A stretch of DNA of 64,000 nucleotides from SAR202 cluster bacterium Io17-Chloro-G2. Lineage in GTDB: Bacteria > Chloroflexota > Dehalococcoidia > Lucifugimonadales > UBA3495. The translations under genes were made by a program, and so were the position numbers. Position 1 is the stretch's first letter. The number at the start of each line of letters is the position of its first letter. The notes below the pieces were generated by a model that ran no database searches, was not told the origin of the DNA, and saw nothing but the letters and a program-made list of their open reading frames with translations. Positions 1 to 64,000 of the stretch are shown piece after piece. The stretch lies in the NCBI GenBank assembly GCA_002816875.1, contig MUCP01000010.1, positions 2,254-66,253 on the forward strand, read 5' to 3'.

Positions 1-405
1 TGTATAGACTGGCTGGACCCCCTGCGCAACACGGGACAGTGGGGCCCGGAACTGGTGGAACTGGCCGGCGGTGCGGAAGGCCTGGCCGCCAAGTGGGGCA
101 AGTCCCGGGAGGTCGCCTGGGAAGAGGTACTGGAATATCAGCCGGAATACCTGATGATGATGCCCTGCGCCTTTGAGCCCGGCCGGGTGGAACACGATTC
201 CCGGGAATGGCTGAGCCGCCAACGGGATTGGCAGACTCTTCCCGCGGTGCGCGATGGCCGGGTTTTCTTGTTCGACGGCCGTATTCCCAGCCGGCACGGT
301 CCCCGGATAGCCGATGTCATGGAAGGCCTGGCCGAGGCGATGTGGCCCCAACGGTTCCCAGGATTAGCTCCGGAGGGAGTGTTTCAAAGGTGGGAGGGGA
401 TTTAG
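1..405 (+). CDS. ABC-type periplasmic binding protein (BtuF/FhuD-like class), C-terminal fragment; the 5' end lies outside the window
   Basis: Frame 1 is open from base 1. The tail ...LPAVRDGRVFLFDG...SRHGPRIADVMEGLAEAMWP resembles the conserved C-terminus of cobalamin/siderophore binding proteins. Confidence 0.55.
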   Translation, partial: CIDWLDPLRNTGQWGPELVELAGGAEGLAAKWGKSREVAWEEVLEYQPEYLMMMPCAFEPGRVEHDSREWLSRQRDWQTLPAVRDGRVFLFDGRIPSRHGPRIADVMEGLAEAMWPQRFPGLAPEGVFQRWEGI

Positions 406-435
406 GCGCAACAGGGTGACCTGGGGAGGGATGAT

Positions 436-1146
436 ATGGGCTTAACGATATCCGGCGGCGACCTGGGCTATTTCGCCTCCGGCCGGTTTTGCCGCCGCTG
501 CGCCTGGGTCCGCCTTCACGTCAGACCGCTGCCCTACCAGAGTTTTCCGGGCATTTTCAGCTCCATCGACCGCTACAACAAACTGGTGGTCAACAGCTAT
601 TTTGAACGTCACGGATGCCTGCCGTCCTGGCTGGACGGCCTGGGCCGGGTGGAGGCCAGCATCGACCCGCCTCACTGGTCGGCCTATTCGATCTTGGACC
701 CGGACTCCGGAGTCACCCTTCGGGGAGAGGCCGATGCCATCTTCAGGATGAGCGACGGCTCCTACACCATCGTGGACTACAAGACCTCCAGATATACGCC
801 TGGGCAACGGGGTATGTTCCGGAACTACGAGGTGCAGCTAAATTCCTACGCCTACATTGGAGAACGGCTGGACTTCGCCCCGGTCACCGGATTGGCCCTG
901 GCCTACATGGAGCCCGTGACCGATGAAGATACCGCCGGTCTTCCCGATATCACCGGCGGGCAGGGATTCAACCTGGGCTTTCAAGCTACGATCGTCCCGG
1001 TGGAAGTAAAGCCCGGCCGGCTGATTCCGCCATTGTTGGACCGGGCCCAAGAGATATTTGAAATGGAGCGGCGGCCGCCGGGAAAGCCAGGTTGCAAAGA
1101 TTGCCAGGCGGTGCAGGCCCTGCTGGATGGGTTGCTGGACGACTGA
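436..1146 (+). CDS. PD-(D/E)XK nuclease, RecB/Cas4-like, with N-terminal CxxC and C-terminal CxxC
   Basis: Motifs are present in the correct order: GEAD (GxxD), IVDYK (D/ExK), QLNSY (QxxxY). Cys pairs are CRRC near the N-terminus and CKDC near the C-terminus. Confidence 0.55.
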   Translation: MGLTISGGDLGYFASGRFCRRCAWVRLHVRPLPYQSFPGIFSSIDRYNKLVVNSYFERHGCLPSWLDGLGRVEASIDPPHWSAYSILDPDSGVTLRGEADAIFRMSDGSYTIVDYKTSRYTPGQRGMFRNYEVQLNSYAYIGERLDFAPVTGLALAYMEPVTDEDTAGLPDITGGQGFNLGFQATIVPVEVKPGRLIPPLLDRAQEIFEMERRPPGKPGCKDCQAVQALLDGLLDD

Positions 1147-1223
1147 TGAACCAATGATTAACCGATATAGATGATTCGCGTTTCGGCGCCGGAGTCTCAC
1201 GATTGCCGGTAAATCCAGACAGC

Positions 1224-1258
1224 GTAGGGGCGCCCCGATTCGATCGGGGCGCCCCTAC
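1224..1258 (+). terminator. GC-rich perfect hairpin (16-bp stem, 3-nt loop) downstream of the nuclease gene; belongs to a GTAGGGGCGC...GCGCCCCTAC repeat family
   Basis: gtaggggcgccccgat-tcg-atcggggcgcccctac read directly. No T-tract follows, so terminator function is inferred only. Confidence 0.4.
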
Positions 1259-1446
1259 CGTTCCAGCCGCTGGCCGTAAATCAAATGCGAATCAAGGCAA
1301 TGAACCGGGGTGCGCGAAGCCCGATTCATCGTAATCATTGAAATTTCCTGCCCCTGGCACGGTCCCTTGTCAGACAAGGAGGGCCAGACTAAAATGGGCG
1401 AAATCTCAAGCTCGTAACCTCAAACTGACGTTGCCTGGAGGTAATC

Positions 1447-1869
1447 ATGTCTTACAACAAGCCGATGCTCAGCCTGGAGCAGACCCAACATGCCATGTCG
1501 GCGATGATCGACAAGGCTACTAAGGAACCTGACCGGCCGGTGACCATTGCTATCGTCGACGACCTCGGGAACATGCTAAGTTTCGCTCGTATGGACCGCT
1601 GCCGTCCCGGACCCCAAAGGATGGCGGTGCGAAAGGCCTACACCTGCGCGATCAATGGGCAGAACTCGGCGGATTATGCCGAACGCCTCAGAGGCCAGGG
1701 CCGCACCGTGGCTGAGATGGGAGACCCCATGCTGGCCGCCGTCCAAGGCGGAGTGGCGGTGCTGCATCCTGAGACCGGTTCCATAATGGGAGGCATAGGC
1801 GTTAGCGGCCTGGCAGCCCAGGAAGATGAAGACATAGCAAAGTTGGGGCTGCAAGCGTTGGGGCTGTAA
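1447..1869 (+). CDS. GlcG/HbpS-like heme-binding protein (DUF336 family)
   Basis: 140 aa. Family-typical ...IAIVDDLGN...ARMD... and C-terminal GGIGVSG motif. GGAGG Shine-Dalgarno 6 nt upstream of the ATG. Confidence 0.7.
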   Translation: MSYNKPMLSLEQTQHAMSAMIDKATKEPDRPVTIAIVDDLGNMLSFARMDRCRPGPQRMAVRKAYTCAINGQNSADYAERLRGQGRTVAEMGDPMLAAVQGGVAVLHPETGSIMGGIGVSGLAAQEDEDIAKLGLQALGL

Positions 1870-1898
1870 AGCTGTCAGCTAACCGCTAAGGAGAGTCC

Positions 1899-2771
1899 AT
1901 GGCTAACCCGCGGGCTGACTTTTCACCGATCTTTCAACGCAAACCTTTACGATTGCCGGGGGACGCCCGGATAGCCGTCTGGGTGATCATCAACATGGAA
2001 GAGTGGGATATAAACGAGGCCATGGCCCGCACCGTATTGCCCACTCCCCAGGGGAGGGAAGTCACTCCCGACATACCAAACTTCGCCTGGTTCGACTACG
2101 GCCTCCGGGTGGGGTTCTGGCGCCTGAAGCGGGTGCTGGACCGCCGGCGCATCCCGGCCACCGTCAGCCTCAACGCGTCGCTGTGCTTGTCCTATCCCAA
2201 GGTCGTCCAAGAATGCCTGGATTCAGGTTGGGAATTGATGGGCCACGGATTCATGCAGCGGGTAATCAATGTGGAGCCCGACGAGCGTGAGGTGATCCGC
2301 CGGACCATCAGCACCATCAAAGAATTCAGCGGCGCGGCGCCCAGGGGGTGGATGGGACCGGGTTTGGCCGAAACCTTCGACACGCCTGACATCTTGGCGG
2401 AGGAAGGTATCGAATACGTCTGCGACTGGTGTAACGACGACCAGCCGTACCCGATGAAGGTGAAATCCGGCGAACTTGTGTCGGTGCCCTATACCTTGGA
2501 GCTCAACGACATCCCCATCCACCTGGTGCAGCATCACCGTTCGGCTGAGCTGTTTGAGCGGTCCAAAGACCAGTTCGACACCTTGTATCAAGAGGGAGCG
2601 GAAAGCGCCCGGGTCATGGCCATCTCTACCCACCCCTACATCACGGGCGTCCCCCACCGCATCGGGTACTTCGACCGGATCTTCGAATACATCAGCCAGT
2701 TCCAGGGTGTGGTCTTCATGACGGGAAGCGAGATCTTGGACTGGTACAAGGCGGAAACCAGCAAAGGGTAG
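1899..2771 (+). CDS. Polysaccharide deacetylase family protein (PuuE/allantoinase-like subgroup)
   Basis: 290 aa. N-terminal ...IAVWVIINMEEWD..., PDIPNFAWFDYGLRVGFWRL and the length are typical of PuuE-like NodB-fold proteins. AAGGAG RBS. Confidence 0.65.
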   Translation: MANPRADFSPIFQRKPLRLPGDARIAVWVIINMEEWDINEAMARTVLPTPQGREVTPDIPNFAWFDYGLRVGFWRLKRVLDRRRIPATVSLNASLCLSYPKVVQECLDSGWELMGHGFMQRVINVEPDEREVIRRTISTIKEFSGAAPRGWMGPGLAETFDTPDILAEEGIEYVCDWCNDDQPYPMKVKSGELVSVPYTLELNDIPIHLVQHHRSAELFERSKDQFDTLYQEGAESARVMAISTHPYITGVPHRIGYFDRIFEYISQFQGVVFMTGSEILDWYKAETSKG

Positions 2772-2814
2772 CTGATGGCTCTGGGCAATCACCTATCAGC
2801 GTTGGAGGAGCCAA

Positions 2815-3852
2815 ATGGTGCAGGTTGAATCGGGGATGATCATGAATCTTGCCGGCACCGGCGAGGCCGGTTACGCGGGTGACGGCGGCTTAGCCCACCT
2901 GGCGGTCTTGGGAGAGCCTTTTGGATGTGATTTTGATCCACAAGGCCACCTCTACCTGTGCGACAGCAAAAACAATACGGTTCGCCGGGTGGAACAACAT
3001 ACCGGCGTCATAACCACGGTGGTTGGAAGTGGAGAGGAGGGTTACTCGGGCGACGGCGGCCCGGCGGCGGATTCAACGCTGAACCAGGTCTATTCCCTGG
3101 TGGTGGACACCAACGGCGACATTTACATCATCGACCGGCTGAACGCCGCCGTTCGGAGATTCGAAGCCGCCACGGGAATCATCACCACCGTGGCCGGCAC
3201 GGGCCAACCGGGATACAGCGGCGACGGCGGACCGGGCGCACAGGCCCAACTTCGCGAGCCCAATGATTGCTTTCTGGACGGGAAGGGCGGCTTGTTGATA
3301 GCCGATATTCAGGACCAGCGTATCCGCCGCCTTGACCTGGCCAGCGGCATCATAGACACATTCGCCGGCGACGGCGAAAAGGTCCGCTCCGGAGATGGTC
3401 TGCCCGCCGCTCGGGCCAGCATTTTGGGGGCGCGGGCCGTTTGCATGGACTCCAAAGGCAATACATACATAGCCGAGCGAGAGGGAAATGGCATACGCAA
3501 GGTGGATGCAACCGGGATCATGTCCACCTATGCGGGAACGGGCGAGCGGGGATACGAGGGCGACGGCGGCTCTGCCCTGGAAGCGACCTGGGGCGCGCCC
3601 AAGGCCATCCGCTGCGACAACCAAGACAACCTGATCGTGGTGGACACGGAAAACCACGCCATCCGCCGCATCGACGCGGGTACTGGTCTGGTCACCACCA
3701 TCGCCGGCGGCCGCCAGGGTAACGGAGGCGACGGCGGCCGTGCTATCGAAGCTGGTCTGGACCGGCCCCACGGCTGTGGCGTCGACCGCCAGGGAAACAT
3801 CTACATAGCCGATAGCAATAACCACAGGGTAAGGGTAGTGGGGATGGGGTGA
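2815..3852 (+). CDS. NHL-repeat six-bladed beta-propeller protein
   Basis: Six repeats of GxxGYxGDGGxA ... (Y/L)(I/V)xDxxNxx(I/V)RR(I/V/L/F), e.g. LCDSKNNTVRRV, IIDRLNAAVRRF, VVDTENHAIRRI. GGAGGAG RBS. Confidence 0.75.
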   Translation: MVQVESGMIMNLAGTGEAGYAGDGGLAHLAVLGEPFGCDFDPQGHLYLCDSKNNTVRRVEQHTGVITTVVGSGEEGYSGDGGPAADSTLNQVYSLVVDTNGDIYIIDRLNAAVRRFEAATGIITTVAGTGQPGYSGDGGPGAQAQLREPNDCFLDGKGGLLIADIQDQRIRRLDLASGIIDTFAGDGEKVRSGDGLPAARASILGARAVCMDSKGNTYIAEREGNGIRKVDATGIMSTYAGTGERGYEGDGGSALEATWGAPKAIRCDNQDNLIVVDTENHAIRRIDAGTGLVTTIAGGRQGNGGDGGRAIEAGLDRPHGCGVDRQGNIYIADSNNHRVRVVGMG

Positions 3853-4049
3853 TTCGGCGGCTGTTAAAAACTAGCGAGCTGCAGGTAAACGACAGCATCT
3901 GAGGAGAGTCAGTTTTGCACCCGATGCGGTCATCGAATCGCGAAATGGGATGTTATGTACCGCGTTTGCGGGGGCAGAGAAGTTAGGAATTGGGTCACCA
4001 ACGGCAGAAGGAGAATGCCCCCGATTTCGGCGTAATGCGCGTGGCGGGA

Positions 4050-4661
4050 CTAACGCTGGAGTTGGCGGACAGGGGAGCCGACCGGGAGGTTCAAACGGTA
4101 TCCCACACCTCTTTCCGTAGAGATGAGCGAAGCACCAGATGGATGCGGATCTATTTTCTTACGTAGACGCGAGATAAACGTCCTGAGTAGCTGTTGCTCT
4201 CCTGCGTAATCGGGACCCCATACTTCAGCCAATAATTGGCTAGCCGTCAGTACATTACCCTGATGACGGACAAACACGTCCAAAAGCTTGTGTTCGACCG
4301 GCGTTAGATGCAGCTCTTGGCCGTTGCGCGTCACCCGGTGGGTCCGTTGGTCCAGGAGGATCCCGCCAAATTCGACAGGAGGTTCGAACTCGACTCCTCC
4401 ACTTTCTTTGGCCATTGGTTTAGTGATTTGTAGAGCAGCCAGTAGCCTTAATTCCAGGCGGAATTCATCGATGCTGATTACTTCATCATCCAGTTGAATG
4501 AGCGCCGCATCGACTCCATTGATCGCAGAGATTGCCGCATCATCCGCGGAGTCGAGGAACGATTGGAGATGTGCAACAACCCAAATCTCGAAATCCTTTA
4601 AACTCAGGGTTTCACCAAGGCGGCGGTTAATTTGTAATTGAAGGTCTTCTAACATGGACAT
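4050..4661 (-). CDS. OmpR/PhoB-type winged-helix DNA-binding protein without a receiver domain
   Basis: The C-terminal ~105 aa (LTPVEHKLLDVFVRHQGNVLTASQLLAEVWG...RTFISRLRKKI...VGYRL) is a Trans_reg_C domain. The N-terminal ~95 aa has no REC motifs. Start moved to MSMLEDL; the upstream part of the 308-aa ORF looks non-coding. Confidence 0.6.
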   Translation of the reverse strand: MSMLEDLQLQINRRLGETLSLKDFEIWVVAHLQSFLDSADDAAISAINGVDAALIQLDDEVISIDEFRLELRLLAALQITKPMAKESGGVEFEPPVEFGGILLDQRTHRVTRNGQELHLTPVEHKLLDVFVRHQGNVLTASQLLAEVWGPDYAGEQQLLRTFISRLRKKIDPHPSGASLISTERGVGYRLNLPVGSPVRQLQR

Positions 4662-5085
4662 CTCAGACGATCTGGTGGTCGTTGCTGTCCCCGTGTCCCT
4701 CTTACGGAGTCGTTTCAATGCTAGCGACATTGGCCGGCAAATTGTAAGCGGGGAATTGCGGCCCGATAGTATTGTACAGGAACGGCATCTTAAAAACCCG
4801 GAATCGCGCCGCATGCCCGAACCTTTCTGCACCCGGCACCAAATGATGCGATACCTGGATACAGATGGTGTCTTAATTTTAGAAACGTCCCAATATTTGC
4901 GAGCCGATGGATCCCTTGGGGCTTCGGGCTTGCCAGATCCCAAGAGGATGCGCGTGGGAAACGAAATGTGGATCAAAGACGAAAGGGAATCCTAGGGTGG
5001 GTCTGCCATAACCCCCTGTAATTAGACAGCAGAGCGTAGAAAGGAAGCCGCCAGACCAACCGGCCGGTTTTCCTTCGTGCGGCTG

Positions 5086-6216
5086 TTAACCGCTAGGTCG
5101 CAGCCGCTCCCTAAACTCGTCTGAAACGGGGCCGATGCGTTGCCGGAAGTTGGTGGTGTCACGGTTGGCCACCTGTTGCGCGGCTTCCACCATCAACTCC
5201 ACGCCGCCGATGAAATCGTCTCTGTGGATGTACTCTGCACCGATGGCGTCCCCGGGAGCTCCGTTGTGGTAGTTGCCCAATGGGAAAGCCAGGCCGGTCG
5301 TCTTGTAACCGTGCAGGGCGAAGGCGCTGGCCTCGCACACGCCGCCGCTCATCAGCTGACGTTGGGATTTGAATCCCTCCGGACGTTCCTGCAGGATCTC
5401 CTTGGCCTTGATCAGAGCGGCCTCGGCGTCGGCGTTGAAAGTTAGACCGGCGTCCCCGACACGAATCACCGGACCTTTGCCCATCTCGGCCCCGGGCAAC
5501 GTGCGGCTGGATTCGGCTGAGACCACCAGCGTATTCGCAGGCAAGGTCCCGGCCGCGGCCATCAATCTAGCCCCCACAAGCCCCACCTCTTCGGCTCTGG
5601 TAAAGACCCCGTAAACGTCCCCGGCCGGCTGAAGTTCCGGGTTGGTGTCCCTCAAAACCGTCAAGGCAGCCAGAGATGCCAAAGCCGCCAAGATGCTGGC
5701 GCATCCCGCCAGGTCGTCGGCCGCCCGCATGTGGATGAAATCTCCGTCGATCTGGAAGCTGGTCAAGTCGAAAACCACCGGCCTGGGAAAATCCAATGAT
5801 TGGGGCTGGTCCAAGCTGATGAGCACTTGCCTTTGGGATTCTTCCCCGTGTCTGCCTGCCACGGTCCCCCGCAGGCGCCATCCGTCCTCAAGGACGATTT
5901 GGACCGGTACACCCTCGGCAAATGCGCCGGCTGGAATTCCTCCGAGAGCGCTGGCGACGACTAAATCGCCATCGGAGGCCACAGCTTCAAATCCTGGATG
6001 GTCCATGTGGGCCACCAGCGCGATCGGCGTGGCGGCGGGGTCCGAGCCCGGGACCTTGGCAATGATGTTTCCGAACCCGTCGATGGCGGGGGATATCCCC
6101 GATTCGGCTAGTATTTCGTGAATGGCCCGGGCGACCCCGTGCTCGTGGAAGGCCACGGCAGGTTGTTGTCCCAGCCGCTCCAAGATATTCAATGCCACTT
6201 CAGGTTGAATGGCCAT
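5086..6216 (-). CDS. M42-family (FrvX-like) metallopeptidase/aminopeptidase
   Basis: AHMDHPGF metal-binding motif, DDLAGCASILAAL, and ~376 aa length. Start placed at the ATG preceded by GAGGGA. Confidence 0.6.
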   Translation of the reverse strand: MAIQPEVALNILERLGQQPAVAFHEHGVARAIHEILAESGISPAIDGFGNIIAKVPGSDPAATPIALVAHMDHPGFEAVASDGDLVVASALGGIPAGAFAEGVPVQIVLEDGWRLRGTVAGRHGEESQRQVLISLDQPQSLDFPRPVVFDLTSFQIDGDFIHMRAADDLAGCASILAALASLAALTVLRDTNPELQPAGDVYGVFTRAEEVGLVGARLMAAAGTLPANTLVVSAESSRTLPGAEMGKGPVIRVGDAGLTFNADAEAALIKAKEILQERPEGFKSQRQLMSGGVCEASAFALHGYKTTGLAFPLGNYHNGAPGDAIGAEYIHRDDFIGGVELMVEAAQQVANRDTTNFRQRIGPVSDEFRERLRPSG

Positions 6217-6588
6217 ATCATCCCTCACGGCGGTAGATTCCGGTCGTTCGCCCGTGTGATCTTCTGCCGGCGCTGATTCCTGACGCTGATTCCTAGGGAA
6301 AAGTTGGCCGGATTATACCAGGAGGCGATGTTTCTTGGGCAGCGGTTCCAGGCTGAGGTTTAGGTTTTTCAAGATGCGTCCAAATGAGCAAAGGGTGTAT
6401 CTGCTGATTGCGCGGAATTTTGACATCGTGCGGCGTCTTCGGCGTTATTCACGGGATAGCATTTTCCCGAGGGGGGCACGGCAGTCACCCTACGCCGATC
6501 CTAAACCGGCACAACGAGTGTGAATAGGCGGCGAAAATCTGCCGTCCGGCGCAACAGGGTTGAGCCGAGGTGGCCATAGGCCGGTGCC

Positions 6589-6783
6589 ATGAGAAACAAG
6601 ATCTTAACGATCATAGCGGTGGGTATCACACTGGGGTTCCTCCTGGGAATGGCGGTGGTTGCCCTGTTGCGGGCGGTGGTTGACGGAACGGACACCGGGT
6701 TGGAGATCGCCTTCACCCTGTTGGTGGGATTCATGGGAGCGATGTTGATCTCGTATGTGGTGCGTACCACCAAAGATGCCTAG
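6589..6783 (+). CDS. Small two-TM membrane protein, hypothetical
   Basis: 64 aa with two hydrophobic helices. No recognisable family. Confidence 0.3.
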   Translation: MRNKILTIIAVGITLGFLLGMAVVALLRAVVDGTDTGLEIAFTLLVGFMGAMLISYVVRTTKDA

Positions 6784-6817
6784 GTCCGCCAAAAATGCCT
6801 AGGTCCGCCAAAGATGC
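6770..6817. repeat. 19-bp tandem repeat, about 2.5 copies (ccaaaRatgcctaggtccg), overlapping the stop codon of the small ORF
   Basis: Units at 6770-6788 and 6789-6807 (1 mismatch), partial unit at 6808-6817, read directly. Confidence 0.8.
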
Positions 6818-7035
6818 AAAGCTCCGGCGGAACCAGATTCGTTAGTCTTCTAAACCATCCCGGCCCCTTGCCTAACCATCGATCCAGAAAGGTCCTTCCC
6901 CAACCGGCGGTCTTCTGGTCTAACCCCTCTGACTACCCGGTTCATTCCGGCATTGACGGAGATCGGGCTTCCAACCGAACCGCATTCATGGAACGTGCGA
7001 TTCCCTTCTCCTAAGCCCTCTGCTTAGCTTTTTGG

Positions 7036-7542
7036 TCAGCACCCTAGATAGGCGTTGTCGGTCACTCCGAAGGGAGTGGCAACCACCACCGTGCCTGAGA
7101 TGGTCGTTGAGACTGTAGGGCTGACCTTGAGGTCGAATACCACCGTCTCGCCGGGGTTCCAGGCGTTGGGATCCCTGGTATCTGGGGCGATGGAATTCAG
7201 CGCCCACTCGTTATCACTCACGGCGCTGGTCACGTAGTCCAGGCGCCGGTACACTCTGTTGCCGCCAACGTCGGGGTAGTCGGCTATGACGTCCAGTTTA
7301 GAGAAGTCCGCTATCGACGTTTTCCCCGGATTTGTGAGGTCAATGGTATAGGTGTCGCAACCGGATTCGGCCGTGGTGTTGATGATGCTCACCCGGGTGT
7401 TGATCCTTTCGGTGAGCAGAGCGGCGTTGTCTATGGATTCAGAGCTTTGAAGGTCCCAAACGTCCAGCAAAACCAGAAACGTCACGCTGCTCAACACAAT
7501 GAACAGGCCCATGGCGACTGCTGCGCCCAGACTTTCCGTCAT
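7036..7542 (-). CDS. FlaF/FlaG (ArlF/ArlG)-family protein, unlinked paralogue of the gene at 61750..62274
   Basis: N-terminal TM helix followed by a beta-rich domain. Aligns by eye with 61750..62274: TNPGKTSIADFSKLDVIADY / DNTGSRSTPDFSRMDVILEY, SDNEWAL / GNNEWTI, AWNPGETVVFDL / MWDPDEVISIDI, VVVATPFGVTD / VAVVTPWGISD. Confidence 0.6.
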   Translation of the reverse strand: MTESLGAAVAMGLFIVLSSVTFLVLLDVWDLQSSESIDNAALLTERINTRVSIINTTAESGCDTYTIDLTNPGKTSIADFSKLDVIADYPDVGGNRVYRRLDYVTSAVSDNEWALNSIAPDTRDPNAWNPGETVVFDLKVSPTVSTTISGTVVVATPFGVTDNAYLGC

Positions 7543-7660
7543 GTGAGAGCGCCCCGCTGGTCACCGGACGGAATGTAACCACGCGGCGGCATGAGGTGGG
7601 AATTTAGGTGATGCATTCGGCCCATCAAGCCCGGAGCCGTCAAGGCCAGGGCAGGAAGGG

Positions 7661-8095
7661 TTAAAGTTGGGGCGTCCCGCTGGTGGCGAAACGGTCCCGG
7701 CGAGGGGTGGCCGTTCCCGGATCTGCTGCGGGATGTACTCCTTGAAAGCGGGCGAAAGCAAGGGTTAGCATGACCAGGGACGCAATCACGGAGCCGCTCA
7801 GCGCCAACGCCGGCACGTTGTCCTGAGGTTGATGGGACGCCGCCAAAGGCCCGGTGTCCGCAAACCCGGGGACTGCCGGGGCAGTGAGCGTCCCGGCGGC
7901 AATCATCTGATTGGGATATTGTCCGGCCACTCCGGCGCCCTGACTAATGACGGTCCGGCTGTGGCCGCCTTCCACAAATCCCGTCCACAGAAGGCCAACG
8001 GTCATCAGGACGGCTGTTGTAGTAAGGGCTAACTTTGGTGTGATGCGCATTTCGGCGTATTTCCCAATGCCCCTGGAAACAGTGGGGGCGCTCAT
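7661..8095 (-). CDS. Hypothetical membrane protein (two predicted TM segments), directly upstream of the FlaF/G paralogue
   Basis: Hydrophobic segments LALTTTAVLMTVGLLW and LALSGSVIASLVMLTLAF. No family recognised; start uncertain. Confidence 0.3.
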   Translation of the reverse strand: MSAPTVSRGIGKYAEMRITPKLALTTTAVLMTVGLLWTGFVEGGHSRTVISQGAGVAGQYPNQMIAAGTLTAPAVPGFADTGPLAASHQPQDNVPALALSGSVIASLVMLTLAFARFQGVHPAADPGTATPRRDRFATSGTPQL

Positions 8096-8413
8096 AGAGT
8101 GAAGAGATATCTATGTTTGAACCCTTGCAAGACCATTTTGGGACTTGTGTGCGCACGCCCACAGGGTGTGAACCCCTTAGGTTTATCGGGGGCGTTTGGT
8201 TTTCTTCGGCTAGGCCCGTTAAACGGCGGCTGCGATTCACCAGTGGGCCTGGACTATTGAGCCGGCTCAAGGCTTAGGTGGTGTGGTTGCTGAAAAACCA
8301 CGGTGATATACTTCTTCGGCGCGGGGCGGGCCGCTTCGTACTGAACGGACATCTTCGATTGAAATCCGCATCTTAGACAAGAGATAAATCTACGCAGAAA
8401 ATGGAGGCTAGCC

Positions 8414-9490
8414 GTGCTGGAGCAATTCAGAGTCAATCTTGATGAAGCAATATTCGCCCAGGGCGAAGACCTGAAAAGAACGGCCGCCGGTGTTTTTGAA
8501 AAAATGGGTGTGCCAGCCGAAGACGCATTGCTGGCCGCCGACGTGTTGGTGTTGGCCGACCTGAGGGGCGTAGACTCCCACGGCGTCTCCAATATGCTCC
8601 GCAGTTACGTCACTGGATACCAAAGCGGCTCCATCAATCCCCGTCCTGACTGGAAAGTGGTGCGGGAGACCCCCAGCACCGCCAACATCGACTGCGACCG
8701 GGGACTGGGCGTCATCCTAGCTCCCAAGGGAATGGATATCGCCATCCAGAAAGCCAAACAGGTGGGTGTTGGTATGGTGACAATGGGCAACGCCCGCCAC
8801 CTAGGAATGGCGTCTTACCACGCCATGCTTGCCCTGGAGCACGACATGATCGGTGTTTGTATGACCAGTTGCCCGCCGTCGGTGGTGCCAACCTTTGGCG
8901 CCGAACCCCGGCTGGGCACCAACCCGATCGCCTTCGCCGTTCCTTCGGGAAACGAAGCCCCTTTCGTGTTTGACGCCGCCACCAGCAGCGTGGCCGGCAA
9001 CAAGATAGGCATCGCCCGGCGTTTGGGCGCAAAACTGGAGCCCGGCTGGTTGGTGGATGCCGATGGAACACCCATCATGGAGGAGATCGACGCTCCCGAC
9101 AGTTATACCCTGTTGCCCCTGGGCAGCACCCGGGAATTGGGCTCTCACAAAGGGTACGGCCTTTCCTGCATGGTGGATATTCTGGGCGGCGTGCTCACCG
9201 GCTACGGCTACGGCGCGGTGCCCGGCAGGCCCAACTTCGGCCACTATGTCGCGGCCTATAGCGTGGACGCGTTCAGCGACGCCGGGGAATTCAAGACCAC
9301 CATGGACGAGTGGCTGCAGATGATGAAGAGCACCAAGCCCGCCCCCGGACACGACCGGGTGTTGGTGGCCGGACAAGCCGAAGCCGAGGTGGAAGAAGTA
9401 CGCCGGGCCGATGGGATACCCTTGCACCCCGAGGTGGTTCAGTGGCTCAGGGACACCTGCAGTGAGTTGGACGTGGCCTGCCTGATATAG
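8414..9490 (+). CDS. Ldh_2 family (malate/L-lactate/sulfolactate dehydrogenase type 2) oxidoreductase
   Basis: ADLRGVDSHGV motif, ...GSHKGYGL..., 358 aa. GTG start with GGAGG 6 nt upstream. Confidence 0.75.
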   Translation: MLEQFRVNLDEAIFAQGEDLKRTAAGVFEKMGVPAEDALLAADVLVLADLRGVDSHGVSNMLRSYVTGYQSGSINPRPDWKVVRETPSTANIDCDRGLGVILAPKGMDIAIQKAKQVGVGMVTMGNARHLGMASYHAMLALEHDMIGVCMTSCPPSVVPTFGAEPRLGTNPIAFAVPSGNEAPFVFDAATSSVAGNKIGIARRLGAKLEPGWLVDADGTPIMEEIDAPDSYTLLPLGSTRELGSHKGYGLSCMVDILGGVLTGYGYGAVPGRPNFGHYVAAYSVDAFSDAGEFKTTMDEWLQMMKSTKPAPGHDRVLVAGQAEAEVEEVRRADGIPLHPEVVQWLRDTCSELDVACLI

Positions 9491-9536
9491 CCCGGCGAGA
9501 GCCAGGCTTAAAATCCTGTATGACCGGCTGTTGTGT

Positions 9537-9680
9537 CCTTCGACAAGCTCAGGACGAGCGGTTTTGGGGTTTCGGGTTGGATTCAGGCATGCCCACCAAT
9601 GTCGGTAACTGCCACGCTGCTAATCGGAGCAACCCACCAGCGCCACCACCGCTCATGGTGAGCTTGTCGAACCACATTTT
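9537..9680. repeat. MITE-like intergenic element with inverted-repeat arms (ccttcgacaagctcaggacgagcgg ... ccgctcatggtgagcttgtcgaaccacatttt); a second copy lies at 36790..36873
   Basis: The arms are reverse-complementary with a few mismatches. The shared termini ccttcgacaagctcaggacga and cgaaccacatttt occur in both copies. Confidence 0.6.
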
Positions 9681-9712
9681 GAAATGAGTTCTAGCTAGAC
9701 GCCGTTGATCCG

Positions 9713-10840
9713 CTAATCCTTCAGGGCTGGAATGACCTCCCGGCCCATCAGTTCCAGCGAACGCATGGTGTCGTGGTGTGATAGGGGCCCGCCTTGGGCC
9801 TCCAGTAGCAGCGCGCCCACTCCCAGGGTGTCCTTGATGTGCCGCAGTTGGCGGGTCACTGAATCCGGGTTTCCCACCACCAGGTGGTATCGGCTCTGTA
9901 ATTCTTCGTAGGAAAGCTCGTTCAGCGGGGTGGGGCGCCTTTGGGCCACCGCCGCGGCGCCGGCCCGGGACGTGTAGCCCGGTGGAGACCAATATTCCCT
10001 GGGCCCCCGCAGGGGATGGTTCATGCGCCACAGGAACGCTTTCCCCGCCTCTTGCGCCTTTTCTTCCGTGTCGTTGACGTGGCAACAGACCATGAAGGCA
10101 AAATTATCCGGGGCCGCTTCCCAGCCGTCGGCCGCCGCGTATTCCCGGTAGCGTGCGAACAGCCCTTGGGCCACGTCCAGCGGGGTCAGAAAAGCGGCGT
10201 AGGTGTACCGGTTCTTGGCGGCCCATTCCACCGTTTCCGGGCTGCCGGTCCCAGGTACCCACACCGGGGGATGGGGTTTCTGGATGGGAAGCATCCAGGG
10301 GTTGACGGCCCGGTATTGGTAATGCTTGCCCTCCCAGCGGAAGGGTCCAGGCGTGGTCCAGGCCTTGATTATCAGGTCATGGCACTCTTCGAACCGCTCC
10401 CGGTTATAGACGGGGTTGGTGTTGTTGGCCCAGCTTTCGATGCCGATGCCCCTGACGAACCCGGAGACTATCCGGCCTCCGGATATCACGTCCAGCATGG
10501 CTATCTCTTCGGCCAAGCGCGGCGGATTGTCCGATGTGGGCAGCATATTGCCCAGCATGAGTATCTTGGCTTTAGACGTGGTGCGGGCCAGAATGCCGCC
10601 GGTGATATTTACTTCCACGTCCATGCAAGATGGAGTGTTGTGGTGTTCGTTGATCATCAACCCGTCGAAACCCACATCCTCGGCGTGCTGGTATTCGTCC
10701 AGGTAGCGCTTGAACAGGTCGTGGGCTTTGTTGGGGTCGAAATAGGTGTTGGGGAAGGTGAGCCGCATGGACGGGAACTTCTCCGCCTCGGACTCGGGAA
10801 ACTCGGCGTAGGGGAACTCGGTGAAATAATAGACATCCAT
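9713..10840 (-). CDS. LLM-class (luciferase-like) flavin-dependent monooxygenase/oxidoreductase
   Basis: 375 aa with EDVGFDGLMINEHHNTP and typical TIM-barrel LLM motifs. Confidence 0.8.
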   Translation of the reverse strand: MDVYYFTEFPYAEFPESEAEKFPSMRLTFPNTYFDPNKAHDLFKRYLDEYQHAEDVGFDGLMINEHHNTPSCMDVEVNITGGILARTTSKAKILMLGNMLPTSDNPPRLAEEIAMLDVISGGRIVSGFVRGIGIESWANNTNPVYNRERFEECHDLIIKAWTTPGPFRWEGKHYQYRAVNPWMLPIQKPHPPVWVPGTGSPETVEWAAKNRYTYAAFLTPLDVAQGLFARYREYAAADGWEAAPDNFAFMVCCHVNDTEEKAQEAGKAFLWRMNHPLRGPREYWSPPGYTSRAGAAAVAQRRPTPLNELSYEELQSRYHLVVGNPDSVTRQLRHIKDTLGVGALLLEAQGGPLSHHDTMRSLELMGREVIPALKD

Positions 10841-10921
10841 GGGTGCGCCTCCGGCTTGGCCGTCTGTATTCGGCCGTTTGCGCTCAGGGGCGCCGGCCGG
10901 CTGAATGCGGGCAGCGAACTG

Positions 10922-11704
10922 CTAAAGAAAATCTAGCGCGATCTTGACGAACTCCTCGGTCTTTTCCACCTGGGGCACGTGTCCGCAATTGTCTATGACC
11001 ACCAGGTCGGAACCGGGGATGGCTTTGTTGAACATCTGGCCGCACTCCAGGGGGATCAGCCTATCGTTGCCGCCCCAAACGATGCGGGTGGGTATGGAGA
11101 CCCTGGCCAGCAAGCCCAACAGCCGGGGGTCGTACATGTAGGGTTTCCAGCAGATGCGCACCGACATCTCCCGGTTGCGTTCGGCGATGTCGGTTTGCTC
11201 GGGAGTGGGCTCTCCCCCGTAGATCGACTCGTATTCTGGCGCCTGCTTAGGGTCGTGGAACAGCAATTCGGTGACCTGGGCCGGACTGATTATGAAAATG
11301 TCGGCGATCTCGCCCTCCTTGGGCTGGATGCCCGCGGCGTCCACCAGCATGAGCTTACTGAAGGCGTGGCGGCAGTTGGCGGCGATCTCCGAGGCCAGCC
11401 ATCCGCCCATGGAAAAGCCGATGGCCCTTGCCCCTTCCAACCCCTGCTCCTCCAGGAACCAGGTGTAAAAAGAGGCCAAGTCGGCCATGGTTTCCAGCCA
11501 TTCCGGCCGGTCGGACTTGCCGTAGCCGGGGTGGCTGGGCAGGTAGACAGTATATTTTTCGGACAAAGCTCGGACGTAATTCAACCAGCCCGAATTACCG
11601 CCGGCCCCGTGAAGCAGGACCAAAGGCTCGCCGGAGCCGCCCTTCAGCACCTGGATCTTGGCGCCGCCCACGTCAACAATTTCCTCGGTGAATGCCGTGG
11701 CCAT
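10922..11704 (-). CDS. Alpha/beta-fold hydrolase (meta-cleavage-product/C-C hydrolase-like)
   Basis: LVLLHGAGG oxyanion region, GFSMGGW nucleophile elbow, C-terminal CGHVPQ(V)E histidine motif. AAGGAG RBS. Confidence 0.8.
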   Translation of the reverse strand: MATAFTEEIVDVGGAKIQVLKGGSGEPLVLLHGAGGNSGWLNYVRALSEKYTVYLPSHPGYGKSDRPEWLETMADLASFYTWFLEEQGLEGARAIGFSMGGWLASEIAANCRHAFSKLMLVDAAGIQPKEGEIADIFIISPAQVTELLFHDPKQAPEYESIYGGEPTPEQTDIAERNREMSVRICWKPYMYDPRLLGLLARVSIPTRIVWGGNDRLIPLECGQMFNKAIPGSDLVVIDNCGHVPQVEKTEEFVKIALDFL

Positions 11705-11727
11705 TTTTCTACGCTCCTTGTTTTAGC
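11660..11727. repeat. Copy A of a 68-bp direct repeat (first ~15 codons plus 5' leader of the hydrolase gene); copy B is at 15832..15899
   Basis: Aligned by eye, about 60 of 68 positions are identical, including ttcctcggtgaatgccgtggccat and tttctacgctc.ttgttttagc. Confidence 0.8.
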
Positions 11728-12773
11728 CCCGATTCTATGGGGGCGATGAGCGGCCAGCTCGTGGATTTCGATACAGGCTCATGGCCATCTAGGGATGCAT
11801 ATATAGTGCGCCCGCAATTCCATGACGAAGATGGACGGCATGAGCACCGTCCATCCTAGCGGGGGCAGGGTTGGGGGTCAAGGAGCTGGCGCGCCGATCG
11901 GGCGAGTGCGGCTACCTAAGCTGCCTAGGGAAAGGTTACCAGTCGCCAGCGAAGTCGTCATTCGAGGCCAGGGAGATATCCACGTGATTTGTCCCATCGG
12001 AGTTCATCATTCCTACTTCATTGGCGGCGGGAGAGATATACCTGGTCATTGCGATTCTAGACCCATCCGGAGACCACGCCGACGATCGCGAGTAGATGGG
12101 ATTGGCTTGGGACAACTCGGCTTGGTTGTTTCCATCGGCGTCCATGATCCACAATTTTGACGCGAACGTATACAAAACCTTTGAGCCATCGGGCGACCAC
12201 CTTGGCCCTCTGTCGTCGCCATCTTTGTCTGTCAGCCTTGTCAGGTTGGAACCATCGGGTTCCACGGTATATAAGTCACTATTTCCCGGGTCGTCCGGCG
12301 GTATCTTCTCAAAGATTATCTTAGAGCCGTCGGGGTGCCAGTCGGGGGCTTTGTGGTACCCGACACCATCGGTTATCTGGACGGGGTTTGAGCCATCTAT
12401 ATTCACAACCACCAGCCCGGTACCTTCGTAAACGATCCTTTGACCGTCGGGAGAAAAACTGACGTTACTTTTACAAAAGCTCAAAGCTATCGCGTCCTTC
12501 GCCCCATCTGTAGCTATCTGATAGTAGTTCGAACCATCAGCATCAATGAAGGCTACGCCATCACACGAGATTATGAAGGCGATCTTTGATTTGTCCGGCG
12601 ACCACCTTGGGCCCGAGGCATCTTGGGAGGTCACATAATTTTGCTGATTGGAACCATCGGGCTCCATTGTGAATAGTTGGCTCTTGCCCCACCGGGTGGA
12701 GCTGAAAATGATCTCTAATGAACGAGGAGGTCCGGGGGTGGGTGTGGGACCTGCAGGTGTAGCCGTCGGCGCC

Positions 12774-12845
12774 GGGGTCGCGGTCGGTGCGGGGGTCGCG
12801 GTCGGTGCGGGGGTTGCGGTCGGTGCGGGGGTCGCCGTGGGCCCG
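12774..12845. repeat. 18-bp tandem repeat, about 4 copies (ggggtcgcggtcggtgcg), encoding (PTATPA)n on the minus strand
   Basis: Units read directly at 12774, 12792, 12810 and 12828 (the last is degenerate). Confidence 0.8.
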
Positions 12846-13094
12846 AGGGTTGCGGCCGGAATGGGGGTGGCCGTTGGTTGGGCAACCACTGTTGGCGCCG
12901 GAGTAGCTGTGCGAACAGACCTAAATGCGATAGTGGCAAACGGCTCAAGCGTTGGAACCGGCCGAGGAGTGAACGTAGGTATCGGCGTAGGCTCAGGAGT
13001 GAACGTAGGTAGCGAGGTAGGCTGAGGGGTGGCCACGACGATAGGAGTGGGAACGAGATGGGGAACGTCGGGGCCCTGCCCTGGTACCGGTGTT

Positions 13095-13139
13095 CCACCA
13101 GACCCACCAGACCCACCAGACCCACCAGACCCACCAGAC
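13095..13139. repeat. 9-bp tandem repeat x5 (ccaccagac), encoding (GGS)n on the minus strand, with degenerate copies continuing to about 13200
   Basis: Five perfect units read directly. Confidence 0.85.
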
Positions 13140-13914
13140 CCACCGGAACCTCCGGAATCGCCAGACCCGCCGGAACCTCCAGAGCCACCGGAGCCTCCTG
13201 CGCCACCGGACGTCCCATCACCTGCGGCGCCACCCCCCGGTTGGGGTGTTCCGGGGACGGGGGTTGCGACTATCAATGATTCTAGATCCAAAGACCGGAA
13301 AAAAATCGACCACAATCTTTTCCAACCGCGCCTCCACGGTGGCGTCGATGTTGGGAGTAGGCATGGGAGTATTTTCCGGCGTAGGCGCGGCGGTAGGAGC
13401 AGAGGTAGGCACGATTGCGGGGGTGACCGATCCTTGGGCCGGTGTTGTTTAGTCAGGTTCGGTAGTTGCGGGCGGCGTTGGGGCAGGGGAGGGAGCGATT
13501 AAAGATTCGATCTCGATGGGCGTCGCCGAGGGAGACTCGGTGGGCTCTATGTTGGCCACGGTGGCTTCGGGCACCGGGCCGCAGGCCGCCGCGTTCAAGG
13601 ACGCTAACATGATGGCTGCGGCGGCTAACCCATAACGGATCACAAGGCGATCAAACATCAAGCAGCTGTGTGCACCACTAAACTTTGAGCATATCCGACG
13701 TTACCAAACGTATCAGAGGGAGAACAGTTGAGTCAATTTGATCTCGACGGTGGAAGAGCGGGTCTTATGGTGCCCGATTTAGCTTAAGGGCTGATGGCTC
13801 GGGGCCGGTTAAATGGCGGCGCCTAACGCAGCTGGATGGCGGGAAGGCCTGGTGGACAGGGGAAGGTGTTGTTCGAGGGCTGGGAATGGGGGCCAAGATC
13901 GGCGTCGGATCTGC

Positions 13915-15669
13915 TCATTCCATGATGGCGCCGGTGAGGTTGGCGCCGGCGAGGTTGGCCCCGCTAAGGTCTGCGTCGGATAGGTCGGCGTCTTCCAGAT
14001 TGGCGCCGGTGAGATTTGCTCCCGTGAGATTAGCGAAGTTAAGATCGGCTCCAACCAGGCTGACGCCGGTGAGATTTGCTTCCGTAAGATTAGCGAAACT
14101 AAGATTGGCCCTATCAAGGTTGGCGCCCGTGAGGTTGGCCCCGGCGGGGTTGGCGTCGGTAAGGTCAGCAGTTGTAAGTTGCGCGTCGGTGAGGTTGGCG
14201 TTGGATAGATCTGATCTGTAGAGGTAAGCCCCAACGAGTTGGGAATCGGTCAACGAAGCTCCAGATAGGTCGGTTTCAAAAAAATGTCCCCTATTGAGTT
14301 GTGCGTTGCATAGGTTCTGTCCTCTAAGATCACGCCCGTCCAGTGAGATCCCATACCGTACACGATGCTCCACCTCCTCCTTCGTCAAAGTCACGGGTGT
14401 GGGGGCGGAACCCGATAGTGACGACGGAGTGGATAGCCGAGAGCTCCTGGCCTCGAAGATCGCTGCTATCTCGGTATCATTCAGGGCTCGGTTGAAAACT
14501 AGGATATCGTCGATCAGGCCGGAAACGGTCCCAACGCGGGCATTGCCATGGGCGGAAAGCATCCCGATCTCCAACTCCTGTCCGATCAGTTCGCCGTCCA
14601 GATAAGCGCTTAGGGTCCCTGATGGCTGGTCTAAAATCAGGATGATGTGGTAGAAGACACCTGGGACGATAGGCCCCCTGATAGACTTGGGTCCCCACGG
14701 TTGAATCCTGCCGCCGAGCGCTAAAACATTGTTCCACCCCCGGATCTTGACGGACCCACTCTCAACATAGATCCCCAGGCCCCGGCGGACATTACCTTCC
14801 TCCCACAAGGTTTGCTTCGTCTCGACTTCCTCACCTTTGTACCACAAGGCTATGGTCCGCTCTGGGTATGGCCCTCTGGTGTTTATTTCTTCGCTTGGGG
14901 GCATAAATACGTAGTCGGACGGGGTATTGAATCTGAATGCCTGATCTATCATCCCCGGTTCAAAGGTGACGTTTCCGTACAATGAGCCATGGCTGGGTCC
15001 CAACGCGTCCTCCGCGTTACCCTCACCGGGCCACCAGCCGACCAACCCATAGGCGCAATCGGTGTAGATGAAGTCGATGAGAGTTGGACCGGGGATGGGA
15101 GTAGCATCCGGCAACGGAGTTATTGTTGGTACCGGCAAGGGAGTGGGGACGAGAACGGCCGCCGGGGCGCCGGTGGCAGAATCGTTAGTGTCCGGTTGGA
15201 GGGTTCCCGGGGTGGGGTTTGCGGGCGCCGATGTTTCGGAGGTCAGCGACCGGACTAAATCGGCCGCCACCTCTTGTAGCAACGCCTCCAAGGTGGCCCG
15301 AAAGCCGGAGGTGGGGCCTCCGGCTTCCTGGTCTAGGGAGCGGATGAAATCGGCCGTGACCTCTTGCAGGCGGGCCTCCACCGTGGCCTCGATGTTGGGA
15401 GGGGGTGGCGTTGGGATGACAGGTGTCGGGGGGACGAATTCTTGAATCGTGGATTGTGGGGTGGGCTCTTTGGTTGGTGGTCGTGTCGGCTCGGGTGGGG
15501 GAGGGGTGATCAAAGAGGCAATGTCAATGGGCGCCGCAGTGGGAGATTCCGTGGGCTCTAGATGTACTGCCGTGGGTTCGGGCAGCGGGGCGCATGCCAC
15601 CGCAGCCAGGGAGGCCAACATGATTGCCGCGGCGAATGACCGCCACCGAATCGCAAACCGATGGAACAT
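13915..15669 (-). CDS. Secreted/lipoprotein-like protein with a LamG (concanavalin A-like lectin) domain and C-terminal pentapeptide repeats
   Basis: Signal peptide ...AAAIMLASLAAVAC, P/T-rich linker, LamG-like core (...LSAYLDGELIG...IDDILVFNRALNDTEI), then about 25 A(D/N)LxG pentapeptide units (ANLTGANLDRANLSFANLTEANLTG...). Confidence 0.7.
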   Translation of the reverse strand: MFHRFAIRWRSFAAAIMLASLAAVACAPLPEPTAVHLEPTESPTAAPIDIASLITPPPPEPTRPPTKEPTPQSTIQEFVPPTPVIPTPPPPNIEATVEARLQEVTADFIRSLDQEAGGPTSGFRATLEALLQEVAADLVRSLTSETSAPANPTPGTLQPDTNDSATGAPAAVLVPTPLPVPTITPLPDATPIPGPTLIDFIYTDCAYGLVGWWPGEGNAEDALGPSHGSLYGNVTFEPGMIDQAFRFNTPSDYVFMPPSEEINTRGPYPERTIALWYKGEEVETKQTLWEEGNVRRGLGIYVESGSVKIRGWNNVLALGGRIQPWGPKSIRGPIVPGVFYHIILILDQPSGTLSAYLDGELIGQELEIGMLSAHGNARVGTVSGLIDDILVFNRALNDTEIAAIFEARSSRLSTPSSLSGSAPTPVTLTKEEVEHRVRYGISLDGRDLRGQNLCNAQLNRGHFFETDLSGASLTDSQLVGAYLYRSDLSNANLTDAQLTTADLTDANPAGANLTGANLDRANLSFANLTEANLTGVSLVGADLNFANLTGANLTGANLEDADLSDADLSGANLAGANLTGAIME

Positions 15670-15831
15670 GCAAAAAATATGTTCACGACTAAACTTTGAG
15701 CCTTAGCAGCTTCAAAGAGTATATCAATGGCCGAAAAGCATGCTCAACGTAACCTCAATGGTGGAAAAGCGGGTGTTGACGTGGAATTCGGGCCGGCCTT
15801 AAATCGCATAAATCCTGCTTAGAGTGGGGTT

Positions 15832-15899
15832 GGCGCCGCCCAAGCCAATCATTTCCTCGGTGAATGCCGTGGCCATATTTCTACGCTCTTTGTTTTAGC
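15832..15899. repeat. Copy B of the 68-bp direct repeat: a decayed duplicate of the hydrolase gene start (ATGGCCACGGCATTCACCGAGGAAAT...) and leader
   Basis: See copy A. The RBS is degraded (AAAGAG versus AAGGAG) and the reading frame stops after about 25 codons. Confidence 0.8.
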
Positions 15900-15925
15900 T
15901 ACTAGTGGGGTTTGGCTTACTGGGT

Positions 15926-16357
15926 TTAGCCTTCGCCTATCCAACGAACCCTGGGGAACCTTGGGGAAGCTGCCCGGTGAAACCGTTCGTCTGCGGTCCA
16001 CAAATCGCAGTCCATGATCTCCGCCAGGGCCAGATAGTGGGAGTCATAGACTGCGCTCTGGTCCAGAATCTCGGCAAGCTGCAAAGCCCTGGAATGGAGG
16101 TCCGGCGGTTCCCACATGGTAATATCTCTGTTCACCAGGGTTTCGACCAAAGCGGCTGCAGATTCCACGGTAATTCTTCTTTCCCGAGCCTTTCGGAGCA
16201 AGGCATTGGAAACTTCCACCGGCATTAGATATGGCGCAATGATCCGTGTTCCTTGCCGCACCCATGCGCGGGTAAGGATTTCAGCTTGGTCGGAATAAAC
16301 CTCGCGTACCAGCCACTTTACGGCCACACTGGCGTCAACTACGACTTCGCCGTTCAA
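15926..16357 (-). CDS. vapC: PIN-domain toxin VapC
   Basis: 143 aa. N-terminal VVVDASVAVKW (Asp 1), ...YDSHYLALAE..., ...LWTADERF. Overlaps the upstream antitoxin gene by 23 nt. Confidence 0.8.
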   Translation of the reverse strand: MNGEVVVDASVAVKWLVREVYSDQAEILTRAWVRQGTRIIAPYLMPVEVSNALLRKARERRITVESAAALVETLVNRDITMWEPPDLHSRALQLAEILDQSAVYDSHYLALAEIMDCDLWTADERFHRAASPRFPRVRWIGEG

Positions 16358-16643
16358 GTTCTTTGGTCCTCAGTTCCCTTTCTTCCCGGATTATATCGGT
16401 GGAATCCCCGGGAAGCATCTCTCCACCGAATATTTCTTCCCTCAGGGCTAGTAGTTCATCTAGACCCTTCTCGGTAAAGCGAGGTGTCTGGAACACAGCG
16501 TCATGGTCTTGCGCCAGTTCCTTCTCGATGGCCGACACGCAAAATTGGCGCATACTAATGCCCTTCAAAGCAGCGGCTACCTTCAGGCGCCTCTGCACGT
16601 CGGGGTCCAGGTCCAGAGTAAAACGCTTCTTCTTTTCAGGCAA
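16335..16643 (-). CDS. vapB: Ribbon-helix-helix antitoxin (VapB-like)
   Basis: N-terminal beta strand plus two helices (KRFTLDLDPDVQRRLKVAAALKGISMRQFCVSAIEKEL). Position and overlap with vapC support the call. Confidence 0.65.
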   Translation of the reverse strand: MPEKKKRFTLDLDPDVQRRLKVAAALKGISMRQFCVSAIEKELAQDHDAVFQTPRFTEKGLDELLALREEIFGGEMLPGDSTDIIREERELRTKELERRSRS

Positions 16644-16834
16644 GAAGCACCTCCTGTATAGCTGTCAACAGATAGTAGCGTAGTGTATTTGCTGCAATAC
16701 GTCAAAACCCCGGCCATTGGGTATCCGCCGGACAGCCCAAAGTTGCCGTTCGCCAACTAAAAGGATGGACGGCTGAGAGCACCGGCCATCCTAACGGCGC
16801 GGCTGCGTGGGGTCAAGCGGCTATATCTGGGTGC

Positions 16835-19600
16835 TTAAGGCCCCCAGGAGGGATCATCATCCTGGGCCCCATGGTTGGTGACGTTGGTCTGGTTGGTGCC
16901 ATCGGTGTTCATCACGTATATCTCATAGTTGCCGTCCCGGAGGGAAAAGAAGGCAATCTGTGCCCCGTCGGGCGACCAGGAAGGTGCCCCATCGTCGGCG
17001 GGGTTATTTGTCAGCCTGGTCACACCAGACCCGTCGGCGTTCATCGCGTATATCTCTGCGTTGCCGTCCCGCTGGGAGTAGAAAGCGATCCTGACGCCGT
17101 CGGGCGACCAGGAAGGTGCACTATCGGTGGCGGGGCTATTTGTCAGCCTGGTTGGGCCAGAGGCATCGGCGTTCATCACGTATATCTCGTAGTTGCCGTC
17201 CCTGTTGGAAGAAAATGTAATCTGCGCCCCATCGGGCGACCAGGAAGGAGAGGAACTGTGAGCGGAGGTATTTGTCAACCTGGTCACGCCGGAGCCGTCG
17301 GCGTTCATCGCGTATATCTCTTCGTTGCCGTCCCGGCGGGAGGCGAAGGCGATCCTGGTGCCATCGGGCGACCAGGAAGCAACGAAATCGTTGGCGGGGT
17401 TATTTGTCAACCTGGTCAGGCCGGAGCCGTCGGCGTTCATCGCGTATATCTCTTGGTTGCCGTCTCGATCTGATGTGAAGGCGATCCTGTCGCCGTCCGG
17501 CGACAAGGAAGAAGTGTGATCGAACGTGGGGTTGTTCGTTAGTCTCGTCTGTCCCGACCCGTCGGCGTTCATAACGTAGATTTCGCGGTTGCCGTCTCGG
17601 TCTGAATCGAAGACGATTCTACCGGCAGGTGCCGGTACGGGCGTAGGTGTAGGCGTGGGAGTAGGCGGCACTGGCGTGGGTGTAGGCGTGGGCGTAGGCG
17701 TGGGGGTGGGCGTGGATACCGGCGTGGGAGTAGGCGGTACCGGTGTGGGCGTAGGGGTAGGTACCGGCGTGGGAACCGCTGTAGGCACTGGCGTCGGGAC
17801 TGGCGAAGGTACCGGTGTTGGGACTAGCGTAGCTACCGGCGTCGGGACTGGCGTAGGTACCGGTGTTGGGACTAGCGTAGCTACCGGCGTCGGGACTGGC
17901 GTAGGTACCGGCGTTGGGACTGGCCTAGCCAACGCTCGGAAGGAGGCGGACACGTTCCTGTGCCCGTCCATAATTATGACGCAGGGACCAGCACCTGAGC
18001 AGTCGCCACTCCACCCGCTGAACAGATAGTTATCGTTGGGCGTGGCCGTCACGGTCACCTGGCTACCAGAGTTGTACGGGTTGCTGCCCGAGGGTGAGGC
18101 GCTGCCGCCCTGGGACGCACTGACGTTCAGCGAGTATTGTTGCCGTACAAAGTTGGCCGTGACCTGTTGGTTCTGGTGCATGGTCACGGTACACGCGCCT
18201 GTTCCTGAGCAAGCGCCCTCCCAGCCAATGAATGCAAACTTCTGTGCTTGGGTGGCATCCTGGTTGAAGGCGACGGTGGCTGTCTCCCCTTCGATAAAGC
18301 TACCCGCGCCAGTAATAGTGCCCGCGCTTGGAGGGTTAATCTGGGTGGACAAGGTGAAATCCTGGATATCGTCAAATCGGCCGGTGACCGTCTTGTTTGA
18401 GTCCATGGTGACCGTGCACGGCCCGGTGCCGGAGCAGTCACCATCCCACCCCAGGAAAACATGGTCGGCCGACGCTTGTGCCATAAGGACGACTTGACCC
18501 CCGTGGGGGTGAACCGTGGCGCCGGCGGGCGATACGTTGCCACCTTGGGAAGGTTCGGCAAACACATTTAGAGTGAAGGACCGGATGGCGAAGGCAGCGG
18601 TAACGTCGAGGTCCTGGCCGATCACTAACTCGCATGGGCCCGTGCCGGCGCATGCTCCGGTCCAACCCTTGAATTCGTAGCCTTCGGCTTCGGTGAATGT
18701 CACGGTTACCTTTGTGCCGTATGGGTAGCTGGCGGTCCCGCTGGGAGACACTATGCCTCCGGTGGATGGGTTGGCCCTCGCGGACAGATTGAATTGGCGC
18801 GGCTGAAACGCAATCGCGGTTTCCCGCTTGCTGCTCATGGTCACCGCGCAGATTGCCGTGCCCAAACAGGCGCCAGACCATTGTCCAATCTCATATCCAG
18901 CTTGAGGTTGAGGCGTCAAAGTGACAATGGTCCCCTCTGCGTAGGCTCTAGACCCGGCAACCGGCGCTGGAGAGACCTTAACCGTGCCAAAATCCAAGGA
19001 CACGGTTTCAGTCTCCACCGTGCCGCCGTTGATTCTTAATTCATAGAAACTCTGTGGGATCCTAGTCGGGGCGTTGACCTTGACGAAAACGGCCCTGACG
19101 CTTTTGTCGGTATTTGTCTTCAGGTCTTCCGCGGCGTGGAGTCCCGAAATATCGTTCTCCCAGTGGTCAAAGCGCCATATGATGGCATCCTGAGGCCTGG
19201 CGATAAGACGAATCAAGTCATCCTTGCAAACCGGCGTTGCGTCTCCGTCGGTCAGGATGTCGGAACCGGCTATTTCCACGGAACCGGCGTCTACAGGCGT
19301 AATGAGGACCGACAGCTCAACGAACTGCTCGGACTGGCACACTGGGGCCGTAGGCACCGCCGCAGCCAAGGTTTCTCCGGGCGCCTTGGTCGCCGCGGGC
19401 TCGGCTATGGTTGCCGGCACGGCGGGAACGGGCTCGGCTGAGGTGGCCGGCACGGTGGGAATAGGCGCAGATGTTGAAGTTGCGACCGGGGCCGGCGCAT
19501 CCGGTTCGCCAAAGAAGATGCAGGCTACGGACATCAGCATCAAGATTGTGCCGAACAGGATTGCGAGACGGGCGTTGGCGATGACATTTTTCACAATCAT
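16835..19600 (-). CDS. Large surface protein: signal/lipobox-like N-terminus, about 6 InlB B-repeat-type beta domains, long (PVPT)n linker, C-terminal PD40/TolB-like beta-propeller
   Basis: Repeated F(x)GW(x)G(D/A)C(S/A)GTGPC(T/V)(V/I)TM modules; about 100 aa of PTPVPTPV linker; 7-8 repeats of DRDGNxEIYxMNADGSGxTRLTN. Confidence 0.75.
17808..17925. repeat. 48-bp tandem repeat, about 2.4 copies, inside the PT linker of the large surface protein
   Basis: ggtaccggtgttgggactagcgtagctaccggcgtcgggactggcgta occurs at 17808-17855 and identically at 17856-17903, followed by a partial third unit. Confidence 0.85.
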
Positions 19601-19705
19601 GGGGTTCCTCCTCGAGTTGAGTTGCTCTCCATTAGTGTGGGTCTAAAGCCATCACAATTTCCTCACCAACTCCCAACGTGTTGCCTAAAACGGAAACACT
19701 GGTAA

Positions 19706-20551
19706 CTATCCGGACCTGCGCGGCGGCAACGTGATGATGAACTCGGTCCCTGCTCCCTGCGGGCTAAGGGCTTCAATCCTGCCTCCGTGAAGCTCCACCA
19801 GCATCTTGCACAGGTAAAGCCCCATTCCCGTGCCCCTGGCGGTCCCGGGACTGTAGCTGCGGTTGCCCCTCTCAAACAGAGTTGTCAGCACATCAGTTGG
19901 CACGCCATTGCCGTTATCGCCTATTCGGACGGTCACCTGGCCGTGTTGTTGCCCCACCTGGGCGGTTACCTCGGTGCCGGGGCCGTTGTGCTTCACGGCG
20001 TTCTCCAGCAGGTTGGCGAATACCTCCTTCAGGGCCTGCTGGTCCGCCGATATGGTCTGAACGTCTTGGCCGGGGTTGCGGACCGTTCCGCCCAGGGAAA
20101 TCCCTTTAGCATCGGCGGCCGGGGCGAACTCCACCAGCAGGTCCTCCAGCAACGCCGGGACGTTCACCGGCTCCATTACCAGGGGTTGGCCGGTCATTCC
20201 CAGGCGGACCATCAGGTCCAAACGCTGGATTAGGCCGTCGACTTCGGAGACCTCCTCGGAGATAGCCCGCCGGGCCACGCGCCACCGTTCGGCGTCTTTG
20301 GGCAGGTCCTCGCTGAAACCCCGGAGGTGCCCCCGCACGACCTCGCCTACCGCCTTTAGGCGATGGCTGAGGCGGCTGAACATGAGGTAGAGCACCTCTT
20401 TTTCTCCGGTGTCGATATCGGGCAAAGGCCTATTCTTCCGGCGGGCGAGCAACCAGGCGGCGCCGGCAGCCAGGACGATTCCAATAGCCAATGCGCCAAA
20501 CAGTAAGCCGACAAAGGTGGCCAAGTTGGTGTAGACCGGCAGGTTAAACAT
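19706..20551 (-). CDS. Membrane-anchored sensor histidine kinase (single N-terminal TM, DHp H-box, HATPase_c)
   Basis: N-terminal TM, H-box FSRLSHRLK, N-box NLLENAVKHN, G-boxes DNGNGV and GTGMGLYL. Confidence 0.75.
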   Translation of the reverse strand: MFNLPVYTNLATFVGLLFGALAIGIVLAAGAAWLLARRKNRPLPDIDTGEKEVLYLMFSRLSHRLKAVGEVVRGHLRGFSEDLPKDAERWRVARRAISEEVSEVDGLIQRLDLMVRLGMTGQPLVMEPVNVPALLEDLLVEFAPAADAKGISLGGTVRNPGQDVQTISADQQALKEVFANLLENAVKHNGPGTEVTAQVGQQHGQVTVRIGDNGNGVPTDVLTTLFERGNRSYSPGTARGTGMGLYLCKMLVELHGGRIEALSPQGAGTEFIITLPPRRSG

Positions 20552-20563
20552 CCCTCAGAGGCC

Positions 20564-21334
20564 TTAATCGAGGGCCCGGAACCGGTATCCCACGCCGTAG
20601 TGGGTGACGATGTATGCCGGGTCTCTGGGATTGGGCTCCAGCTTTTGGCGAAGCCTCATGATATGGTTTTGGAGGGAGCTTTCGTCTCCTTCTATCCCGG
20701 CGGCAGCCATGATCTGCTCTTTGTGCACTGCAGGCCCGTCATGTTCCACCAGGGTCTTAAGAATGGCAAACTCAGTGGCAGTTAGATAGACATCCTTCCA
20801 GGACCCCTCCAACTTCACCTGAACCCTCCCGCCTGCCAGGTCGACTTTCAGATAGTTGTCATATTCGCGGTCTACTACGCCACCGGCGCGGGTCAACCGG
20901 GCCTTGATACGCGCGATGAGCTCACCCATATCCGACTTGCGCTCCAAGTATTCCGTGGGAGGCATGCCCCTCCGGAGCTCTTCCCGGCGCAACTCCTCCC
21001 GCTTGGTCACGTAATCGTCTGCGCCCAGTGAAAAAGCCCGTTCCATAAAGTGGGCATCCTCAGCCCGGTCCTTGATGGTCAAAAAGATAACCGGTGTGGT
21101 GATGCCTTGCTCCCGAAGCCGCTTGCACACGTCCAGTCCGTTCATGTCCGGGTCGCCCAGCATGATGTCCAACACGATCAAGTCCGGCTCTTGCTCTTCA
21201 ACCGTTTCCATCGCGGTCCAGCCATCGGCCGCCTCGATGAAATGGTAGCCGGCGTCTTCAAGGGCGAACTTTACGTATGACCGGACGTTGGGGTTGTCGT
21301 CTACGAAGAGGACCGTTTTTATTTGATCGTCCAT
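20564..21334 (-). CDS. OmpR-family response regulator (REC + winged helix) with an inserted charged segment
   Basis: VLFVDDN...DLIVLDIMLGD...DDYVTK receiver motifs; C-terminal LTATEFAILKTLV...YIVTHYGVGYRF. Start set at MDDQIK. Forms a pair with the adjacent kinase. Confidence 0.8.
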   Translation of the reverse strand: MDDQIKTVLFVDDNPNVRSYVKFALEDAGYHFIEAADGWTAMETVEEQEPDLIVLDIMLGDPDMNGLDVCKRLREQGITTPVIFLTIKDRAEDAHFMERAFSLGADDYVTKREELRREELRRGMPPTEYLERKSDMGELIARIKARLTRAGGVVDREYDNYLKVDLAGGRVQVKLEGSWKDVYLTATEFAILKTLVEHDGPAVHKEQIMAAAGIEGDESSLQNHIMRLRQKLEPNPRDPAYIVTHYGVGYRFRALD

Positions 21335-21602
21335 GGTATCGGCAACTCCGGAGAGAAAATCATTGGGGCCGACGATTTTCAGGTATAGTACACCCAACCC
21401 CGACCGCAAATCCTCACCCGATTATCACACTCATGTGGGTGAACCAAACCTAAGCCTGGGCATGCGTTCATACCGAGATGATTGAGGTTGTCAGAATGGC
21501 GTCTACCACCCCACTCTTGCGCCACAATCGCCTGTGCTATAGTCTAGGCTGGGCCTCCGGTTAGGGGCTTGTCATACGGTTGCTGGAATAGGATAAGTGT
21601 TC

Positions 21603-23186
21603 ATGTCCAAGATATTAGTTTCGGACCCCATTGCTAACGAAGGCGTGGAGCTGCTGCAGTCGCGGCCCGAGGTGCAGGTCGACGTGATGACGGGCATGAA
21701 GCCGCCGGAGTTGCTGGCGGTGGTGGGCGGTTACGAGGGCTTGGTGGTCCGCAGCGAGACTAAGGTGACCTCGGAGGTCATCAAACAGGGCAGCAAGCTG
21801 CGGGTGATCGCCCGGGCTGGCATCGGCGTGGATAACATCGACCTTGACGCCGCCACCGGAGCTGGCATCGCCGTGGTGAACGCGCCCACAGGCAACACCG
21901 TAGCGGCCGCTGAGCACACCGTCGCCTTGATGCTAGCCCTGTCGCGCAACATTCCAGACGCCAACCAGTCCATGAAAGAAGGCCAATGGAAGCGCAGCGC
22001 TTTCATGGGTATTGAGGTGCGAAACAAGACCCTGGGTATCGCCGGCCTGGGCCGGGTGGGAACCGAGGTGGCCCGCCGCGCCCAGAGCTTCGGCATGCGC
22101 CTGGTGGGGTTCGATCCCTTCGTCGCGCCGGAATACGCCCGGCGTTTGGGCGTGGAGCTTTTGACCCTGGAGGAGATGCTGGCCCAGGCCGATTTCGTGA
22201 CGTTGCACACGCCGCTAACCGACGGAACCCGCGAGATGATCGGCGCCCCACAACTTGCGATCATCAAAGAAGGAGCACGGCTGATAAACGTGGCCCGGGG
22301 GGAGCTCATCAACGAGGCGGCCCTGCTGGAGGCTTTGGATGCCGGCCGTCTTGGCGGCGTGGCCCTTGATGTTTTCGCCCAAGAGCCGCCGGTGGACAGT
22401 CCCTTGCCCAAGCATCCCAAAGTGCTGGTCACGCCTCATCTGGGCGCATCCACTGAGGAGGCCCAGCGGGAGGTGGCCATCGAGGCGGCCGAGCAGGTGC
22501 TGGCGGTATTAAGCGGACAACCCGCCCGCAACACTGTGAACGCGCCGTTCCTGCCGCCGGAGATTCACGAAGTGGTGGCCCCTTACATTCAGGTAGGTAC
22601 GGTCCTGGGAAAGTTGCTTACGTTCATGGCCGGCGGCCAGCCCGTTGCACTTACCATCAGGCATGAAGGTGAAATCTCCCAGCACGAATCCCCTATTTTG
22701 AAGGCCGCCGTCCTGGCGGGATTGTTGTCACCGGTCAGCAGCCAGCACGTCAATCTGATCAACGCTCCCCTATTGGCGCAGCAGCGGGGATTGAACGTCA
22801 CCGAACAGCGCAACGACGTCGCCCAGGAATACGCCAGCATCTTGACCGCCACCTTGGAGACCACCGAAGGGAGCATTACCCTGTCAGGCACCTCCATGCG
22901 CGACGAGCCCCATATCGTCAAGGTCAACGATTACTGGCTGGATATCACCCCTACCACCCCCTACATGCTATTTGTTGACAACCAGGACCAGCCTGGGTCC
23001 ATCGGCGCAGTGGGGACCATAGCCGGCAAGCACAATATCAACATCAGTTTCATGGAGGTCGGCCGCCTTAACATGAGGGGCCGGGCCATGATGGTTTTGG
23101 GGCTTGACGACCCTGTTCCACCCGCCGTCATGGAGGAGATAATAGCGCTCCCCCATATCTTCACGGCCCGCATGGTGACCCTATAA
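21603..23186 (+). CDS. serA: D-3-phosphoglycerate dehydrogenase (long form with ASB and ACT domains)
   Basis: About 527 aa. GLGRVG NAD motif, ...HTPLT..., ...VARG..., C-terminal ACT region (GRAMMVLGLDDPV). Confidence 0.85.
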   Translation: MSKILVSDPIANEGVELLQSRPEVQVDVMTGMKPPELLAVVGGYEGLVVRSETKVTSEVIKQGSKLRVIARAGIGVDNIDLDAATGAGIAVVNAPTGNTVAAAEHTVALMLALSRNIPDANQSMKEGQWKRSAFMGIEVRNKTLGIAGLGRVGTEVARRAQSFGMRLVGFDPFVAPEYARRLGVELLTLEEMLAQADFVTLHTPLTDGTREMIGAPQLAIIKEGARLINVARGELINEAALLEALDAGRLGGVALDVFAQEPPVDSPLPKHPKVLVTPHLGASTEEAQREVAIEAAEQVLAVLSGQPARNTVNAPFLPPEIHEVVAPYIQVGTVLGKLLTFMAGGQPVALTIRHEGEISQHESPILKAAVLAGLLSPVSSQHVNLINAPLLAQQRGLNVTEQRNDVAQEYASILTATLETTEGSITLSGTSMRDEPHIVKVNDYWLDITPTTPYMLFVDNQDQPGSIGAVGTIAGKHNINISFMEVGRLNMRGRAMMVLGLDDPVPPAVMEEIIALPHIFTARMVTL

Positions 23187-23350
23187 CCGGTGAATGTCTG
23201 GCAACTCCATGATCTTTAGGGATGCAAGCACACACGAATAGGAGTAGCCTTTGAACAAAACATTCTCCCTCGTTCCCTCTCCCGCTGGGAGTGGGATGGT
23301 CCGCCGAAGGCGGGTCTGGGTGAGGGCAACCGCGACAGGAGGTTCAAATC

Positions 23351-24400
23351 ATGGCGGATAAGATAGCGATCATGGGACCGGGGGCCGTGGGCAGCTATGT
23401 AGGGGCCTTTCTAGTAAGAGAAGGCGAAGACGTGACGTTCATCGACATGTGGCCCGAGCACGTGGAGACGATGAAGTCCAAGGGTCTTAGGGCCAGCGGC
23501 AGCCAGGGTGACTTCACCGTGCCAGTGAACGCCATGCATCTGACCGAGGCCCAAGGCATCCATGATCTGTTCGACATCGCGTTCATCACCGTAAAGTCCT
23601 ACGACACCGAATGGGCTACCCACTTCATCAAGCGGTACGTGAAGCCAGATGGTTTCTTCCTGTCCATCCAGAACTGCTGGAACGACCCGGTGATCGGCGG
23701 CATCGTTGGCAGCGATAATGCGTTGGGCTGCATCGCATCGCACATCGAGGTCGCCCTCTGGGAACCGGGCCATGTTTTGCGAGGCGGCGAGCCGGGCCGG
23801 GACCACGGCCACACCGTGTTCCGGGTGGGCGAGCATGATGGCCGCGTCACAAACCGCTCCGAAGGCATAGCCAAAAAACTGGACTGCATAGATGCCGCCT
23901 ACGCCACCGACAACCTGTGGGGTGAGCGGTGGTCCAAGCTTTGCCAGAACGGCATGGGCAACGCCATCTCTTCTATTTCCGGCATGGGTTCGCAAGAGAT
24001 GGCGCTGGATGCCAGACTCAGGATGATACGGATCCACTTGGCCAAAGAAGGCGCCCAAGTGGGTCTGGCCATGGGCTTGAACGTAGTGGACATGAGCGGT
24101 AAGCCCGCCGCCATGTGGGCCGACGCGGACAAGGGCGACGTTTTCGAAGAGTTGGACGACTTCATGAGCACCCGTGGCGGCAACGTGAACTGGCTGGCGT
24201 CCATGGCCCAAGATGTCAAGAAAGGCCGTCAATCCGAGATCGATTTCATGAATGGATTGGTCTCTGAGAAAGGGCGGGAGGTAGCCGTTACCACACCATT
24301 CCACGACGCGGTCATAGATGCCATGCACGGCATAGATGACGGCTCTATCAAGCAAGGGTCTGAGAACGTGGACCGGGTCCTCCGGGCCGCGGGCAGGTAG
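23351..24400 (+). CDS. Ketopantoate reductase (ApbA/PanE) family oxidoreductase
   Basis: IMGPGAVGSYVG Rossmann motif, ...WSKLCQNG..., SMAQDVKKGRQSEIDFMNG signature. Confidence 0.75.
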   Translation: MADKIAIMGPGAVGSYVGAFLVREGEDVTFIDMWPEHVETMKSKGLRASGSQGDFTVPVNAMHLTEAQGIHDLFDIAFITVKSYDTEWATHFIKRYVKPDGFFLSIQNCWNDPVIGGIVGSDNALGCIASHIEVALWEPGHVLRGGEPGRDHGHTVFRVGEHDGRVTNRSEGIAKKLDCIDAAYATDNLWGERWSKLCQNGMGNAISSISGMGSQEMALDARLRMIRIHLAKEGAQVGLAMGLNVVDMSGKPAAMWADADKGDVFEELDDFMSTRGGNVNWLASMAQDVKKGRQSEIDFMNGLVSEKGREVAVTTPFHDAVIDAMHGIDDGSIKQGSENVDRVLRAAGR

Positions 24401-24451
24401 CGGCGGCGGCCGGCGGGTTGCCGCCCTTGAATTGGCGTAGGATGTGACACC

Positions 24452-24907
24452 GTGTTCGTGCAAGTAGAGCCGGCTGAATTTTTCATGTACCGGGTCAAGC
24501 TGATATTTGACCTGGAGAACCCCGACTCGGAAGACCAGGAAGCCAGGGACTACCTGGAAGAGAAAGAATTGGAGCCCAGGTACCTGAGCAACTCCGAGCT
24601 AGACGGGCGGCAATGCGAGATAATGCAATTTGGCGGCTGCTACCTGGGCAAACACCTGGATCACCTGGGCCAGATCCAGCGGCGGGCGGTTGAGGTGGAG
24701 GTCCTAACTGAGGAGATCCGGGGCCATCTAGCCTCCGAAGGCGACGGCCCGGCGCCAAGCATAGACGAAGCCTTGATGGCCGCGCTGGTAGAGGAGTTCC
24801 ATCAGGACTCCGCCTTTCAGGCGGCGGAAAATGGTGAACTAGTAGCGGTGCTGGACGCGGACACGGTCAGAGCAGCAGCCCGCCAGCACGCGGCGGCGGG
24901 CCGTTAA
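24452..24907 (+). CDS. Hypothetical acidic protein
   Basis: ORF only. No family recognised; start uncertain (GTG at 24452 or ATG at 24485). Confidence 0.35.
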   Translation: MFVQVEPAEFFMYRVKLIFDLENPDSEDQEARDYLEEKELEPRYLSNSELDGRQCEIMQFGGCYLGKHLDHLGQIQRRAVEVEVLTEEIRGHLASEGDGPAPSIDEALMAALVEEFHQDSAFQAAENGELVAVLDADTVRAAARQHAAAGR

Positions 24908-25079
24908 CGGGGACCCCTGGGCCGGCTTAGTCCGAACACCCTCGATTTCCGCGGCGTGTTGGCTGATTACCTAAAACGCTAGGGTGGCTTAAAGTCTAAC
25001 TAATCAGGCGTAAGTCAAAAAATGAGAGTCCCTTAAAGAGGCCCCGGCAAACGCAGGGGCCTTAGCTTTGTCTGGGGCG

Positions 25080-25153
25080 TGGAGCGGGTGATGAGAATCG
25101 AACTCACGTGACCAGCTTGGAAGGCTGGAGCTCTACCACTGAGCTACACCCGC
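25080..25153 (-). tRNA. tRNA-Gly (anticodon UCC), with CCA encoded
   Basis: Reverse complement GCGGGTG-TA-GCTC-AGTGGTA-GAGC-T-CCAGC-CTTCCAA-GCTGG-TCAC-GTGAG-TTCGATT-CTCAT-CACCCGC-T-CCA folds as a canonical cloverleaf of 74 nt. Confidence 0.9.
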
Positions 25154-25175
25154 CCGGAGGACCTACGGAGTCCCA

Positions 25176-25181
25176 ATTATA
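25176..25181 (-). promoter_or_regulatory. Candidate -10 box (TATAAT) for the tRNA-Gly gene
   Basis: A perfect TATAAT on the minus strand lies 23 nt upstream of the mature tRNA 5' end. Only a weak -35 (TAGCTT) sits at 17-nt spacing. Confidence 0.3.
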
Positions 25182-25333
25182 AACGGTGGCCGTATTCCAA
25201 GCTAGTGGCTGCCACTCTCTCCCTGGATTTCAATCCGATATCAACCGAAAGGCGTTAGAATATAATAGAGGGAGCGTCGGCAGTCTGCTAAGCGGATCGA
25301 TTCGAAGGAGTTGTTGAAAACCCATTGCGGGAC

Positions 25334-25846
25334 ATGGTGTACAAGTTTCAGCCGGCGTTGATCATCGCCGCCAGAATCATATCCGGGTTCTTTCTGGCTG
25401 GGGCAGCCAGCATGGTGTCCATCACCGTTGCCTGGGGCCTTTTCATTTTTGCCAGCTCCCAGTCGGCCCAGGCATGGTTTATCCTGCAACTCTGCGCCGC
25501 CGGGATGGGCGCCGGATCGGGCAGCATTTTGGCCTGGTTCAATATTGACCGCAATACCAAGCTGTTGGTGACGATGATGGTAACGGTGGCGATCCTGGGC
25601 GGTCTGGCCGGAGCTTGGGCGGGTTATGAGTACGGCGCCTATCGCAATGCCCTGTGCTGCGACAAGGGAGGCACCATCATACTGCTCAGGCCGGTAACCT
25701 ATTCTGCTGTGGGCTCAGCCTTGTTGGCCAACCTGGCTATGCTGATTTTCGCATTGGTCAGGAACAGGATGAAGGCGTCATTGAGGTCGTCTCACCCTCC
25801 GGCGACGCTGGTGAGTGGCACTGAATATAGATCGGTCAATCGTTAG
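25334..25846 (+). CDS. Hypothetical integral membrane protein (about 5 TM segments)
   Basis: Hydrophobicity pattern only. Confidence 0.4.
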   Translation: MVYKFQPALIIAARIISGFFLAGAASMVSITVAWGLFIFASSQSAQAWFILQLCAAGMGAGSGSILAWFNIDRNTKLLVTMMVTVAILGGLAGAWAGYEYGAYRNALCCDKGGTIILLRPVTYSAVGSALLANLAMLIFALVRNRMKASLRSSHPPATLVSGTEYRSVNR

Positions 25847-26070
25847 AATCACGGTCAACACAGGTGATGTCGCTTGACAATGAAATTGGGCGATTATACA
25901 GTGTTGCTCGCCTCGAACACCTAGCCCCGAGACGATATCTAAGAGGCTGGAGATCCCAAAGCAAAATAAGCCGTAACCATAGTACGGGACCAACCCTAGT
26001 ACAATTCGATAAACTTGATTGTGGAAATCGATGGCTTGAAATCAGTGGAAGGATGTGAAAGTAAAATATC

Positions 26071-27057
26071 GTGGTGGAGTCTGCGACGATCGGAGAAATA
26101 GTCCTTGAGGTGGAAGACCTCCGCACCTACTTCCGCACCCGCTTTGGAACGGTAAAAGCGGTGGATGGTGTTAGTTTCAACCTGCGTAAAGGCGAGACCC
26201 TGGGCATCGTGGGTGAGTCGGGCTGCGGCAAATCCGTCACGATGCTATCGATGATGCGGCTGGTGCCCATTCCGCCGGGACGCATCGTGTCAGGCAAGAT
26301 CGTCTTAGATGGCGAGGACTTGCTTCAGCTCAGCGAAGGTGAGATGACCAACATCAGGGGCAGCAAGATCGCCCTAATCATCCAGGACCCCATGACCTCG
26401 CTGAACCCGGTTTTTTCCATAGGGAGTCAGGTTGCCGAGGCCATCAAGCTTCACCATGACATCCCCCACAGAAGCGTTGTAGATCAGGCGCTGGAAGTTC
26501 TGCGTAAGGTGAATATTCCCGCCGCGGAAACCAGAATGCGAGACTATCCCCACCAGATGAGCGGCGGTATGCGCCAGCGGGTGGTGGGCGCGATCGGGAT
26601 TTCATGCGAGCCCATGGTCCTTATTGCCGACGAACCCACCACGTCGTTGGACGTGACCATTCAAGCCCAATACTTGAAGCTGTTAAAAGACATCCAAAAG
26701 GAATCGGACCTTTCACTCATCTTCATCACCCACGACTTCGGCATCGTGGCGAAGATGTGCGACAGGGTCGCGGTGATGTACGCAGGCAGAATCGTGGAGA
26801 TGGGAAGCGTCCGGGACATCTTCAACCATCCTTCACATCCCTACACCGAGGCCTTGCTGGCATCGGTCCCCAAGATGGAACAGGACGTGGAGCGTTTGTA
26901 CTCCATTGAGGGACAACCTCCCACCTTGCACGACCTGCCCGAGGGCTGCCCATTTGCCCCTCGCTGCCCGCATGTCATGGACCGTTGCCGGACCGAGTAT
27001 CCACCCCAGATAGACCAGTCTGAAACCCACTACGCCTCTTGCTGGAGGCTGGCATGA
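26071..27057 (+). CDS. Oligopeptide/dipeptide ABC transporter ATP-binding protein (OppD/DppD type)
   Basis: Walker A GESGCGKS, signature MSGGMRQR, Walker B LIADEPT, C-terminal oligo_HPY region (HPYTEALL...CPFAPRC). Confidence 0.85.
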   Translation: MVESATIGEIVLEVEDLRTYFRTRFGTVKAVDGVSFNLRKGETLGIVGESGCGKSVTMLSMMRLVPIPPGRIVSGKIVLDGEDLLQLSEGEMTNIRGSKIALIIQDPMTSLNPVFSIGSQVAEAIKLHHDIPHRSVVDQALEVLRKVNIPAAETRMRDYPHQMSGGMRQRVVGAIGISCEPMVLIADEPTTSLDVTIQAQYLKLLKDIQKESDLSLIFITHDFGIVAKMCDRVAVMYAGRIVEMGSVRDIFNHPSHPYTEALLASVPKMEQDVERLYSIEGQPPTLHDLPEGCPFAPRCPHVMDRCRTEYPPQIDQSETHYASCWRLA

Positions 27058-28049
27058 CCACGACGCCGGAAACGTCCGGCAACGGCCAAATCATTCTAGA
27101 GGCCCGGGACCTGAAGAAACATTTCCCGGTGACCAAAGGTCTGCTTTTTTCCAAGATCACCGGCTGGATCAAGGCTGTGGACGGCGTCTCGTTTGAGGTG
27201 CGTGTGGGAGAGACTTTGGGCTTGGTTGGGGAGTCAGGTTGCGGAAAAAGCACCACCGCCAAGATGCTGCTGATGTTGGAGGAGCCTACCGACGGCAGTA
27301 TTCTGTTTGAGGGTGAGGATGTTCACTTGACGACCCAGGCCAAACGCAGGGAATACCGCAGCTCGGTGCAGGCGGTGTTCCAGGACCCTTGGAGTTCTTT
27401 GAATCCCAGAATGCGTGTCCGGGACCTCATCGCCGAGCCCATGGTGATCAACTGGGACATGGACCGCGGCGGGGTGATGGAGCGGGTTCAAAAACTGCTT
27501 AACGACGTGGGGTTGAACGAATACCACTCCAATCTATTCCCCCACGAATTCAGCGGCGGCCAAAGGCAAAGGTTGGCCATTGCCAGGGCCCTGGCCTTGA
27601 ACCCCAAGGTCATCGTTTTGGACGAGCCGGTTTCCGCGCTGGACGTTTCAATACGCGCCCAGATCATGAACCTCCTAAAAGACTTGCAAAACGAGTACAA
27701 CGTAAGCTATTTGCTCATCGCCCACGACCTGGCCACGGTCCGCTACATGTGCACTTGGGTGGCGGTGATGTATTTGGGACAGATCGTAGAATTGGCTCCG
27801 GTGAAAGAGCTATTTGAAAACCCTCTGCATCCATACACCAAGGCATTGATGTCCGCCGCTCTGCCTTCACATCCCGACACGGTGCAGGATGAGATGATCT
27901 TGATGGGGGAGGTCCCGTCCCCCTTGAACCCGCCTCCGGGATGCTACTTCCATCCGCGGTGTCCCTTCGCCATGGACCGGTGTTCTGTGGATGTGACCGA
28001 GGCCAAGGAACCTAGCCCCCAACATTGGGTTTCCTGCCATCTGTATTAG
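27054..28049 (+). CDS. Oligopeptide/dipeptide ABC transporter ATP-binding protein (OppF/DppF type)
   Basis: GESGCGKST, FSGGQRQR, VLDEPVSALD, HPYTKALM...CYFHPRC. ATGA start/stop overlap with the upstream gene and a GGAGG RBS. Confidence 0.85.
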   Translation: MTTTPETSGNGQIILEARDLKKHFPVTKGLLFSKITGWIKAVDGVSFEVRVGETLGLVGESGCGKSTTAKMLLMLEEPTDGSILFEGEDVHLTTQAKRREYRSSVQAVFQDPWSSLNPRMRVRDLIAEPMVINWDMDRGGVMERVQKLLNDVGLNEYHSNLFPHEFSGGQRQRLAIARALALNPKVIVLDEPVSALDVSIRAQIMNLLKDLQNEYNVSYLLIAHDLATVRYMCTWVAVMYLGQIVELAPVKELFENPLHPYTKALMSAALPSHPDTVQDEMILMGEVPSPLNPPPGCYFHPRCPFAMDRCSVDVTEAKEPSPQHWVSCHLY

Positions 28050-28079
28050 CTGGAAAATTGCATAACCGTTCATGCATCG

Positions 28080-28110
28080 ATAAAGGCTCTCGAATCACGA
28101 GGGCCTTTAT
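28080..28110 (+). terminator. Hairpin downstream of the ABC ATPase pair
   Basis: ataaaggctctcg-aatca-cgagggcctttat (1 mismatch), followed by gaattggttt. Confidence 0.45.
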
Positions 28111-28270
28111 GAATTGGTTTCGGGCCTCCGGCAGTGTTCCACTGCCTGCTAACCAACTGCCGTTGGGCATGGCCGGGTCTATAGGTTAGTATTGACCGTT
28201 CCACCGTGCGTATACTTCGCAAGCCGCAATAGATTGTGTGAACAGCCGTGAACCCGAATGGGAGGGCTCA

Positions 28271-28660
28271 ATGGATAAGATAAGGCGGAATTACCCAGAT
28301 ATCGCCCCATCTGGGCCCAGCTACAGCAGGGTTGTGCGTAGCGGCAACCTGGTATTCATCGCCGGTTGCACTGCGCGTGGAACCCAAGGACAGGGAAAAC
28401 CGGTTATGGAACAGTTGCGGGTCACTCTGGACCGGATCATTCGCATAGTTGAGGCGGAAGGGGGCTCGCCCAAAGACATCACCAAGATAACAACCTTTGT
28501 CACCAGCATTGCCGACTGGCGGGCCAACGTCGAAGAACAAGAAACCCTGTTCGAGGAATATTTCAAAGGGGAGTATCCTGCCAACACCTTGGTGGAGATC
28601 ACCGCCCTGGCAGAACCGGGCTTGGACGTGGAGATCGAGGCCATCGCCGTAATTGATTAG
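28271..28660 (+). CDS. RidA/YjgF/TdcF family reactive-intermediate deaminase
   Basis: About 129 aa; ...SRVVRSGNLVFIAG..., ...ARTTV...-like PANTLVEITAL...VEIEAIA tail. Start at the ATG after GGAGGG. Confidence 0.8.
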   Translation: MDKIRRNYPDIAPSGPSYSRVVRSGNLVFIAGCTARGTQGQGKPVMEQLRVTLDRIIRIVEAEGGSPKDITKITTFVTSIADWRANVEEQETLFEEYFKGEYPANTLVEITALAEPGLDVEIEAIAVID

Positions 28661-28741
28661 GTTCCCTGGCCGGCCTTCGACGTTTTCCCCATAACGCCCA
28701 AAACTTTCAACACAGCAGCGCAGACTAGGAAAGGTAACGTC

Positions 28742-29962
28742 ATGACCACGTTGATCAAGGCCCGAAGGTTGATCGATGGCAAAGGCGGGTCATTGGATAA
28801 TGGCGCTGTGCTGGTGGATGGGGACCGCATAAAGGCCTTGGGGACTCAGGACGAATTGGCGCCACCGGAGGGCGCGGAGATCATTGACGGCGGCGGCATG
28901 ACCGTCATGCCCGGTTTGGTGGATGCCCACGTCCATCTGGTGAATACGGGCGAGGCCTTCAGCGCCCGGGACGCCCGCACCGCCACCAGCGAAGAGATGA
29001 TGATCCTGGCGGTTAAAAACGCCTTTCTGGCCATCAAAACGGGCGTCACCACCGTAAGGGACCTGGGAGGCAAGGGATTCATCACCGTGTCGGTGCGAGA
29101 TTCAATAGATAAGGGAGTGATACCGGGGCCCAGGGTGGTCTCATGCGCCGCGGCGTTGACCACCACCGGCGGACAGTCTCATTACAAATCCCTGGAGGCG
29201 GACACTCCTGACGAAATGAAAAAGGCGGTCCGATACCTGATAAAAGGCGGCGCCGACTGCATCAAGATATTCGGCTCAGGCGGCAACGCCACGCCGGGCA
29301 GCAATCCGTTGGCGTCCCAATACACCCTGGAGGAGTTCCGGTCCGCCACCGAGGAAGCCCACCGCATGGGCAAGCACGTGGCGGCCCACGTGCACCCAAC
29401 CACGGCCATCAAGTTGGCGTTGGAGGCCGGCGTCGACTGTCTGGAGCATTGCTCCTGGCTGCATCCCGGTGGATTGGGAGTGGATGAGGCTGTGTTGGAA
29501 GAGATCAGCGCCAAGGGGACTTTTATCAGCCTGGGCTTTCCCGCCAGTTGGTACCGGGTCCCCTTGGATGACATACAGGACGTGATGGACCGGGCGGGCA
29601 GGGAGGCGTTGTTGGAGCCCCGCTACGAGTCAATCAAGCGGATGTTCGATTCCGGGGCCAAGGTGGTGGCCAGCAGCGACGCGGGCTCCACGGCCACGCG
29701 CATCGACGAATTCGCCCTGCTGTTGGAGTTTTTGGTGAACAGCCTGGAAGTGCCGGCCCAAAAGGTGATCACGTCGGCCACCAGCCTGGCGGCGGAGGCC
29801 ATTGGCTTGGGGGATGCCGTGGGCAGCTTGGCGCCGGGGAAGCAGGCGGACATATTATTGGTTGACGGAGACCCCTCCACCGACATCACTGCTTTGCAAA
29901 GGGTCGCTACCGTGATGAAAGCCGGCAAAGTGGTGGCCGGCGGAGGGCAGGTTTTTATCTAG
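28742..29962 (+). CDS. Amidohydrolase family metal-dependent hydrolase
   Basis: PGLVDAHVHL metal motif, ...AAHVH..., ...SSDAG... aspartate motif, 406 aa. Confidence 0.8.
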   Translation: MTTLIKARRLIDGKGGSLDNGAVLVDGDRIKALGTQDELAPPEGAEIIDGGGMTVMPGLVDAHVHLVNTGEAFSARDARTATSEEMMILAVKNAFLAIKTGVTTVRDLGGKGFITVSVRDSIDKGVIPGPRVVSCAAALTTTGGQSHYKSLEADTPDEMKKAVRYLIKGGADCIKIFGSGGNATPGSNPLASQYTLEEFRSATEEAHRMGKHVAAHVHPTTAIKLALEAGVDCLEHCSWLHPGGLGVDEAVLEEISAKGTFISLGFPASWYRVPLDDIQDVMDRAGREALLEPRYESIKRMFDSGAKVVASSDAGSTATRIDEFALLLEFLVNSLEVPAQKVITSATSLAAEAIGLGDAVGSLAPGKQADILLVDGDPSTDITALQRVATVMKAGKVVAGGGQVFI

Positions 29963-30006
29963 GCTAGTGGGCATATTTGATACGGCAGGCCTTCGTCAAA
30001 TTAAAC

Positions 30007-30034
30007 GTAGAGGCGCACGGCCGTGCGCCCCTAC
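30007..30034. repeat. GC-rich hairpin of the same family as 1224..1258 (gtagaggcgcacgg/ccgtgcgcccctac), followed by further repeat-like sequence to about 30130
   Basis: 14-bp stem with 1 mismatch, read directly. Lies between convergent genes. Confidence 0.5.
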
Positions 30035-30208
30035 TGTCATGCTGAACCAGTCAGCCGGAGGCGGACGAAGAATCTAAAGGCGTTGGTGTGGTTCACCGTA
30101 AGTCCGTCTCAACCACTTTAGATCCCGAGCCCGGCGAGGGATGACATGGCATCAGATCAAAGCCGCCATCCCACTAGGCCAGCCCAGTTGCCGTCGTAAA
30201 CCAGGGGA

Positions 30209-30619
30209 TTATTTGCTGGTCTGCCAACCGGTGTGGGAAACGTCGATGACCACGTCGCTGGGACCGGCCCACTTCATCTCGAAGTTGCGGGGACCTTGGG
30301 GCCCCATGGCTGCGTCCACTGCATCCCTGCTTTGCAGGCGCTTGCCCTTGACTTTATCCAGCTTGTTGGAAGCAGACTCCAGGTCGTCCACTTGGAAGCC
30401 TATGTGGTGGATGCCATCGTAGTTGGGGCCGTTGGGGCCGACATCGGCATCAGCGTTGGTCTTGTAGTTCAGGATAGCCAGATTGATGTAGCCGTCGGAT
30501 AGGAAAACCGCTCCGTTGTCGCTGCGGCGTATCTCCTCCAGGTCGAAGGCCTCCCTATAAAAGGCGGCCACCGCATCCGGGTCCTTGGCGGTCAGGGCGA
30601 TATGTCGAATCTTTGCCAT
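30209..30619 (-). CDS. VOC (glyoxalase/bleomycin resistance/dioxygenase) family protein
   Basis: MAKIRHIALTAKDPDAVAAFY..., ...GIHHIGFQVDD... Start at the ATG preceded by GAGGAGG. Confidence 0.75.
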   Translation of the reverse strand: MAKIRHIALTAKDPDAVAAFYREAFDLEEIRRSDNGAVFLSDGYINLAILNYKTNADADVGPNGPNYDGIHHIGFQVDDLESASNKLDKVKGKRLQSRDAVDAAMGPQGPRNFEMKWAGPSDVVIDVSHTGWQTSK

Positions 30620-30905
30620 AGCTGGATCCTCCTCATCTGATACCGATCGTTTTTCCGGCTTTCTCTGGCTACAATGCCTTCGCAATGCTCGAGAAGGCGA
30701 TTGTGAAGGTGAGTATAACCCCCACGGGAAACTGTCGGCAAATCATTGAATCCTGCGGCGCCCGGGCAATTTCCATCACCGAGCAGCTATAAAGGCACCA
30801 TATGCCAACGGTCCGCATCATATCCCTAACAAGACTCTCAAGGCCAATACCCGGCGAACATGCTGCAGATTCGGGCTCGCCGGGCACGTGGTGGATGGAG
30901 ACATC

Positions 30906-32027
30906 ATGAAGATGGGATACATCGTCCCAATACTTTTGGTGGGACTTTTGATAGCGGTGCTTTTTTTGCCCCAATTACGTCAAACGTTCTTGAAGCTGCG
31001 CAGCGAGAAAGTCACCATTGCGCAAACTGACAACGGGCGACCACTGGTTGGCGCAGCCGCCTTGGACCTGAACATCATCACGGTGCTGGGTAAAGACGGG
31101 ATTCCCGCGATACTAGATCCGGTGTTCCTGTCAGCGGAGGAAGCCCAGCGAAATATGCGGGACGGGGAAAGGGTGTTGGGCGTGTCCATAAATGGGGAGA
31201 GCAAGGCATACCCGCTCAACCTGCTCAGCCGCCATGAAATCGTCAACGACACGGTGGGAGGCAAACCCGTCGCGGTGACCTGGTGACCCCTCTGTTTTAC
31301 GGGCATTGTATATGCCCGCGAGATGGCCGGGGTTACACGAACATTCGGAGTTTCCGGCAAGCTGATCATGAACGCCCTGGTCATGTACGACCACCAGAGC
31401 GACACCCTTTGGAGTCAGTTCCTCAGCCGGGGCGTTCGCGGTCCATTGGCAGACACATCGCTGGAAATCGTCCCGTCATTGCAAACCACCTGGACCCAAT
31501 GGCTGGGCCTTCACCCGGACACCATGGTTTTAGACAAACGCGGGTATAACGTTGGCGACGGTTACGAAAGCTATTACCGGAACGGGTCGGCGGGAATCAT
31601 CGGAGAATCCAACAAGGACGACCGCCTGCCCACCAAGGAGCTGGTGGTCGGACTGGATCTGGAAGGAAAGACGATAGCATATCCCTTCCGCGAAATCGCC
31701 AACCAACCAGTGATCAACGACTTCTTCGCCGGACGAGATGTGCTGGTCACCTTCGAACTGGGGTCGGAGACTGGAGTGGTATTCGAACGCCAGGTCGATG
31801 GACGAACCTTGCACTTCAGGCCGGCCGCCCAGGATAGCCAGCGAGACGGAACGCTGCTGATGCAAGACGATGAGACAAGCACCATATGGCAGGCATTGAC
31901 TGGGAGGGCGATAGACGGGGAGTTGGAGGGAACGGTTTTAACCCGGCTGCCTTCCCATTATTCTTTCTGGTTCGCCTGGAGCGACTTTCATCCCGATACA
32001 GAGCTATACGCTGGTCCCACTGGTTAG
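30906..32027 (+). CDS. DUF3179-family protein containing an in-frame TGA (31284..31286) at the position of the first Cys of the family (T/S)(Y/W)-C-P-L-C motif; candidate selenoprotein, or a nonsense pseudogene
   Basis: ORFs 30888..31286 and 31323..32027 are in the same frame. Read-through gives ...KPVAVTW-[TGA]-PLCFTGIVYAREMAGVTRTFGVSGKLIMNALVMYDHQSDTLWSQ..., the contiguous DUF3179 core. N-terminal TM anchor. Confidence 0.55.
31300..31318 (+). promoter_or_regulatory. Stem-loop 13 nt downstream of the in-frame TGA (possible bacterial SECIS element)
   Basis: cgggcat-tgtat-atgcccg: 7-bp stem with a 5-nt loop containing GU. The loop begins 20 nt after the UGA. Flanking cccc (31287-90) and gggg (31329-32) could extend the structure. 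Confidence 0.3.
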
Positions 32028-32038
32028 AGCGGCCCCGG

Positions 32039-32875
32039 CTAATCCCTCGCCAGAAAGGCCGTGGCGTCCCTGACCCGGCGTCCCCACCACTCGGGGCCCT
32101 CTACCACGTACTTCCACTCGGGATTTTGCCGGGTGTCGCGGAGCCCAGCCATCACTTCTCGAAAGACCGATGCGCCGGCCTCGGCGAACTCGAAGTACCC
32201 GACAAAGTCGTAGTTCCCCTCCAGACCGTAGCCCTCGGGTGCGTGGATCAGCCGGCGGTTAACGCAAGGGACCCCGGCCGCAGAGACCAGGGCGTGTCCC
32301 TTGACCACCATCTCCTCGTTCTCGTCGTACCGGGGCAGGAAGAAACTCTCCCGGTGCAAGAAGTCCATCTCCCACCAGGCGGTGGTCTTGTTCATGGGCG
32401 TCACCGCCGCCAACGGATACCTGTCGCCGGGCCCCGGCGGCATGGCATGGACGTAGGCGAACTGGGTCATGGCGTGGCTGGTGTAGCTGCTGGGCCGCAT
32501 CACCCCGGCGAGAGTTTCCACGGAACCCCCTGCCCCTTGAACCAGCGCCCGAAGCACCGCTTCGTATTGCTTGATGGGCTCGAGGGCTGCGCACTCCAGC
32601 CGGATCAGACCAAGGGAATCCGAGAGCCCCGGATGGGCAATCTGTTGTTCGGAGGACATCCCAGCCTCGGCTCGCAACAACTGGAACCGCCCCATCTGAA
32701 ACGCCTCCTCTGTCGGCTGGCCGTCAACGTCGTGCATGTTCTCCAAGCCCCGCCCCAACAAATCCAACCCCTCGGCCATCTTCCGCTGGTCCCCTCCGCC
32801 ATCCGCAATTGTGACAAACAAGAAAAGCTGATGGCCTGTGACGGTGGTGGTCATGTTCAGGTCTGCGGGTTGCAT
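32039..32875 (-). CDS. Chlorite dismutase (Cld/HemQ-like) family protein
   Basis: 278 aa. ...TPMNKTTAWWEMDFLHRESFF...GH... resembles the Cld-family C-terminal heme-pocket region. The start ATG shares one base with the stop of the upstream gene (TGATG). Confidence 0.55.
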   Translation of the reverse strand: MQPADLNMTTTVTGHQLFLFVTIADGGGDQRKMAEGLDLLGRGLENMHDVDGQPTEEAFQMGRFQLLRAEAGMSSEQQIAHPGLSDSLGLIRLECAALEPIKQYEAVLRALVQGAGGSVETLAGVMRPSSYTSHAMTQFAYVHAMPPGPGDRYPLAAVTPMNKTTAWWEMDFLHRESFFLPRYDENEEMVVKGHALVSAAGVPCVNRRLIHAPEGYGLEGNYDFVGYFEFAEAGASVFREVMAGLRDTRQNPEWKYVVEGPEWWGRRVRDATAFLARD

Positions 32876-34503
32876 CAGGGAAGCTCCTCGTCAAGGGTGG
32901 ACCCGCGCCCGTGCCGGCTCCTCCCGCCTGCTGCCGCCAGCGCTGCCGGTATCATGGTAACCAGGAACCAGGCCAATTGAACAGGCCCGCCGCCCAGTTG
33001 AGGCGCTGAACAGGCCGACGTGCCGGGTACTTCCGGGACGGGCGCGATAGTGGGGGAGGATATTGGGGTGATTGGTGGTAAATTCGTCGGATTCGATTTC
33101 GTTGGCGGTACAGTTGATACGGCGCCGGACTCAGCGATGGTGGGCATCGCCGTGGCTTGAACCTCTACGGTGTCTCCGGCTGGCCCGGCGTCCAGCTTCA
33201 GTAAAAAGGCGTCCACCGTTCCCTGGGAAGCCTGACCCAAAAGAGGCCCGCGGGTTTCGCCAACAACATACAGGCTTCCGGCGCCGTCGGTTACCACGCC
33301 GTTGGCTAGCTGGGCCAACGGCGTGCCTACCTGGCGAGTCCACAGTCCGTTACCCTGGGAGTCCATTTTATGGATGAATGCGTCCCGCCGCTCCAGCAGA
33401 CTTCCTTCGCCCAACCCAATCTGACCTGGAAACAGACCCCGGGTCCACCCAACCGCATACGAGGCACCCGTCTCGTCCACGGCTATGCCTAAAGCCCTAT
33501 CTTCCTTAGGCGTACCAAACTGATGCGTCCAAATGTCGTTACCCTCGCCGTTGATTTTTGTTACAAAAGCGTCGGTACCGCCGGCCTGCGTCTGGCCCGA
33601 AAGGGAGCCGGAGACCCATCCTGCGACGTATAAACCTCCCTGGGAGTCTACCGCGGCAGCCAAGAATCTTGCGAAACCAAAGATGTGGGGCCGCCGTTCC
33701 CAGACCAGAGTCCCGTCGGGCCGGTACTTTCGAACGAAGGGCCTGATGGTCACTTGATGACCCTGCCCGATGAGCGTGATCTCCCCTCCGCTGGAGCCGG
33801 CGACAAAAATGTTTCCCAAGCCGTCTGCGGCCACAGCCGCGGCAAAGTCGCCGCCGCCGGCCCCAAACTGGCGGGTCCAACGCTCGTTGCCATTGGGGTC
33901 ATAGCTGCGGATGAAGGCGTCTTTAGAGCCGAAGCTGGTTTGTCCGGGCAGGGCTTCTTCAGTTTGGCCCACCACGTAGGAGTTACCGGCAGGATCAACT
34001 GCCACACCTGTAGCCCACGCCCGGCCGGGAGCGCCAAACTGGCGGGCCCACAGCTCGGTTCCATCACTGCTAAATTTGCGAAGAAAGGCGGTGGCGAAAC
34101 CCGAAACAGCCGCACGGTTTGGGGGAGCCTGGGCCATCTGACCTGCCAAGAATAGGTCTCCGCCGGCGCCAACGGCTACCGACCAAGCGATATCGGCGCC
34201 GACGCTACCGAATTGGCGCGCCCAGACCGGGTTTCCTAAGGAGTCGACCTTGAGCACGTAGGCGTCGCTGTCTCCCCCGATCCTGGTCTGGTCCATCAGT
34301 CTCCCGGCCGTGTGGCCGGCTATATAAATGTATCCCGATTGATCCACGGACACGGCCGCCGCCTTATCTGTGAAGGAGGTTCCGAATTGACGGACCCACG
34401 TGTTGCTCTGGCCAGCCACGATGCCAGCGGTAAGGACCCCCAAGAATACTATTGACGCGGCCGCCATCAAAGACCCGATCGCTCGCCGTTTGGAAATGCC
34501 CAC
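32875..34503 (-). CDS. Secreted SBBP-type beta-propeller repeat protein with a C-terminal hydrophobic anchor and basic tail
   Basis: N-terminal signal/TM. About 9 repeats of W(A/T)RQFGxxxxDxAxxVAVDxxGNxYVxGxTxGxLxGQxxxGxxDAF(V/L/I)xK. C-terminus ...GGGPVQLAWFLVTMIPAALAAAGGRSRHGRG. Confidence 0.65.
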   Translation of the reverse strand: MGISKRRAIGSLMAAASIVFLGVLTAGIVAGQSNTWVRQFGTSFTDKAAAVSVDQSGYIYIAGHTAGRLMDQTRIGGDSDAYVLKVDSLGNPVWARQFGSVGADIAWSVAVGAGGDLFLAGQMAQAPPNRAAVSGFATAFLRKFSSDGTELWARQFGAPGRAWATGVAVDPAGNSYVVGQTEEALPGQTSFGSKDAFIRSYDPNGNERWTRQFGAGGGDFAAAVAADGLGNIFVAGSSGGEITLIGQGHQVTIRPFVRKYRPDGTLVWERRPHIFGFARFLAAAVDSQGGLYVAGWVSGSLSGQTQAGGTDAFVTKINGEGNDIWTHQFGTPKEDRALGIAVDETGASYAVGWTRGLFPGQIGLGEGSLLERRDAFIHKMDSQGNGLWTRQVGTPLAQLANGVVTDGAGSLYVVGETRGPLLGQASQGTVDAFLLKLDAGPAGDTVEVQATAMPTIAESGAVSTVPPTKSNPTNLPPITPISSPTIAPVPEVPGTSACSAPQLGGGPVQLAWFLVTMIPAALAAAGGRSRHGRGSTLDEELP

Positions 34504-34746
34504 TACAAATCTCCTTGCTCAATTCTACAAGGTTACAAACTCGGTTTTTGGTTAGATGTTTGTTCTGGTCTGTAGGTGAATATGTGTGACGCTAGTATCC
34601 ATGGCCCTGGCCCCTTAAGTTGGGCCCAACAGGGCGTGGCCACAACTTTCCCGGTTGAGCGGTCATCTGGGAGAGGGGTACAATTGCACCACGCCGAGGT
34701 CCCGGGGCCAACTTAATCCTCAATGTGTCTGTTTAGGAGACGGAGA

Positions 34747-36408
34747 ATGCCCAGCAGCAGTAAGGATGAGTGGAAAGAAAACACCCTAGGGCCCAGCGTC
34801 AGCCGTTTTCCCCAGCGCCAAGACCAATTCATCACCGACAGCGGCCTGGAGATAGACGCCCTCTACAGCCCGGAAAACCTGGCGGACGCCGGGCCGGACT
34901 TCCAGCGGGACGTGGGATTCCCCGGCGAGTACCCCTACACACGGGGCGTGCAACCCAACACCTACCGGGGCCGTATCTGGACCATGCGCCAGTATTCGGG
35001 CTACGCTACGGCCGCCGACACCAACGAGCGGTTCAGGTACCTGCTGGACCAGGGGCAGACGGGTCTTTCGGTGGCCTTCGACCTGCCCACCCAGATCGGC
35101 TACGATTCCGACCACGTGCTGGCCAAGGGCGAGGTGGGTAAGGTGGGAGTGCCCATCTGCAGTCTGGCCGATATGGAGGCGCTGCTGGAGGGCATCCCCC
35201 TGGATAAGGTCAGCACCTCCATGACCATCAACGCCACCGCTTCCATCCTGCTATGCCTGTACATAGCGGTGGCCAAACGCCAAGGCGTGTCCGCTGATAC
35301 TCTCACCGGCACCATCCAGAACGACATATTAAAAGAGTATATCGCCCGGGGCACCTACGCCTATCCACCCCGGCCCTCCATGCGGCTGGTGGTGGATGTA
35401 TTCAAGTATTGCGCGGAGAATGTCCCGCGTTGGAACACCATCAGCGTCAGCGGCTACCACATGCGGGAAGCCGGCGCGACGGCGGTCCAGGAGCTGGCCT
35501 TCACCTTCGCCGACGCCATCGAATACGTGCAGGCGGCGATGGATGCCGGACTGGCGGTGGACGACTTCGGCCCCAGGCTTTCCTTCTTCTTCGTCGCCCA
35601 GAACAACCTGTTCGAAGAGGTGGCCAAATTCCGGGCGGCGCGGCGAATGTGGGCCAGGATCATGAAGGAACGGTTCGGCGCGAAAGACCCCAGGTCTATG
35701 ATGCTGCGGTTCCACACCCAGACCGCCGGGGTATCCCTGACCGCCCAGCAGCCCGACAACAACCTTATACGGTGCACCGTGCAAGCCCTGGCGGCGGTAT
35801 TGGGGGGCTCTCAATCATTACACGTCAATTCCCGCGACGAAGCCCTGGCGTTGCCCACGGAAGAGTCGGTCCAACTCTCGCTGCGGACCCAGCAGATACT
35901 GGCTTTTGAAAGCGGGACCGCCGACGTGGTGGACCCCCTGGGCGGCTCGTATTACGTGGAGAGCTTGACCGACAAGCTGGAAGAAGAGGCCCTGAAATAC
36001 CTGGAACGGATAGACGGCATTGGAGGGGCGGTGACCGCTATAGAGCAGGGGTTCCAGGTACGGGAGATCGCAGATGCCGCATATCAGCATCGCCAGGAGG
36101 TGGAATCGGGGTCGCGGACCATTGTCGGGGTCAACCAGTTCGTGACCGAATCGGAACCATTGCAAGGCCTGTTGCGGGTGGATGAGCGGGCGGCCCAGGA
36201 ACAGCTGAGCCGGTTGGCGCAGGTCCGGGAGAAACGGGATCCGGCCGCCGTCCAGGCGGCGTTGGCCCGGCTGGATGAGGTGGCCCGGGGCGAAGAAAAT
36301 ACGGTGCCAGTAATCCTGGAATGTGTGGAGGCCAACTGCACCCTGGGCGAGATCTGCCAGGTCTTCCGCGGCGTATTCGGCGACCAGCAGGAGCTGGCGG
36401 GGTTTTAA
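34747..36408 (+). CDS. Methylmalonyl-CoA mutase, large (catalytic, substrate-binding) subunit of a split enzyme
   Basis: YPYTRG...[49 protein letters not shown]. From memory, the Tyr and Arg at the positions that distinguish MCM from isobutyryl-CoA mutase favour MCM. AGGAG RBS before the ATG at 34747. Confidence 0.85.
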
Positions 36409-36451
36409 TGCTTGGCGCAAACCTAAAATACCGGCTAGGGTAATCTGGATT

Positions 36452-36679
36452 ATGAAAGTGACCTACGATCCGGGTACAGATACAATTATCATTAACTTGA
36501 AAGACGTTCAGATTTCGGAGAGCGACGAATTCCAAGAGGGCATGATCGCAGACTTGGATTCCGAGGAGCGCATCGTGGGTTTTGCGATTCTGGCGGCATC
36601 CAAGCGGGTAACCGAACGGCAGAATATGATATTCGAATCCAGAGGCCATGGGCTTGCTAATGGGGCGACGGATGCCTGA
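36452..36679 (+). CDS. DUF2283 domain protein
   Basis: MKVTYDPGTDTIIINL...GMIADLDSEERIVGFAILAAS matches the DUF2283 pattern (MKxxYDxxxDxLYIxL...DxDxxGxxVGIEIL). Confidence 0.55.
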   Translation: MKVTYDPGTDTIIINLKDVQISESDEFQEGMIADLDSEERIVGFAILAASKRVTERQNMIFESRGHGLANGATDA

Positions 36680-36789
36680 TGAATACGGGTTTAATTTGGA
36701 GGGCCAAGAGTGAGGATTGACCCCCAGCCCTTTTTGGATGACCAGGTGTTTTAGTAATTATCCCAATGCCCATATCTAAAATGAACCAT

Positions 36790-36873
36790 CCTTCGACAAG
36801 CTCAGGACGAACGGGCGGGAAGAGCCTCCTCCGTTCGTAGTGACCCCGATGTAATCGGGGCGAACCACATTTT
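36790..36873. repeat. Second, shorter copy of the MITE-like element seen at 9537..9680
   Basis: Begins ccttcgacaagctcaggacgaacgg and ends cgaaccacatttt. Internal hairpins gacgaacgg/ccgttcgt and ccccgat/atcgggg. Confidence 0.6.
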
Positions 36874-36913
36874 CGACATAACTACCTTATAAAGAAAGGG
36901 GAGATCGCGCACC

Positions 36914-38071
36914 ATGCCGGACCTGATGTTGACCGAGGAAGAGCGGATGCTGCAAAGCACGGTCCGAGAATTCGTTGACCGGGAGGTTGCCCCCAGGGCT
37001 AAAGAAGTGGACCAGTCGGAGACCTTTTCCTGGGAGAACTGGAATGGTATGGCCAGGCTGGGGTTGATGGGCATCGGCATTGATGCCGCCTACGGAGGCA
37101 ACGGCTCTGGGGGGTACCGGCACGTGGCCATCGTAGCCGAGGAAGTGGCCCGGGGCGACGCCTCGGCCAGCGTCAGCCTGCTGGCCCACCTATCACTGGG
37201 GACTACCACGATAGCGTGGTTTGGCAACGATGAGCAGAAAAAGCGGTTGGTCCCGTCTCTGGCCACTGGAAAGGGTGTTGCCGCCTGGGCGCTCACCGAG
37301 CCCGGAAGCGGGTCCGACGCCGCCGCCCTTCGCACGACCGCCACCGAGCGTGATGGGACCTATTTTCTAAATGGCAGCAAGACATTTATCACCAATGCCA
37401 GCGTGGCCGAGTCCATCGTGGTTTTCGCTACTCAGGACGCCTCAAAGGGTCACCGGGGCATCAGTGCCTTCGTGGTGGAAAGGGACTCTCCGGGACTTCA
37501 GATAAACCCTCTCCACGGCAAGATGGGGATTCGCGGTTCTTCCACTGATGAAGTGGTATTTCAAGACACCCCGGTGCCGGCGCGCAACCTGCTTGGCCAA
37601 GAAGGCCAGGGTTTTAAATACGCCATGGAGATATTGGATTCCAGCCGGATCATCATAGCGGCCCAATGCCTGGGCATCGGCCAATCGGCCCTGGAGGCGG
37701 CCGTGCGCTACGCCCAGCAACGGGAGACCTTTGGCAAGCCCATCGCCCAGCACCAAGCCATCCAGTTCATGCTGGCCGACATGGCCACGGAGATCCACGC
37801 CGCGAGGGTGGCGACGATGCATTCCGCAACGTTGAAAGACCAGGGTCTGCCCTTCTTGATGGAAGCGTCCATGGCCAAACTACTGGCTTCGGAAATGTGC
37901 GTGAACGTATCTTCCAAGGCGATTCAGGTCCACGGAGGCATCGGCTATTTCCAAGAGACGGGGGTCGAACGAATCTTCCGGGATGCCAGGGTCACCACCA
38001 TCTACGAGGGAACTTCCGAAGTGCAGCGGCTTGTCATCGCCCGGCAGTTGATGGCCAGATATGCCTTGTAA
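36914..38071 (+). CDS. Acyl-CoA dehydrogenase (short/medium-chain type)
   Basis: 385 aa. ...WALTEPGSGSDAA..., ...FITNA..., ...QVHGGIGY..., C-terminal TIYEGTSEVQR. Confidence 0.9.
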   Translation: MPDLMLTEEERMLQSTVREFVDREVAPRAKEVDQSETFSWENWNGMARLGLMGIGIDAAYGGNGSGGYRHVAIVAEEVARGDASASVSLLAHLSLGTTTIAWFGNDEQKKRLVPSLATGKGVAAWALTEPGSGSDAAALRTTATERDGTYFLNGSKTFITNASVAESIVVFATQDASKGHRGISAFVVERDSPGLQINPLHGKMGIRGSSTDEVVFQDTPVPARNLLGQEGQGFKYAMEILDSSRIIIAAQCLGIGQSALEAAVRYAQQRETFGKPIAQHQAIQFMLADMATEIHAARVATMHSATLKDQGLPFLMEASMAKLLASEMCVNVSSKAIQVHGGIGYFQETGVERIFRDARVTTIYEGTSEVQRLVIARQLMARYAL

Positions 38072-38148
38072 CGGTCTCCGCCAAAAAAAATAGAATGAAC
38101 AAGAATGGATGAAACAAAGTATGAGGTATCAATGATCAAGGTAAGCGC

Positions 38149-38571
38149 ATGGTGACGGAAACCTGCACCGTGAATTACGTCGACCACGTTGGCATCGCAG
38201 TCAAAGACATAGAGGCTGCTCTCGTATTCTTTGGCCAGGTGTTCGATACGCCCCCGGCTCAAGTGGAAGAGTTGGCTGATCAGGGGGTGCGCGCCACCCT
38301 GATTCAGGTGGGACAGACCCGTCTGGAACTGCTGGAGCCACTGACCCCGGAAAGCGCCGTAGGACGCTTCATAGAACGCCGAGGTGAGGGTCTGCATCAC
38401 CTGGCCCTCAACGTGTCGGACATAGGCGGCAAGCTTAGGACGCTGGAAAACAAAGGTATCCGATTGGTCGATAAGGAACCAAGGGAGGGCCTGTCGGGCT
38501 CAATTGCGTTCATACACCCGGCGTCGGTTTTTGGAGTGCTCACCGAGTTGGTGGAAAGCACTGGCCCGTGA
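38149..38571 (+). CDS. mce: Methylmalonyl-CoA epimerase (VOC fold)
   Basis: VDHVGIAVKDIEAA..., ...ELLEPL...SAVGRFIERRGEGLHHLAL..., FIHPAS..GVLTELVE. Genomic context with the MCM subunits supports the call. Confidence 0.8.
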   Translation: MVTETCTVNYVDHVGIAVKDIEAALVFFGQVFDTPPAQVEELADQGVRATLIQVGQTRLELLEPLTPESAVGRFIERRGEGLHHLALNVSDIGGKLRTLENKGIRLVDKEPREGLSGSIAFIHPASVFGVLTELVESTGP

Positions 38572-38612
38572 CCGGGGCGAATGATCCATGTTGATCAATA
38601 CGGAAGGCAAGA

Positions 38613-39026
38613 ATGACTCAAAATATTAGACCCACCCGGGTTTTGGTGGCGAAGCCTGGTCTCGACGGCCACGACCGGGGCGCAAAAGTCATCGCCAGGG
38701 CATTGCGGGATGCAGGGATGGAGGTGATTTACACTGGGATCCGCCAGACCCCACAGATGATCTCCCAAGCAGCCAGCCAGGAGGACGTGGACGTTTTGGG
38801 GTTGAGCATCCTTTCCGGCGCCCACATGGAGATCCTGCCGGAGTTGATGGCGTTATTGGAGCAGGCGGGAATGGGCGGGGTGATGGTGATTGTGGGCGGC
38901 ATAATCCCGGAAGGCGACCGGAAGCTGCTGATAGATTTGGGCATCAAAGGCGTGTTCGGCCCCGGCGCGTCAACAGGAGAGATAGTCCGGTTCATCGAAT
39001 CAGGGATGGAAACCCCCGGGCAGTAA
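38613..39026 (+). CDS. Methylmalonyl-CoA mutase small subunit (cobalamin-binding domain)
   Basis: [18 protein letters not shown] (DxHxxG B12 motif), ...[12 protein letters not shown]..., GGIIP. Confidence 0.85.
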
Positions 39027-39130
39027 GGCGTTTCGCCGGCCGGCGGTTCGATCCTCGGGTCTTTCAAGGGTCCAGCCAGCCGTAATTCAGTCTGCCAGTG
39101 CAATCTTGCCGGTTCCAGGATGCGATTGCC

Positions 39131-39161
39131 TTGACATCCGGCCAGACAAGACGCTTATAAT
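39131..39161 (+). promoter_or_regulatory. Sigma-70-like promoter candidate upstream of yceD-rpmF
   Basis: TTGACA (39131-39136) and TATAAT (39156-39161). The spacer is 19 nt, or 18 nt to TTATAA, which is slightly long. Confidence 0.4.
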
Positions 39162-39185
39162 TACCCCCGTATTTCGGCGGAGATA

Positions 39186-39719
39186 GTGCCGTCAATGCAA
39201 TATAATGTAGCACAATTGCTGCGAGAGCCTACGGGCTCAACCCGCAGCTTCTTAGTTGAAAGAACATTTGCAGGCGGGCCAGAATCCCCTGAGGGACCTC
39301 AGGGTGAGGTGCGTATATTGCGCACCCATCAGGGAGTCCTGGTGAATGCCGAAATCCAAGTTGAGGCGAATCTCACCTGTAGCCGTTGTTTACGCGGTTT
39401 CCCACGGTCATCATCCCTCCACATCGAAGAAGAGTTCCTCGCTGCCGTTGACTTCTCCACAGGGCGTAGTATTGACCTACCTTCCGACGATGAGCCGATC
39501 TTCATTATTGATGAAGACAACGTAGTTGATTTGTCAGAGGCGTTGAGACAATACGTGATTGCGGATGAACCGATGAAACCATTGTGCCAGGCTGAGTGTT
39601 TGGGCTTGTGTCACGTTTGCGGCAACGACTTGAACCAGGGAATTTGTAAATGTGACGCAGGTTCGATGGACCCCAGGTGGAGGGCGCTGGCCGGATTGTT
39701 GAACACGGGCAGTGATTAG
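39186..39719 (+). CDS. yceD: YceD/DUF177 family protein (large-subunit rRNA accumulation protein)
   Basis: ...LTCSRCL... and ...CKCD... Cys pairs, conserved position immediately upstream of rpmF. Start is GTG 39186 or ATG 39195. Confidence 0.75.
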   Translation: MPSMQYNVAQLLREPTGSTRSFLVERTFAGGPESPEGPQGEVRILRTHQGVLVNAEIQVEANLTCSRCLRGFPRSSSLHIEEEFLAAVDFSTGRSIDLPSDDEPIFIIDEDNVVDLSEALRQYVIADEPMKPLCQAECLGLCHVCGNDLNQGICKCDAGSMDPRWRALAGLLNTGSD

Positions 39720-39838
39720 CCGCCGGGCAAACAGAGATCAGATCGCCGGAGTTTCGTTAGCCGCCGGCGGAAACGAAGAAGACTTTATATAAGGAGAGGC
39801 CGGATTCGAATCAACCGGCCGGAGTAGGAAGACAGGAA

Positions 39839-40021
39839 ATGGGCGCAGTACCTAATAAGAAACTGACCAGGGCGAGGAAGGGACGCAGGCTCAACTCCCA
39901 CAAGTTGAGCCCGGTGCATCCTTCTGTTTGCCCCCAGTGCCGAACAGCTAAATTGCCTCACATGGTCTGCCCCCAATGTGGGTTCTACCGGGGACGGCAA
40001 GTGGTGGGTTTGGAAGCCTAG
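39839..40021 (+). CDS. rpmF: 50S ribosomal protein L32
   Basis: MGAVPNKKLTRARKGRR... with CPQC...CPQC zinc ribbon, 60 aa. Confidence 0.9.
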   Translation: MGAVPNKKLTRARKGRRLNSHKLSPVHPSVCPQCRTAKLPHMVCPQCGFYRGRQVVGLEA

Positions 40022-41072
40022 AGGACGCAGTGTACAAATTGCCGCCGGAGTAATACAATGCGGCGCTAATTGTAGCGCTAACCGGCCGGCGGTCAATTGT
40101 GGTGGAGGCACTACGAACACACGATTAGAAGAAAAAAAGGCTTATGTCTTCCCGGGGCAGGGGTCCCAAAGCGTTGGCATGGGTTTGGAACTTTACAACA
40201 CTTCTCCGGCTGCCCGGGAAGTGTTTCAAGAGGCTGATGACAGTCTGGGGATCAAGCTGTCCAAGCTGATCTTCCGCGGTCCAGACGCCAGGCTGAAAAA
40301 CACCGCAAATTCCCAGCCCGCCATCATGACGGTGAGCATCGCCTGTTGGAAGGCGTGGGAAGAGCAGGCCGGCGCCGGGGCCAAGCCCCCTGATATGGTG
40401 GCCGGGCACAGCCTGGGTGAATATACATCCATGGTTGTGGCGGGGGTCACCAGTTTCTCCGACGCGGTGCAGTTGGTTAGAAAGCGCGGGCAGTTGATGC
40501 AGCAGGCCGCGGTAAACCGGCCGGGGGGCATGGCGGCCATAATAGGCCTCGAAGAAATGGCCTTTGCAGCCATCTGCGCCGAGACCGGCGTTGAGGTCGC
40601 CAATATCAACAGCGAAGACCAGATCGTGATCAGCGGCGACAAGATCGCCGTGGCCCAAGCTATGGACTTGGCTTCCGCCCGAGGCGCCAAGAAAACGATT
40701 ACCCTCCCCGTCAGCGGGGCCTTTCATTCGTCATTGATGCTAAAGGCCAAAGAAGGATTGGAGTCGGCAGTCGAATCCCTGGCGTTCAACGATCCCACCG
40801 TTCCAATCATTGCCAACTCCGACTGTTCCCACCTGACAAATGTCGTTCAAATCAAAGAGGAGTTGGTCAACGGACTCTGCCAATGCGTCCAATGGAAAGA
40901 GTCGGTACAGTCGATGGTCAACTCTGGGGTTTCCGAATTCGTGGAGTTTGGTCCGGCCGGGGTCCTGTCGGGCCTGATTCGAAGGATCGACCGGGGGGTT
41001 CAAGCGACCGCGGTGACCGGCCCAGATTCGATTAACAAACTCGCCGAACGGGTAGCCAATATCGGCGGCTGA
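39978..41072 (+). CDS. fabD: Malonyl-CoA:ACP transacylase; start codon uncertain
   Basis: The conserved core begins at about 40137 (KAYVFPGQGSQSVGMG), with GHSLGEY active site and ...SGAFHS... The only canonical in-frame start upstream of the core is GTG at 39978, inside rpmF. Confidence 0.8.
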   Translation: MGSTGDGKWWVWKPRGRSVQIAAGVIQCGANCSANRPAVNCGGGTTNTRLEEKKAYVFPGQGSQSVGMGLELYNTSPAAREVFQEADDSLGIKLSKLIFRGPDARLKNTANSQPAIMTVSIACWKAWEEQAGAGAKPPDMVAGHSLGEYTSMVVAGVTSFSDAVQLVRKRGQLMQQAAVNRPGGMAAIIGLEEMAFAAICAETGVEVANINSEDQIVISGDKIAVAQAMDLASARGAKKTITLPVSGAFHSSLMLKAKEGLESAVESLAFNDPTVPIIANSDCSHLTNVVQIKEELVNGLCQCVQWKESVQSMVNSGVSEFVEFGPAGVLSGLIRRIDRGVQATAVTGPDSINKLAERVANIGG

Positions 41073-41090
41073 GATTGGTATAATCGGCGT

Positions 41091-41555
41091 ATGCCACAGT
41101 CGATCTCAGCAGACCTAAAACGAAAAGCCAGGATGGCGGCGTTGCAATCTCTGTTCGCCGCCGATGTCAAAGACAACCTCGAAGAATCATGCCTGGACTG
41201 GCTCACCGAGGAAGACTCCCTGTCCGAAGAGACGGCGACATTCGCTGAAGCGCTTTTCAAAGGTGTGGCGGGGAATCGGCCGGGGCTTGACGACATCACA
41301 CAAAGATATGCTCCTGCTTGGCCGGTGGACCAGTTAGCCTTGGTAGACCGGAACATCTTGCGAATCGCGCTGTTTGAGTTGTTGCATAACCCTGACACTC
41401 CGGAGAAAACGGCAATCAACGAAGCCGTAGAGTTGGCCAAAGCATTTGGCAGCGAAAGCTCGGCCAGGTTTGTCAATGGTGTGCTGGGATCGGTGATGAC
41501 GGGGCTGGAGACGGGCGAACTGGTGGCCGGGATTCCGGCGCCGGAAGGGGGATGA
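41091..41555 (+). CDS. nusB: Transcription antitermination factor NusB
   Basis: ...[10 protein letters not shown]..., ...[14 protein letters not shown]..., [11 protein letters not shown]....RFVNGVLG. Confidence 0.85.
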
Positions 41556-41559
41556 TGGC

Positions 41560-41820
41560 GTGCCCACAGTTTATGAACGAGTAAAAACGGTAGTGGTCGA
41601 TAAGTTGGGAGTCGAAGAGGCAGACGTTAATGAGGATGCCTCCTTCGTTGAAAACCTGAACGCAGACTCGCTGGACTTGGTCGAGCTGATAATGGCTTTC
41701 GAGGAGGAATTCACCACCGATGATAACCCGGTGGAGATTTCCGATGACGACGCGGGTAATATCGCAACCATCAAAGACGCCGTAACCTACCTCAAGGGAC
41801 ACGGTGTGAAAGACGGTTAG
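41560..41820 (+). CDS. acpP: Acyl carrier protein
   Basis: ...[19 protein letters not shown]... phosphopantetheine Ser motif, 86 aa, GTG start. Confidence 0.9.
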
Positions 41821-42163
41821 GAGATTGTCCCCTCGGAGCACAAACCCAGACGGGCCCGATTCCGGCTTCACCAAGGTTTTTTAGCCATACAATTTAGTTC
41901 CTCAAGTCTGCTGGGCCGGCGCATCGCATCCAATATGATGTGGATTTTTGTTCGCCCATGTTCCAGTCCTCAGCGCTCTGTTCTACGATTACGCCCCTTG
42001 GCTGGTAATACATCTCCGTGGCAGGGTTGATAACATACTTTTAGAGACTCCAGCATGGACTCCGGCTGCAGCACCTTGGATTCAGGCGTTCCATCGATTC
42101 CGTTTTATGGTTCCAACAAAAGGGCTGGTAAGATTCAACTAGGGTAGATGGGAGGCGGGGCTC

Positions 42164-42805
42164 ATGAACAACCTTGAAGAAATCGCCTGGCTGGTCAACC
42201 GGTGCGCCGACTGCGAATTGTCCCGAGGCAGGAATAAAGCCGTGCCCGGCGAGGGTTCTCCTCAAGCCGATTTGATGTTCATCGGCGAAGGTCCGGGATA
42301 TCACGAAGATCGTTTGGGCAGGCCATTTGTGGGCCCGGCCGGTCAATTTCTGGATGACCTGCTGATGTCCATAGGACTAAAGCGGGCGGATGTTTTCATA
42401 GCCAACATGGTGAAATGCCGTCCGCCCCAGAACCGGGACCCACTACCGGCGGAGATGTCGGCCTGCTCCAAGTACCTGGACCGGCAGATCGAATTGATTG
42501 ATCCCAAGTTGATTATCACCTTGGGAAGATTTTCCCTGACCCGGTTTTTTCCCGGAGAAACCATCACCCGCGCCCGGGGCAAGGTCAGGGAAAAAGAAGG
42601 CCGGTGGATATACCCGATCATGCATCCGGCCGCGGCGTTGCACCGTGAAGAGAATCGCTCGACCATAGTCAGCGATTTCAAAGAAATACCCCGGATCTTG
42701 GAAAGACTAGACCGGCCAAGTTCTCCTTTAATGGAGGACCAACCGGTGGAGCCCCAGAAAGCAACCGCTCCTCAGGCGCAGCAACTCTCCCTTTTCTCGT
42801 CGTGA
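42164..42805 (+). CDS. Uracil-DNA glycosylase, family 4
   Basis: C..C.L......VPGEG.....LMFIGEGPGYHED....PFVGPAG and MVKCRPP motifs. Confidence 0.85.
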   Translation: MNNLEEIAWLVNRCADCELSRGRNKAVPGEGSPQADLMFIGEGPGYHEDRLGRPFVGPAGQFLDDLLMSIGLKRADVFIANMVKCRPPQNRDPLPAEMSACSKYLDRQIELIDPKLIITLGRFSLTRFFPGETITRARGKVREKEGRWIYPIMHPAAALHREENRSTIVSDFKEIPRILERLDRPSSPLMEDQPVEPQKATAPQAQQLSLFSS

Positions 42806-42837
42806 AGATCCACTAAAAATCTTAATCGAATAGGCAG

Positions 42838-44508
42838 TTGACCAATTTGAATCCAGACATACGTATCATTCCCCTGGGTGGACTGGGGGAGATCGGCAAA
42901 AACATGATGGCCATAGAGTGCGGCGATGACATCATCGTCGTAGACTGCGGCGTTCAATTCCCCGACGACAACATGCCTGGGGTTGACCTCATCGTCCCAG
43001 ACGCGTCTTACCTGGTGGAGCGGATCGACCGGGTGCGGGGGATCCTGATAACCCACGGACACGAAGACCACATCGGCGCCCTGCCTTTCGTGCTGCCCCG
43101 GTTGGGCGTCCCGGTGTACGCTCCCCGGCTGGCCCACGGATTGATCACGGCCAAGCTGAAGGAGCACCGGGCCACCAGGGGCGCAACGGTAGAAGACATT
43201 GAACCCGGGACCTCATACCAGTTTGGCCAACATATGAAGGCCACCTGGTTCCGGGTTTGCCACAGCATTCCCGACGCCATGGGAATCGCCATCGAGACCC
43301 CGAGCGGTGTGATAGTCCACACCGGCGATTTCAAGATCGACCACACGCCGGTCGATGGTAAGACCATGGATCTGGCGGCATTGGCCCACTACGGCACTCA
43401 AGGGGTGCTGCTGCTGCTGTCCGACTCCACCTACGCCGAAGTCCCGGGTTACACCACGTCGGAGAAGGTGGTGGGCGAGGCGCTGGACCGGGCTATCCGT
43501 GACGCTCCGGGCCGGGTGATGGTTGCCACATTCGCATCTCTGATCTCCCGGATCCAGTTGGTGGTGGACGCGGCTGTCCGTTACAACCGGAAAGTCAGCA
43601 TCGTGGGCCGCAGCATGGTGGACAGCGTCAATGTGGCGGTTGAGTTGGGATATCTGAAAATTCCCGATGGCATCTTGGTTTCCCTTAACCAAAGCCGTCA
43701 GCTGCCGCCGGAAGAGGTGGTGCTGATGACCACCGGCAGCCAGGGCGAGCCGACTTCAGCCCTGGTGCGCATTGCGAACCAGGACCATAGAGAGGTGACC
43801 GTCACGTCCGGCGATACGGTGATCATCTCGGCCACGCCGATACCCGGCAACGAACTGGGGGTCAGCCGCACTATAGACAACCTGTTGCGCCAGGGCGCCA
43901 CGGTGCTATATGACCGCATTGCCCTGGTGCACGTCCACGGCCACGCCAGCCAGGAGGAGCTGAAAATGGTCCTCAGCCTGGTGCGGCCGCGTTATTTTGT
44001 GCCGGTGCATGGAGAATACCGCCATCTTATGGCCCACGCCCAGTTGGCCTGGGACCTGGGATTGGCCGAGTCAGGGATCTTTGTCTTGGAGGACGGCGAC
44101 GTACTGCAGATAGCCGATGAAGGAGCCCGGGTGGTTGAGTCGGTGCCGGCGGGTCCGATCTACATCGATGGGCTGACCACCCACGACAACCGGAGCGAGG
44201 TGCTCAGCCAGCGCCGGTCCCTGTCCCAGGATGGTGTGGTGGTCATAGTGGTAAACACGGATAAACACACAGGCATTCCATCGTCGGAGCCCAAGGTGGT
44301 GGCCAGTGGGTTTATGGACGCCGGGGAAACGGTGGACCTGTTCCAGCAATTGAGCGAAGCGTTGGCGGAAGAGATCAAAGATTTTGGGCATTTATCCTGT
44401 CAGCCCGATGAGATGAAGTCCAAAGTCCGGGAAACTGCCCGAAAGTTTCTGAGTTCCGAAACCCGTCGAAGGCCTATCATTATCCCCATACTTTTACGGG
44501 AAGATTGA
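42838..44508 (+). CDS. rnj: Ribonuclease J (metallo-beta-lactamase / beta-CASP)
   Basis: IIPLGGLGEIGKNM, ITHGHEDHIG, ...DSTYAE..., ...HVHGHASQEEL... TTG start. Confidence 0.85.
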   Translation: MTNLNPDIRIIPLGGLGEIGKNMMAIECGDDIIVVDCGVQFPDDNMPGVDLIVPDASYLVERIDRVRGILITHGHEDHIGALPFVLPRLGVPVYAPRLAHGLITAKLKEHRATRGATVEDIEPGTSYQFGQHMKATWFRVCHSIPDAMGIAIETPSGVIVHTGDFKIDHTPVDGKTMDLAALAHYGTQGVLLLLSDSTYAEVPGYTTSEKVVGEALDRAIRDAPGRVMVATFASLISRIQLVVDAAVRYNRKVSIVGRSMVDSVNVAVELGYLKIPDGILVSLNQSRQLPPEEVVLMTTGSQGEPTSALVRIANQDHREVTVTSGDTVIISATPIPGNELGVSRTIDNLLRQGATVLYDRIALVHVHGHASQEELKMVLSLVRPRYFVPVHGEYRHLMAHAQLAWDLGLAESGIFVLEDGDVLQIADEGARVVESVPAGPIYIDGLTTHDNRSEVLSQRRSLSQDGVVVIVVNTDKHTGIPSSEPKVVASGFMDAGETVDLFQQLSEALAEEIKDFGHLSCQPDEMKSKVRETARKFLSSETRRRPIIIPILLRED

Positions 44509-44521
44509 TTCGGAGGTCTTG

Positions 44522-46717
44522 ATGGCCCTTGCCATTAGAGGGGTCCGCGGTGGGGCCCGCGTCACGGTTGGTCTGTTCAAATTGGCGGGAAGGCTGAAAC
44601 CACGCCGGGTTGGCGATATCCTGGCTTTGTTGGCTGTTTTTATCGGGGTGACCATCGTGTGGCGGCACGCCCCGGCCAATGAATGGGCCGTGGGAGCCCT
44701 GGCATATGCCTGGGTCCCAGTGGTCTTATGGATTGGCGCTGCCGCGCTCACGCTGCGGTTTCAGCGGCGCTTTTTGCTCCGGTTCTGGCAATGGTGGGGT
44801 CTGGCCGCCGGAGCGGCGGCGGCCCTGACGGGTATTCTTTCCCTGATCCATCCCCAGTTCGGCTTGATGGCTGAAGTAAGCCTGGGGGGGCGTTGGGGCA
44901 GCGCTATCGGCGGAAGCCCGCTGGCGTTGGCACTGCTCAAGATAAGCGCCATTATGATCCTGACCCCGCTGGCCATGTTCCCCCGCCAAGTCGGGATATT
45001 TTACGGGCTGGTTTTGAGCCGTGCCGGTGCGGGGTTGAGATTGACGTCCGTTTATCTCTACCGGGCGGCGCTGCGAACGGCGGCACATTCCGCCGCGGTA
45101 AGGAAATCAAGCGATCCAGTGGAAGATGACTCAGAGTACCATTGGGAAGTCCCAAACGAGGCTCTGACAAGCGCCGCCCCGGATGAACATGGTGTTTGGG
45201 ACGGGATCGAGCCAAGGAAAGTACCGGAACTGGATTCGACAGTTGAAGAGAAGCCAGAGGGCGCTTCCCCGCCCGTTGCAGGCGCCGGCCCCGGCGGCAG
45301 CCCCGGACTAAGTTGGCAATTGCCATCGATAGAATTGCTCTCGGCGGGAGAACGCCGCCAATCCGTGGGAGCATCGCTGGACAAGATGGCCCGGCTGGTT
45401 GAAAGTACCCTTGGCGAGCACGGTGTGAGCGTTGCGGTCAAAGACATCAAAGCCGGACCTAGGATCGTCCGGTTCGGCCTGGTGCCGGGTTGGACCGGCA
45501 GGCAAAGCGAAGAAGGGCCTGCGGAGACGGCCCGGGTCAAAGGCGAAAATAGCCGAGTTAAGGTCCAGAGTATCTTGACCAGAGAAAAGGACCTGGCGCT
45601 GGCCCTGAAAACCCCCTATCTAAGGTTGGAAGCGCCCGTTCCAGGAGAGGCCTTGGTGGGATTGGAAGTGCCAAGCCCATCCCCCGCCAAGGTGACCCTG
45701 CGTGAGGTCATGGAAAGCCCGCCTTTTAACCAAATGATTGCCAAAGGCGGCTTGCCCATCGCCCTGGGTCAGGACACCGGAGGCAGCCCGGTGGTGATGG
45801 ACCTGGCGACGCTGCCCCACCTGCTGATAGCGGGATCCACCGGCAGCGGAAAAAGTGTTTGTATAAACTCGGTTGTGGCTTCGATGTTGTTGACCAAGCC
45901 GCCGGACCAGCTACGCCTCATGATGGTGGATCCCAAGCGAGTGGAACTGACTCCCTTCAACGGGATACCCCACCTGGTCACGCCGGTGATCGTGGATGTG
46001 GACGAAGTCAACAATGCGTTGCGCGCTCTGATGCGTGAGATGATGCGCCGGTACCGGCAAATGGAGGAGATCGGCGCCCGCAATATCGCCGGTTACAATG
46101 CCAAGTCCAAAGAATCAATGCCTTATCTAGTACTTATAGTTGACGAACTGGCAGACCTGATGATGAGCGGCGGCTTTCAGGTGGAGCAGAATTTGATTCG
46201 GCTGGCCCAATTGGGCAGGGCCACGGGTATTCATTTGGTTCTTGCTACCCAGAGACCGTCGGTGACGGTGGTCACCGGACTACTTAAAGCTAATATCGTC
46301 GCCCGGGTGGCCTTTGCAGTTGCATCCCAAGTGGACTCACGCGTGATCCTAGACATGGTTGGCGCCGAAAAGCTTTTGGGTAAAGGCGACATGCTGTTGC
46401 TGAGCAACGATTCCCCTAAGCCCCGCAGGGTTCAGGGCACGTTGGTGAACGACCCGGAAATCGACCGCCTGGTGGAATTCTGGCTGGGCCAACAGGGACC
46501 GTCCTTGCCTGTGATCACAATGGTAGAGGATGACGACGGGGATCTTGATGAGGATGATGACCAGGACCAAGAGTTGTTGGACCAGGCTAGAGACTTGGCC
46601 CTGAACAATCCACACCTTTCTTCGTCGTTTTTGGAACGCCGGCTAAAGGTGGGAGCCCAGCGCGCCGGCCAGATCATAGAACAGTTGGAAGATGAGGGTC
46701 TCGTCCCCCTGAGATAG
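44522..46717 (+). CDS. ftsK: DNA translocase FtsK/SpoIIIE
   Basis: N-terminal TM segments, motor domain with Walker A GSTGSGKS, Walker B LVLIVDELADL, ATQRPS, and a C-terminal gamma winged helix (...QRAGQIIEQLEDEGLV). Confidence 0.85.
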   Translation: MALAIRGVRGGARVTVGLFKLAGRLKPRRVGDILALLAVFIGVTIVWRHAPANEWAVGALAYAWVPVVLWIGAAALTLRFQRRFLLRFWQWWGLAAGAAAALTGILSLIHPQFGLMAEVSLGGRWGSAIGGSPLALALLKISAIMILTPLAMFPRQVGIFYGLVLSRAGAGLRLTSVYLYRAALRTAAHSAAVRKSSDPVEDDSEYHWEVPNEALTSAAPDEHGVWDGIEPRKVPELDSTVEEKPEGASPPVAGAGPGGSPGLSWQLPSIELLSAGERRQSVGASLDKMARLVESTLGEHGVSVAVKDIKAGPRIVRFGLVPGWTGRQSEEGPAETARVKGENSRVKVQSILTREKDLALALKTPYLRLEAPVPGEALVGLEVPSPSPAKVTLREVMESPPFNQMIAKGGLPIALGQDTGGSPVVMDLATLPHLLIAGSTGSGKSVCINSVVASMLLTKPPDQLRLMMVDPKRVELTPFNGIPHLVTPVIVDVDEVNNALRALMREMMRRYRQMEEIGARNIAGYNAKSKESMPYLVLIVDELADLMMSGGFQVEQNLIRLAQLGRATGIHLVLATQRPSVTVVTGLLKANIVARVAFAVASQVDSRVILDMVGAEKLLGKGDMLLLSNDSPKPRRVQGTLVNDPEIDRLVEFWLGQQGPSLPVITMVEDDDGDLDEDDDQDQELLDQARDLALNNPHLSSSFLERRLKVGAQRAGQIIEQLEDEGLVPLR

Positions 46718-46768
46718 GGTCTAAGGGGGTCTACCGGGGTCTAACATGGTAGCTCTGCCCTCACTTGG

Positions 46769-46791
46769 TCCCTCTCCCGGTAGGAGAGGGA
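46769..46791. repeat. Perfect 9-bp-stem hairpin (tccctctcc-cggta-ggagaggga) within a GC-rich intergenic repeat; a related motif lies at 23271..23330
   Basis: Both loci share ccctctcccg.t.ggag.ggga ... gggtgaggg, read directly. Confidence 0.5.
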
Positions 46792-46951
46792 TGCCGTGGA
46801 TGAAAACGGGGCCGGGTGAGGGTTCTCCCGCTTGAGAGTTCCCAGTGATTACCCCCACCACCCTGCCTCCCAGCGGCAACCTCTTCCCTACGATTAGGCG
46901 GTTTGGTATCATTACTGTATCCCCGGGGCGTTCTCCCTTATCCGCGAATGA

Positions 46952-47608
46952 GTGCCGTTGCTGATAGACCTTCATACCCACACCTATCCACAATCAGACG
47001 ATAGCTTCATGTCGGTGGACGACCTGATCGACACAGCCAAGGCCCATGGATTGGACGGCATCTGCCTCACCGACCACGACTGGTTCTGGCCGATGGACCG
47101 GGTTGAGCAACTCTCCCGCAGGCATGGATTTCTGGTGCTGCCTGGTTCGGAGATCAATACCGACACTGGGCATGTCTTGGTCTTTGGCTTGGACGAGTAC
47201 GTATTCGGACTGCACAAACCATCGTTCCTGCATGACAAAGTCGTAGAGATAAAAGGAGCCATGATTGCGGCTCATCCCCACCGCCGCCGATTTCTAGAAG
47301 ACCCTGGCCACAAACCCGAGGCCAGGGAGGAAATGCTGGAACGGGCGCACGGCGACCAGTTTTTTCAGATGTGCCATGCCATCGAAGGTTTAAACGGGCG
47401 GGCCACCGAGGTTCAAAACAGCTTTTCCCATGATCTGGGAATGCGTTTGGGGGCCAATATGTGCGCCGGGAGCGATGCCCATAGACTTGAACAGGTAGGC
47501 ACGGCGGCTACCCAGTTTGAAAACAGGGTCTCCGGCTTGGCAGACTTGATAGACCAGTTGAAATTGGGGAAATTCCAAGCGGTGGACCTGCGTAATGGCA
47601 GCCATTGA
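46952..47608 (+). CDS. PHP-domain metal-dependent phosphoesterase
   Basis: IDLHTHTYPQSDD..., ...GICLTDHD..., ...GSEI..., ...GSDAH... Confidence 0.7.
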   Translation: MPLLIDLHTHTYPQSDDSFMSVDDLIDTAKAHGLDGICLTDHDWFWPMDRVEQLSRRHGFLVLPGSEINTDTGHVLVFGLDEYVFGLHKPSFLHDKVVEIKGAMIAAHPHRRRFLEDPGHKPEAREEMLERAHGDQFFQMCHAIEGLNGRATEVQNSFSHDLGMRLGANMCAGSDAHRLEQVGTAATQFENRVSGLADLIDQLKLGKFQAVDLRNGSH

Positions 47609-47746
47609 CCGGCGGGCGGTTAGGATCTGCGAAAGGATACGGCAGATGGATTCGGGCGTATCTTGATGAGAGCGCACTTGGAATATTCTAGTGATTCGTA
47701 TGGCGAACTGTGGGATCGTGCCCGGTCCGCCAACGGGGGTTACTGA

Positions 47747-48730
47747 ATGGCTGAAACTTTGAGGGTGGAGGACCTGCACGTCCGGTTCGGCGTCGGGGAA
47801 GACCAGGTCAAGGCCCTGAACGGCGTTGACCTGGCGCTGGAACAGGGTGAGATATATTGCCTTGTTGGAGAAAGCGGAGCCGGCAAGAGCACCCTGGCCC
47901 TGGCCATCATGGGGCTTTTGCCCATCGCCGGTTCTATACCACAGGGAAAGGTGATATTCGACGGCGTAGACCTGGTCCATGCCGACGCCGAGCAGATGCG
48001 GCGGCTACGTGGCAAAGATATATCCATGGTTTTTCAGGATGCCCAGTCGGCGTTAAACCCGGTGCAACTGGTAGGCCCCCAACTGGAAGAGGTGATCCTT
48101 ACCCACAGCGACGTTTCCCATCGGGTTGCCAACCGGATGGCCCAAGACATGCTTAAGGAGATGGGGCTGCCCGATCCCAGGCGAATCATGGGCTCCTACC
48201 CTTTCAGTCTCAGCGGCGGCATGTGCCAACGGGTGATGCTGGCAATAGCGTTGGTGCTAAAACCCAAGCTCTTGATAGCTGACGAGCCCACTTCGGGGCT
48301 GGACGTAACGCTCCAGGCGGAGATCTTACAACGGTTAACCGACCTGTGCGTGGAACAAAACGCATCCATTTTGCTGATAACCCACGACATGGGTGTAGTG
48401 GCTCACATGGCAAAAAGGGTTGGCGTGATCTATGCCGGGTCTTTGGTCGAAACAGCGGACGTGATCCCCCTATTCAAAGAGCCCCAACACCCTTATACCT
48501 GGTCATTGCTCCAATCCCTGCCACGGCTTGATGACGTGGGTAAAAACCTGCAGCCGTTGCGGGGTTCGCCTCCCAACATGGTGACTCTGCCGCAAGAATG
48601 CCCCTTTCTACCCCGCTGCCACAAGGCCCTTACCCGCTGCCGGGTGGAACCCAGGCCGGCGATGGAGGAGGTTAAGCCTGGTCATCGGGTGGCCTGCTAC
48701 AACCCCGTGGCGCCGGTGGTTTCCGTCTAG
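47747..48730 (+). CDS. Oligopeptide/dipeptide ABC transporter ATP-binding protein (OppD-type), solitary
   Basis: GESGAGKST, LSGGMCQR, LIADEPTSGLD, HPYTWSLL...CPFLPRC. Confidence 0.8.
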   Translation: MAETLRVEDLHVRFGVGEDQVKALNGVDLALEQGEIYCLVGESGAGKSTLALAIMGLLPIAGSIPQGKVIFDGVDLVHADAEQMRRLRGKDISMVFQDAQSALNPVQLVGPQLEEVILTHSDVSHRVANRMAQDMLKEMGLPDPRRIMGSYPFSLSGGMCQRVMLAIALVLKPKLLIADEPTSGLDVTLQAEILQRLTDLCVEQNASILLITHDMGVVAHMAKRVGVIYAGSLVETADVIPLFKEPQHPYTWSLLQSLPRLDDVGKNLQPLRGSPPNMVTLPQECPFLPRCHKALTRCRVEPRPAMEEVKPGHRVACYNPVAPVVSV

Positions 48731-49255
48731 AGCCCATCCATTAACCTCGGATCGAACTTAAGCTCTTCGCCATATCCCGCCCTAAAGCACGGGAAGGCCG
48801 GGGTAATACCCTGGCGGCAGGCGTAGATGGAGCCAACGGGCACTGGGTGAAGCTGGTGGAGCGTACATTTGGAGCCACCATGATCCAGCGCCCAGAGCCA
48901 ACCCCGAACCGGTCCTAAAACAGGTTCCTGGGCAAAGGCGCCGGCAAGACCGAAGGTTGCGAGTCGGCGGCCCAGCGGGGTTATGTTGCTGAAATGCTGT
49001 CCAACCGTTGTGATCCGCCTGACATTGTTATGTTGGTGATATGAATTTTACGGATAAATCCTGTAACGTTATGAAAGTTTGCGTTCAGGGGGGAAGAAAG
49101 ATGTAGGGGACACACCCAGGATCACAAGCCATGGAACGGCCTGGGTTGGCCTGATCGGGGTCAGCGATTCCTTTGGCCAAGATGGAAGGTATGGAGTAAT
49201 TTGACGCGATGCTGATCTACATTTTGGGTGGATTGTGCCTAGCGGAGGGGTTGCC

Positions 49256-50191
49256 GTGCTAAGGAAAACTTTGGCAACCATATCAATGGTTTACCTATTG
49301 ATTGCCCTGTTAGGGTGCAATGCGGCCGCTGCCCAAAGGCCGGATCCGACTGCGGCTCCCATGGCTAAAGGGATTTTCTCTGTCGGCAAGATCTCCGGTA
49401 AACCTGCCAAGCAGATCAAGAAATATCAGACGGTGGCAGATTACCTGGCGGCGAATTTGGCAAAGCATGGCATTGGCGCCGGAAGAGTAGTGGTTGCTCC
49501 GGATATCGAAACGATGGTGGGTATGCTCAAATCCGGTGAGGTGAATCTATTCTTTGACAACCCCTTCAGTGCCTACCTGGTGAGCGACCTAGCCGATGGC
49601 AAAGCCATAGTCTTACGAGTGAAACAAGGGCCCGCGGAAAAGCGCGGGATTATCTTTACTCGCTCCGATGGCGGCCCCACATCTTTATCCGGCCTTAGAG
49701 GCCGGTTGATCGCCATGGAAGACCCGACATCATCGGTGTCCTACCTGTCACCCATGGCCTACTTGATCGAGGCCGGCATTACCATGGTGGAAAAGCCGCA
49801 GCCGGACGCTCCAGTGGCTGCTAACGAGGTTGGATACATCTTCAGCTACGACGATGACAATACCGTTCAATGGGTGCTTACAGGTAAGGTAACCGCCGGT
49901 GTGGTTGATGATTCCGCCTTCGAGGAGTTTTTGGAGGAGAACCCCGATGATCTTTCCATTTTGGCCGAGACGCAACCGATGATGCGTCACCAGCCAGGGA
50001 TAGTTAACCCGGGAATGCTCCCCGAGTTTCAGGCTGACGTTCGAGCCCTGCTGGTAGGGCTGGATGATTCAGAAGAATCCCAAAGTGTTAAAAGACCGTC
50101 GGAAACGCTGAGATTCACCGAATTCTCAACTGACGCCCAAGCAACCCTTTCAGATGTAGCCCGGATGTACGCCTTGCTGATCACCCGGTAA
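49256..50191 (+). CDS. PhnD-like (phosphate/phosphonate-type) periplasmic substrate-binding lipoprotein
   Basis: Lipobox LLGC after a signal peptide; ...YQTVADYLAANL...VAPDIETMVGMLKSGEVNLFFDNPFSAYL... resembles the PhnD/PBP fold. GTG start after GGAGGGG. Confidence 0.6.
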   Translation: MLRKTLATISMVYLLIALLGCNAAAAQRPDPTAAPMAKGIFSVGKISGKPAKQIKKYQTVADYLAANLAKHGIGAGRVVVAPDIETMVGMLKSGEVNLFFDNPFSAYLVSDLADGKAIVLRVKQGPAEKRGIIFTRSDGGPTSLSGLRGRLIAMEDPTSSVSYLSPMAYLIEAGITMVEKPQPDAPVAANEVGYIFSYDDDNTVQWVLTGKVTAGVVDDSAFEEFLEENPDDLSILAETQPMMRHQPGIVNPGMLPEFQADVRALLVGLDDSEESQSVKRPSETLRFTEFSTDAQATLSDVARMYALLITR

Positions 50192-50313
50192 TGGGTGGCA
50201 GCGCCGCCAATGCAGGTTGGCCATGATTATCATGTACCCCCAGGATTCCGCACCTTTGGTGGCTGATAGCCGGACCGATTAATGCCATCACGGGTTTCCA
50301 AACGTGCATTTGG

Positions 50314-51834
50314 ATGGTTCCAGTGAGTTTGGTTAACTGGCCATTGTCGGCAAAACTGACCGTGGTTGTGACTATTTTAATAGTTGCAGCCGTGTTGTCC
50401 GTGACGGCGCTATCCATCCACCGTGAACAAGGATACTTTCGCTCCGAGTTGGAGCAACAAGCCCAGGTGATCCTCGAGAGTCTTGAGGTTGCCGCGGTTG
50501 ACTCCCTTTACCGGCTGGATAAAGACACTTTAGCCGACATTGCACAACGGCTAAGAGAAAAACCTAATATCGTCTCCATCCGCTTTTATGACGAAGCAGG
50601 CCGGGTCCTGGCGGACCCAGACGACATGGGGGCAGCCCGCCGTTTCCAAGTCGACACCTTTGGCCAACGGCTTGCGTCGGCTGATTCGTTGATTTTCCAA
50701 TGGCAGGACGACCGGCTGATCGCGGGTCTCGCCGTGATTGCCGGTCCTCAGCGCTTGGGCGCAATAAGCGTGGGGTTGTCGACGGCCGCACTAGGTGGAA
50801 AGCTGGGGGTTGTGCGGAATCAGGGCATCATCGTGGCTCTTGTAACCGCCGCTGTAGGTGTGTTGCTTGCGTTGCTCTGGTGCCGGACAATCACCAATCC
50901 ACTGAGGGAGTTGGCTAGGGCCGCCGAAAATATCGGCGCAGGCAACCTGCCAAGCAGAATTCCTGTCCGCCGCGGAGATGAACTGGGGAAGCTAACCGGC
51001 GCCTTCAACGACATGGGCGACAATCTTCGGTTGACGCTGGCGTCACTTCACCAAAGCCGCGATCGATTGGAGATCGAGGTTCACAATCGGACGGCCGAAC
51101 TTTCAAATGCCAACGAATCACTGAGGGATGAAATCGCACACCGCCGGCTGGCTGAGGAGCAGATCCGGGCTTCGTTGAGGGAGAAGGAAGTGATGCTAAA
51201 GGAGATCAACCACCGGGTAAAAAATAACATGCAAATCATTTCCAGCTTGCTTAATCTGCAGAGCCGGAACTTCAACGACGAGCAGACATTGCGTTCGTTT
51301 CAGGTCAGTCAAGACCGAATCAAGGCGATGGCCCTGGTGCATGAAAAGCTCTACCAATCTGACGACTTGGCCAGAATCGACTTCGGCGAATACATCAAGA
51401 GTTTGGCCACCGATCTGGGCAATTCCTATGGCCTGGCAAGCCGGGACATCAATCTAAACATTGACGTGGTGGACATCTTGCTGGGCGTTGACACGGCTAT
51501 CCCCTGCGGTGTCATTGTCAACGAGTTGGTGGCAAATTCTTTGAAACACGCCTTCTCGGGAGGGCAGCCGGGAGAGATCACCATTAGCTTCCGCGAGGTC
51601 GATCGGCAATATAAGATGGTATTTAAGGACAACGGTGTGGGGTTCCCCGAAGACCTGGACATTAGCCGCCCGTCTTCCCTTGGTCTGACGATAGTCAAGG
51701 CCCTCACCGGCCAGCTAGGTGGCACGATTCGCTTGGGACGCAAGGGCGGGTCCGAGATCAGCATAACCTTCCCGGATAAGGGCTTACCAAAAACGCCGTA
51801 TAGAATCCAAGATTTTGGACATACACCTCCCTAA
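50314..51834 (+). CDS. Sensor histidine kinase: TM, extracytoplasmic region, TM, HAMP, coiled coil, HisKA_2, HATPase_c
   Basis: HAMP (ITNPLRELARAAENIGAGNL...ELGKLTGAFNDM), H-box EINHRVKNNMQIISSLLNLQ, N-box NELVANSLKHAF, G-box DNGVGFP...SLGL. Confidence 0.8.
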   Translation: MVPVSLVNWPLSAKLTVVVTILIVAAVLSVTALSIHREQGYFRSELEQQAQVILESLEVAAVDSLYRLDKDTLADIAQRLREKPNIVSIRFYDEAGRVLADPDDMGAARRFQVDTFGQRLASADSLIFQWQDDRLIAGLAVIAGPQRLGAISVGLSTAALGGKLGVVRNQGIIVALVTAAVGVLLALLWCRTITNPLRELARAAENIGAGNLPSRIPVRRGDELGKLTGAFNDMGDNLRLTLASLHQSRDRLEIEVHNRTAELSNANESLRDEIAHRRLAEEQIRASLREKEVMLKEINHRVKNNMQIISSLLNLQSRNFNDEQTLRSFQVSQDRIKAMALVHEKLYQSDDLARIDFGEYIKSLATDLGNSYGLASRDINLNIDVVDILLGVDTAIPCGVIVNELVANSLKHAFSGGQPGEITISFREVDRQYKMVFKDNGVGFPEDLDISRPSSLGLTIVKALTGQLGGTIRLGRKGGSEISITFPDKGLPKTPYRIQDFGHTPP

Positions 51835-51893
51835 AGCATGGGAGGGCCGAGGATCTCCCTGACGGTAGCTTAGGGTTTATTCTACGGCCGGGA

Positions 51894-52925
51894 TCAATTG
51901 CGCCTAAGGGACGACTGGTCGGCCACCAAAAGGTCAAGAGCCATCCCCGGTTCCATCTTCCCGCGTTTGATAGACAGATCTGCTTCCAACAGCCGCTGGT
52001 ATCTCCAGGTGATATCTTCCCAGGTATGCCTTCTGGCTTGCTGCATGGTTTTCCGGATGACGAATTGAGAAGACGTGCCCATTTGCTCGCCCAACTCTTT
52101 TTGCGAAGCTCTCTGATCCATACCGCTCTTGGCCAGGGCCAGCAGCCGCACCTGCCTCTGGATCATGGCGATTATGTACAGGGGGTCTCGGCCATCATCC
52201 CTCAGATGTTGCAGCAGAGAGATCGCATCCCTTTGGCGGCCTTCGATCATAGCGTCCACGGCGGTGAAGATATTGGCCTCGGTGGCCTGGGACACCAGCA
52301 CCGGCACGTCGGTATCCTCAATGGTCCGTCCCCATGCGTATAGGGACAATTTCTCCAACTCCCGGTCCAAGGCCCACAGGTCGTTGCCCACCAGGTTGAT
52401 GATTGTTGAGATGGCCGCCGGACTGATTACGGAACCTTTCTCCTGGGCCGCGTCTTTGATCCACCGGGCTAGGTCCTGGCCGCCAGGGGCCGGTAAACCC
52501 CGCACCTGGGATACGTTTGCCAGGGCCTTAAGCAAAGGATTGCTTTGAGAGACAGTCCCGTCGGAAAATATCAGCAACGTAGTGGGGGGCATACCTGTAA
52601 CGGCTTGGGGCAGTCCTTCCCAAGAACCCAATGCCCCGCCGGAGGGGCCGCTGGGTTCCTGGCCCTGGTTGCTGCCTCTCCTAGCTCGGCGGGGCGCGCG
52701 CCGGCCTTCCAACGTGGCCAGCAGTCCTTGCACCACCACCAGTCTAACGGTGTCCATGAAGGGAAGGGCGTTACAAATCTCCACCAATTCGTTCAGGGTG
52801 GCTTCGGTTCCTTCTAGCCGGTGGCGGTTGGCATCTAGTAGGCCGGAGGCCTCGTCTTGAGCCTCTAGTTTGGCCTGGGCCTTGGCCACCAGAAAGCTGT
52901 CGCCGTGCAAGACATGAGCGGGCAA
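51894..52925 (-). CDS. holA: DNA polymerase III delta subunit
   Basis: 343 aa. ...HVLHGDSFLV..., ...LPFMDTVRLVVV..., and the C-terminal helical domain pattern of HolA. Confidence 0.75.
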   Translation of the reverse strand: MPAHVLHGDSFLVAKAQAKLEAQDEASGLLDANRHRLEGTEATLNELVEICNALPFMDTVRLVVVQGLLATLEGRRAPRRARRGSNQGQEPSGPSGGALGSWEGLPQAVTGMPPTTLLIFSDGTVSQSNPLLKALANVSQVRGLPAPGGQDLARWIKDAAQEKGSVISPAAISTIINLVGNDLWALDRELEKLSLYAWGRTIEDTDVPVLVSQATEANIFTAVDAMIEGRQRDAISLLQHLRDDGRDPLYIIAMIQRQVRLLALAKSGMDQRASQKELGEQMGTSSQFVIRKTMQQARRHTWEDITWRYQRLLEADLSIKRGKMEPGMALDLLVADQSSLRRN

Positions 52926-53151
52926 AGCGTTGCTCCGGGGATGAAAAATGGTTGGGCCGGCAGGGCTGAAAGGCGCCGCGAAAATGGCCGTTCAGCCAGT
53001 GGCAAGATTATAACACCGGCCGGGCCCCTGGGAACCTGCAATCGCCATGCCAACGGTGCTTGCGCAACTGGCGACCAGCCGGTTTCTGTGGAATAATAGC
53101 ACCTGTTTTGGACATCTGGGACGTCGTGAAAAACCGATGGAGAACCAGCGA

Positions 53152-54192
53152 ATGAAGTTCGGACTATTCACTCACATCCCATGGCCCGAAGGCATGGAAC
53201 CCAAACAGGTCTTGGACCACACTACCGAGGAGGTGGTACGGGCCGAAGAGTTGGGATTTCATAGCGCTTGGGTGGCGGAACACCACTTTTCCCGATACGG
53301 ATTGGGTTCTTCTTCCCTGGTGTTCTCGGCCAGCGTGGCGGCGCAGACGAAGAAGATACGCTTGGGCACGGCCATACTTGTTCCTCCTCTGCATCATCCG
53401 ATCAAACTAGCCGAGGACGCCGCCACGCTGGATCTGGTCAGCGGGGGCCGTCTAGACGCGGGCTTTGGCCGGGGCACCGCGGGTTACGAGTACGCGGGAT
53501 ACAATATAGACCGGGAGGAAAGCCAGGACCGTTTCCAAGAGACCATCAAGATCGTGCAAGGGCTGTGGACCACGCCCTGTTTCTCTTATAAAGGCAAACA
53601 TTTTGAATTTGAGGAAGTCAATCTGGTGCCGCCGCCGTTGCAAAAGCCCCATCCGCCGATTTACATCGCGGCCACCAGGACGCCCGCGACCCTGGATTTT
53701 GTGGTGTCCACGGGTCATCCTCTAATCATCGGAGTGGTTTTGGACACCGCCGATGCCCTGGAGCTATGCCGCACTTTTGTGAAAATGTCCAAGAGGGCCG
53801 GGCATGACGTGCCCATTTCCAGCATCCCATTCTTCCGCTACTTCTACGTGGCGGAGACGGAGGATCAAGCCAAAAAGGATACCGAAGCGGCCCTGAGTTG
53901 GACCCTGGATATGGGTCAATGGCGGCGCACATTTGAGCGGGGCAGCGAGGTATACCAAAAGCTTGACGATTGGCGGCGGGTGCGCACCGAGCTCCCCACA
54001 AGCAACGAACACCTTTATGACCGGCGGGCGATAATCGGCACGCCGGAACAATGCGTGGCCCAGATCAAAGAACTACAGAACAACGGCATCGAATACTTCG
54101 GGTGCAATTTCTCTTTCGGCGGCATGGAGCAGGGCAAGATGCTGCGGTCAATGAAGTTATTCGCCGAAGAGGTTATGCCCCACTTTGATTAA
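53152..54192 (+). CDS. LLM-class flavin-dependent oxidoreductase
   Basis: MKFGLF..., EELGFHSAWVAEHHF, ...LDLVSGGRLDAGFGRG... Start could also be the ATG at 53137. Confidence 0.8.
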   Translation: MKFGLFTHIPWPEGMEPKQVLDHTTEEVVRAEELGFHSAWVAEHHFSRYGLGSSSLVFSASVAAQTKKIRLGTAILVPPLHHPIKLAEDAATLDLVSGGRLDAGFGRGTAGYEYAGYNIDREESQDRFQETIKIVQGLWTTPCFSYKGKHFEFEEVNLVPPPLQKPHPPIYIAATRTPATLDFVVSTGHPLIIGVVLDTADALELCRTFVKMSKRAGHDVPISSIPFFRYFYVAETEDQAKKDTEAALSWTLDMGQWRRTFERGSEVYQKLDDWRRVRTELPTSNEHLYDRRAIIGTPEQCVAQIKELQNNGIEYFGCNFSFGGMEQGKMLRSMKLFAEEVMPHFD

Positions 54193-54358
54193 CTCATAGA
54201 TCAACCAACGGGACTGGCCGGTTCAGTTGAAAATCCAGTACAGAGATCCATTAGAGTCGTATCTATCTTAGTTTTACCAATATTGACCTCGTCATTCTCG
54301 TTCAACTGGCGGTTGGCCGTAAACATCCGGTAGACTGGCCCGCCGCGGAGGAATCTAT

Positions 54359-55720
54359 ATGGTCACCATAGCGGAACGTTTGAGTTCCTTTGCCACCTCG
54401 CTGCGTTATCAGGAGCTGCCGCCTGAAGTTGTGCACCAGACCAAGCGCATGATAATCGACACCCTGGGTTGCGCCTTTGGCGGTTATGCCGGACCACCCA
54501 GTAAATTGGCCAGAGACATGGCTTCGATCCTGTCCAGCACCCAGCCGGCCACCGTCATCGGCAGCGGCCAGACCACCAGCCCGGACATGGCGGCCTTCGC
54601 CAACGGGGTGATGATCCGTTACCTGGATTTCAACGACGGCTACACCAGCAAAGAGTCGGGCCATCCCAGCGACAGCATTGCGGCCACCCTGTCGGCCACC
54701 GAGGCGGCCAGGGGAAGTGGTCAGCGGTTGATAGCCTCCACCGTGGTGGCTTACGAAGCATTCTGCCGGGTGTGCGACGCCGTGGACATAAAACCCCAGG
54801 GGTTCGACCACGTCACCGTCGGCTGCATCGCCAGCACCCTGGGAGCGGCAAAGGGTCTGGGCTTGTCCGAGGAGCAGACCCATCAGGCGCTTAACCTGGC
54901 GGTAGCCTCCAACCTGGCTCTCTACCAGACTCGCATCGGCGATGTCTCCATGTGGAAAGGTTGCGCCTACGCCAACGCCAGCCGCAACGCCCTCTTTGCG
55001 GCTATGCTCGCCCGCCGGGGTCTCACCGGCCCGTCGCCCATCTTTGAGGGTCCGGGCGGTTACTTCAAGGCGGTCACCGGTCAGCCCTTCGAGTTGGAGC
55101 CCTTTGGCGGGGAAGGCCGCCCTTACAAGATCATGGAATGCAGCATCAAGCGGTTCCCCTTGGGGCAATACTCCCAAACGGTGGTCCAGGCGGCACTAGA
55201 GGTGCGCCAACAATTGCCGGACGTTAAAGATATCGACCAGGTCAACATCGAGACGCTCCAGACGGCCATAAATATCATGGCCGGCGATGAGGAGAAGTGG
55301 CGGCCGGCCAACCGGGAGACCGCCGACCATTCTATGCCCTATACCGTGGGAGTGGCGTTGCGCTATGGCGAGGTGAAGCAGAACCACTTCGACGAGGAAT
55401 ATCTGGCCGACCAGGAACTGCAGGAGCTGGTGGCTAAGGTCAAGGTCAACGTTTCGGAGGAGGCCAACCAGCGGGCGCCGGAAGCCATGTTGTGCCGTCT
55501 AGAAGTGGTCACCGGTTCCGGCCAACGGTATTCGGCGGAGGTGGCTTACCACAAAGGCCACTACAAAGACCCGCTGGACGATTCGGAGGTGGAAGCCAAG
55601 TTCCGGTCGCTCTGCGAAGGCCGGCTATCCAACGCCCGGACGTCAGCCCTGTTGGAAAGGCTGTGGAACCTAGATAAGGTTGAAGAGATGGAAGAGGTCC
55701 TCAGGGTGGCTAAGATCTAG
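54359..55720 (+). CDS. MmgE/PrpD family protein (2-methylcitrate dehydratase-like)
   Basis: 453 aa. ...DTLGCAFGG..., ...DFNDGY...GHPSD..., and the C-terminal PrpD domain pattern. Confidence 0.8.
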   Translation: MVTIAERLSSFATSLRYQELPPEVVHQTKRMIIDTLGCAFGGYAGPPSKLARDMASILSSTQPATVIGSGQTTSPDMAAFANGVMIRYLDFNDGYTSKESGHPSDSIAATLSATEAARGSGQRLIASTVVAYEAFCRVCDAVDIKPQGFDHVTVGCIASTLGAAKGLGLSEEQTHQALNLAVASNLALYQTRIGDVSMWKGCAYANASRNALFAAMLARRGLTGPSPIFEGPGGYFKAVTGQPFELEPFGGEGRPYKIMECSIKRFPLGQYSQTVVQAALEVRQQLPDVKDIDQVNIETLQTAINIMAGDEEKWRPANRETADHSMPYTVGVALRYGEVKQNHFDEEYLADQELQELVAKVKVNVSEEANQRAPEAMLCRLEVVTGSGQRYSAEVAYHKGHYKDPLDDSEVEAKFRSLCEGRLSNARTSALLERLWNLDKVEEMEEVLRVAKI

Positions 55721-55762
55721 CGGCAGGGACCTCTTCGATCTGGTCAACCCGTGGCAATCAGC

Positions 55763-56161
55763 CTACGCCGTAGGCTTGGCGTAGTTGCCCGAGTGGTCCT
55801 CAAAGGCGCCAACCAAGGGAAATATCTGGTTGTAGAGGCCCCGGGCCCGCTGGCGGATGTGGGGGCCGGCCGCGTCGCGGAGCTTGCTGGGCCTGGACCG
55901 TTGGGATTTGTATAGCTCGCTCTCCAGGGGACTGGCGTCTTCCAACTCCCAGATGCAGAGATAGTCCAGAACACCTTCACCTTCTTGGAGCTTGAACCGG
56001 CGGGCGCTGACGTATCCAGGGATCTCCAACCGCTCCGGCAGGTGCTCGTCGTTGTACCAGCGGTCGAACTCCTCCTCGTTGCCTTGGTCAACCTCCATCA
56101 TCACCACCAAGATTGTGTTGCCTATATGCTGGATCGGATGCTTGCCGTCGAATTCGGCCAT
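55763..56161 (-). CDS. Small dimeric alpha/beta-barrel (EthD/DUF4286-like) protein
   Basis: ...EEEFDRWYNDEHLPERLEIPGYVSARRF... is typical of this fold family. GGAGGTG RBS before the ATG at 56161. Confidence 0.4.
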   Translation of the reverse strand: MAEFDGKHPIQHIGNTILVVMMEVDQGNEEEFDRWYNDEHLPERLEIPGYVSARRFKLQEGEGVLDYLCIWELEDASPLESELYKSQRSRPSKLRDAAGPHIRQRARGLYNQIFPLVGAFEDHSGNYAKPTA

Positions 56162-56307
56162 GAGACCACCTCCAATCTTCCTTGAGGAAATACCAGACGG
56201 CCCAGGCGTGGCTGGGCTCTTGCCTGGCGATGGGGCGTAGTATAACATTGGGAAGCTTTTTCAGAGGAGATTTTTCTCCAAGCAACCCTTGGTCCAAAGG
56301 GAGCGAG

Positions 56308-56787
56308 ATGAATCAACAGATTCGCCTGACAGTCAATGGGACCGAACACCGGTCGGAGGTCCCTGCCCGCCGCTTACTGGTCGATTTTCTTCGTTATGAC
56401 CTGGGTCTGACCGGCACCAAAGAAGGCTGTAGCGTGGGGGTTTGCGGGGCCTGCACCGTTTTGATCGACGGTGAGATGGCCGCTTCCTGCATCACCCTTG
56501 CGGCAGCGGTGGACGGCGCCCAGATAACCACCATTGAGGGGATCGCCCAGGATGGAAAGTTGCACCCGGTGCAGCAGGCGTTCATCGACCACGGCGGTTT
56601 CCAGTGCGGTATTTGCACGCCGGGACAGGTGATGGCGGCCAAAGCGCTGTTGGACGAGAATCCCAACCCCACTGAAGATGAGATCAAAGCGTGGATGATG
56701 GGGAATCTTTGCCGTTGCACCGGATATTACGGCATTTTGAATTCGGTGGCCGCCGCCGCGGGTTCTACCCCCGGCTCTAATGCGTAA
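56308..56787 (+). CDS. (2Fe-2S)-binding small subunit of a molybdenum hydroxylase (CoxS/XdhC-type)
   Basis: C..G.CGAC cluster (GCSVGVCGACTV) and C.C..GQ...C.C (QCGICTPGQ...CRCTGY). Confidence 0.85.
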   Translation: MNQQIRLTVNGTEHRSEVPARRLLVDFLRYDLGLTGTKEGCSVGVCGACTVLIDGEMAASCITLAAAVDGAQITTIEGIAQDGKLHPVQQAFIDHGGFQCGICTPGQVMAAKALLDENPNPTEDEIKAWMMGNLCRCTGYYGILNSVAAAAGSTPGSNA

Positions 56788-56796
56788 GGAGGCTTG

Positions 56797-57690
56797 ATGA
56801 ACGACTTTGAATTTCACAGCCCCTCCAGCCTGGAAGAAGCCTTCGAGCTATTGGACCGGTATGGCGATGACGCCAGGGTGATGGCCGGCGGCACCGGCGT
56901 GGTGTTGCAGATGAAGCAGCGGCTGTCCCAACCGGGGCATGTCGTCGGTCTAAGAAAGGTCCCTGGCCTGAATTCCATCGGCCTGACTGGCAACGGTAGC
57001 GCCGGGGGAATAGAAGTTGGCGCCATGGTGACCCACAGGACCCTGGAAAACGACCCCACGGTAGTCCAAATTCTGCCCATGGTGGCCGCCACCTACCATC
57101 ACGTGGCGACCCCCCGGATCCGTTCCATGGCCACGGTGGGCGGCGGTTTGGTTCACGGAGACCCCAATGAAGACCCGCCTCCTACGTTGATCGCCCTGGG
57201 CGCTTTGGTGGTGTTGACCTCCTCCTCGGGCCGGCGGGAAATGCCCGTTGAAGAACTTTTCGTTGACTACTATGAGACCGATGTCCAACCAGGGGAGATC
57301 CTTACCAGCGTCACCATTCCGCAACAGCCGCCGGGCTCCGGCTCTGCCTATCTGAAATTCCTGCCCCGTACCGCTGACGACTACGCGACGGTCTCCGTCG
57401 CGGCTATAGTCACCCGGGGAAATGGCAACACCTGTAGCGACGTCAAGATCGTTTTGGGGGCCGTGGGCATGACCCCGGTACATGCCACCCAGGCCGAGTC
57501 TTTGCTGCGGGGCCAAACCTTGACTCCAGAGAACATCGCGGCTTGCGCCTCAGCGGTCAAAGAGGTGGTTGACCCGTTGGACGATTTTAGGGGGTCAGCC
57601 GAATACAAACGGGATATGGCCGAGGTTTTCACCCGCCGGGCAATAGAACAAGCTATTCAACAGACCTTGGAAAACAGGCCGGCGGCATGA
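56797..57690 (+). CDS. FAD-binding medium subunit of a molybdenum hydroxylase (CoxM-type)
   Basis: ...MAGGTGVVLQMK... FAD motif and a CO_deh_flav_C-like C-terminus (FRGSAEYKRDMA). AAGGAGG RBS. Confidence 0.85.
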   Translation: MNDFEFHSPSSLEEAFELLDRYGDDARVMAGGTGVVLQMKQRLSQPGHVVGLRKVPGLNSIGLTGNGSAGGIEVGAMVTHRTLENDPTVVQILPMVAATYHHVATPRIRSMATVGGGLVHGDPNEDPPPTLIALGALVVLTSSSGRREMPVEELFVDYYETDVQPGEILTSVTIPQQPPGSGSAYLKFLPRTADDYATVSVAAIVTRGNGNTCSDVKIVLGAVGMTPVHATQAESLLRGQTLTPENIAACASAVKEVVDPLDDFRGSAEYKRDMAEVFTRRAIEQAIQQTLENRPAA

Positions 57691-57727
57691 GAACGGCTGC
57701 CGCAAAGCCGAGCGCGAGGCCGGGTCT

Positions 57728-58189
57728 ATGAGGCTGGAAAACAGTTGTCTGATCCCGGCTGGCCGCTCTGCCGCTTGGGAACTGTTGATGGATATTCCCC
57801 AGGCGGCCGCCTGCGTCCCCGGCCTACAGGAAATCGTTCCCGATGGTGAGAACCAGTATCGCGCTAGGTTGGAGTCCCGCGTGGGGCCCATGAGATTTAG
57901 CTTTTCCGGTACCGTCCTTGTGGTGGAGAAGGATGAGTCCAAGGCAGAGGCGCGGTTTCAAGTAGAGGCGTCCGACCCCAAGGTTGGCGGTACCATCAAG
58001 GCTGACATGACGATGCGGCTGATAGATTGCGCCCCAGGGCAGAGCGAGCTTTCCATAGTCACCGAAACCGCCTTTATGGGCAAGCTGGGTGAACTGGGCC
58101 AGCCCCTGATGCACCGCAAAGCAAAGAGCACCATGGAAGGGTTCGCCCACAACCTGGTGCAATTGCTTCAGCAGCAGGCCGGCAACTAA
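57728..58189 (+). CDS. SRPBCC-fold CoxG-like protein
   Basis: ...W.LL.D....A.C.PG... N-terminus and ...GKL..LGQPLM..KAK......F..NL tail, typical of CoxG. Confidence 0.7.
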   Translation: MRLENSCLIPAGRSAAWELLMDIPQAAACVPGLQEIVPDGENQYRARLESRVGPMRFSFSGTVLVVEKDESKAEARFQVEASDPKVGGTIKADMTMRLIDCAPGQSELSIVTETAFMGKLGELGQPLMHRKAKSTMEGFAHNLVQLLQQQAGN

Positions 58190-58667
58190 CCGCAACAACA
58201 CGCGTTGAACCGCGTGGGTTGATGTTAGCTACGGCCCATTCTCCCTGGGTCGCTCCCTCCCATCGAATCCCAGGGCAATCATGTCCAAAAACTCCCCGGC
58301 TATGGTTGCCTATTGCCATCTTAATCAGAGAACCCCGTTCCCCTGGCTGACTTCAAACCTCGGATCAACCCCAGATATTCCCTATTGCACCCCATTGCAC
58401 CCCGCGCTTGTAAATCCACCAATACCCAGGAAAATCCTCGGCTGCCGGAGTGCTAACACTTTGGACCGATGGAAAACACTGCGTATAAACAGGGGACTAA
58501 CTCCTTGCTGGAATTGCTCGCCCTACACCCAAGATAGGTGGCCGTCCCGTGGGATAACCCTAGGGCCGAACCTAAACTTACTAGAACATGTGGTGGGGGG
58601 TGAGAAAACCTTGCACGGGGGTGGCAAATTTCGACATCCATCCATCGCGGTGCGTTTACCGATTACC

Positions 58668-58697
58668 AAGGGGCACACAGTAACCAGGGGCACACAG
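58668..58697 (+). promoter_or_regulatory. Direct repeat AGGGGCACACAG x2 (17-bp periodicity), 29-58 nt upstream of the archaellin start; candidate operator/promoter element
   Basis: aaggggcacacag (58668-58680) and caggggcacacag (58685-58697), followed by GATAAT (58695-58700) and a GAGAGGGA RBS. Confidence 0.3.
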
Positions 58698-58725
58698 ATA
58701 ATTCATATCGAGAGGGAAAAGCGAA

Positions 58726-59337
58726 ATGAACAACGGAATGGTTAACTTTTGGGCTAGGTTAAAGGCCTGGCTCCCGGACCAGAGGGGCATCACCGGGTTG
58801 GAAACGGCAATCGTGCTGATTGCCTTCGTTGTGGTTTCATCGGTGTTTGCATTCGCCGCTCTGTCCACCGGCCTCTTCTCCAGTGACAAAGCCAAGGAGA
58901 CAATCTCGGCTGGACTGGCTGAGACGAGAGGTACCTTGGAGCAGAAAGGCTCGGTGATCCTGACGTCCAGCACCACCGGCACGTCGGGGGTGATCTCCCA
59001 GATAGAGTTCCAGGTATCCAACGCCGCCGCCGGCGAGCCCATCGACCTGACGCCGGGCAATACCATCATCCGGTACAGCGACAAGAACCAGGTCAAGAAC
59101 CTGACCACCACGGCCGACTTTACCGCGACCAACGTCGCCGCCTTCGGCGACAGTGACAACCTACTGGAAACCGGTGAGATCTTCGAGATCAAGCTGATCG
59201 ATCTAAATTCCAGATTGGACACGGCACTGGGGCCCAGCACTGAGTTCACCATCGAAGTCGTCCCACCCCGTGGCGCCGTGCTGTTCGTCAGCAGGAGAAC
59301 TCCAGTGTCGACGGAAACCAAAGACGTGCTGGATTGA
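58726..59337 (+). CDS. arlB: Archaellin (archaeal-type flagellin, FlaB/ArlB) with a class III signal peptide
   Basis: ...LPDQRG/ITGLETAIVLIAFVVVSSVFAFAAL... matches the archaeal flagellin N-terminal domain. The C-terminal beta-rich part (...DNLLETGEIFEIKL...EFTIEVVPPRGAVL...) follows the archaellin pattern. 203 aa. Confidence 0.8.
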   Translation: MNNGMVNFWARLKAWLPDQRGITGLETAIVLIAFVVVSSVFAFAALSTGLFSSDKAKETISAGLAETRGTLEQKGSVILTSSTTGTSGVISQIEFQVSNAAAGEPIDLTPGNTIIRYSDKNQVKNLTTTADFTATNVAAFGDSDNLLETGEIFEIKLIDLNSRLDTALGPSTEFTIEVVPPRGAVLFVSRRTPVSTETKDVLD

Positions 59338-59373
59338 CCCGGCTCTTCTATTGACAGTCCGGATCTTGGCTGA

Positions 59374-59393
59374 AGCGGCGTCTATGCGCCGCT
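59374..59393 (+). terminator. Hairpin in the 210-nt gap after the archaellin gene (possible attenuator/partial terminator)
   Basis: agcggcg-tctatg-cgccgct: 7-bp stem, no T-tract. Confidence 0.25.
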
Positions 59394-59547
59394 AGGCCAC
59401 CCATCGATAGAAAGATCTGTGGCGCGGCTCGCAGCCGTCAAAGCAGCGCACTGGCCTAAGAGCGGCCCCGGTGGCGGAGACACCCTGTGAGGTGCCTGAC
59501 ACCGGGGGTTGCTTCACTATCAAGACCGCAATGACAGGGAAGCCGCA

Positions 59548-61167
59548 ATGGCCGATGCCGACAGCAGGCTAGAGACCGTAGAGGATGAGCTCAAGGTTCT
59601 AAAGGGGGAGGTGAGGCGAACCCTGGTGGACCTTCGAGCTCTTTTGATGCGTGCTGATTCCCCGATGAACGACGGGTTTATTGGACGCCGGGACGCTTTG
59701 CCGGACCGGGAACCGGAGGATGGGCCCAAGCCGGCCAGGACGGAAATGTCTCAAGTGATCCAACAAGAAACTGGGCCAGCGCTTGCTGCGGCGCCAGCCC
59801 CGGCTCCGGCGCAACCGCCTGCTGCGGCGCCAGCCCCGGCTCCAGTGCAACCCCTGGCCGGAGGACCGGGACAGCCGCCAGTAGGGGGACCCGGGCAACC
59901 TCCGGGAGGGTTATTCCCGCCGGGCTCCGGTCCGCAACAAGGCAGCATTAATTCCCCGGTCATGGGTCCCCCGATAGCCACGCCTAACGGGGAACAAGAG
60001 CGGGCAATGGCCGAACAACAGCGAAGGATGGCTGACCAGGAAAGAAGGATAGCCGAGCAAGACAGGCAGATGGCCGATCTCAGCCGGATGGTTCAAGAAG
60101 GAGCTCAGGCGGCCGAGCAGGCGCCGGGCCAAGACCCGGAGCAGCAGCACAGGTTGGATGAACAACAACGCCAGATCGCCGACCAGAGCCAGCAGATGCC
60201 CGCCATGGACGGCAAGCTAGACGAACAAGGCGGACGCGCTGAAGGCGGCACCCATGGTAATGATGAGGAAAGAGATCATCGGGAACCGGAACAAATCCAG
60301 CAGATAGCCGACCTGAAGGTCCGGGTTGAGGAAGAAGGCCGGTCCACCAGGGAAGCGGTGGCCGAGGCCCAAATAACCAGCCAGCCGCCCAGCCAGCGGA
60401 GGACCGCGGAACCGGAAAATCAAATTGACCCTGACGACGTAGGACCGAAATTAGAGGAAGAAATAGATGAGCCATCTGTCCAAGGCCGGGACGATGAGTC
60501 TGATCGATACCAGGAGAATATACAGACCCCACGCCGGACCGCTGGCCGGCGCGAGGAAATTGCAAACCGGCAACGGGGCCAAAGGACGGGGGGAGGCCGT
60601 GATGTTGGGGGTCTTGGGAACAACGAAGCCTGGGACAAAGAACCGATAGACAAGGAACGCCATCCATCTGGATCCAAACCGGATGGCGTGAAAAGACCCA
60701 GGCCGGTAATAACTGGGAGTAACGATATCGTGGGTAACCACTACCGGAATTCAGGTCATGATGACGTGGAAGATCAGTACCGCGGTGAAAGCGGCAGCCA
60801 TGTCTATGACCAATACCATCAGTTATTCGAAGCCATAGGCGGCGCCGGCGGGGTGGACGATAACGCGGGAAACTCCGCTCCTCTGGACGTGAATCTTCTG
60901 GCGAGTTTGGTGAGGTGGATGACCCTGGCCAAAGGGAGGGTTGGGGAGGCTCGCCTAAAAAGGATATTGGATCTCTATTTAGGGTCTGGCCGAAGCTCGC
61001 CCCAGCTGCGGGAGTTGTTGGTCAGCGTTTCGAGCATGGTAGACACGGTTTCACCCGAAACGCCCCAGGCCGCCCAGGAATGCACTGACTTGCTATCCCA
61101 ACTTCACGGCATTTTGACCGGAGGGCTCCAAATAGCCCAGGTGCCTCAGATCAGCTTGTCTGAGTAG
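59548..61167 (+). CDS. FlaD/E (ArlD/E)-domain protein with a very long low-complexity central region
   Basis: The C-terminal ~100 aa (LDVNLLASLVRWMTLAKGRVGEARLKRILDLYLGSGRSSPQLRELL...) resembles the archaeal FlaD/E domain (W..L....G......L.YY...GWIS pattern). Position between arlB and arlF/G matches euryarchaeal operons. N-terminal coiled coil; A/P- and Q/E/R-rich middle. Confidence 0.5.
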   Translation: MADADSRLETVEDELKVLKGEVRRTLVDLRALLMRADSPMNDGFIGRRDALPDREPEDGPKPARTEMSQVIQQETGPALAAAPAPAPAQPPAAAPAPAPVQPLAGGPGQPPVGGPGQPPGGLFPPGSGPQQGSINSPVMGPPIATPNGEQERAMAEQQRRMADQERRIAEQDRQMADLSRMVQEGAQAAEQAPGQDPEQQHRLDEQQRQIADQSQQMPAMDGKLDEQGGRAEGGTHGNDEERDHREPEQIQQIADLKVRVEEEGRSTREAVAEAQITSQPPSQRRTAEPENQIDPDDVGPKLEEEIDEPSVQGRDDESDRYQENIQTPRRTAGRREEIANRQRGQRTGGGRDVGGLGNNEAWDKEPIDKERHPSGSKPDGVKRPRPVITGSNDIVGNHYRNSGHDDVEDQYRGESGSHVYDQYHQLFEAIGGAGGVDDNAGNSAPLDVNLLASLVRWMTLAKGRVGEARLKRILDLYLGSGRSSPQLRELLVSVSSMVDTVSPETPQAAQECTDLLSQLHGILTGGLQIAQVPQISLSE

Positions 61168-61243
61168 CCAACCCTTAAATTCAACCAACATTTCAGCCGA
61201 AAGTTCACGGGGAACTACCTTCACCTCCTAAACAGGTATTGTA

Positions 61244-61711
61244 ATGGAAAAGGCGATAACCACCTCCCTCATGATCATCGCCAGCATAGTTGCCGCTATG
61301 GCGTTGATCAACGCCGTCATCCCGGCCATGGGCAAGAGCGCCAGCGCCCTGGCGACGGCCAACTCGGCCACGGCCGACCGCATCCGGACTGATATTGAGA
61401 TCATCCATGCCACGGGGGACGACGCCGGCGAAGTAATAACCGTCTGGGTGAAAAACGTCGGCACCAAAAAGATCAATCCCATCAAATCCAGCGATATCAT
61501 CCTGACTACGCCCACCACCGTTGCTTCTCTACCCTATGTCAGCGGTTGCTCCTCAGAATGTTGGGACTACGCCCTGGAAGGGGGTGCAACTGATTGGAGC
61601 CAAGCAGTGACCGTTAAATTCACCCTGAAGACCACGGTTGACACCGGCGTTTACACCGTCACGGTCAGTTCTCCCAACGCCACCAGCGCCAGCGAAGATT
61701 TCAGCGTATAG
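61244..61711 (+). CDS. FlaF/FlaG (ArlF/ArlG)-family protein (ArlF by operon position)
   Basis: Archaellin-like N-terminal helix (AITTSLMIIASIVAAMALINAV) followed by ...ADRIRTDIEIIHA...VWVKNVGTKKI... beta-sandwich pattern. Confidence 0.65.
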   Translation: MEKAITTSLMIIASIVAAMALINAVIPAMGKSASALATANSATADRIRTDIEIIHATGDDAGEVITVWVKNVGTKKINPIKSSDIILTTPTTVASLPYVSGCSSECWDYALEGGATDWSQAVTVKFTLKTTVDTGVYTVTVSSPNATSASEDFSV

Positions 61712-61749
61712 CCAGGTATGCCAAGTTTTGATAAAGAGCCAGTTGGTAA

Positions 61750-62274
61750 ATGAGCATCATAGCGCCTGGAATAATGGTGATCACTGTATTTTTACTGGCG
61801 TCTGCCCTGATGTTTGGCACGTTTCTCACGGCTTCAGCAACTCAGGGAGATTCCTTGAAGGACCTTGCCACGGTCAACACTGCCCAAGCAGGGGACCAGC
61901 TTGATATCGTCAGCGCCGCGGTGGATACGCCCGATACTGGTGACCTGACGGTAACGGTGGATAACACAGGCTCCCGGTCAACGCCGGATTTCAGCCGGAT
62001 GGACGTGATTTTGGAATACATAGACCCTTCTGACAACGCCGTGGTTACATATATCGATTATTCGGCGTCGGCTCCCGGGAACAATGAATGGACCATTCCG
62101 GCGTTGGGAATCACGCCTGATTCTTTCAATCCCATCATGTGGGACCCCGATGAGGTCATCTCCATCGATATCTTGGTTTTCCCCGCGGTGAAGTCCAACA
62201 CTGCCGCCTTGGTGGCGGTGGTGACGCCGTGGGGGATAAGCGATACCTCTGCGGTAACCAATCCCAGTCCCTAG
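61750..62274 (+). CDS. FlaF/FlaG (ArlF/ArlG)-family protein (ArlG by operon position)
   Basis: N-terminal TM helix, ...LDIVSAAVD...LTVTVDNTGSRS..., 174 aa. Paralogous to 7036..7542. Confidence 0.65.
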   Translation: MSIIAPGIMVITVFLLASALMFGTFLTASATQGDSLKDLATVNTAQAGDQLDIVSAAVDTPDTGDLTVTVDNTGSRSTPDFSRMDVILEYIDPSDNAVVTYIDYSASAPGNNEWTIPALGITPDSFNPIMWDPDEVISIDILVFPAVKSNTAALVAVVTPWGISDTSAVTNPSP

Positions 62275-62333
62275 CGTATCCAGTCCGGGCCCAGGGGTGT
62301 GAAGGGGGGTGAAAAACAATAGAGGAGAAAAAT

Positions 62334-63050
62334 ATGACCACTTCGCTTGATGGCACCCGGGTCATATCCACCGGCAGCAAGGAGATCGACAAAAAGATGG
62401 GCGGCGGTATCCCGGTGGGGTCGTTGGTTCTGCTGGAAGGCCAATCCGACGCGGGTAAAAGCGTTCTGTGTCAGCATTTTTCCCATGGAACTCTCAGTTC
62501 CAGTATGTCCTCGGTTTATTACACCACTGAGAATACGGTAAAAAGTCTGGTGTCTCAGATGAGTTCGCTGAACCTGGATGTTACCGACTACTTCCTATGT
62601 GACCGGATGAGGATCTATCCCCTGGACATCGCCTCGTCAGAGGATTCCGACTCTGGGACGGCATTCCGGGTCCTGACCGACCACTTGGACAGTCTGCCCA
62701 GCCGGTTCAACTTGGCGGTCATCGATTCACTCACCGGATTGGTCGCCAAGAGTGATGACCACGCCATCATCGATTTTTTCGCCTCATGCAAAAGGCTGTG
62801 TGACGGCGGACGGACCGTATTGGCGGTGGTCCATTCTTATGCCTTCGATGACCGCATGCTCATTCGAATCAGATCGTTGTGCGATGCCCACCTGGTGATG
62901 AAGATGGAACAGGTGGGAGAGCGGCTGGTCAAGATATTAGAGGTTGCCAAGGTTCGCAACGCCGACCAGAGCACCGGCAACATCGTCAGCTTCGACGTAG
63001 AGCCGGGAATGGGCATGAAGATCATTCCTATAGCAAAGGCCAAGGCATAG
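62334..63050 (+). CDS. arlH: ArlH (FlaH), KaiC/RecA-like archaellum ATP-binding protein
   Basis: STGSKEIDKKMGGGIPVGSLVLLEGQSDAGKS (Walker A), ...LAVIDSLT... (Walker B-like), about 238 aa, immediately upstream of arlI. Confidence 0.8.
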   Translation: MTTSLDGTRVISTGSKEIDKKMGGGIPVGSLVLLEGQSDAGKSVLCQHFSHGTLSSSMSSVYYTTENTVKSLVSQMSSLNLDVTDYFLCDRMRIYPLDIASSEDSDSGTAFRVLTDHLDSLPSRFNLAVIDSLTGLVAKSDDHAIIDFFASCKRLCDGGRTVLAVVHSYAFDDRMLIRIRSLCDAHLVMKMEQVGERLVKILEVAKVRNADQSTGNIVSFDVEPGMGMKIIPIAKAKA

Positions 63051-63054
63051 ATCT

Positions 63055-64000
63055 ATGACCACAACAACGAAAAGGACGAAAAACGAGTCAAGCCATTCTC
63101 ACAAAGAAGGGATTGCCTCCTGCCCCGTGTTCCGGATGTTGCCTGAGCCGCTGCAACTGGAATCTCAAAAGAAAGAGTTCCTGTTGCAATACATTCACAG
63201 CCTGCCGATGGAAAATATCGGCGTGCCCGAGTATGTCGCCAGTCTAGAACGTAGCATGGGTGATATTAAAGACCCAAACCTGATCTATCCCATAGACAAG
63301 GGCCTGTACATACACGTTTTCTCCGACCCCTCCGACGCCCGTAACTTCTACGTGCCCATCGAGCCGGGAATGGCCGATGGCAATCTTGAATTGATGGAGG
63401 AACTGGAAGAACGCCTGGTGGATTATGTCGCCGAGTTGGAAAACATGACCGGCGACCAGGCCAGGAAATCCGCGGTCTTGCGCGGGATCGTGAAAAAGGC
63501 TTGCGTGGTGGTTAATCCCCGTGATGTACGAAAGGAGCGGGCCAAAGCCAAAAAAAATGGTTCGGCCAGGCTTCCAGTCACCAAGGCGGAAATGGCCACT
63601 TTGTCTTACCGGATGGAAAGGGACAAGCAAGGCATGGGGTTGCTGGAACCGCTCATCCTAGACACCAATATTGAAGACATAAGCTGCAGTGGCACAGGGC
63701 CGATCTTCATAGAGCACAAGATCTTCAAAAGCATGAAAAGCAGCGTGGGTTTCGAAACGCCCAACGAACTTGACTCCTTCGTCATCCAACTATCCGAGAA
63801 GATTGGGCGGCCCGTGACCTACCGGGAGCCCATCGTCGACGCTACGCTATTGGATGGTTCCAGGATCAACATGGTGTACGGTGAAGACGTCTCCAAGCGA
63901 GGAAGCAACTTCACCATCCGGAAATTCGCCACTGAACCGTTGAGCATGATTCAACTGGTGGAGTTTGGCGGTCTCACTTATGAAATGGCGGCCTACCTTT
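63055..64000 (+). CDS. arlI: ArlI (FlaI) archaellum assembly/motor ATPase, N-terminal 315 codons; the 3' end lies outside the window
   Basis: My translation of frame 1 from the ATG at 63055: ...NLIYPIDKGLYIHVFSDPSDARNFYVPIEP..., ...LEPLILDTNIEDISCSGTGPIFIEHKIF..., ...IVDATLLDGSRINMVYGEDVSKRGSNFTIRKF... This is the typical FlaI N-terminal and pre-Walker region. The ORF is absent from the ORF track because it has no stop within the window. Confidence 0.85.
   Translation, partial: MTTTTKRTKNESSHSHKEGIASCPVFRMLPEPLQLESQKKEFLLQYIHSLPMENIGVPEYVASLERSMGDIKDPNLIYPIDKGLYIHVFSDPSDARNFYVPIEPGMADGNLELMEELEERLVDYVAELENMTGDQARKSAVLRGIVKKACVVVNPRDVRKERAKAKKNGSARLPVTKAEMATLSYRMERDKQGMGLLEPLILDTNIEDISCSGTGPIFIEHKIFKSMKSSVGFETPNELDSFVIQLSEKIGRPVTYREPIVDATLLDGSRINMVYGEDVSKRGSNFTIRKFATEPLSMIQLVEFGGLTYEMAAYL

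Follow-up and report, generated by a model that had tools for sequence, protein, structure and literature searches.

A probable DUF3179 selenoprotein gene carrying an in-frame TGA in a SAR202 bacterium

Does the TGA at 31284-31286 end a gene, or is it read as selenocysteine (Sec) within a longer one? The codon lies in a 64-kb stretch of DNA from SAR202 cluster bacterium Io17-Chloro-G2 (the whole stretch analysed, hereafter the window) and is the sole stop between two same-frame ORFs, 30888/30906..31286 and 31323..32027. The raw sequence at this point is ...acc tgg TGA ccc ctc tgt..., and the joined read-through product is ...GGKPVAVTW-U-PLCFTGIVYAREMAG..., in agreement with the split frame and the read-through described in an earlier sequence-only reading of the locus. 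The mechanical ORF start is GTG 30888, and ATG 30906 is likely the true start (Table 1). Public gene calls retain only 31323-32027 (P0001, 234 aa, 'hypothetical protein BZY80_01290'). Based on the results below, region 30906-32027 is very probably a single gene in which UGA 31284-31286 is genuinely recoded as Sec, giving a DUF3179 selenoprotein. We infer Sec insertion from the match of the TGA to a homologue Cys, the conservation of the TGA, purifying selection on both gene halves, and a co-varying hairpin linked to the TGA.

Reading frame and conservation of the TGA

The Pfam domain DUF3179 (PF11376) spans the TGA, with model positions 1-292 of 292 aligned to residues 63-365 of the joined product (E 7.1e-89). 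The score of 298.5 bits, compared with a gathering threshold of 27, places the protein in the DUF3179 family, and replacement of the first Cys in the conserved CxxC by Sec (U127-P-L-C130) assigns it to the UxxC/T subfamily. No NCBIfam model covered the protein, and a PDB sequence search with it gave no match.

Table 1 Features of the DUF3179 locus in the window.
Feature	Positions	Strand	Details and basis
Shine-Dalgarno-like GGAG	30897..30900	+	5 nt 5' of ATG 30906; sequence read directly, putative
Very probable DUF3179 selenoprotein gene, complete	30906..32027	+	373 codons (372 residues + Sec127), stop TAG 32025-32027; translation
N-terminal hydrophobic segment MKMGYIVPILLVGLLIAVLFLP	30906..30971	+	Kyte-Doolittle 19-residue mean up to 2.54
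DUF3179 repeat 1 (residues 86-209), bears UPLC motif	31161..31532	+	hhalign vs repeat 2
Very probable Sec codon UGA (U127), position 1 of U-P-L-C motif	31284..31286	+	alignment to homologue Cys
Extended lower helices including UGA	31284..31335	+	predicted fold (-28.2 kcal/mol), window sequence only
TGT, Cys130, UxxC partner of Sec127	31293..31295	+	Cys in 82/82 Sec-form sequences
Putative bacterial SECIS core, inside CDS for T132-G-I-V-Y-A-R138	31300..31318	+	covariation and published criteria
DUF3179 repeat 2 (residues 243-368), without Cys/Sec motif; ELGS opposite UPLC	31632..32009	+	hhalign

We compared this codon with its counterparts in homologues and relatives. In 16 full-length homologues with 44-52% identity to the window protein, the TGA column is the first Cys of CPLC (AVT(Y/W)CPLC). 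The sequence-only reading had placed the TGA at the first Cys of a (T/S)(Y/W)CPLC motif, and the alignment bears this out with (T)(Y/W)CPLC. Among 80 species-representative Dehalococcoidia/SAR202 genomes that were fetched (49-88% identity), TGA was present at the same codon in 80/80 genome loci as well as in a second copy in one of them (L069); altogether, 82 Sec sites were available. UGG always precedes the TGA codon and C is always the next base. Seven Cys-form loci have TGC or TGT at the position, so that TGA and TGC/TGT do alternate among relatives, a check that had been put forward from the sequence alone. One metagenomic relative (P0006/L083) displayed AGA at the Sec codon and an aberrant C-terminal tail.

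Selection was assessed from pN and pS, the proportions of differing nonsynonymous and synonymous sites. The pN/pS ratio was ~0.36 upstream and ~0.41 downstream of the TGA, with pS of ~0.68 (near saturation) vs pN of ~0.24-0.28 on both sides. For the closest relative, the pN/pS values were 0.04/0.35 upstream and 0.07/0.46 downstream. The mean identity was 0.65 and 0.57, respectively, and no extra stops were found. Both gene halves are under purifying selection, and the decayed downstream half that would mark a pseudogene was not observed.

The hairpin downstream of the TGA

A hairpin, cgggcat-tgtat-atgcccg, begins 13 nt from the TGA, and its loop lies at 20 nt. It consists of a 7-bp stem (31300-31306/31312-31318) and the 5-nt loop UGUAU (31307-31311). 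Published criteria for bacterial SECIS elements (bSECIS) comprise a loop of 3-9 nt in which a G within positions 1-2 precedes a G or U, a stem of 4-16 bp, a spacing of 16-37 nt and an MFE of at most -7.5 kcal/mol (PMC13188914); the hairpin, at -10.8 kcal/mol on its own, lies within all of these limits, and the positions and geometry proposed earlier were confirmed. In the bSECISearch consensus, with E. coli fdhF as the archetype (PMC13188914 Fig. 2A), the hairpin is likewise located just 3' of the UGA and within the ORF. The hairpin at 31300-31318 resembles this consensus in its upper stem, loop with G2 followed by U, spacing and stability. Unlike in the bSECIS model, neither a bulged U nor a lower helix was conserved. 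The window gave no match to Rfam SECIS families at the gathering score.

Folding of the 62-nt stretch yielded -28.2 kcal/mol (z = -4.5), and 0/200 shuffles folded as well. Among the 122 in-frame TGA sites of the window with an open frame on both sides, TGA 31284-31286 has the most stable downstream fold. The lower helices predicted for the window sequence (Table 1) are probably outside the conserved signal: in relatives, positions 15-21 and 43-49 mostly fail to pair, and the lower helix was dropped from the SECIS because of this lack of conservation.

The upper hairpin, in contrast, was present at 82/82 Sec sites, and over the 72 distinct sequences pairing was seen in 98.6% of cells. All seven stem positions were paired at 75 sites and six of seven at the other 7 sites. 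The covariance analysis called for by the sequence-only reading revealed double compensatory changes at 4/7 stem pairs (43 cells), which 0/500 shuffles matched, and slid controls paired at 26-45%. The second loop base was an invariant G (82/82), and the next base was U or G. For the seven Cys-form genes, 4, 5, 3, 5, 7, 1 and 3 of 7 stem positions were paired, and hence the stem was degraded in 6/7. The compensatory changes in the stem force paired amino-acid changes, as in TGIVYAR, SAIVYGR, SAIVYSR, SSIVYAR and SGIGYSR. The locus thereby offers a clean case in which protein sequence is constrained by an RNA signal: the SECIS stem forces paired substitutions (Gly/Ala, Ala/Gly, Ala/Ser and others) three residues to either side of Ile-Val.

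Sec machinery and alternative readings of the TGA

No selA, selB, selD or tRNA-Sec was detected in the 64-kb window, where ARAGORN and Rfam reported only tRNA-Gly, and identical contigs, which extended the flanks by ~18 kb, likewise contained none of these genes. When a SAR202 SelD served as a protein query, no match was named for the Io17-Chloro-G2 MAG. In 1.46 Mb of related loci (20-kb samples per genome) and in later loci, ARAGORN found no tRNA-Sec. Using E. coli SelA, SelB and SelD as tblastn queries on the related 20-kb loci, we obtained no selA or selB, three 'selB' matches being generic EF-Tu-type GTPase domains, and selD only, in five relatives (L045, L047, L049, L057 and L060), 2-10 kb from the DUF3179 gene. 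A sixth selD (L109) is located elsewhere on the chromosome of L073. In all six related selD genes, an in-frame TGA stands where E. coli SelD has Cys17, which shows that the lineages of these six relatives decode UGA as Sec. This Sec-type SelD shares genomes with the Sec form of DUF3179, but it is another protein and is absent from the window.

The related selD is on the opposite strand from the DUF3179 gene and unrelated ORFs intervene; the linkage is therefore synteny and not an operon. Gene-neighborhood clustering of 81 loci also revealed no conserved operon. A GNAT-domain gene was found upstream in 28/81 loci, and an ECF sigma factor together with a DUF5667 protein in 18, and the window has neither. 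Its DUF3179 gene is flanked by unrelated genes for glyoxalase-family, weak chlorite-dismutase-like, amidohydrolase and SBBP propeller proteins.

These data can be set against other explanations of the in-frame TGA. If the locus were a pseudogene, or if the TGA came from faulty sequencing or assembly, no full-length product would exist; the truncated public annotation as a hypothetical protein of 234 aa is in line with this, and the AGA and aberrant tail of P0006/L083 indicate that damaged or erroneous copies do exist. However, the same TGA occurs in 80/80 independent genomes, down to 49% identity, purifying selection acts on both halves with no other stops or frameshifts, and the presence of the co-varying hairpin follows that of the TGA. 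The conservation of the TGA and the selection on both halves effectively refute decay or error as the cause, and we consider either extremely unlikely. The probability of a genome-wide reassignment of TGA to Trp or Gly (genetic codes 4 or 25) is negligible. It would account for the in-frame TGA itself and nothing more, whereas the TGA column is Cys and not Trp or Gly, and TGA is an ordinary stop here, as the sequence-only reading had noted for 436..1146 and 26071..27057, which both end in TGA. The 39 non-overlapping window ORFs that reach 200 aa or more use TGA as their stop in 12 cases, TAG in 15 and TAA in 12, and therefore genome-wide recoding does not apply. Inspection of the 122 in-frame TGA sites revealed neither another apparent split gene nor a further convincing selenoprotein candidate in the window; the homologue comparison covered TGA 31284-31286 only.

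The UGA could also be bypassed without Sec, either by near-cognate Trp or Cys read-through, which the hairpin and the weak UGA-C context would assist, or by ribosomes that terminate and then re-initiate at ATG 31323, which would yield two polypeptides. Among bacterial stop contexts UGA-C is the leakiest, and it is invariant at the Sec codon; moreover, an ATG is present 36 nt 3' of the TGA, and the window lacks Sec machinery. Yet the 12 codons that separate the TGA from ATG 31323 show in-frame conservation, with Cys130 retained in 82/82 sequences, and the ATG is missing at the 31323 position in most relatives, for which gene callers choose scattered starts. The hairpin furthermore fits the SelB-type SECIS consensus, its invariant loop G included, the Sec-type selD of the relatives itself needs Sec decoding, and DUF3179 already appears in catalogues of selenoprotein families. 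Taken together, a bypass of this kind is very unlikely.

Predicted protein and comparison with known systems

In the standard bacterial Sec pathway, SelB is recruited by a SECIS hairpin and delivers Sec-tRNA(Sec) at the UGA. By analogy, the mRNA hairpin at 31300-31318 would act as a bacterial SECIS with an exposed G-U in its loop, and would bring SelB, loaded with Sec-tRNA(Sec), to a ribosome that pauses at UGA-C, a weak stop signal, so that UGA 31284-31286 would be decoded co-translationally as Sec. The predicted product is a DUF3179 protein of 373 residues whose N-terminal hydrophobic anchor or signal would direct it outside the cytoplasm. Its hydrophobic N-terminus may be a signal anchor or a signal peptide, either of which would put the DUF3179 domain outside the cytoplasm; N-termini resembling a lipobox were observed in homologues, e.g., P0033 (..LALAAC..) and L049 (..LLLFAVAC..).

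The two DUF3179 repeats align with each other in hhalign with a probability of 99.9% (E 1.8e-31). An AlphaFold2 model was made for the Cys homologue P0033 (pLDDT 85.6), standing in for the window protein, and in it the motif is located in a turn between two beta strands with all-beta surroundings. Two such beta-rich domains are predicted in tandem in the window protein, the first of which would present U127-P-L-C130 in a tight turn between beta strands. The Sec/Cys pair may cycle between selenol/thiol and selenenylsulfide, or may act as a ligand pair for a soft metal or metalloid, and the 'knuckle' shape of the beta turn in the model speaks slightly more for ligand binding than for thioredoxin-type catalysis. 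Any one biochemical function assigned to the DUF3179 protein would carry low confidence. The universal use of Sec over Cys in the clade suggests that the residue is catalytically or coordinatively critical.

The thioredoxin-fold UxxC/CxxC oxidoreductases (Trx-, DsbA- and Prx-like) also have Sec/Cys two residues apart, with Sec and Cys interchangeable among homologues, and DsbA is extracytoplasmic, as the DUF3179 protein probably is too. Membership in this group was rejected, as there was no Trx Pfam or PDB fold match and the motif is not at a helix N-terminus in the P0033 model. In Foldseek searches with the same model, all matches with a probability of at least 0.8 were Rieske-type (ISP) beta domains, namely AioB, NirD and Rieske ferredoxins (probability 0.93-1.0, ~100 columns, target-normalised TM up to 0.58, best E 0.014). 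The other matches were long, low-probability alignments to unrelated proteins. Rieske box II, C-P-x-H (CPLH in E. coli HcaC), resembles CPLC. Membership among the Rieske [2Fe-2S] proteins was rejected: Pfam Rieske gave no match even at E 10, and the protein lacks at least one of the four ligands expected from the Rieske boxes C-x-H ... C-x-x-H. hhalign against HcaC, NirD and a small Rieske alignment gave no significant match (probability <1%). Profile comparisons of the CPLC/Rieske-box register produced three mutually inconsistent weak alignments, and because these conflict, no claim is made on the register. The Rieske resemblance, seen in a model, may serve as a lead only.

A broader reading would be that Sec-form DUF3179 is a near-universal core selenoprotein of deep-ocean SAR202/Dehalococcoidia, that its tandem domains derive from a Rieske fold, and that the U-P-L-C turn replaces the cluster-binding loop, forming an extracytoplasmic selenolate/thiolate site for metal or metalloid binding or electron relay. 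The support for this reading consists of the 80/80 distribution and a weak fold resemblance, and we regard it as speculative and rather improbable. If true, a Rieske-derived selenolate/thiolate site would be chemistry new among characterised selenoproteins. The SAR202/Dehalococcoidia lineage is abundant in the deep ocean, where Sec-form DUF3179 has so far been unannotated. For 82 of the top 120 database relatives, gene calls begin just past the Sec codon; with relatives split or truncated in this way in public databases, SAR202 selenoproteomes are therefore under-counted.

DUF3179 (UxxC/T) is catalogued as a prokaryotic selenoprotein family by Zhang et al. (2022, Table 1; PMC9312934), where it stands among the in-silico predictions, and also appears in the selenoprotein list of a 2026 AEM review (PMC13188914). 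Both reviews credit Zhang & Gladyshev (2007), on the Olavius algarvensis delta-1 symbiont (PMC1976440). By elimination, table order and motifs, DUF3179 is probably the 'OS_HP1' of that study, and the GOS surface-ocean survey recorded 1 Sec vs 69 Cys sequences for OS_HP1. As this kind of selenoprotein is already known from the published catalogues, the suggestion in the sequence-only reading that the locus would newly assign redox chemistry to DUF3179 does not stand; the inference is already in the literature. The window gene shares with the published family the same Pfam domain at full length, the same UxxC (here U-P-L-C) and the existence of Cys homologues, and it has a stem-loop after the UGA. 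Its probable likeness to the published representatives MBW1804167.1 and MDJ0986319.1 is judged from the motif in the review tables. Examples described so far are from a deltaproteobacterial symbiont of a worm, whereas the window gene comes from a deep-ocean SAR202 bacterium (Chloroflexota), in whose group the Sec form seems to be the norm (80/80 genomes). The window gene is thus a well-supported addition to the catalogued DUF3179 selenoproteins rather than a discovery.

An in-frame TGA at the family cysteine of a DUF3179 gene

The TGA, the two same-frame ORFs and the hairpin, as read directly from the sequence, lie exactly where the sequence-only reading had placed them when it proposed a DUF3179 selenoprotein. 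The codons around the site are GTG ACC TGG TGA CCC CTC TGT TTT ACG GGC ATT GTA TAT GCC CGC, and the TGA is the sole stop between the two ORFs. With Cys put for the stop, the 373-residue product matched positions 1–292 of 292 of the Pfam DUF3179 model (PF11376; residues 63–365, 298.5 bits, E = 7.1e-89), and therefore one domain spans the TGA. The downstream ORF product is 100% identical to the database entry "hypothetical protein BZY80_01290" (SAR202 cluster bacterium Io17-Chloro-G2).

Coordinates of the features discussed, in window positions
Feature	Position	Remark
DUF3179 gene	30906-32027 (+)	
Upstream ORF	30888/30906..31286	ends at TGA 31284-31286
Downstream ORF	31323..32027	frame common with upstream ORF
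Hairpin cgggcat/tgtat/atgcccg	31300-31318	begins 13 nt past TGA, loop 20 nt past TGA
Downstream neighbour	32039-32875 (-)	convergent
Archaellum-like region	~58700-64000	
ORF of archaellum-like region	59509..61167	
ORF of archaellum-like region	61244..61711	
ORF of archaellum-like region	61750..62274	
ORF of archaellum-like region	62334..63050	

In an alignment with full-length homologues (44–52% identity), the TGA codon falls on the Cys of AVT(Y/W)-C-P-L-C-F-(T/S)-G, the family cysteine. Among the top 120 database relatives, 37 have this Cys, one has Arg (P0006), and 82 are truncated gene calls beginning 0 to ~25 residues past the site, a pattern typical of gene finders that halt at an in-frame TGA. 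With each GTDB species represented by a single genome, a locus scan gave 80 loci, every one in a Dehalococcoidia/Chloroflexota/SAR202 MAG (49–88% protein identity), and the homologous codon was TGA in 80/80, in the context W-TGA-P-L-C. One locus (L069) carries two Sec copies in tandem (10220 and 11532), so that the Sec sites number 82 including the window; beside them stand seven Cys-form genes, giving TGA versus TGC/TGT alternation among relatives. At the Sec sites TGG always precedes and C always follows the TGA; in bacteria, termination is weakest in the UGA-C context. The residue before the site was Trp (TGG) in all 82 Sec forms, and Tyr in 27, Trp in 6 and Phe in 4 of the 37 Cys forms, a preference, for the residue or for its codon, that goes with the use of Sec.

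A genome-wide change in the meaning of TGA can be excluded, since all three stop codons are in use in the window (58% G+C): the 39 ORFs that are 200 aa or longer and do not overlap end in TAG (15), TAA (12) or TGA (12), the last group including both genes that the sequence-only reading had cited against recoding. Selection on the two gene halves bears on the possibility of a pseudogene or sequencing error. In comparisons with the window sequence, a proportion of ~0.68 of synonymous sites (pS) differed on both sides of the TGA, near saturation, against 0.24 (upstream) and 0.28 (downstream) of nonsynonymous sites (pN); the closest relative had a pN/pS of 0.04/0.35 upstream and 0.07/0.46 downstream. 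With pN far below pS and zero additional stops in all compared sequences, the downstream half has not decayed, and neither a pseudogene nor a sequencing error can yield a universal TGA together with low pN and zero extra stops. At the locus encoding P0006 (L083; ENA scaffold, 2309 bp), AGA (Arg) replaces TGA at 460–462; the hairpin persists, one of its pairs being G-U, and the C-terminus carries an aberrant extension. Either misassembly or decay of this copy would account for it.

The hairpin downstream of the TGA

The 62-nt stretch folded at -28.2 kcal/mol (z = -4.5; 0/200 shuffles as stable), and the hairpin by itself at -10.8 kcal/mol. The published bacterial SECIS model has a loop of 3–9 nt, an upper stem of 4–16 bp, a UGA-loop spacing of 16–37 nt, a G at loop position 1 or 2 (usually with G or U after it) and an MFE of at most -7.5 kcal/mol (PMC13188914); the window hairpin agrees with it on every point. 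Longer lower helices predicted for the window sequence were not conserved in relatives and were therefore left out of the element.

The 7-bp stem occurs at the identical codon register in 82/82 sites, below an apical loop N-G-(U/G)-N-U whose G is invariant. Across 72 distinct sequences, standard pairs filled 98.6% of cells, and both-side changes were found at 4/7 stem pairs (43 cells): 26 sequences have C-G for G-C, 11 have U-A or A-U for C-G, 4 have A-U for G-C and 2 have G-C for A-U. The observed pairing or covariation was matched by 0/500 shuffles, and sliding the 3' partner by 1–3 columns dropped pairing to 26–45%. The stem arms lie in coding sequence, for (T/S)(G/A/S)I and Y(A/G/S)R, and compensation in the RNA therefore shows as coupled amino-acid substitutions (TGIVYAR, SAIVYGR, SAIVYSR, SSIVYAR, SGIGYSR), which protein-level constraint alone can hardly explain.

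As a control, the seven Cys-form genes pair at 4, 5, 3, 5, 7, 1 and 3 of seven positions; among the Sec forms, 75 sites have all seven pairs and 7 sites have six. Of the Cys forms, L106 alone keeps the hairpin intact; it adjoins a Sec-form paralogue of identical hairpin sequence, and the pair looks like a recent duplication in which TGA changed to TGT. In the tandem paralogues of L106 (3001–5510) and L108 (1–2073), a Sec form (TGA) comes immediately after a Cys form (TGT); the L106 Cys copy has the motif CLLC with its SECIS hairpin intact, which suggests recent Sec-to-Cys conversion after duplication.

With its covarying SECIS hairpin, this UGA almost certainly encodes selenocysteine. The comparative evidence (TGA/Cys correspondence, conservation and hairpin) upheld both the observation of the sequence-only reading and its selenoprotein interpretation.

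Selenocysteine machinery and genomic neighbourhood

The Sec machinery is the weak point of the case. The window holds one tRNA, tRNA-Gly, beyond which an Rfam scan of the window gave no match; E. coli SelA, SelB and SelD as tblastn queries found no selA, selB or selD in the window, and ~18 kb of extra flank recovered via identical contigs held no Sec-machinery genes either. In five related loci (L045, L047, L049, L057, L060), selD lies 2–10 kb from the DUF3179 gene, with products 42–45% identical to E. coli SelD (tblastn, E down to 1e-80). All five genes have an in-frame TGA exactly at the E. coli Cys17 position (CAG-TGA-ASKFSP vs GAG-C-GCKISP), as does selD elsewhere on the chromosome of L073 (L109, ~9960–10963). 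SelD with Sec is a textbook selenoprotein that depends on Sec decoding; the clade therefore has this trait, from which we infer Sec decoding in the Io17-Chloro-G2 MAG. In the five loci selD is downstream of the DUF3179 gene on the opposite strand, in L057 adjoining a PALP (cysteine-synthase-like) gene; throughout the protein database, selD of these Dehalococcoidia is called in truncated form (~306–324 aa).

The related loci share no conserved operon, the genes beside the DUF3179 gene in the window are unrelated to it, and its surroundings offer no hint of function. The downstream neighbour encodes 278 aa with a weak chlorite-dismutase-family match (E = 4.8e-4, 20.3 bits vs a cut-off of 25). 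The DUF3179 gene is preceded in 18 related loci (e.g. L061 7352–8017 (-), L034 3463–4728 (-)) by a divergent ECF sigma factor together with a possible anti-sigma factor (a DUF5667 protein), and in 28 loci (e.g. L062 8683–9885 (+)) by a same-strand 400-aa GNAT-domain protein; neither arrangement occurs in the window, and in relatives they are seen in sub-clades. Elsewhere in the window, archaeal-type flagellin (archaellin, PF01917) genes, in a cluster also covered by L087 (6393–13896), precede genes for two ATPases, one KaiC/FlaH-like and one T2SSE/FlaI-like, and for a large protein that has no annotation. The upstream flank contains one more PF01917 gene (L086 14521–15027). The archaellin cluster and ATPases form an archaellum-like locus in a Chloroflexota genome.

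Protein architecture and known DUF3179 selenoproteins

Residues 1–22 are strongly hydrophobic and the N-termini of relatives are lipobox-like, so the DUF3179 domain is probably displayed outside the cytoplasmic membrane. The protein is internally duplicated (residues 86–209 vs 243–368; hhalign probability 99.9%, E = 1.8e-31), with the U/C-P-L-C motif in the first repeat only. W126, P128, L129, C130, E111, N114, D115 and the FGVSG segment are invariant in the 82 Sec forms, and H110 is present in 77/82. In an AlphaFold2 model of the Cys homologue P0033, standing in for the window protein (mean pLDDT 85.6, pTM 0.80), the motif sits in a turn between two beta strands, whereas thioredoxin-type CxxC enzymes carry it at a helix N-cap; the modelled turn thus resembles a metal-binding "knuckle" more closely. 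Foldseek matches of this model to the PDB were weak (best E = 0.014), and those of probability at least 0.8 (best 0.93–1.0) were all Rieske-type domains (arsenite oxidase small subunit, NirD, Rieske ferredoxins). Sequence-profile comparison gave the likeness no support and the register against the Rieske ligand boxes was not fixable, so that the modelled resemblance serves as a lead only. Tentatively, the Sec/Cys site, probably extracytoplasmic, might cycle through a selenenylsulfide or might bind a soft metal or metalloid.

A "DUF3179 domain-containing protein, pfam11376, UxxC/T" is listed as a selenoprotein family in Table 1 of PMC9312934 (2022), and DUF3179 UxxC/T also appears in the selenoprotein table of PMC13188914 (2026). 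Both catalogues credit Zhang & Gladyshev 2007 (PMC1976440), a study of the Olavius algarvensis symbiont metagenome in which new families were backed by TGA/Cys pairs and SECIS-like stem-loops. The GOS table gives OS_HP2 as pfam07610 with the motif UxC, and OS_HP1 as a UxxC family with a then unassigned domain and 1 Sec and 69 Cys sequences; by elimination, the DUF3179 family is probably the OS_HP1 of Zhang & Gladyshev. A literature search returned no relevant paper joining SAR202 with selenocysteine. The present analysis adds strong comparative evidence, finds the Sec form to be the rule in genomes of the SAR202 type, sets Cys-form genes against the hairpin as a control and resolves the DUF3179 domain into tandem repeats. 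This kind of selenoprotein is already known, as a prediction, and the SAR202 gene is a mis-annotated, previously unannotated predicted member of that catalogued family rather than a new kind.

Follow-up and report, generated by a model that had tools for sequence, protein, structure and literature searches.

Archaellum gene clusters in Chloroflexota were reported in 2023 and again in 2025. Lim et al. (2023; PMC10444878) found that isolates of the SAR202 group encode flaB together with flaGFHIJ and a FlaK candidate; Sivabalasarma et al. (2025; PMC12488501) recorded the cluster, with the order arlG–arlF, in 243 of 3,780 Chloroflexota genomes. According to the latter work the peptidase is encoded outside the locus (in SAR202 it is an archaeal-like PibD), flagella and archaella are mutually exclusive within the phylum, and the inferred donor is Methanotecta. 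Among bacteria, assembly of an archaellum and swimming driven by it have been shown for Litorilinea aerophila only, and the structure of its filament is available at 2.7 Å (PMC12488501). A second transfer of an archaeal type IV filament, this time of the pilus type, into two Anaerolineales was described in the same study.

The DNA analyzed here, a stretch of 64,000 nucleotides from a SAR202 contig (hereafter the window), carries a further such locus. We consider it a complete archaellum operon of the arl2 type that is stably maintained in the chromosome of a Dehalococcoidia bacterium (Chloroflexota) of the SAR202 lineage, and that goes back to an ancient event in which a Methanotecta-type euryarchaeon passed the entire operon to Chloroflexota (probability roughly 0.93). 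The passage of a rotary motility machine from one domain of life to another is biologically remarkable, yet gene surveys, phylogeny, a filament structure and observed swimming already document it for Chloroflexota, and the record includes SAR202. The novelty claimed in the earlier note on this DNA, which was made from the sequence alone, was therefore overstated: since clusters in the same bacterial group were published in 2023 and 2025, the locus is confirmation and not discovery. It adds one further clean, syntenic and selection-maintained example, apparently drawn from another kind of source than the marine cases. Its residual value lies in a remote arlF paralogue, an expanded ArlD/E-like protein, a conserved arlB leader and decay in a sister genome – details that bear on stator anchoring and motor regulation in bacteria.

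Six co-directional archaellum genes had been claimed between 58726 and 64000, and all six ORFs are there, on the plus strand: arlB, an ArlD/E-like gene, arlG, arlF, arlH and, as far as codon 315, arlI (Table 1). The window end does truncate arlI, as had been proposed. A public contig (L001), identical to the window across 11,667 bases, carries sequence beyond that end (73 kb in all) and contains the full 575-aa gene; extension along it, a check that the earlier note had suggested, also recovered arlJ directly downstream. The gene order is B-D/E-G-F-H-I-J (arl2 type) and, the peptidase aside, the operon is complete. Fixed immediately 3′ of arlJ is a lineage-specific acidic protein.

Table 1. 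Archaellum-related features of the locus, in window coordinates; "extended" positions continue along the public contig.
Feature	Position	Strand	Description
second ArlF-family gene	7036..7542	-	168 aa; lies 51 kb away from the arl cluster
arlB leader/promoter region	58535..58725	+	conserved non-coding; 1–5 AGGGGCACACAG-like units, then Shine-Dalgarno-like GAGAGGG
arlB	58726..59337	+	archaellin, 203 aa; class III signal peptide, predicted cleavage after G21 (RG/ITGLETAIVLIAFVVV)
ArlD/E-like gene	59509..61167	+	552 aa; putative ArlCDE homologue (arl2-type clusters); in the public annotation the gene begins at ATG 59548
arlG	61244..61711	+	155 aa; archaellin-like stator/periplasmic filament protein
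arlF	61750..62274	+	174 aa; stator cap protein with Ig-like domain
arlH	62334..63050	+	238 aa; KaiC/RecA-like motor regulator; Walker A GQSDAGKS
arlI	63055..64000 in window, end at extended 64782	+	motor/assembly ATPase; 315 of 575 codons within window
arlJ	extended 64730-66229	+	499 aa; overlaps arlI stop; polytopic membrane platform, outside window

ArlB matches Pfam Arch_flagellin (E 4e-25) as well as the N-terminal domain TIGR02537, and its closest solved relative is the archaellin of L. aerophila (9i5h/9SIE/9SII; E 4.9e-35). The mature L. aerophila protein starts, as observed experimentally, with ITALETAI, which aligns to I22 of the query and so supports the predicted cleavage at RG/ITGLETA; the class III signal peptide read from the letters alone agrees with this site. 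A KaiC-like ArlH had also been named: the protein reaches 272.8 bits with the NCBIfam FlaH model NF004723 (cut-off 194) and 208.9 with the ArlH equivalog (cut-off 215), and its best PDB matches, ahead of RecA and KaiC, are FlaH 4yds (E 8.9e-35, 124 bits) and 4wia. The platform protein matches ArlJ models only (NF004703 ArlJ/FlaJ, E 4e-111 over residues 13–491; 372 bits, under the curated cut-off of 570).

The two FlaF/FlaG-family genes are both present as claimed, but in the order G-F and not F-G, since the upstream gene is best matched by ArlG and the downstream one by ArlF. The first scores E 1.8e-10 with NCBIfam ArlG against 6.7e-5 with ArlF, and the second E 4e-5 with ArlF against 3.6e-3 with ArlG, all under the NCBIfam cut-off of 110. 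HMMs built from positional orthologues separate them further: 174 bits (ArlG) versus 54 (ArlF) for the first, and 197 (ArlF) versus 27 (ArlG) for the second. Both carry Arch_flagellin matches (33.7 and 40.1 bits for ArlG and ArlF, respectively) and ArlF additionally matches Pfam FlaF_Ig-like (E 3.3e-5, under the gathering score). The same labelling was obtained in four archaeal sister loci. PDB sequence searches with either protein returned no matches.

The FlaD/E-domain protein of the earlier note requires more qualification. A helix at its N terminus is followed by ∼400 aa of low-complexity linker, and residues ∼455–545 near the C terminus form a helical domain resembling FlaD/E. Neither the whole protein nor its N-terminal 100 aa or C-terminal 155 aa has a direct Pfam or NCBIfam match, and when 63 distant members of the family were scanned with Pfam, none matched FlaD/E (Arch_fla_DE) or FlaC. 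The probable homology to FlaD/E is therefore only transitive, via archaeal intermediates. A profile of the C-terminal domain finds the archaeal proteins encoded at the equivalent position (E 6.6e-10 for Methanosarcina L076), and the L076 protein passes the Arch_fla_DE gathering score across the same residues. With hhalign the probability was 96.8% (E 2.8e-10), and in BLASTP the N-terminal helix aligned at 45% identity (E 6e-8) and the C-terminal domain at E 9e-9. A PDB profile search with the domain produced chance-level matches only; an AF2 model from a 7-sequence alignment gave only a helical bundle, at pLDDT 48, a confidence too low for a meaningful fold comparison.

Among the closest described systems are those of the SAR202 isolates ('Candidatus Lucifugimonas marina') and MAGs of Lim et al. 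(PMC10444878), which belong to the same lineage. The core is common to both – flaB, then flaG-F-H-I-J, with the peptidase elsewhere – although the present contig is from a non-isolate. The isolates carry six tandem and six scattered flaB genes, whereas a single arlB occurs in our 73 kb, and the D/E-type gene that lies between arlB and arlG here has no counterpart in the list of Lim et al. L. aerophila shares the parts list, the arlG-arlF (arl2) order and the mature archaellin N-terminus (ITxLETAI; PDB 9SIE/9SII). It belongs, however, to a different class (Caldilineales) and has pilN, pilO-LysM and cheY beside its cluster and a bacterial-type PilD, none of which is found near the present locus. 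Loci of the Anaerolineae type have an ArlI just ∼53–55% identical to ours. Outside bacteria, the identical order B-D/E-like-G-F-H-I-J is seen in arl2 operons of Methanosarcinales, ANME-1 and some Methanomicrobiales (L076, L038, L055, L025), the D/E-like proteins of which have the N-terminal helix and C-terminal domain in common with the present protein; the hosts, however, are archaeal and their ArlI is just 53–56% identical. The D/E-like protein is 552 aa here and 216–283 aa in those loci because its linker is ∼300 aa longer. Sulfolobus acidocaldarius, the archaellum of which likewise has the arl2 order (PMC12488501), supplies the best solved relatives of ArlI and ArlH (FlaI 4ii7, 422 bits; FlaH 4yds, 124 bits), but has ArlX in place of ArlCDE and belongs to Thermoproteota, the outgroup lineage of our ArlI tree.

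That tree, a neighbour-joining analysis of 88 sequences picked by similarity and rooted on Thermoproteota, places the query within the SAR202 clade with 100% bootstrap support. The 63 Chloroflexota sequences together form a single clade (92%), the sister of which, within Euryarchaeota, is a Methanosarcinales/ANME-1/Halobacteria group (70%). The euryarchaeal-type donor proposed in the earlier note fits both the nesting of the Chloroflexota clade within Methanotecta-type Euryarchaeota and the gene order, which is that of Methanosarcina, ANME-1 and Methanomicrobiales loci.

The host is bacterial. Markers in the window comprise holA, nusB, fabD, yceD, ftsK and the genes for L32, RNase J and an ACP-like protein; apart from RNase J these had been listed as bacteria-only genes on the same sequence, and each was found. 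The best named relatives of the host markers, RNase J among them, are Chloroflexota/Dehalococcoidia. No flagellar (fli, flg, mot) or chemotaxis gene occurs among the ∼45 window ORFs scanned, in agreement with the claimed absence of fli/flg/mot.

Might the cluster encode an adhesion filament, similar to bacterial Tad or type IV pili or to an archaeal pilus, in place of a rotary archaellum? ArlI carries a generic T2SSE domain, the archaellins, ArlF and ArlG all match one Pfam family, and pilus-type transfer into Anaerolineales is on record (Sivabalasarma et al.). Full-length ArlI, however, scores 665 bits across its entire length with the FlaI equivalog NF058587 (cut-off 550), against 177 for BasE, 161 for TadA, 55–62 for GspE and 54 for PilB, with TadA, GspE and PilB far under their own cut-offs; the window fragment, which excludes the Walker A motif GETASGKT (residues 329–336), still gives E 2.7e-80 with FlaI. 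Among PDB structures FlaI 4ii7 ranks above archaeal GspE2 (afGspE, 293 bits) and CpaF (164 bits), and the nearest relatives of the cluster's proteins are FlaI, FlaH and archaellins. The archaellum-specific ArlH and ArlF/G are present together with the putative ArlD/E-like protein, as is ArlJ, and the query falls in a clade with the archaellum operons of motile methanogens. A pilus is thus very improbable: the profile and phylogenetic checks that had been proposed put ArlI among archaellum ATPases and not in bacterial Tad/T4P families, and the preference for an archaellum over Tad, T4P or T2SS machinery is sustained in all tests. Still less credible is a misjoin, in assembly or binning, of an archaeal archaellum contig to a bacterial one at the gap between coxG and arlB, although the sequence is a metagenome assembly, the gap is long (536 bp, 58190–58725) and GC falls from 0.59 to 0.53 toward the window end. 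The same junction, flanks and operon recur in an independently assembled marine MAG, SAR202 Io17-Chloro-G9 (GCA_002816675.1): shared upstream are genes for luciferase-like, PrpD, DUF4286, Fer2, CO-dehydrogenase FAD subunit and CoxG proteins, and shared downstream are GlmS, GT1, a phosphodiesterase and a GHMP kinase. Bacterial genes (glmS and others) resume 3′ of arlJ. Two public contigs carry the window sequence, and a relative's contig of 47,752 bp appears to hold homologues of RNase J and ArlI together. ArlI is 80–90% identical to SAR202 sequences but only 48–57% to any archaeal ArlI. The suggested comparison of GC and codon usage found the arl genes indistinguishable from the host (z-scores of −1.1 to +0.4 against 28 host genes; GC3 inside the host range), and the GC dip was accordingly rejected as a sign of foreign DNA. 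Synteny in the independent MAG and codon usage effectively refute an artefact, and the junction is genuine.

A different doubt concerns use: the archaellum genes could be real but cryptic in the SAR202 lineage, rarely expressed or serving a non-swimming role such as attachment, and heading for loss. Cultured SAR202 strains with the cluster are non-motile and no archaella were seen (PMC10444878), but L. aerophila, too, had passed for non-motile before it was cultured on semi-solid medium (PMC12488501). One close relative (L082) has split arlH and arlJ genes and a cluster interrupted by an insertion sequence, which shows that the archaellum system can decay, and in another relative (L083) the ArlD/E-like gene is split into two ORFs; in the present genome, however, seven of seven arl genes are intact and the arlB leader is conserved too. 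The contig extension found no class III signal peptidase within 73 kb (screened by polytopic membrane topology plus a GxGD motif), and there are no che, pilN or pilO genes near the cluster. Against loss stands sustained purifying selection of housekeeping-like strength since the divergence from Io17-G9: apart from the D/E-like gene and from arlH, whose dS was saturated, the arl genes, five in number, gave finite dN/dS values of 0.065–0.13, close to those of the flanking glmS (0.045) and coxG (0.10). On this evidence we regard a cryptic cluster as unlikely.

Under the favored reading of a complete, stably resident archaellum operon, the present organism would, by analogy, express the genes, assemble a filament and swim. 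Extrapolating from the archaeal system and from L. aerophila, a class III signal peptidase, with its gene elsewhere in the genome, would cleave pre-archaellin ArlB behind the RG motif. ArlJ, a polytopic membrane protein, would be the docking site for a hexamer of ArlI, which, with the KaiC-like ArlH as modulator, would spend ATP first on assembly of the ArlB filament and then on its rotation. ArlG and ArlF would together form the stator, which would require anchoring in the envelope, and the ArlD/E-like protein would act as a cytoplasmic ring or switch platform.

More tentatively, and on balance doubtfully, this SAR202 sub-lineage may have equipped the imported machine with bacterial-side wiring of its own. 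This is suggested by four features: the conserved leader, the grown D/E linker, the acidic protein after arlJ and the remote ArlF paralogue. If this is so, they could control and anchor the motor in a bacterium without CheF (reported absent from Chloroflexota), PilN/PilO or an archaeal S-layer. The linker of the ArlD/E-like protein, a putative switch component, disordered and grown to ∼400 aa, may be one part of such wiring; its great expansion, together with the leader and the remote paralogue, makes up a set of small, previously unreported extras.

The leader, of ∼190 nt, is 79–85% identical to that of three close relatives and 67% to that of a fourth (relatives collected via ArlB homologues). 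The adjacent third codon positions of arlB are just 59–66% identical, and sequence further 5′ of the leader is unalignable. The leader is selectively conserved, varies in its number of AGGGGCACACAG units and may be a dedicated regulatory element. A structured RNA was considered and rejected: the MFE z-score is +0.46, the RNAalifold covariation term is unfavourable and Rfam returned nothing relevant at E ≤ 10. An exact-pattern scan for the leader motif in metagenome contigs found nothing. Between 58000 and 61400 a sigma-70 consensus scan found 0 sites, and terminator-like matches were weak.

The remote paralogue passes the gathering score of Pfam Arch_flagellin (36.1 bits versus 29.5). With ArlF of the cluster it shares 32% identity (E 5e-23; just 3e-5 against ArlG), and on the family HMMs it scores 128 bits as ArlF and 43 as ArlG.

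Six co-directional ORFs lie on the forward strand at 58726-64000, where the earlier note had read an archaellum operon, and the ORF listing places them there. Direct Pfam and NCBIfam scans name five of the six, the exception being a 552-aa protein for which these scans matched nothing. The scans bear out the archaellin, ArlF/ArlG, ArlH and ArlI identities, and relatives of solved structure agree for ArlB, ArlH and ArlI. The best solved relative of ArlB is the bacterial archaellin of Litorilinea aerophila (E 4.9e-35), identical in sequence to 9SIE/9SII, entries named in PMC12488501; because its mature chain start, ITALETAI, aligns to I22 of the query, cleavage of ArlB between RG and ITGLETA is supported. 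The best solved relatives of ArlH are the FlaH structures 4yds and 4wia, ahead of RecA and KaiC, while ArlI ranks Sulfolobus acidocaldarius FlaI (422 bits) above Archaeoglobus fulgidus GspE2 (293) and CpaF (164).

Features of the archaellum cluster and of associated leads (window positions, except where the extension contig L001 is named)
Feature	Position	Strand	Description
leader	58535-58725		non-coding, upstream of arlB
arlB	58726-59337	+	203 aa; Pfam Arch_flagellin E 4e-25; TIGR02537 archaellin/pilin N-terminal domain
D/E-like gene	59509-61167	+	552 aa; without direct profile match
arlG	61244-61711	+	155 aa; ArlG E 1.8e-10 vs ArlF 6.7e-5
arlF	61750-62274	+	174 aa; ArlF E 4e-5; FlaF_Ig-like E 3.3e-5
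arlH	62334-63050	+	238 aa; NF004723 FlaH 272.8 bits vs cut-off 194
arlI fragment	ATG 63055 to window end	+	315 codons; FlaI equivalog E 2.7e-80, profile positions 2-268 of 527
remote arlF paralogue	7036-7542	-	168 aa
ORF upstream of remote arlF	7661-8095	-	144 aa; two hydrophobic segments
post-arlJ acidic ORF	L001:14080-14781		233 aa; 2.4 kb past window end

The cluster continues beyond the window. An exact match to the ArlH protein identified a 52,969-bp ENA metagenome record (MIZU16-1_SAMN04325108_METAG-scaffold_551) that agrees with window positions 52334-64000 without a mismatch in 11,667 bases and then extends for a further 9,050 bases. On the FlaI equivalog, the full 575-aa ArlI that it carries reaches 665 bits (cut-off 550), against 177, 161 and 54 bits on the BasE, TadA and PilB models, respectively. 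The earlier note had proposed a search for arlJ, and the gene is present: a 499-aa polytopic ORF overlaps the arlI stop and matches ArlJ/FlaJ over its full length (E 4e-111, below the curated cut-off). It is followed, in order, by an acidic low-complexity ORF, glmS, a GT1 glycosyltransferase, a phosphodiesterase and a GHMP kinase. Within 73 kb there is no candidate for a class III signal peptidase and no polytopic ORF with a GxGD motif. The ATP-binding motifs of the motor are intact, Walker A reading GQSDAGKS in ArlH and GETASGKT in ArlI; the latter is invariant across relatives and located past the window end.

The two small genes had been given in the order F-G, a reading that both NCBIfam labels and positional-orthologue HMMs reverse. 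The first scores 174 bits as ArlG vs 54 as ArlF and the second 197 as ArlF vs 27 as ArlG; NCBIfam likewise puts ArlG before ArlF in the window, as in each of the four archaeal sister loci examined. The order of the cluster is B-D/E-G-F-H-I-J, the arl2 arrangement described for Chloroflexota by Sivabalasarma et al.

Identification of the 552-aa protein depended on archaeal intermediates. When its C-terminal 175 aa were used in a word-indexed search, only six close relatives were returned; a profile of these six detected 300 relatives among 1.84 billion representative proteins, 63 of which were sampled and gave no match to any relevant Pfam family. The profile does match an archaeal ORF at the equivalent operon position, in Methanosarcina sp. 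Mfa9 (locus L076; E 6.6e-10) and in other Methanosarcinales, ANME-1, Methanomicrobiales and Halobacteria. The L076 protein itself passes the gathering score of Pfam Arch_fla_DE (23.4 bits vs 21) over residues 150-218, within the profile-aligned stretch 137-225, and several of the other archaeal same-position proteins match this family just below threshold. When the SAR202 family and the archaeal set are compared profile to profile, the probability is 96.8% (E 2.8e-10); pairwise BLASTP aligns the C-terminal domain and also, with 45% identity across 38 aa (E 6e-8), the N-terminal helix. On these grounds the protein is probably the orthologue of the arl2-type euryarchaeal D/E-like component. The FlaD/E domain of the earlier note can thus be assigned only transitively, by homology through the archaeal proteins and not by a direct family match. 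An AF2 model of the domain (pLDDT 48) was too poor for use. The low-complexity linker of the window protein has expanded from ∼95 to ∼400 aa; its gene contains tandem repeats, with 36-, 18- and 12-nt periods at 59775-59856 and a 21-nt period at 60007-60060, which encode Pro/Ala-rich and MAEQQRR-like repeats. The ORF is listed from a TTG at 59509, but the ATG at 59548 (MADADSRLE...), used in the public gene call, is the more likely start.

That the cluster sits in a bacterial chromosome is borne out by profile matches to the bacteria-type genes cited in the earlier note: holA (TIGR01128, 200.9 bits vs cut-off 80), fabD (323 bits vs 261), ftsK, and genes for NusB, YceD, L32p and an ACP-like protein. 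RNase J, serA, methylmalonyl-CoA mutase and methylmalonyl-CoA epimerase are encoded on the same sequence, and a trio of CoxG, CO-dehydrogenase FAD subunit and Fer2 genes lies directly upstream of arlB. The closest named relatives of RNase J are Chloroflexota/Dehalococcoidia MAGs; those of ArlI (64-88% identity) are SAR202-cluster, Dehalococcoidia and Chloroflexi MAGs.

Such a juxtaposition could reflect a chimeric join or a recent transfer. The marine MAG SAR202 Io17-Chloro-G9 (GCA_002816675.1), described in PMC5864207 with archaella unmentioned, has this operon between matching flanking genes, upstream and downstream, so that an independent assembly, apparently from another habitat, shows the coxG-arlB junction again. 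The comparison of GC and codon usage that the earlier note had suggested shows the seven arl genes to be indistinguishable from 28 host genes (z -1.1 to +0.4), with GC3 in the host range. Shared synteny and host-like codon usage exclude a chimeric join, and a recent transfer is likewise excluded. Relative to Io17-G9, dN/dS is 0.065-0.13 for arlB, arlG, arlF, arlI and arlJ, close to the values for flanking glmS (0.045) and coxG (0.10), all being approximate because synonymous sites are near saturation; dS of arlH is saturated, hence no ratio is given, and the D/E-like gene lay outside the comparison. This is an old, ameliorated cluster under purifying selection.

A euryarchaeal-type donor, as the earlier note had supposed, is borne out by the ArlI tree and by operon order. 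Starting from an alignment of the window ArlI with 10 SAR202/Dehalococcoidia/Chloroflexi relatives, a search of GTDB, with one genome for each species, yielded 80 loci, 55 from Chloroflexota and 25 from Archaea (archaeal best-segment identity 46-62%). In a neighbour-joining tree (88 sequences, 549 columns, 100 bootstraps, rooted on two Thermoproteota) the window ArlI and named SAR202 sequences share a clade (bootstrap 100%), and the Chloroflexota sequences, 63 in all, form a single clade (92%). Their sister is a Methanosarcinales/ANME-1/Halobacteria/Methanomicrobiales-M5 group (70%), the two together being nested in other Methanotecta-type euryarchaea (100%); archaeal sister loci have an operon order identical to that of the window. 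With cruder methods, our tree and the operon order lead to the conclusion already published in PMC12488501, that the whole operon was transferred once, from Methanotecta with an arl2-like cluster.

The observation of the earlier note is confirmed and its interpretation, with minor corrections, supported, but the finding was already known from two reports. Lim et al. 2023 (PMC10444878) described flaB in 45 Chloroflexota genomes and, in cultivated SAR202, flaB copies followed by flaGFHIJ with a FlaK candidate elsewhere; their isolates were non-motile in culture, with no visible archaella. In the survey by Sivabalasarma et al. 2025 (PMC12488501), 243 of 3,780 Chloroflexota genomes carry archaellum loci, and the "only a few Chloroflexota" of the earlier note is outdated; these loci have arlCDE homologues and G-F order, the peptidase is encoded outside them, and SAR202 has an archaeal-like PibD. 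The L. aerophila filament was solved at 2.7 Å and swimming demonstrated (PMC12488501). Its envelope anchoring through PilN and PilO-LysM is the subject of a 2026 paper (PMC13319060), which gives anchoring in Chloroflexota without PilN/PilO as unknown; according to a 2026 preprint, CheF is absent from Chloroflexota. In the window organism, ArlB would be processed by a peptidase encoded elsewhere, an ArlI-ArlJ-ArlH motor would power ATP-driven filament assembly and rotation, ArlG and ArlF would form the stator, and the D/E-like protein may serve as the cytoplasmic platform.

Four features absent from the published descriptions consulted here are leads rather than findings: the expanded D/E-like linker, a remote arlF paralogue, the arlB leader and the post-arlJ acidic protein. 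The paralogue, 51 kb from the cluster, exceeds the gathering score of Pfam Arch_flagellin and shares 32% identity with the ArlF inside the cluster (E 5e-23). Upstream of it, the co-oriented ORF has no family match and no homologue among the archaellum loci compared. The leader (∼190 nt) is conserved among 5 close relatives, its identity being 79-85% for three of them and 67% for a fourth; third codon positions of arlB reach 59-66%. Between one and five AGGGGCACACAG-like units occur in it, together with a block, ATAGGTGGCCGTCCCGTGGGA, whose conservation extends more widely; it has no Rfam match, and nothing points to a stable or covarying fold. The very acidic, low-complexity ORF, without family match, evolves fast (38% identity where ArlI has 80%), its position and short motifs (MGILGKLRRK, GLFGRLK, PPTPVYIVDGPE and a C-terminal helix) being conserved in L082 and L083 (Io17-Chloro-G9), its two closest relatives, alone.

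Elsewhere in the window, 11936-19600 and 32875-34503 (both reverse strand) encode several large beta-propeller proteins: two TolB-like, of 459 and 921 aa, and two with SBBP/NHL repeats, of 542 and 345 aa. A pentapeptide-repeat protein of 584 aa and a PIN-domain protein (15926-16357) are also encoded there, and none of these is related to the archaellum cluster. Two distinct ArlI proteins, with 86% and 81% identity to the query, come from the Io17-Chloro-G9 MAG, which may be composite, since its source paper lists it at 4.3 Mb with an asterisk. Its D/E-like gene is called as two ORFs of 300 and 145 aa (L083:6383-8077), and two extra genes, with a pilin-like N_methyl domain and Big_9, lie between glmS and the glycosyltransferase. 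In L082 (2066-7665; ArlI 80% identical) a DDE transposase separates arlH from arlI, both arlH and arlJ are broken up, into two ORFs each, and further insertion-sequence genes follow downstream: this archaellum cluster is in decay.

Follow-up and report, generated by a model that had tools for sequence, protein, structure and literature searches.

Gene X, an open reading frame in the 64,000-nucleotide stretch of DNA from SAR202 cluster bacterium Io17-Chloro-G2 analysed here (the window), is in our judgement probably the Chloroflexota counterpart of euryarchaeal ArlC/D/E, a soluble cytoplasmic component surrounding the ArlH-ArlI archaellum motor. The evidence includes 40 homologues and the occurrence of the gene in the same slot of 13 loci. 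Gene X runs in the same direction as its neighbors in the order arlB-X-arlG-arlF-arlH-arlI, filling the slot between arlB and arlG of an arlG-arlF (arl2) cluster (Table 1), and the identical order is found in 13 named Chloroflexota/Dehalococcoidia MAG loci. Its place in the archaellum operon, the ArlCDE/ArlX slot, is constant. A homolog search with ArlH returned SAR202 proteins alone. The slot also appears in the literature: FKZ61_RS14885 of Litorilinea aerophila, an organism of the same phylum, likewise stands between arlB and arlG of an arl2-type (arlG-arlF) cluster and is labelled arlCDE/ArlDE (Sivabalasarma et al., Nat Microbiol 2025, PMC12488501), and we liken gene X to it by position. 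The Aggregatilineales rows of the MacSyFinder table in that paper skip the slot gene too, so in these rows no arCOG profile appears to have matched it, and the SAR202 cultivation paper lists flaB and flaGFHIJ alone and leaves gene X unmentioned (PMC10444878).

Table 1. Gene X, the segments of its protein and the neighboring archaellum genes, in window coordinates
Feature	Position	Strand	Residues	Description or basis
arlB archaellin, upstream neighbor	58726..59337	+		PF01917, E 4e-25
Gene X	59548..61167	+	539 aa plus stop	Chloroflexota ArlD/E-like archaellum motor protein (probable), SAR202 long-linker type
N-terminal conserved charged amphipathic helix	59548..59691	+	1-48	Ser/Asn-Pro motif at its end
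Pro/Ala/Gly-rich low-complexity linker	59692..59979	+	49-144	Composition, repeats, alignment
Heptad block	59980..60093	+	145-182	Consecutive R-x-[MIV]-A-[ED]-Q-x units; period-7 signal
Long acidic/charged variable linker	60094..60879	+	183-444	Predicted to be without a fixed fold
C-terminal helical domain core	60880..61128	+	445-527	PLDVNLLASLVRW...LHGILTGGL; probable remote FlaD/E-like domain
arlG (61244-61711) and arlF (61750-62274)	61244..62274	+		arl2 order; NCBIfam ArlG and ArlF are best matches, below cut-off; PF01917; FlaF_Ig-like
arlH (62334-63050) and 5' part of arlI (63055 to window end)	62334..64000	+		NF004723 FlaH, 272.8 bits; FlaI motor ATPase model, E 2.7e-80

The plus-strand frame that ends at 61167 can start at a TTG (59509) or at an ATG (59548), and because the homologs begin with MAD or MAE we take the ATG as the start, which gives the 539 residues. 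About 70% of the length of gene X is low-complexity, and several assemblies carry split or frameshifted copies (L009, L010, L019, L048), observations that would suit a spurious or decaying frame held open by chance in GC-rich DNA, the outcome that the earlier note had named as one that would undo its reading. We regard this as next to impossible. Comparison with two orthologues gave a dN/dS of 0.25-0.28 for the whole gene, 0.12-0.24 for the conserved blocks, 0.41-0.44 for the charged linker and 0.11-0.13 for the Pro/Ala linker, so that every segment is under purifying selection (dN/dS < 0.45 each); in addition, both ends of the protein are strongly conserved, the family has hundreds of members that are always sited in arl clusters, and the split copies fall in repeat-rich stretches of the linkers, which are often misassembled. 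A non-coding origin was rejected on the dN/dS values and the conservation. The minus-strand frame at 60080-60667 was discarded as a mere by-product of the GC-rich coding strand opposite.

The alignment of the family places conserved blocks at residues 1-45, 145-178 and 415-530 of the gene X protein with low-complexity, variable sequence between them, which bears out the three-part layout proposed earlier, and the strings on which that proposal was built are all present (LETVEDELKVLKGEVRRTLVDLRALL at residues 8-33, AAPAPAPAQPPAAAPAPAPVQP, GGPGQPP twice, QHRLDEQQRQIADQ and the heptad string ERAMAEQ-QRRMADQ-ERRIAEQ-DRQMADL). The layout is not special to gene X, since the same architecture is the norm across the Chloroflexota family, whose members range from 185 to 780 residues. 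The N-terminal helix is the best conserved part: residues 21-30 are 98% identical in 22 SAR202-type members, the family motif reads L-E-x-E-x-K-x-x-K-G-E-x-[KR]-x-T-L-x-D-x-R, and E11, E13, K15, K18, E20, L25 and R29 are each kept in 86-94% of 107 members. The Pro/Ala linker that follows (P 26%, A 16% and G 15% over residues 46-144) is only partly occupied in the alignment, with low identity, and Tandem Repeats Finder reports repeats of 18/36 nt under the Pro/Ala tract (59775-59856). The 7-residue periodicity was confirmed by five consecutive heptads at residues 152-186 (RAMAEQQ / RRMADQE / RRIAEQD / RQMADLS / RMVQEGA) and by a 21-nt period in the DNA beneath them (60007-60060, Tandem Repeats Finder). 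The block is 63-68% identical to the reference among SAR202-type members, and most of these proteins have 2-7 copies of the R-x-M-A-E-Q-x heptad, which is absent from 16 of 17 shorter Dehalococcoidia-type members, the remaining one having an isolated N-terminal match; judged by this distribution, the heptad block is an insertion peculiar to proteins of the SAR202 type. The acidic linker beyond it (E 13%, Q 11%, G 11%, R 11% and D 10% over residues 183-414, net charge -21) has an identity to the reference that is mostly < 0.2 over residues 183-444, with indels, and residues 415-442 have a pLDDT < 50 in the AF2 model.

From the end of the N-terminal helix (residue 48) to the start of the C-terminal core (residue 445) the spacer measures 396 residues, which places gene X at the 95th percentile among 158 full-length members of the family, whereas the family median is ~160 residues and that of the ArlI-anchored sample ~120; gene X thus differs from most relatives both in the length of its linker and in its heptad block. 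An expansion of about 400 residues had been claimed, and this holds for the linker as a whole, but the share that is specific to the SAR202 lineage is just about 240-280 residues plus the heptad block. Aligned across the family, the linker tolerates large shifts in length and composition between the two conserved modules. In one SAR202-like subgroup a class III nucleotidyl cyclase lies inside this linker.

The family to which gene X belongs is large, has no Pfam model and is defined by the conserved charged helix at the N-terminus, the variable linker and a helical domain of ~85 residues at the C-terminus. Profile A2 of the C-terminal domain gave 438 matches at E <= 1e-3 among 1.84 billion representatives. 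Among 401 sampled Chloroflexota genomes, in which the archaellate genomes are all of the class Dehalococcoidia, the C-domain profile and ArlI match the same 7 genomes and no others, in each case on one contig and 2-4 kb apart, and the gene X family therefore co-occurs one-to-one with ArlI in this sample. A family match was found in 40 of 80 metagenomic ArlI loci; for the other 40 the upstream DNA is mostly too short, and a few loci (L076, L078, L079, L060, L110) have an open reading frame at the slot that goes unmatched by the family profiles.

The earlier note had read the C-terminus as FlaD/E-like and proposed a profile HMM comparison to check it. Arch_fla_DE (PF04659, gathering score 21 bits) gave no match to the gene X protein or to its C-terminal 135 residues, even at E <= 10, and at the same limit PF04659 and NCBIfam matched neither this protein nor any SAR202-type member tested. 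Neither Pfam nor NCBIfam, scanned directly with the protein, with its ends or with short relatives, returned anything significant; PF04659 is absent from the organism's own genome and about 40 relatives, and effectively none was found in the 401 Chloroflexota genomes. No family member reaches the 21-bit cut-off, ten scannable upstream open reading frames of metagenomic ArlI loci gave no PF04659 match, and a scan of viral contigs for archaeal ArlD/E sequences found none. Structure was no more informative on this point. The AF2 model of the core, built from 56 sequences (an earlier one from 9 sequences was weak, pLDDT 57), has a pLDDT of 81-93 and three predicted helices, the first ~35 residues long; Foldseek found no fold match for it in the PDB (best E 2.1, TM <= 0.32), nor did sequence searches of the PDB with two profiles.

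Some support for the claim comes from relatives of the window protein. Two of 51 distant members match PF04659 below threshold, and one of these is probably the L022 variant (E 0.06, residues 174-220 to HMM 15-61); so do 4 of the 34 ArlI-anchored metagenomic members that make up profile A8 (best E 0.0011), a set in which no other Pfam family is matched as often; L052 matches from residue 170 to 217 (HMM 18-65). These weak matches sit on the conserved W..G..L..Y core, and the two with coordinates share a common register within HMM 15-65. The window C-domain profile A5 is joined to A8 by hhalign at 99.6% probability (E 2e-24). Since the weak matches occur in relatives joined to the window domain and none in the window protein itself, homology of the family to ArlD/E is likely but remote on sequence grounds, and the C-terminal domain of gene X is probably related to FlaD/E, although very distantly. 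A family variant with two domains mirrors the archaeal ArlDE fusions.

The same results could be read as the replacement of ArlCDE by something non-homologous, a coiled-coil or disordered scaffold born in the Chloroflexota that took the slot after transfer, with the PF04659 matches due to chance similarity among small helical domains. Neither Pfam nor NCBIfam nor the published arCOG screen yields a match at threshold, HisKA_3 gives equally weak matches in 3 of 51 members, and all named relatives come from Chloroflexota. We consider this reading unlikely, although it deserves some weight, because PF04659 is the one family that was predicted beforehand and it recurs in two independent sets of members, on the most conserved core and, in the two matches with coordinates, in the common register. 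The best PF04659 match corresponds to ~4e-8 per comparison before correcting for ~180 proteins; the slot and the absence of a transmembrane segment agree with ArlD/E in arl2 clusters; and extreme divergence of FlaC/D/E is documented (PMC4858521).

Our preferred reading, a counterpart of ArlC/D/E, is also consistent with the remaining properties of the protein. It has no hydrophobic segment (maximum Kyte-Doolittle(19) 0.97) and 59 K+R against 91 D+E residues, and it is predicted to be soluble and cytoplasmic with no transmembrane helix. ArlX (FlaX) of Thermoproteota has an N-terminal transmembrane helix, is rich in helices and coiled coils, and is proposed to form a ring around ArlH/ArlI. Gene X shares with ArlX this helical, coiled-coil-rich character and the gene order arlB-X-arlG-arlF-arlH-arlI but has a charged amphipathic helix at its N-terminus in place of the transmembrane helix, for which reason we rejected an identity with ArlX. 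The euryarchaeal ArlD/ArlE (FlaD/FlaE, PF04659) belong to the switch complex ArlCDE (Li et al. 2020, PMC7534055), and ArlCDE lack a transmembrane segment and bind ArlH (PMC8978795). Like ArlD/ArlE, gene X encodes a soluble protein with no transmembrane segment inside an arl operon with arlB, arlF/G, arlH and arlI, in which a C-terminal domain lies behind a helical N-terminus, and its family has tandem-domain variants and, in relatives, weak PF04659 similarity; unlike them, it has no PF04659 match at threshold, no CheF in the five genomes searched and a much longer linker. Gene X most likely arrived with the arl2-type cluster from archaea and diverged beyond the standard domain models. If it behaves like H. 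volcanii ArlCDE-ArlH and crenarchaeal ArlX, the C-terminal domain and/or the N-terminal helix would bind to ArlH/ArlI and assemble into a ring, and the linker would serve as a flexible spacer. In SAR202 this linker would have roughly tripled relative to the ArlI-anchored members and gained the conserved heptad helix, through which the protein probably makes an additional coiled-coil contact, with another copy of itself or with a partner.

Such a partner could be regulatory, as the earlier note had suggested on seeing no che or cheF genes in the window. The window and its 56%-complete MAG do lack che genes, but a same-genus genome that carries the same gene has MCP-CheW-CheA. CheF (PF04283) was matched in none of five genomes (G000, G002, G023, G380, G404) nor in the gene X protein, and the genome check for PilZ-type proteins found none. 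Gene X could accordingly be read as a signal-input adaptor, in which the N-terminal helix and/or the linker would capture CheY-P or a cyclic-nucleotide effector, the roles of CheF and ArlCDE would be combined and the extra length in SAR202 would offer further docking sites. The lack of CheF in the five genomes next to MCP-CheW-CheA in the same-genus genome fits this, as do the class III cyclase domain that one subgroup carries within its linker and the cNMP-binding or receiver proteins found at or beside the slot in some clusters. The arrangement of an N-terminal peptide, a flexible linker and a motor-binding domain also resembles FliM of bacterial flagella (LEDEIKVL against FliM LSQxEIDALL, by eye only), a functional analogy with no homology claimed. 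We judge an adaptor of this kind distinctly unlikely: no PilZ was found, and G380 (97% complete) has an archaellum and a member with the conserved N-terminal helix but no CheW or MCP, so that the helix is kept where there is no chemotaxis, a difference from FliM. The idea of a FliM-type CheY peptide was weakened by this and set aside. That the linker of the family is a modular input platform, giving cyclic-nucleotide or CheY control of a bacterial archaellum with no CheF, is a more doubtful proposition still, towards which the cyclase insertion and the cNMP-binding or receiver proteins point, and the heptad block and acidic expansion of SAR202 could be docking sites for a regulatory partner.

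Bacterial archaella were described in 2023-2025, and Litorilinea aerophila is the only archaellate bacterium known to be both cultured and motile. Gene X is an expected part of this already published system and our result is mostly confirmatory, with a disordered middle that is unusually long. The N-helix motif and the C-domain profile together offer a practical way to define the 'hypothetical protein' that had gone unannotated in the ArlCDE slot, and the wider question that it addresses is the scaffolding and regulation of a bacterial archaellum motor with no CheF. SAR202, an abundant deep-ocean lineage, has a conserved heptad helix and a linker roughly threefold longer, and the cyclase, cNMP-binding and receiver variants suggest where regulatory input may possibly enter.

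The reading frame of X, the gene between arlB and arlG, lies on the + strand, can start at 59509 (TTG) or 59548 (ATG) and stops at 61165-61167. The start is set at the ATG at 59548 by 40 homologues that begin with MAD or MAE, giving 539 aa. All strings quoted by the earlier note were located in this translation, and the heptad repeats that it described are genuine, with a period-7 signal and five consecutive units (RAMAEQQ, RRMADQE, RRIAEQD, RQMADLS and RMVQEGA) at aa 152-186. The heptads are underlain by a 21-nt DNA repeat and the Pro/Ala tract by 18/36-nt DNA repeats. X has no hydrophobic segment (maximum Kyte-Doolittle(19) of 0.97) and was divided into five parts by composition (see the table). 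Against the orthologues in two related loci (L002 and L003), dN/dS was 0.41-0.44 in the charged linker and lower in all other parts (N-helix 0.2, P/A/G tract 0.12, heptads 0.21, C-domain 0.12-0.16); the entire ORF is therefore coding and constrained.

Parts of X, spacer lengths (N-helix end to C-core start) and locations of related features
Feature	Location	Value
Gene order in window: coxS-coxM-coxG, arlB, X, arlG, arlF, arlH, arlI		
Conserved helix	X aa 1-45	
P/A/G-rich tract	X aa 46-144	
Heptad block	X aa 145-182	
Long acidic variable tract	X aa 183-414	net charge -21
Conserved C-terminal region	X aa 415-539	
Spacer, all 158 members		median 161 aa
Spacer, ArlI-anchored sample		median 120 aa, range 68-178
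Spacer, SAR202-type group		median 351 aa
Spacer, X		396 aa (95th percentile)
coxS/coxM/coxG	window 56182-58726; L002-L013; L046	
ORF in coxG-arlB spacer	window 58281-58745	154 aa
X-ArlF fusion (P0198)	L011:6001-7626	
Putative rearranged archaellum/chemotaxis junction	L046 (G023:C40) 6624-8721 and 8785-11869	
Cyclase-bearing variant (P0200)	L049:8001-9833; L050:2931-4763	610 aa
Cyclic-nucleotide-binding protein	L076:849-1442; L078:429-1004; L079:780-1349	~190 aa
Receiver protein	L099:3217-3825; L121:3003-3512	
Two-domain variant	L022:1426-2709 (-), G014:C238	427 aa

The operon is an arl2-type archaellum operon, in which the neighbouring arlB matches PF01917 (E 4e-25) and the downstream arlH matches the FlaH model (273 bits). 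The source genome is a MAG of 1.56 Mb that is 56% complete, the top matches of the proteins neighbouring X carry SAR202 names, and the 13 related loci that come from species genomes all belong to Chloroflexota/Dehalococcoidia MAGs. Nearly all of these 13 loci that have enough sequence show the order arlB-X-arlG-arlF-arlH-arlI, usually with coxG upstream; in L011, arlG is missing and X and ArlF form a single in-frame fusion. The coxG-arlB linkage is a conserved neighbourhood (9 of 13 loci), and in most SAR202-type loci arlB is immediately preceded by coxS/coxM/coxG. The spacer between coxG and arlB contains an ORF with tblastn similarity in L002; since the similarity in L003 is interrupted across frames, a conserved non-coding leader seems more likely than a gene.

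A profile built on the last 125 aa of X retrieved 438 proteins at E<=1e-3 from 1.84 billion cluster representatives, and those sampled were named 'hypothetical protein' and came from Dehalococcoidales and SAR202. When 401 Chloroflexota genomes, sampled evenly over the phylum, were searched with the C-domain and ArlI profiles, both found the identical set of seven genomes, in each of which the two matches share contig and strand and are separated by 2-4 kb. Of 80 metagenomic loci retrieved through ArlI, 40 contain a family match (N-helix HMM, C-domain HMM or both); in the other 40 the DNA upstream of ArlI is mostly too short, and in five with some upstream sequence (L076, L078, L079, L060 and L110) the ORFs at the X position were unmatched by the family profiles. 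Two gene orders occur among the metagenomic loci, arlB-X-arlG-arlF-arlH-arlI and arlB-arlG-arlF-X-arlH-arlI; the second, at times with arlF doubled, was seen in L101, L109, L111, L112, L116, L118, L122, L123 and L124, with an X of 330-374 aa. The N-terminal motif L-E-x-E-x-K-x-x-K-G-E-x-[KR]-x-T-L-x-D-x-R...P is sharply conserved in 107 members, several charged positions reaching 86-94%, which argues for a specific interface and against a generic coiled coil.

The proposal that the C-terminus is FlaD/E-like failed its direct test and gained indirect support. The C-terminal 135 aa gave no FlaD/E (PF04659) match at E<=10; at this threshold the full protein, this fragment and the N-terminus had zero Pfam matches, and none of the three matched an archaellum model in NCBIfam. 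PF04659 was found neither in the source genome nor in 40 relatives, was effectively absent from the 401 Chloroflexota genomes, and none of 51 distant family members had a Pfam match at E<=0.01. At E<=10, PF04659 appeared in 2 of these 51, and among ArlI-anchored members it was the family matched most often (4 of 34, best E 0.0011). It was also the top Pfam match (E 0.06) of a two-domain variant in the same slot of L022, aa 174-220 aligning to HMM 15-61; this alignment and that of L052 (aa 170-217 to HMM 18-65), the two with printed coordinates, lie in one register on the conserved W..G..L..Y..G core. Since hmmscan scales its E-value by the number of models (24,736) and the family expected beforehand was PF04659, we calculate ~4e-8 per comparison for the best match, or ~1e-5 corrected for ~180 scanned family proteins. 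An hhalign comparison linked the window-type domain to the ArlI-anchored members (99.6% probability, E 2e-24). Makarova et al. 2016 (PMC4858521) had described FlaC/D/E as divergent enough that HHpred alone recognised FlaX and the thaumarchaeal gene. Taken together, homology to FlaD/E is reasonably probable.

An AF2 model from 56 sequences predicts a confident core (pLDDT 81-93 at aa 445-527) with three helices, the first of ~35 residues, and disordered flanks. Foldseek found no solved relative of this core (best E 2.1, TM<=0.32), and PDB sequence searches with two profiles found nothing.

The three-part layout, which the earlier note presented along with a ~400 aa expansion, is the norm of the family. 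Members in other Dehalococcoidia orders have 241-320 aa and ArlI-anchored metagenomic members 185-374 aa, and the spacer was measured in 158 full-length members. Most SAR202-type proteins carry 2-7 R-x-M-A-E-Q heptads; of the 17 shorter Dehalococcoidia-type members, 16 have none and the other has one lone match near the N-terminus. Judged from these lengths and this distribution, the lineage-specific portion amounts to ~240-280 aa of the linker and, in addition, a heptad helix that is conserved.

The earlier note saw no che or cheF genes in the window, and in our searches of the half-complete source MAG CheW, MCP and CheF were not found; G002, of the same genus, carries X together with MCP-CheW-CheA. 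Elsewhere, G404 has CheW and MCP, G023 has a CheA core adjoining arl genes, and G380 (97% complete) encodes an archaellum and an X-family protein in which the N-helix is conserved, while CheW and MCP were not found. CheF was not found in any of these five genomes, in agreement with its published absence, and PilZ was not found in the five genomes searched for it. In L046, from a same-family genome (G023), arlB, an X interrupted by a single TAG, arlG and arlF face a KaiC/ArlH-like gene in convergent orientation, and this gene is followed by the CheA core (H-kinase_dim, HATPase_c and CheW present, Hpt and P2 missing), which suggests a rearranged archaellum/chemotaxis junction. Class III cyclases are present elsewhere in the source genome.

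Variants of the slot were also observed. P0200, in SAR202-like archaellum clusters, bears a class III adenylate/guanylate cyclase domain (PF00211, E 6e-20, aa 268-426) in the linker between N-helix and C-domain; its putative activity is uncertain because, by eye, the G-x-x-V-N-x-A-A-R motif has Ile in place of its usual Asn. In three metagenomic clusters (L076, L078 and L079), whose short upstream DNA showed no X-family match, a cyclic-nucleotide-binding protein (PF00027, E 1e-7 to 3e-14) is encoded directly upstream of arlG. In L099 and L121 an enlarged ArlH ORF (369-389 aa) immediately follows a response-regulator receiver gene, which is itself preceded by a ~1,050-aa ORF. The L022 variant carries the C-domain twice in tandem, as in archaeal fusions of ArlDE, and downstream of it lie arlG and an arlF of unusual length (>317 aa); a cluster of this type in L026 (G025) is truncated by a transposase insertion.

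X is shown to be a soluble, operon-fixed, ArlI-linked protein whose two end modules are conserved and whose linker is plastic. The binding of ArlCDE to ArlH and the ring formed by ArlX (PMC8978795) suggest by analogy that the end modules may attach to ArlH/ArlI and form oligomers around the motor, with the linker as a flexible spacer, and the SAR202 heptad helix probably adds self-association or a partner contact. That the expansion serves a bacterial partner is a hypothesis of the earlier note. The nearest known counterpart of X is the 'arlCDE' gene in archaellum clusters of Chloroflexota (PMC12488501); its resemblance to euryarchaeal ArlD/E is more remote, and unlike ArlX it has no TM helix. 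In that Chloroflexota study (Nat Microbiol 2025), the MacSyFinder source table gives arCOG matches for the pilin, ArlG, ArlF, ArlH, ArlI and ArlJ and, in the rows examined, passes over the gene between pilin and ArlG, so the 'arlCDE/ArlDE' label of L. aerophila FKZ61_RS14885 seems to be based on position and AF3 models. X is unannotated in the SAR202 cultivation paper, which names flaB and flaGFHIJ only (PMC10444878). X is a lineage-specific form of a known archaellum component, and the cyclase-bearing and cNMP/receiver-associated variants are more interesting leads than X itself.
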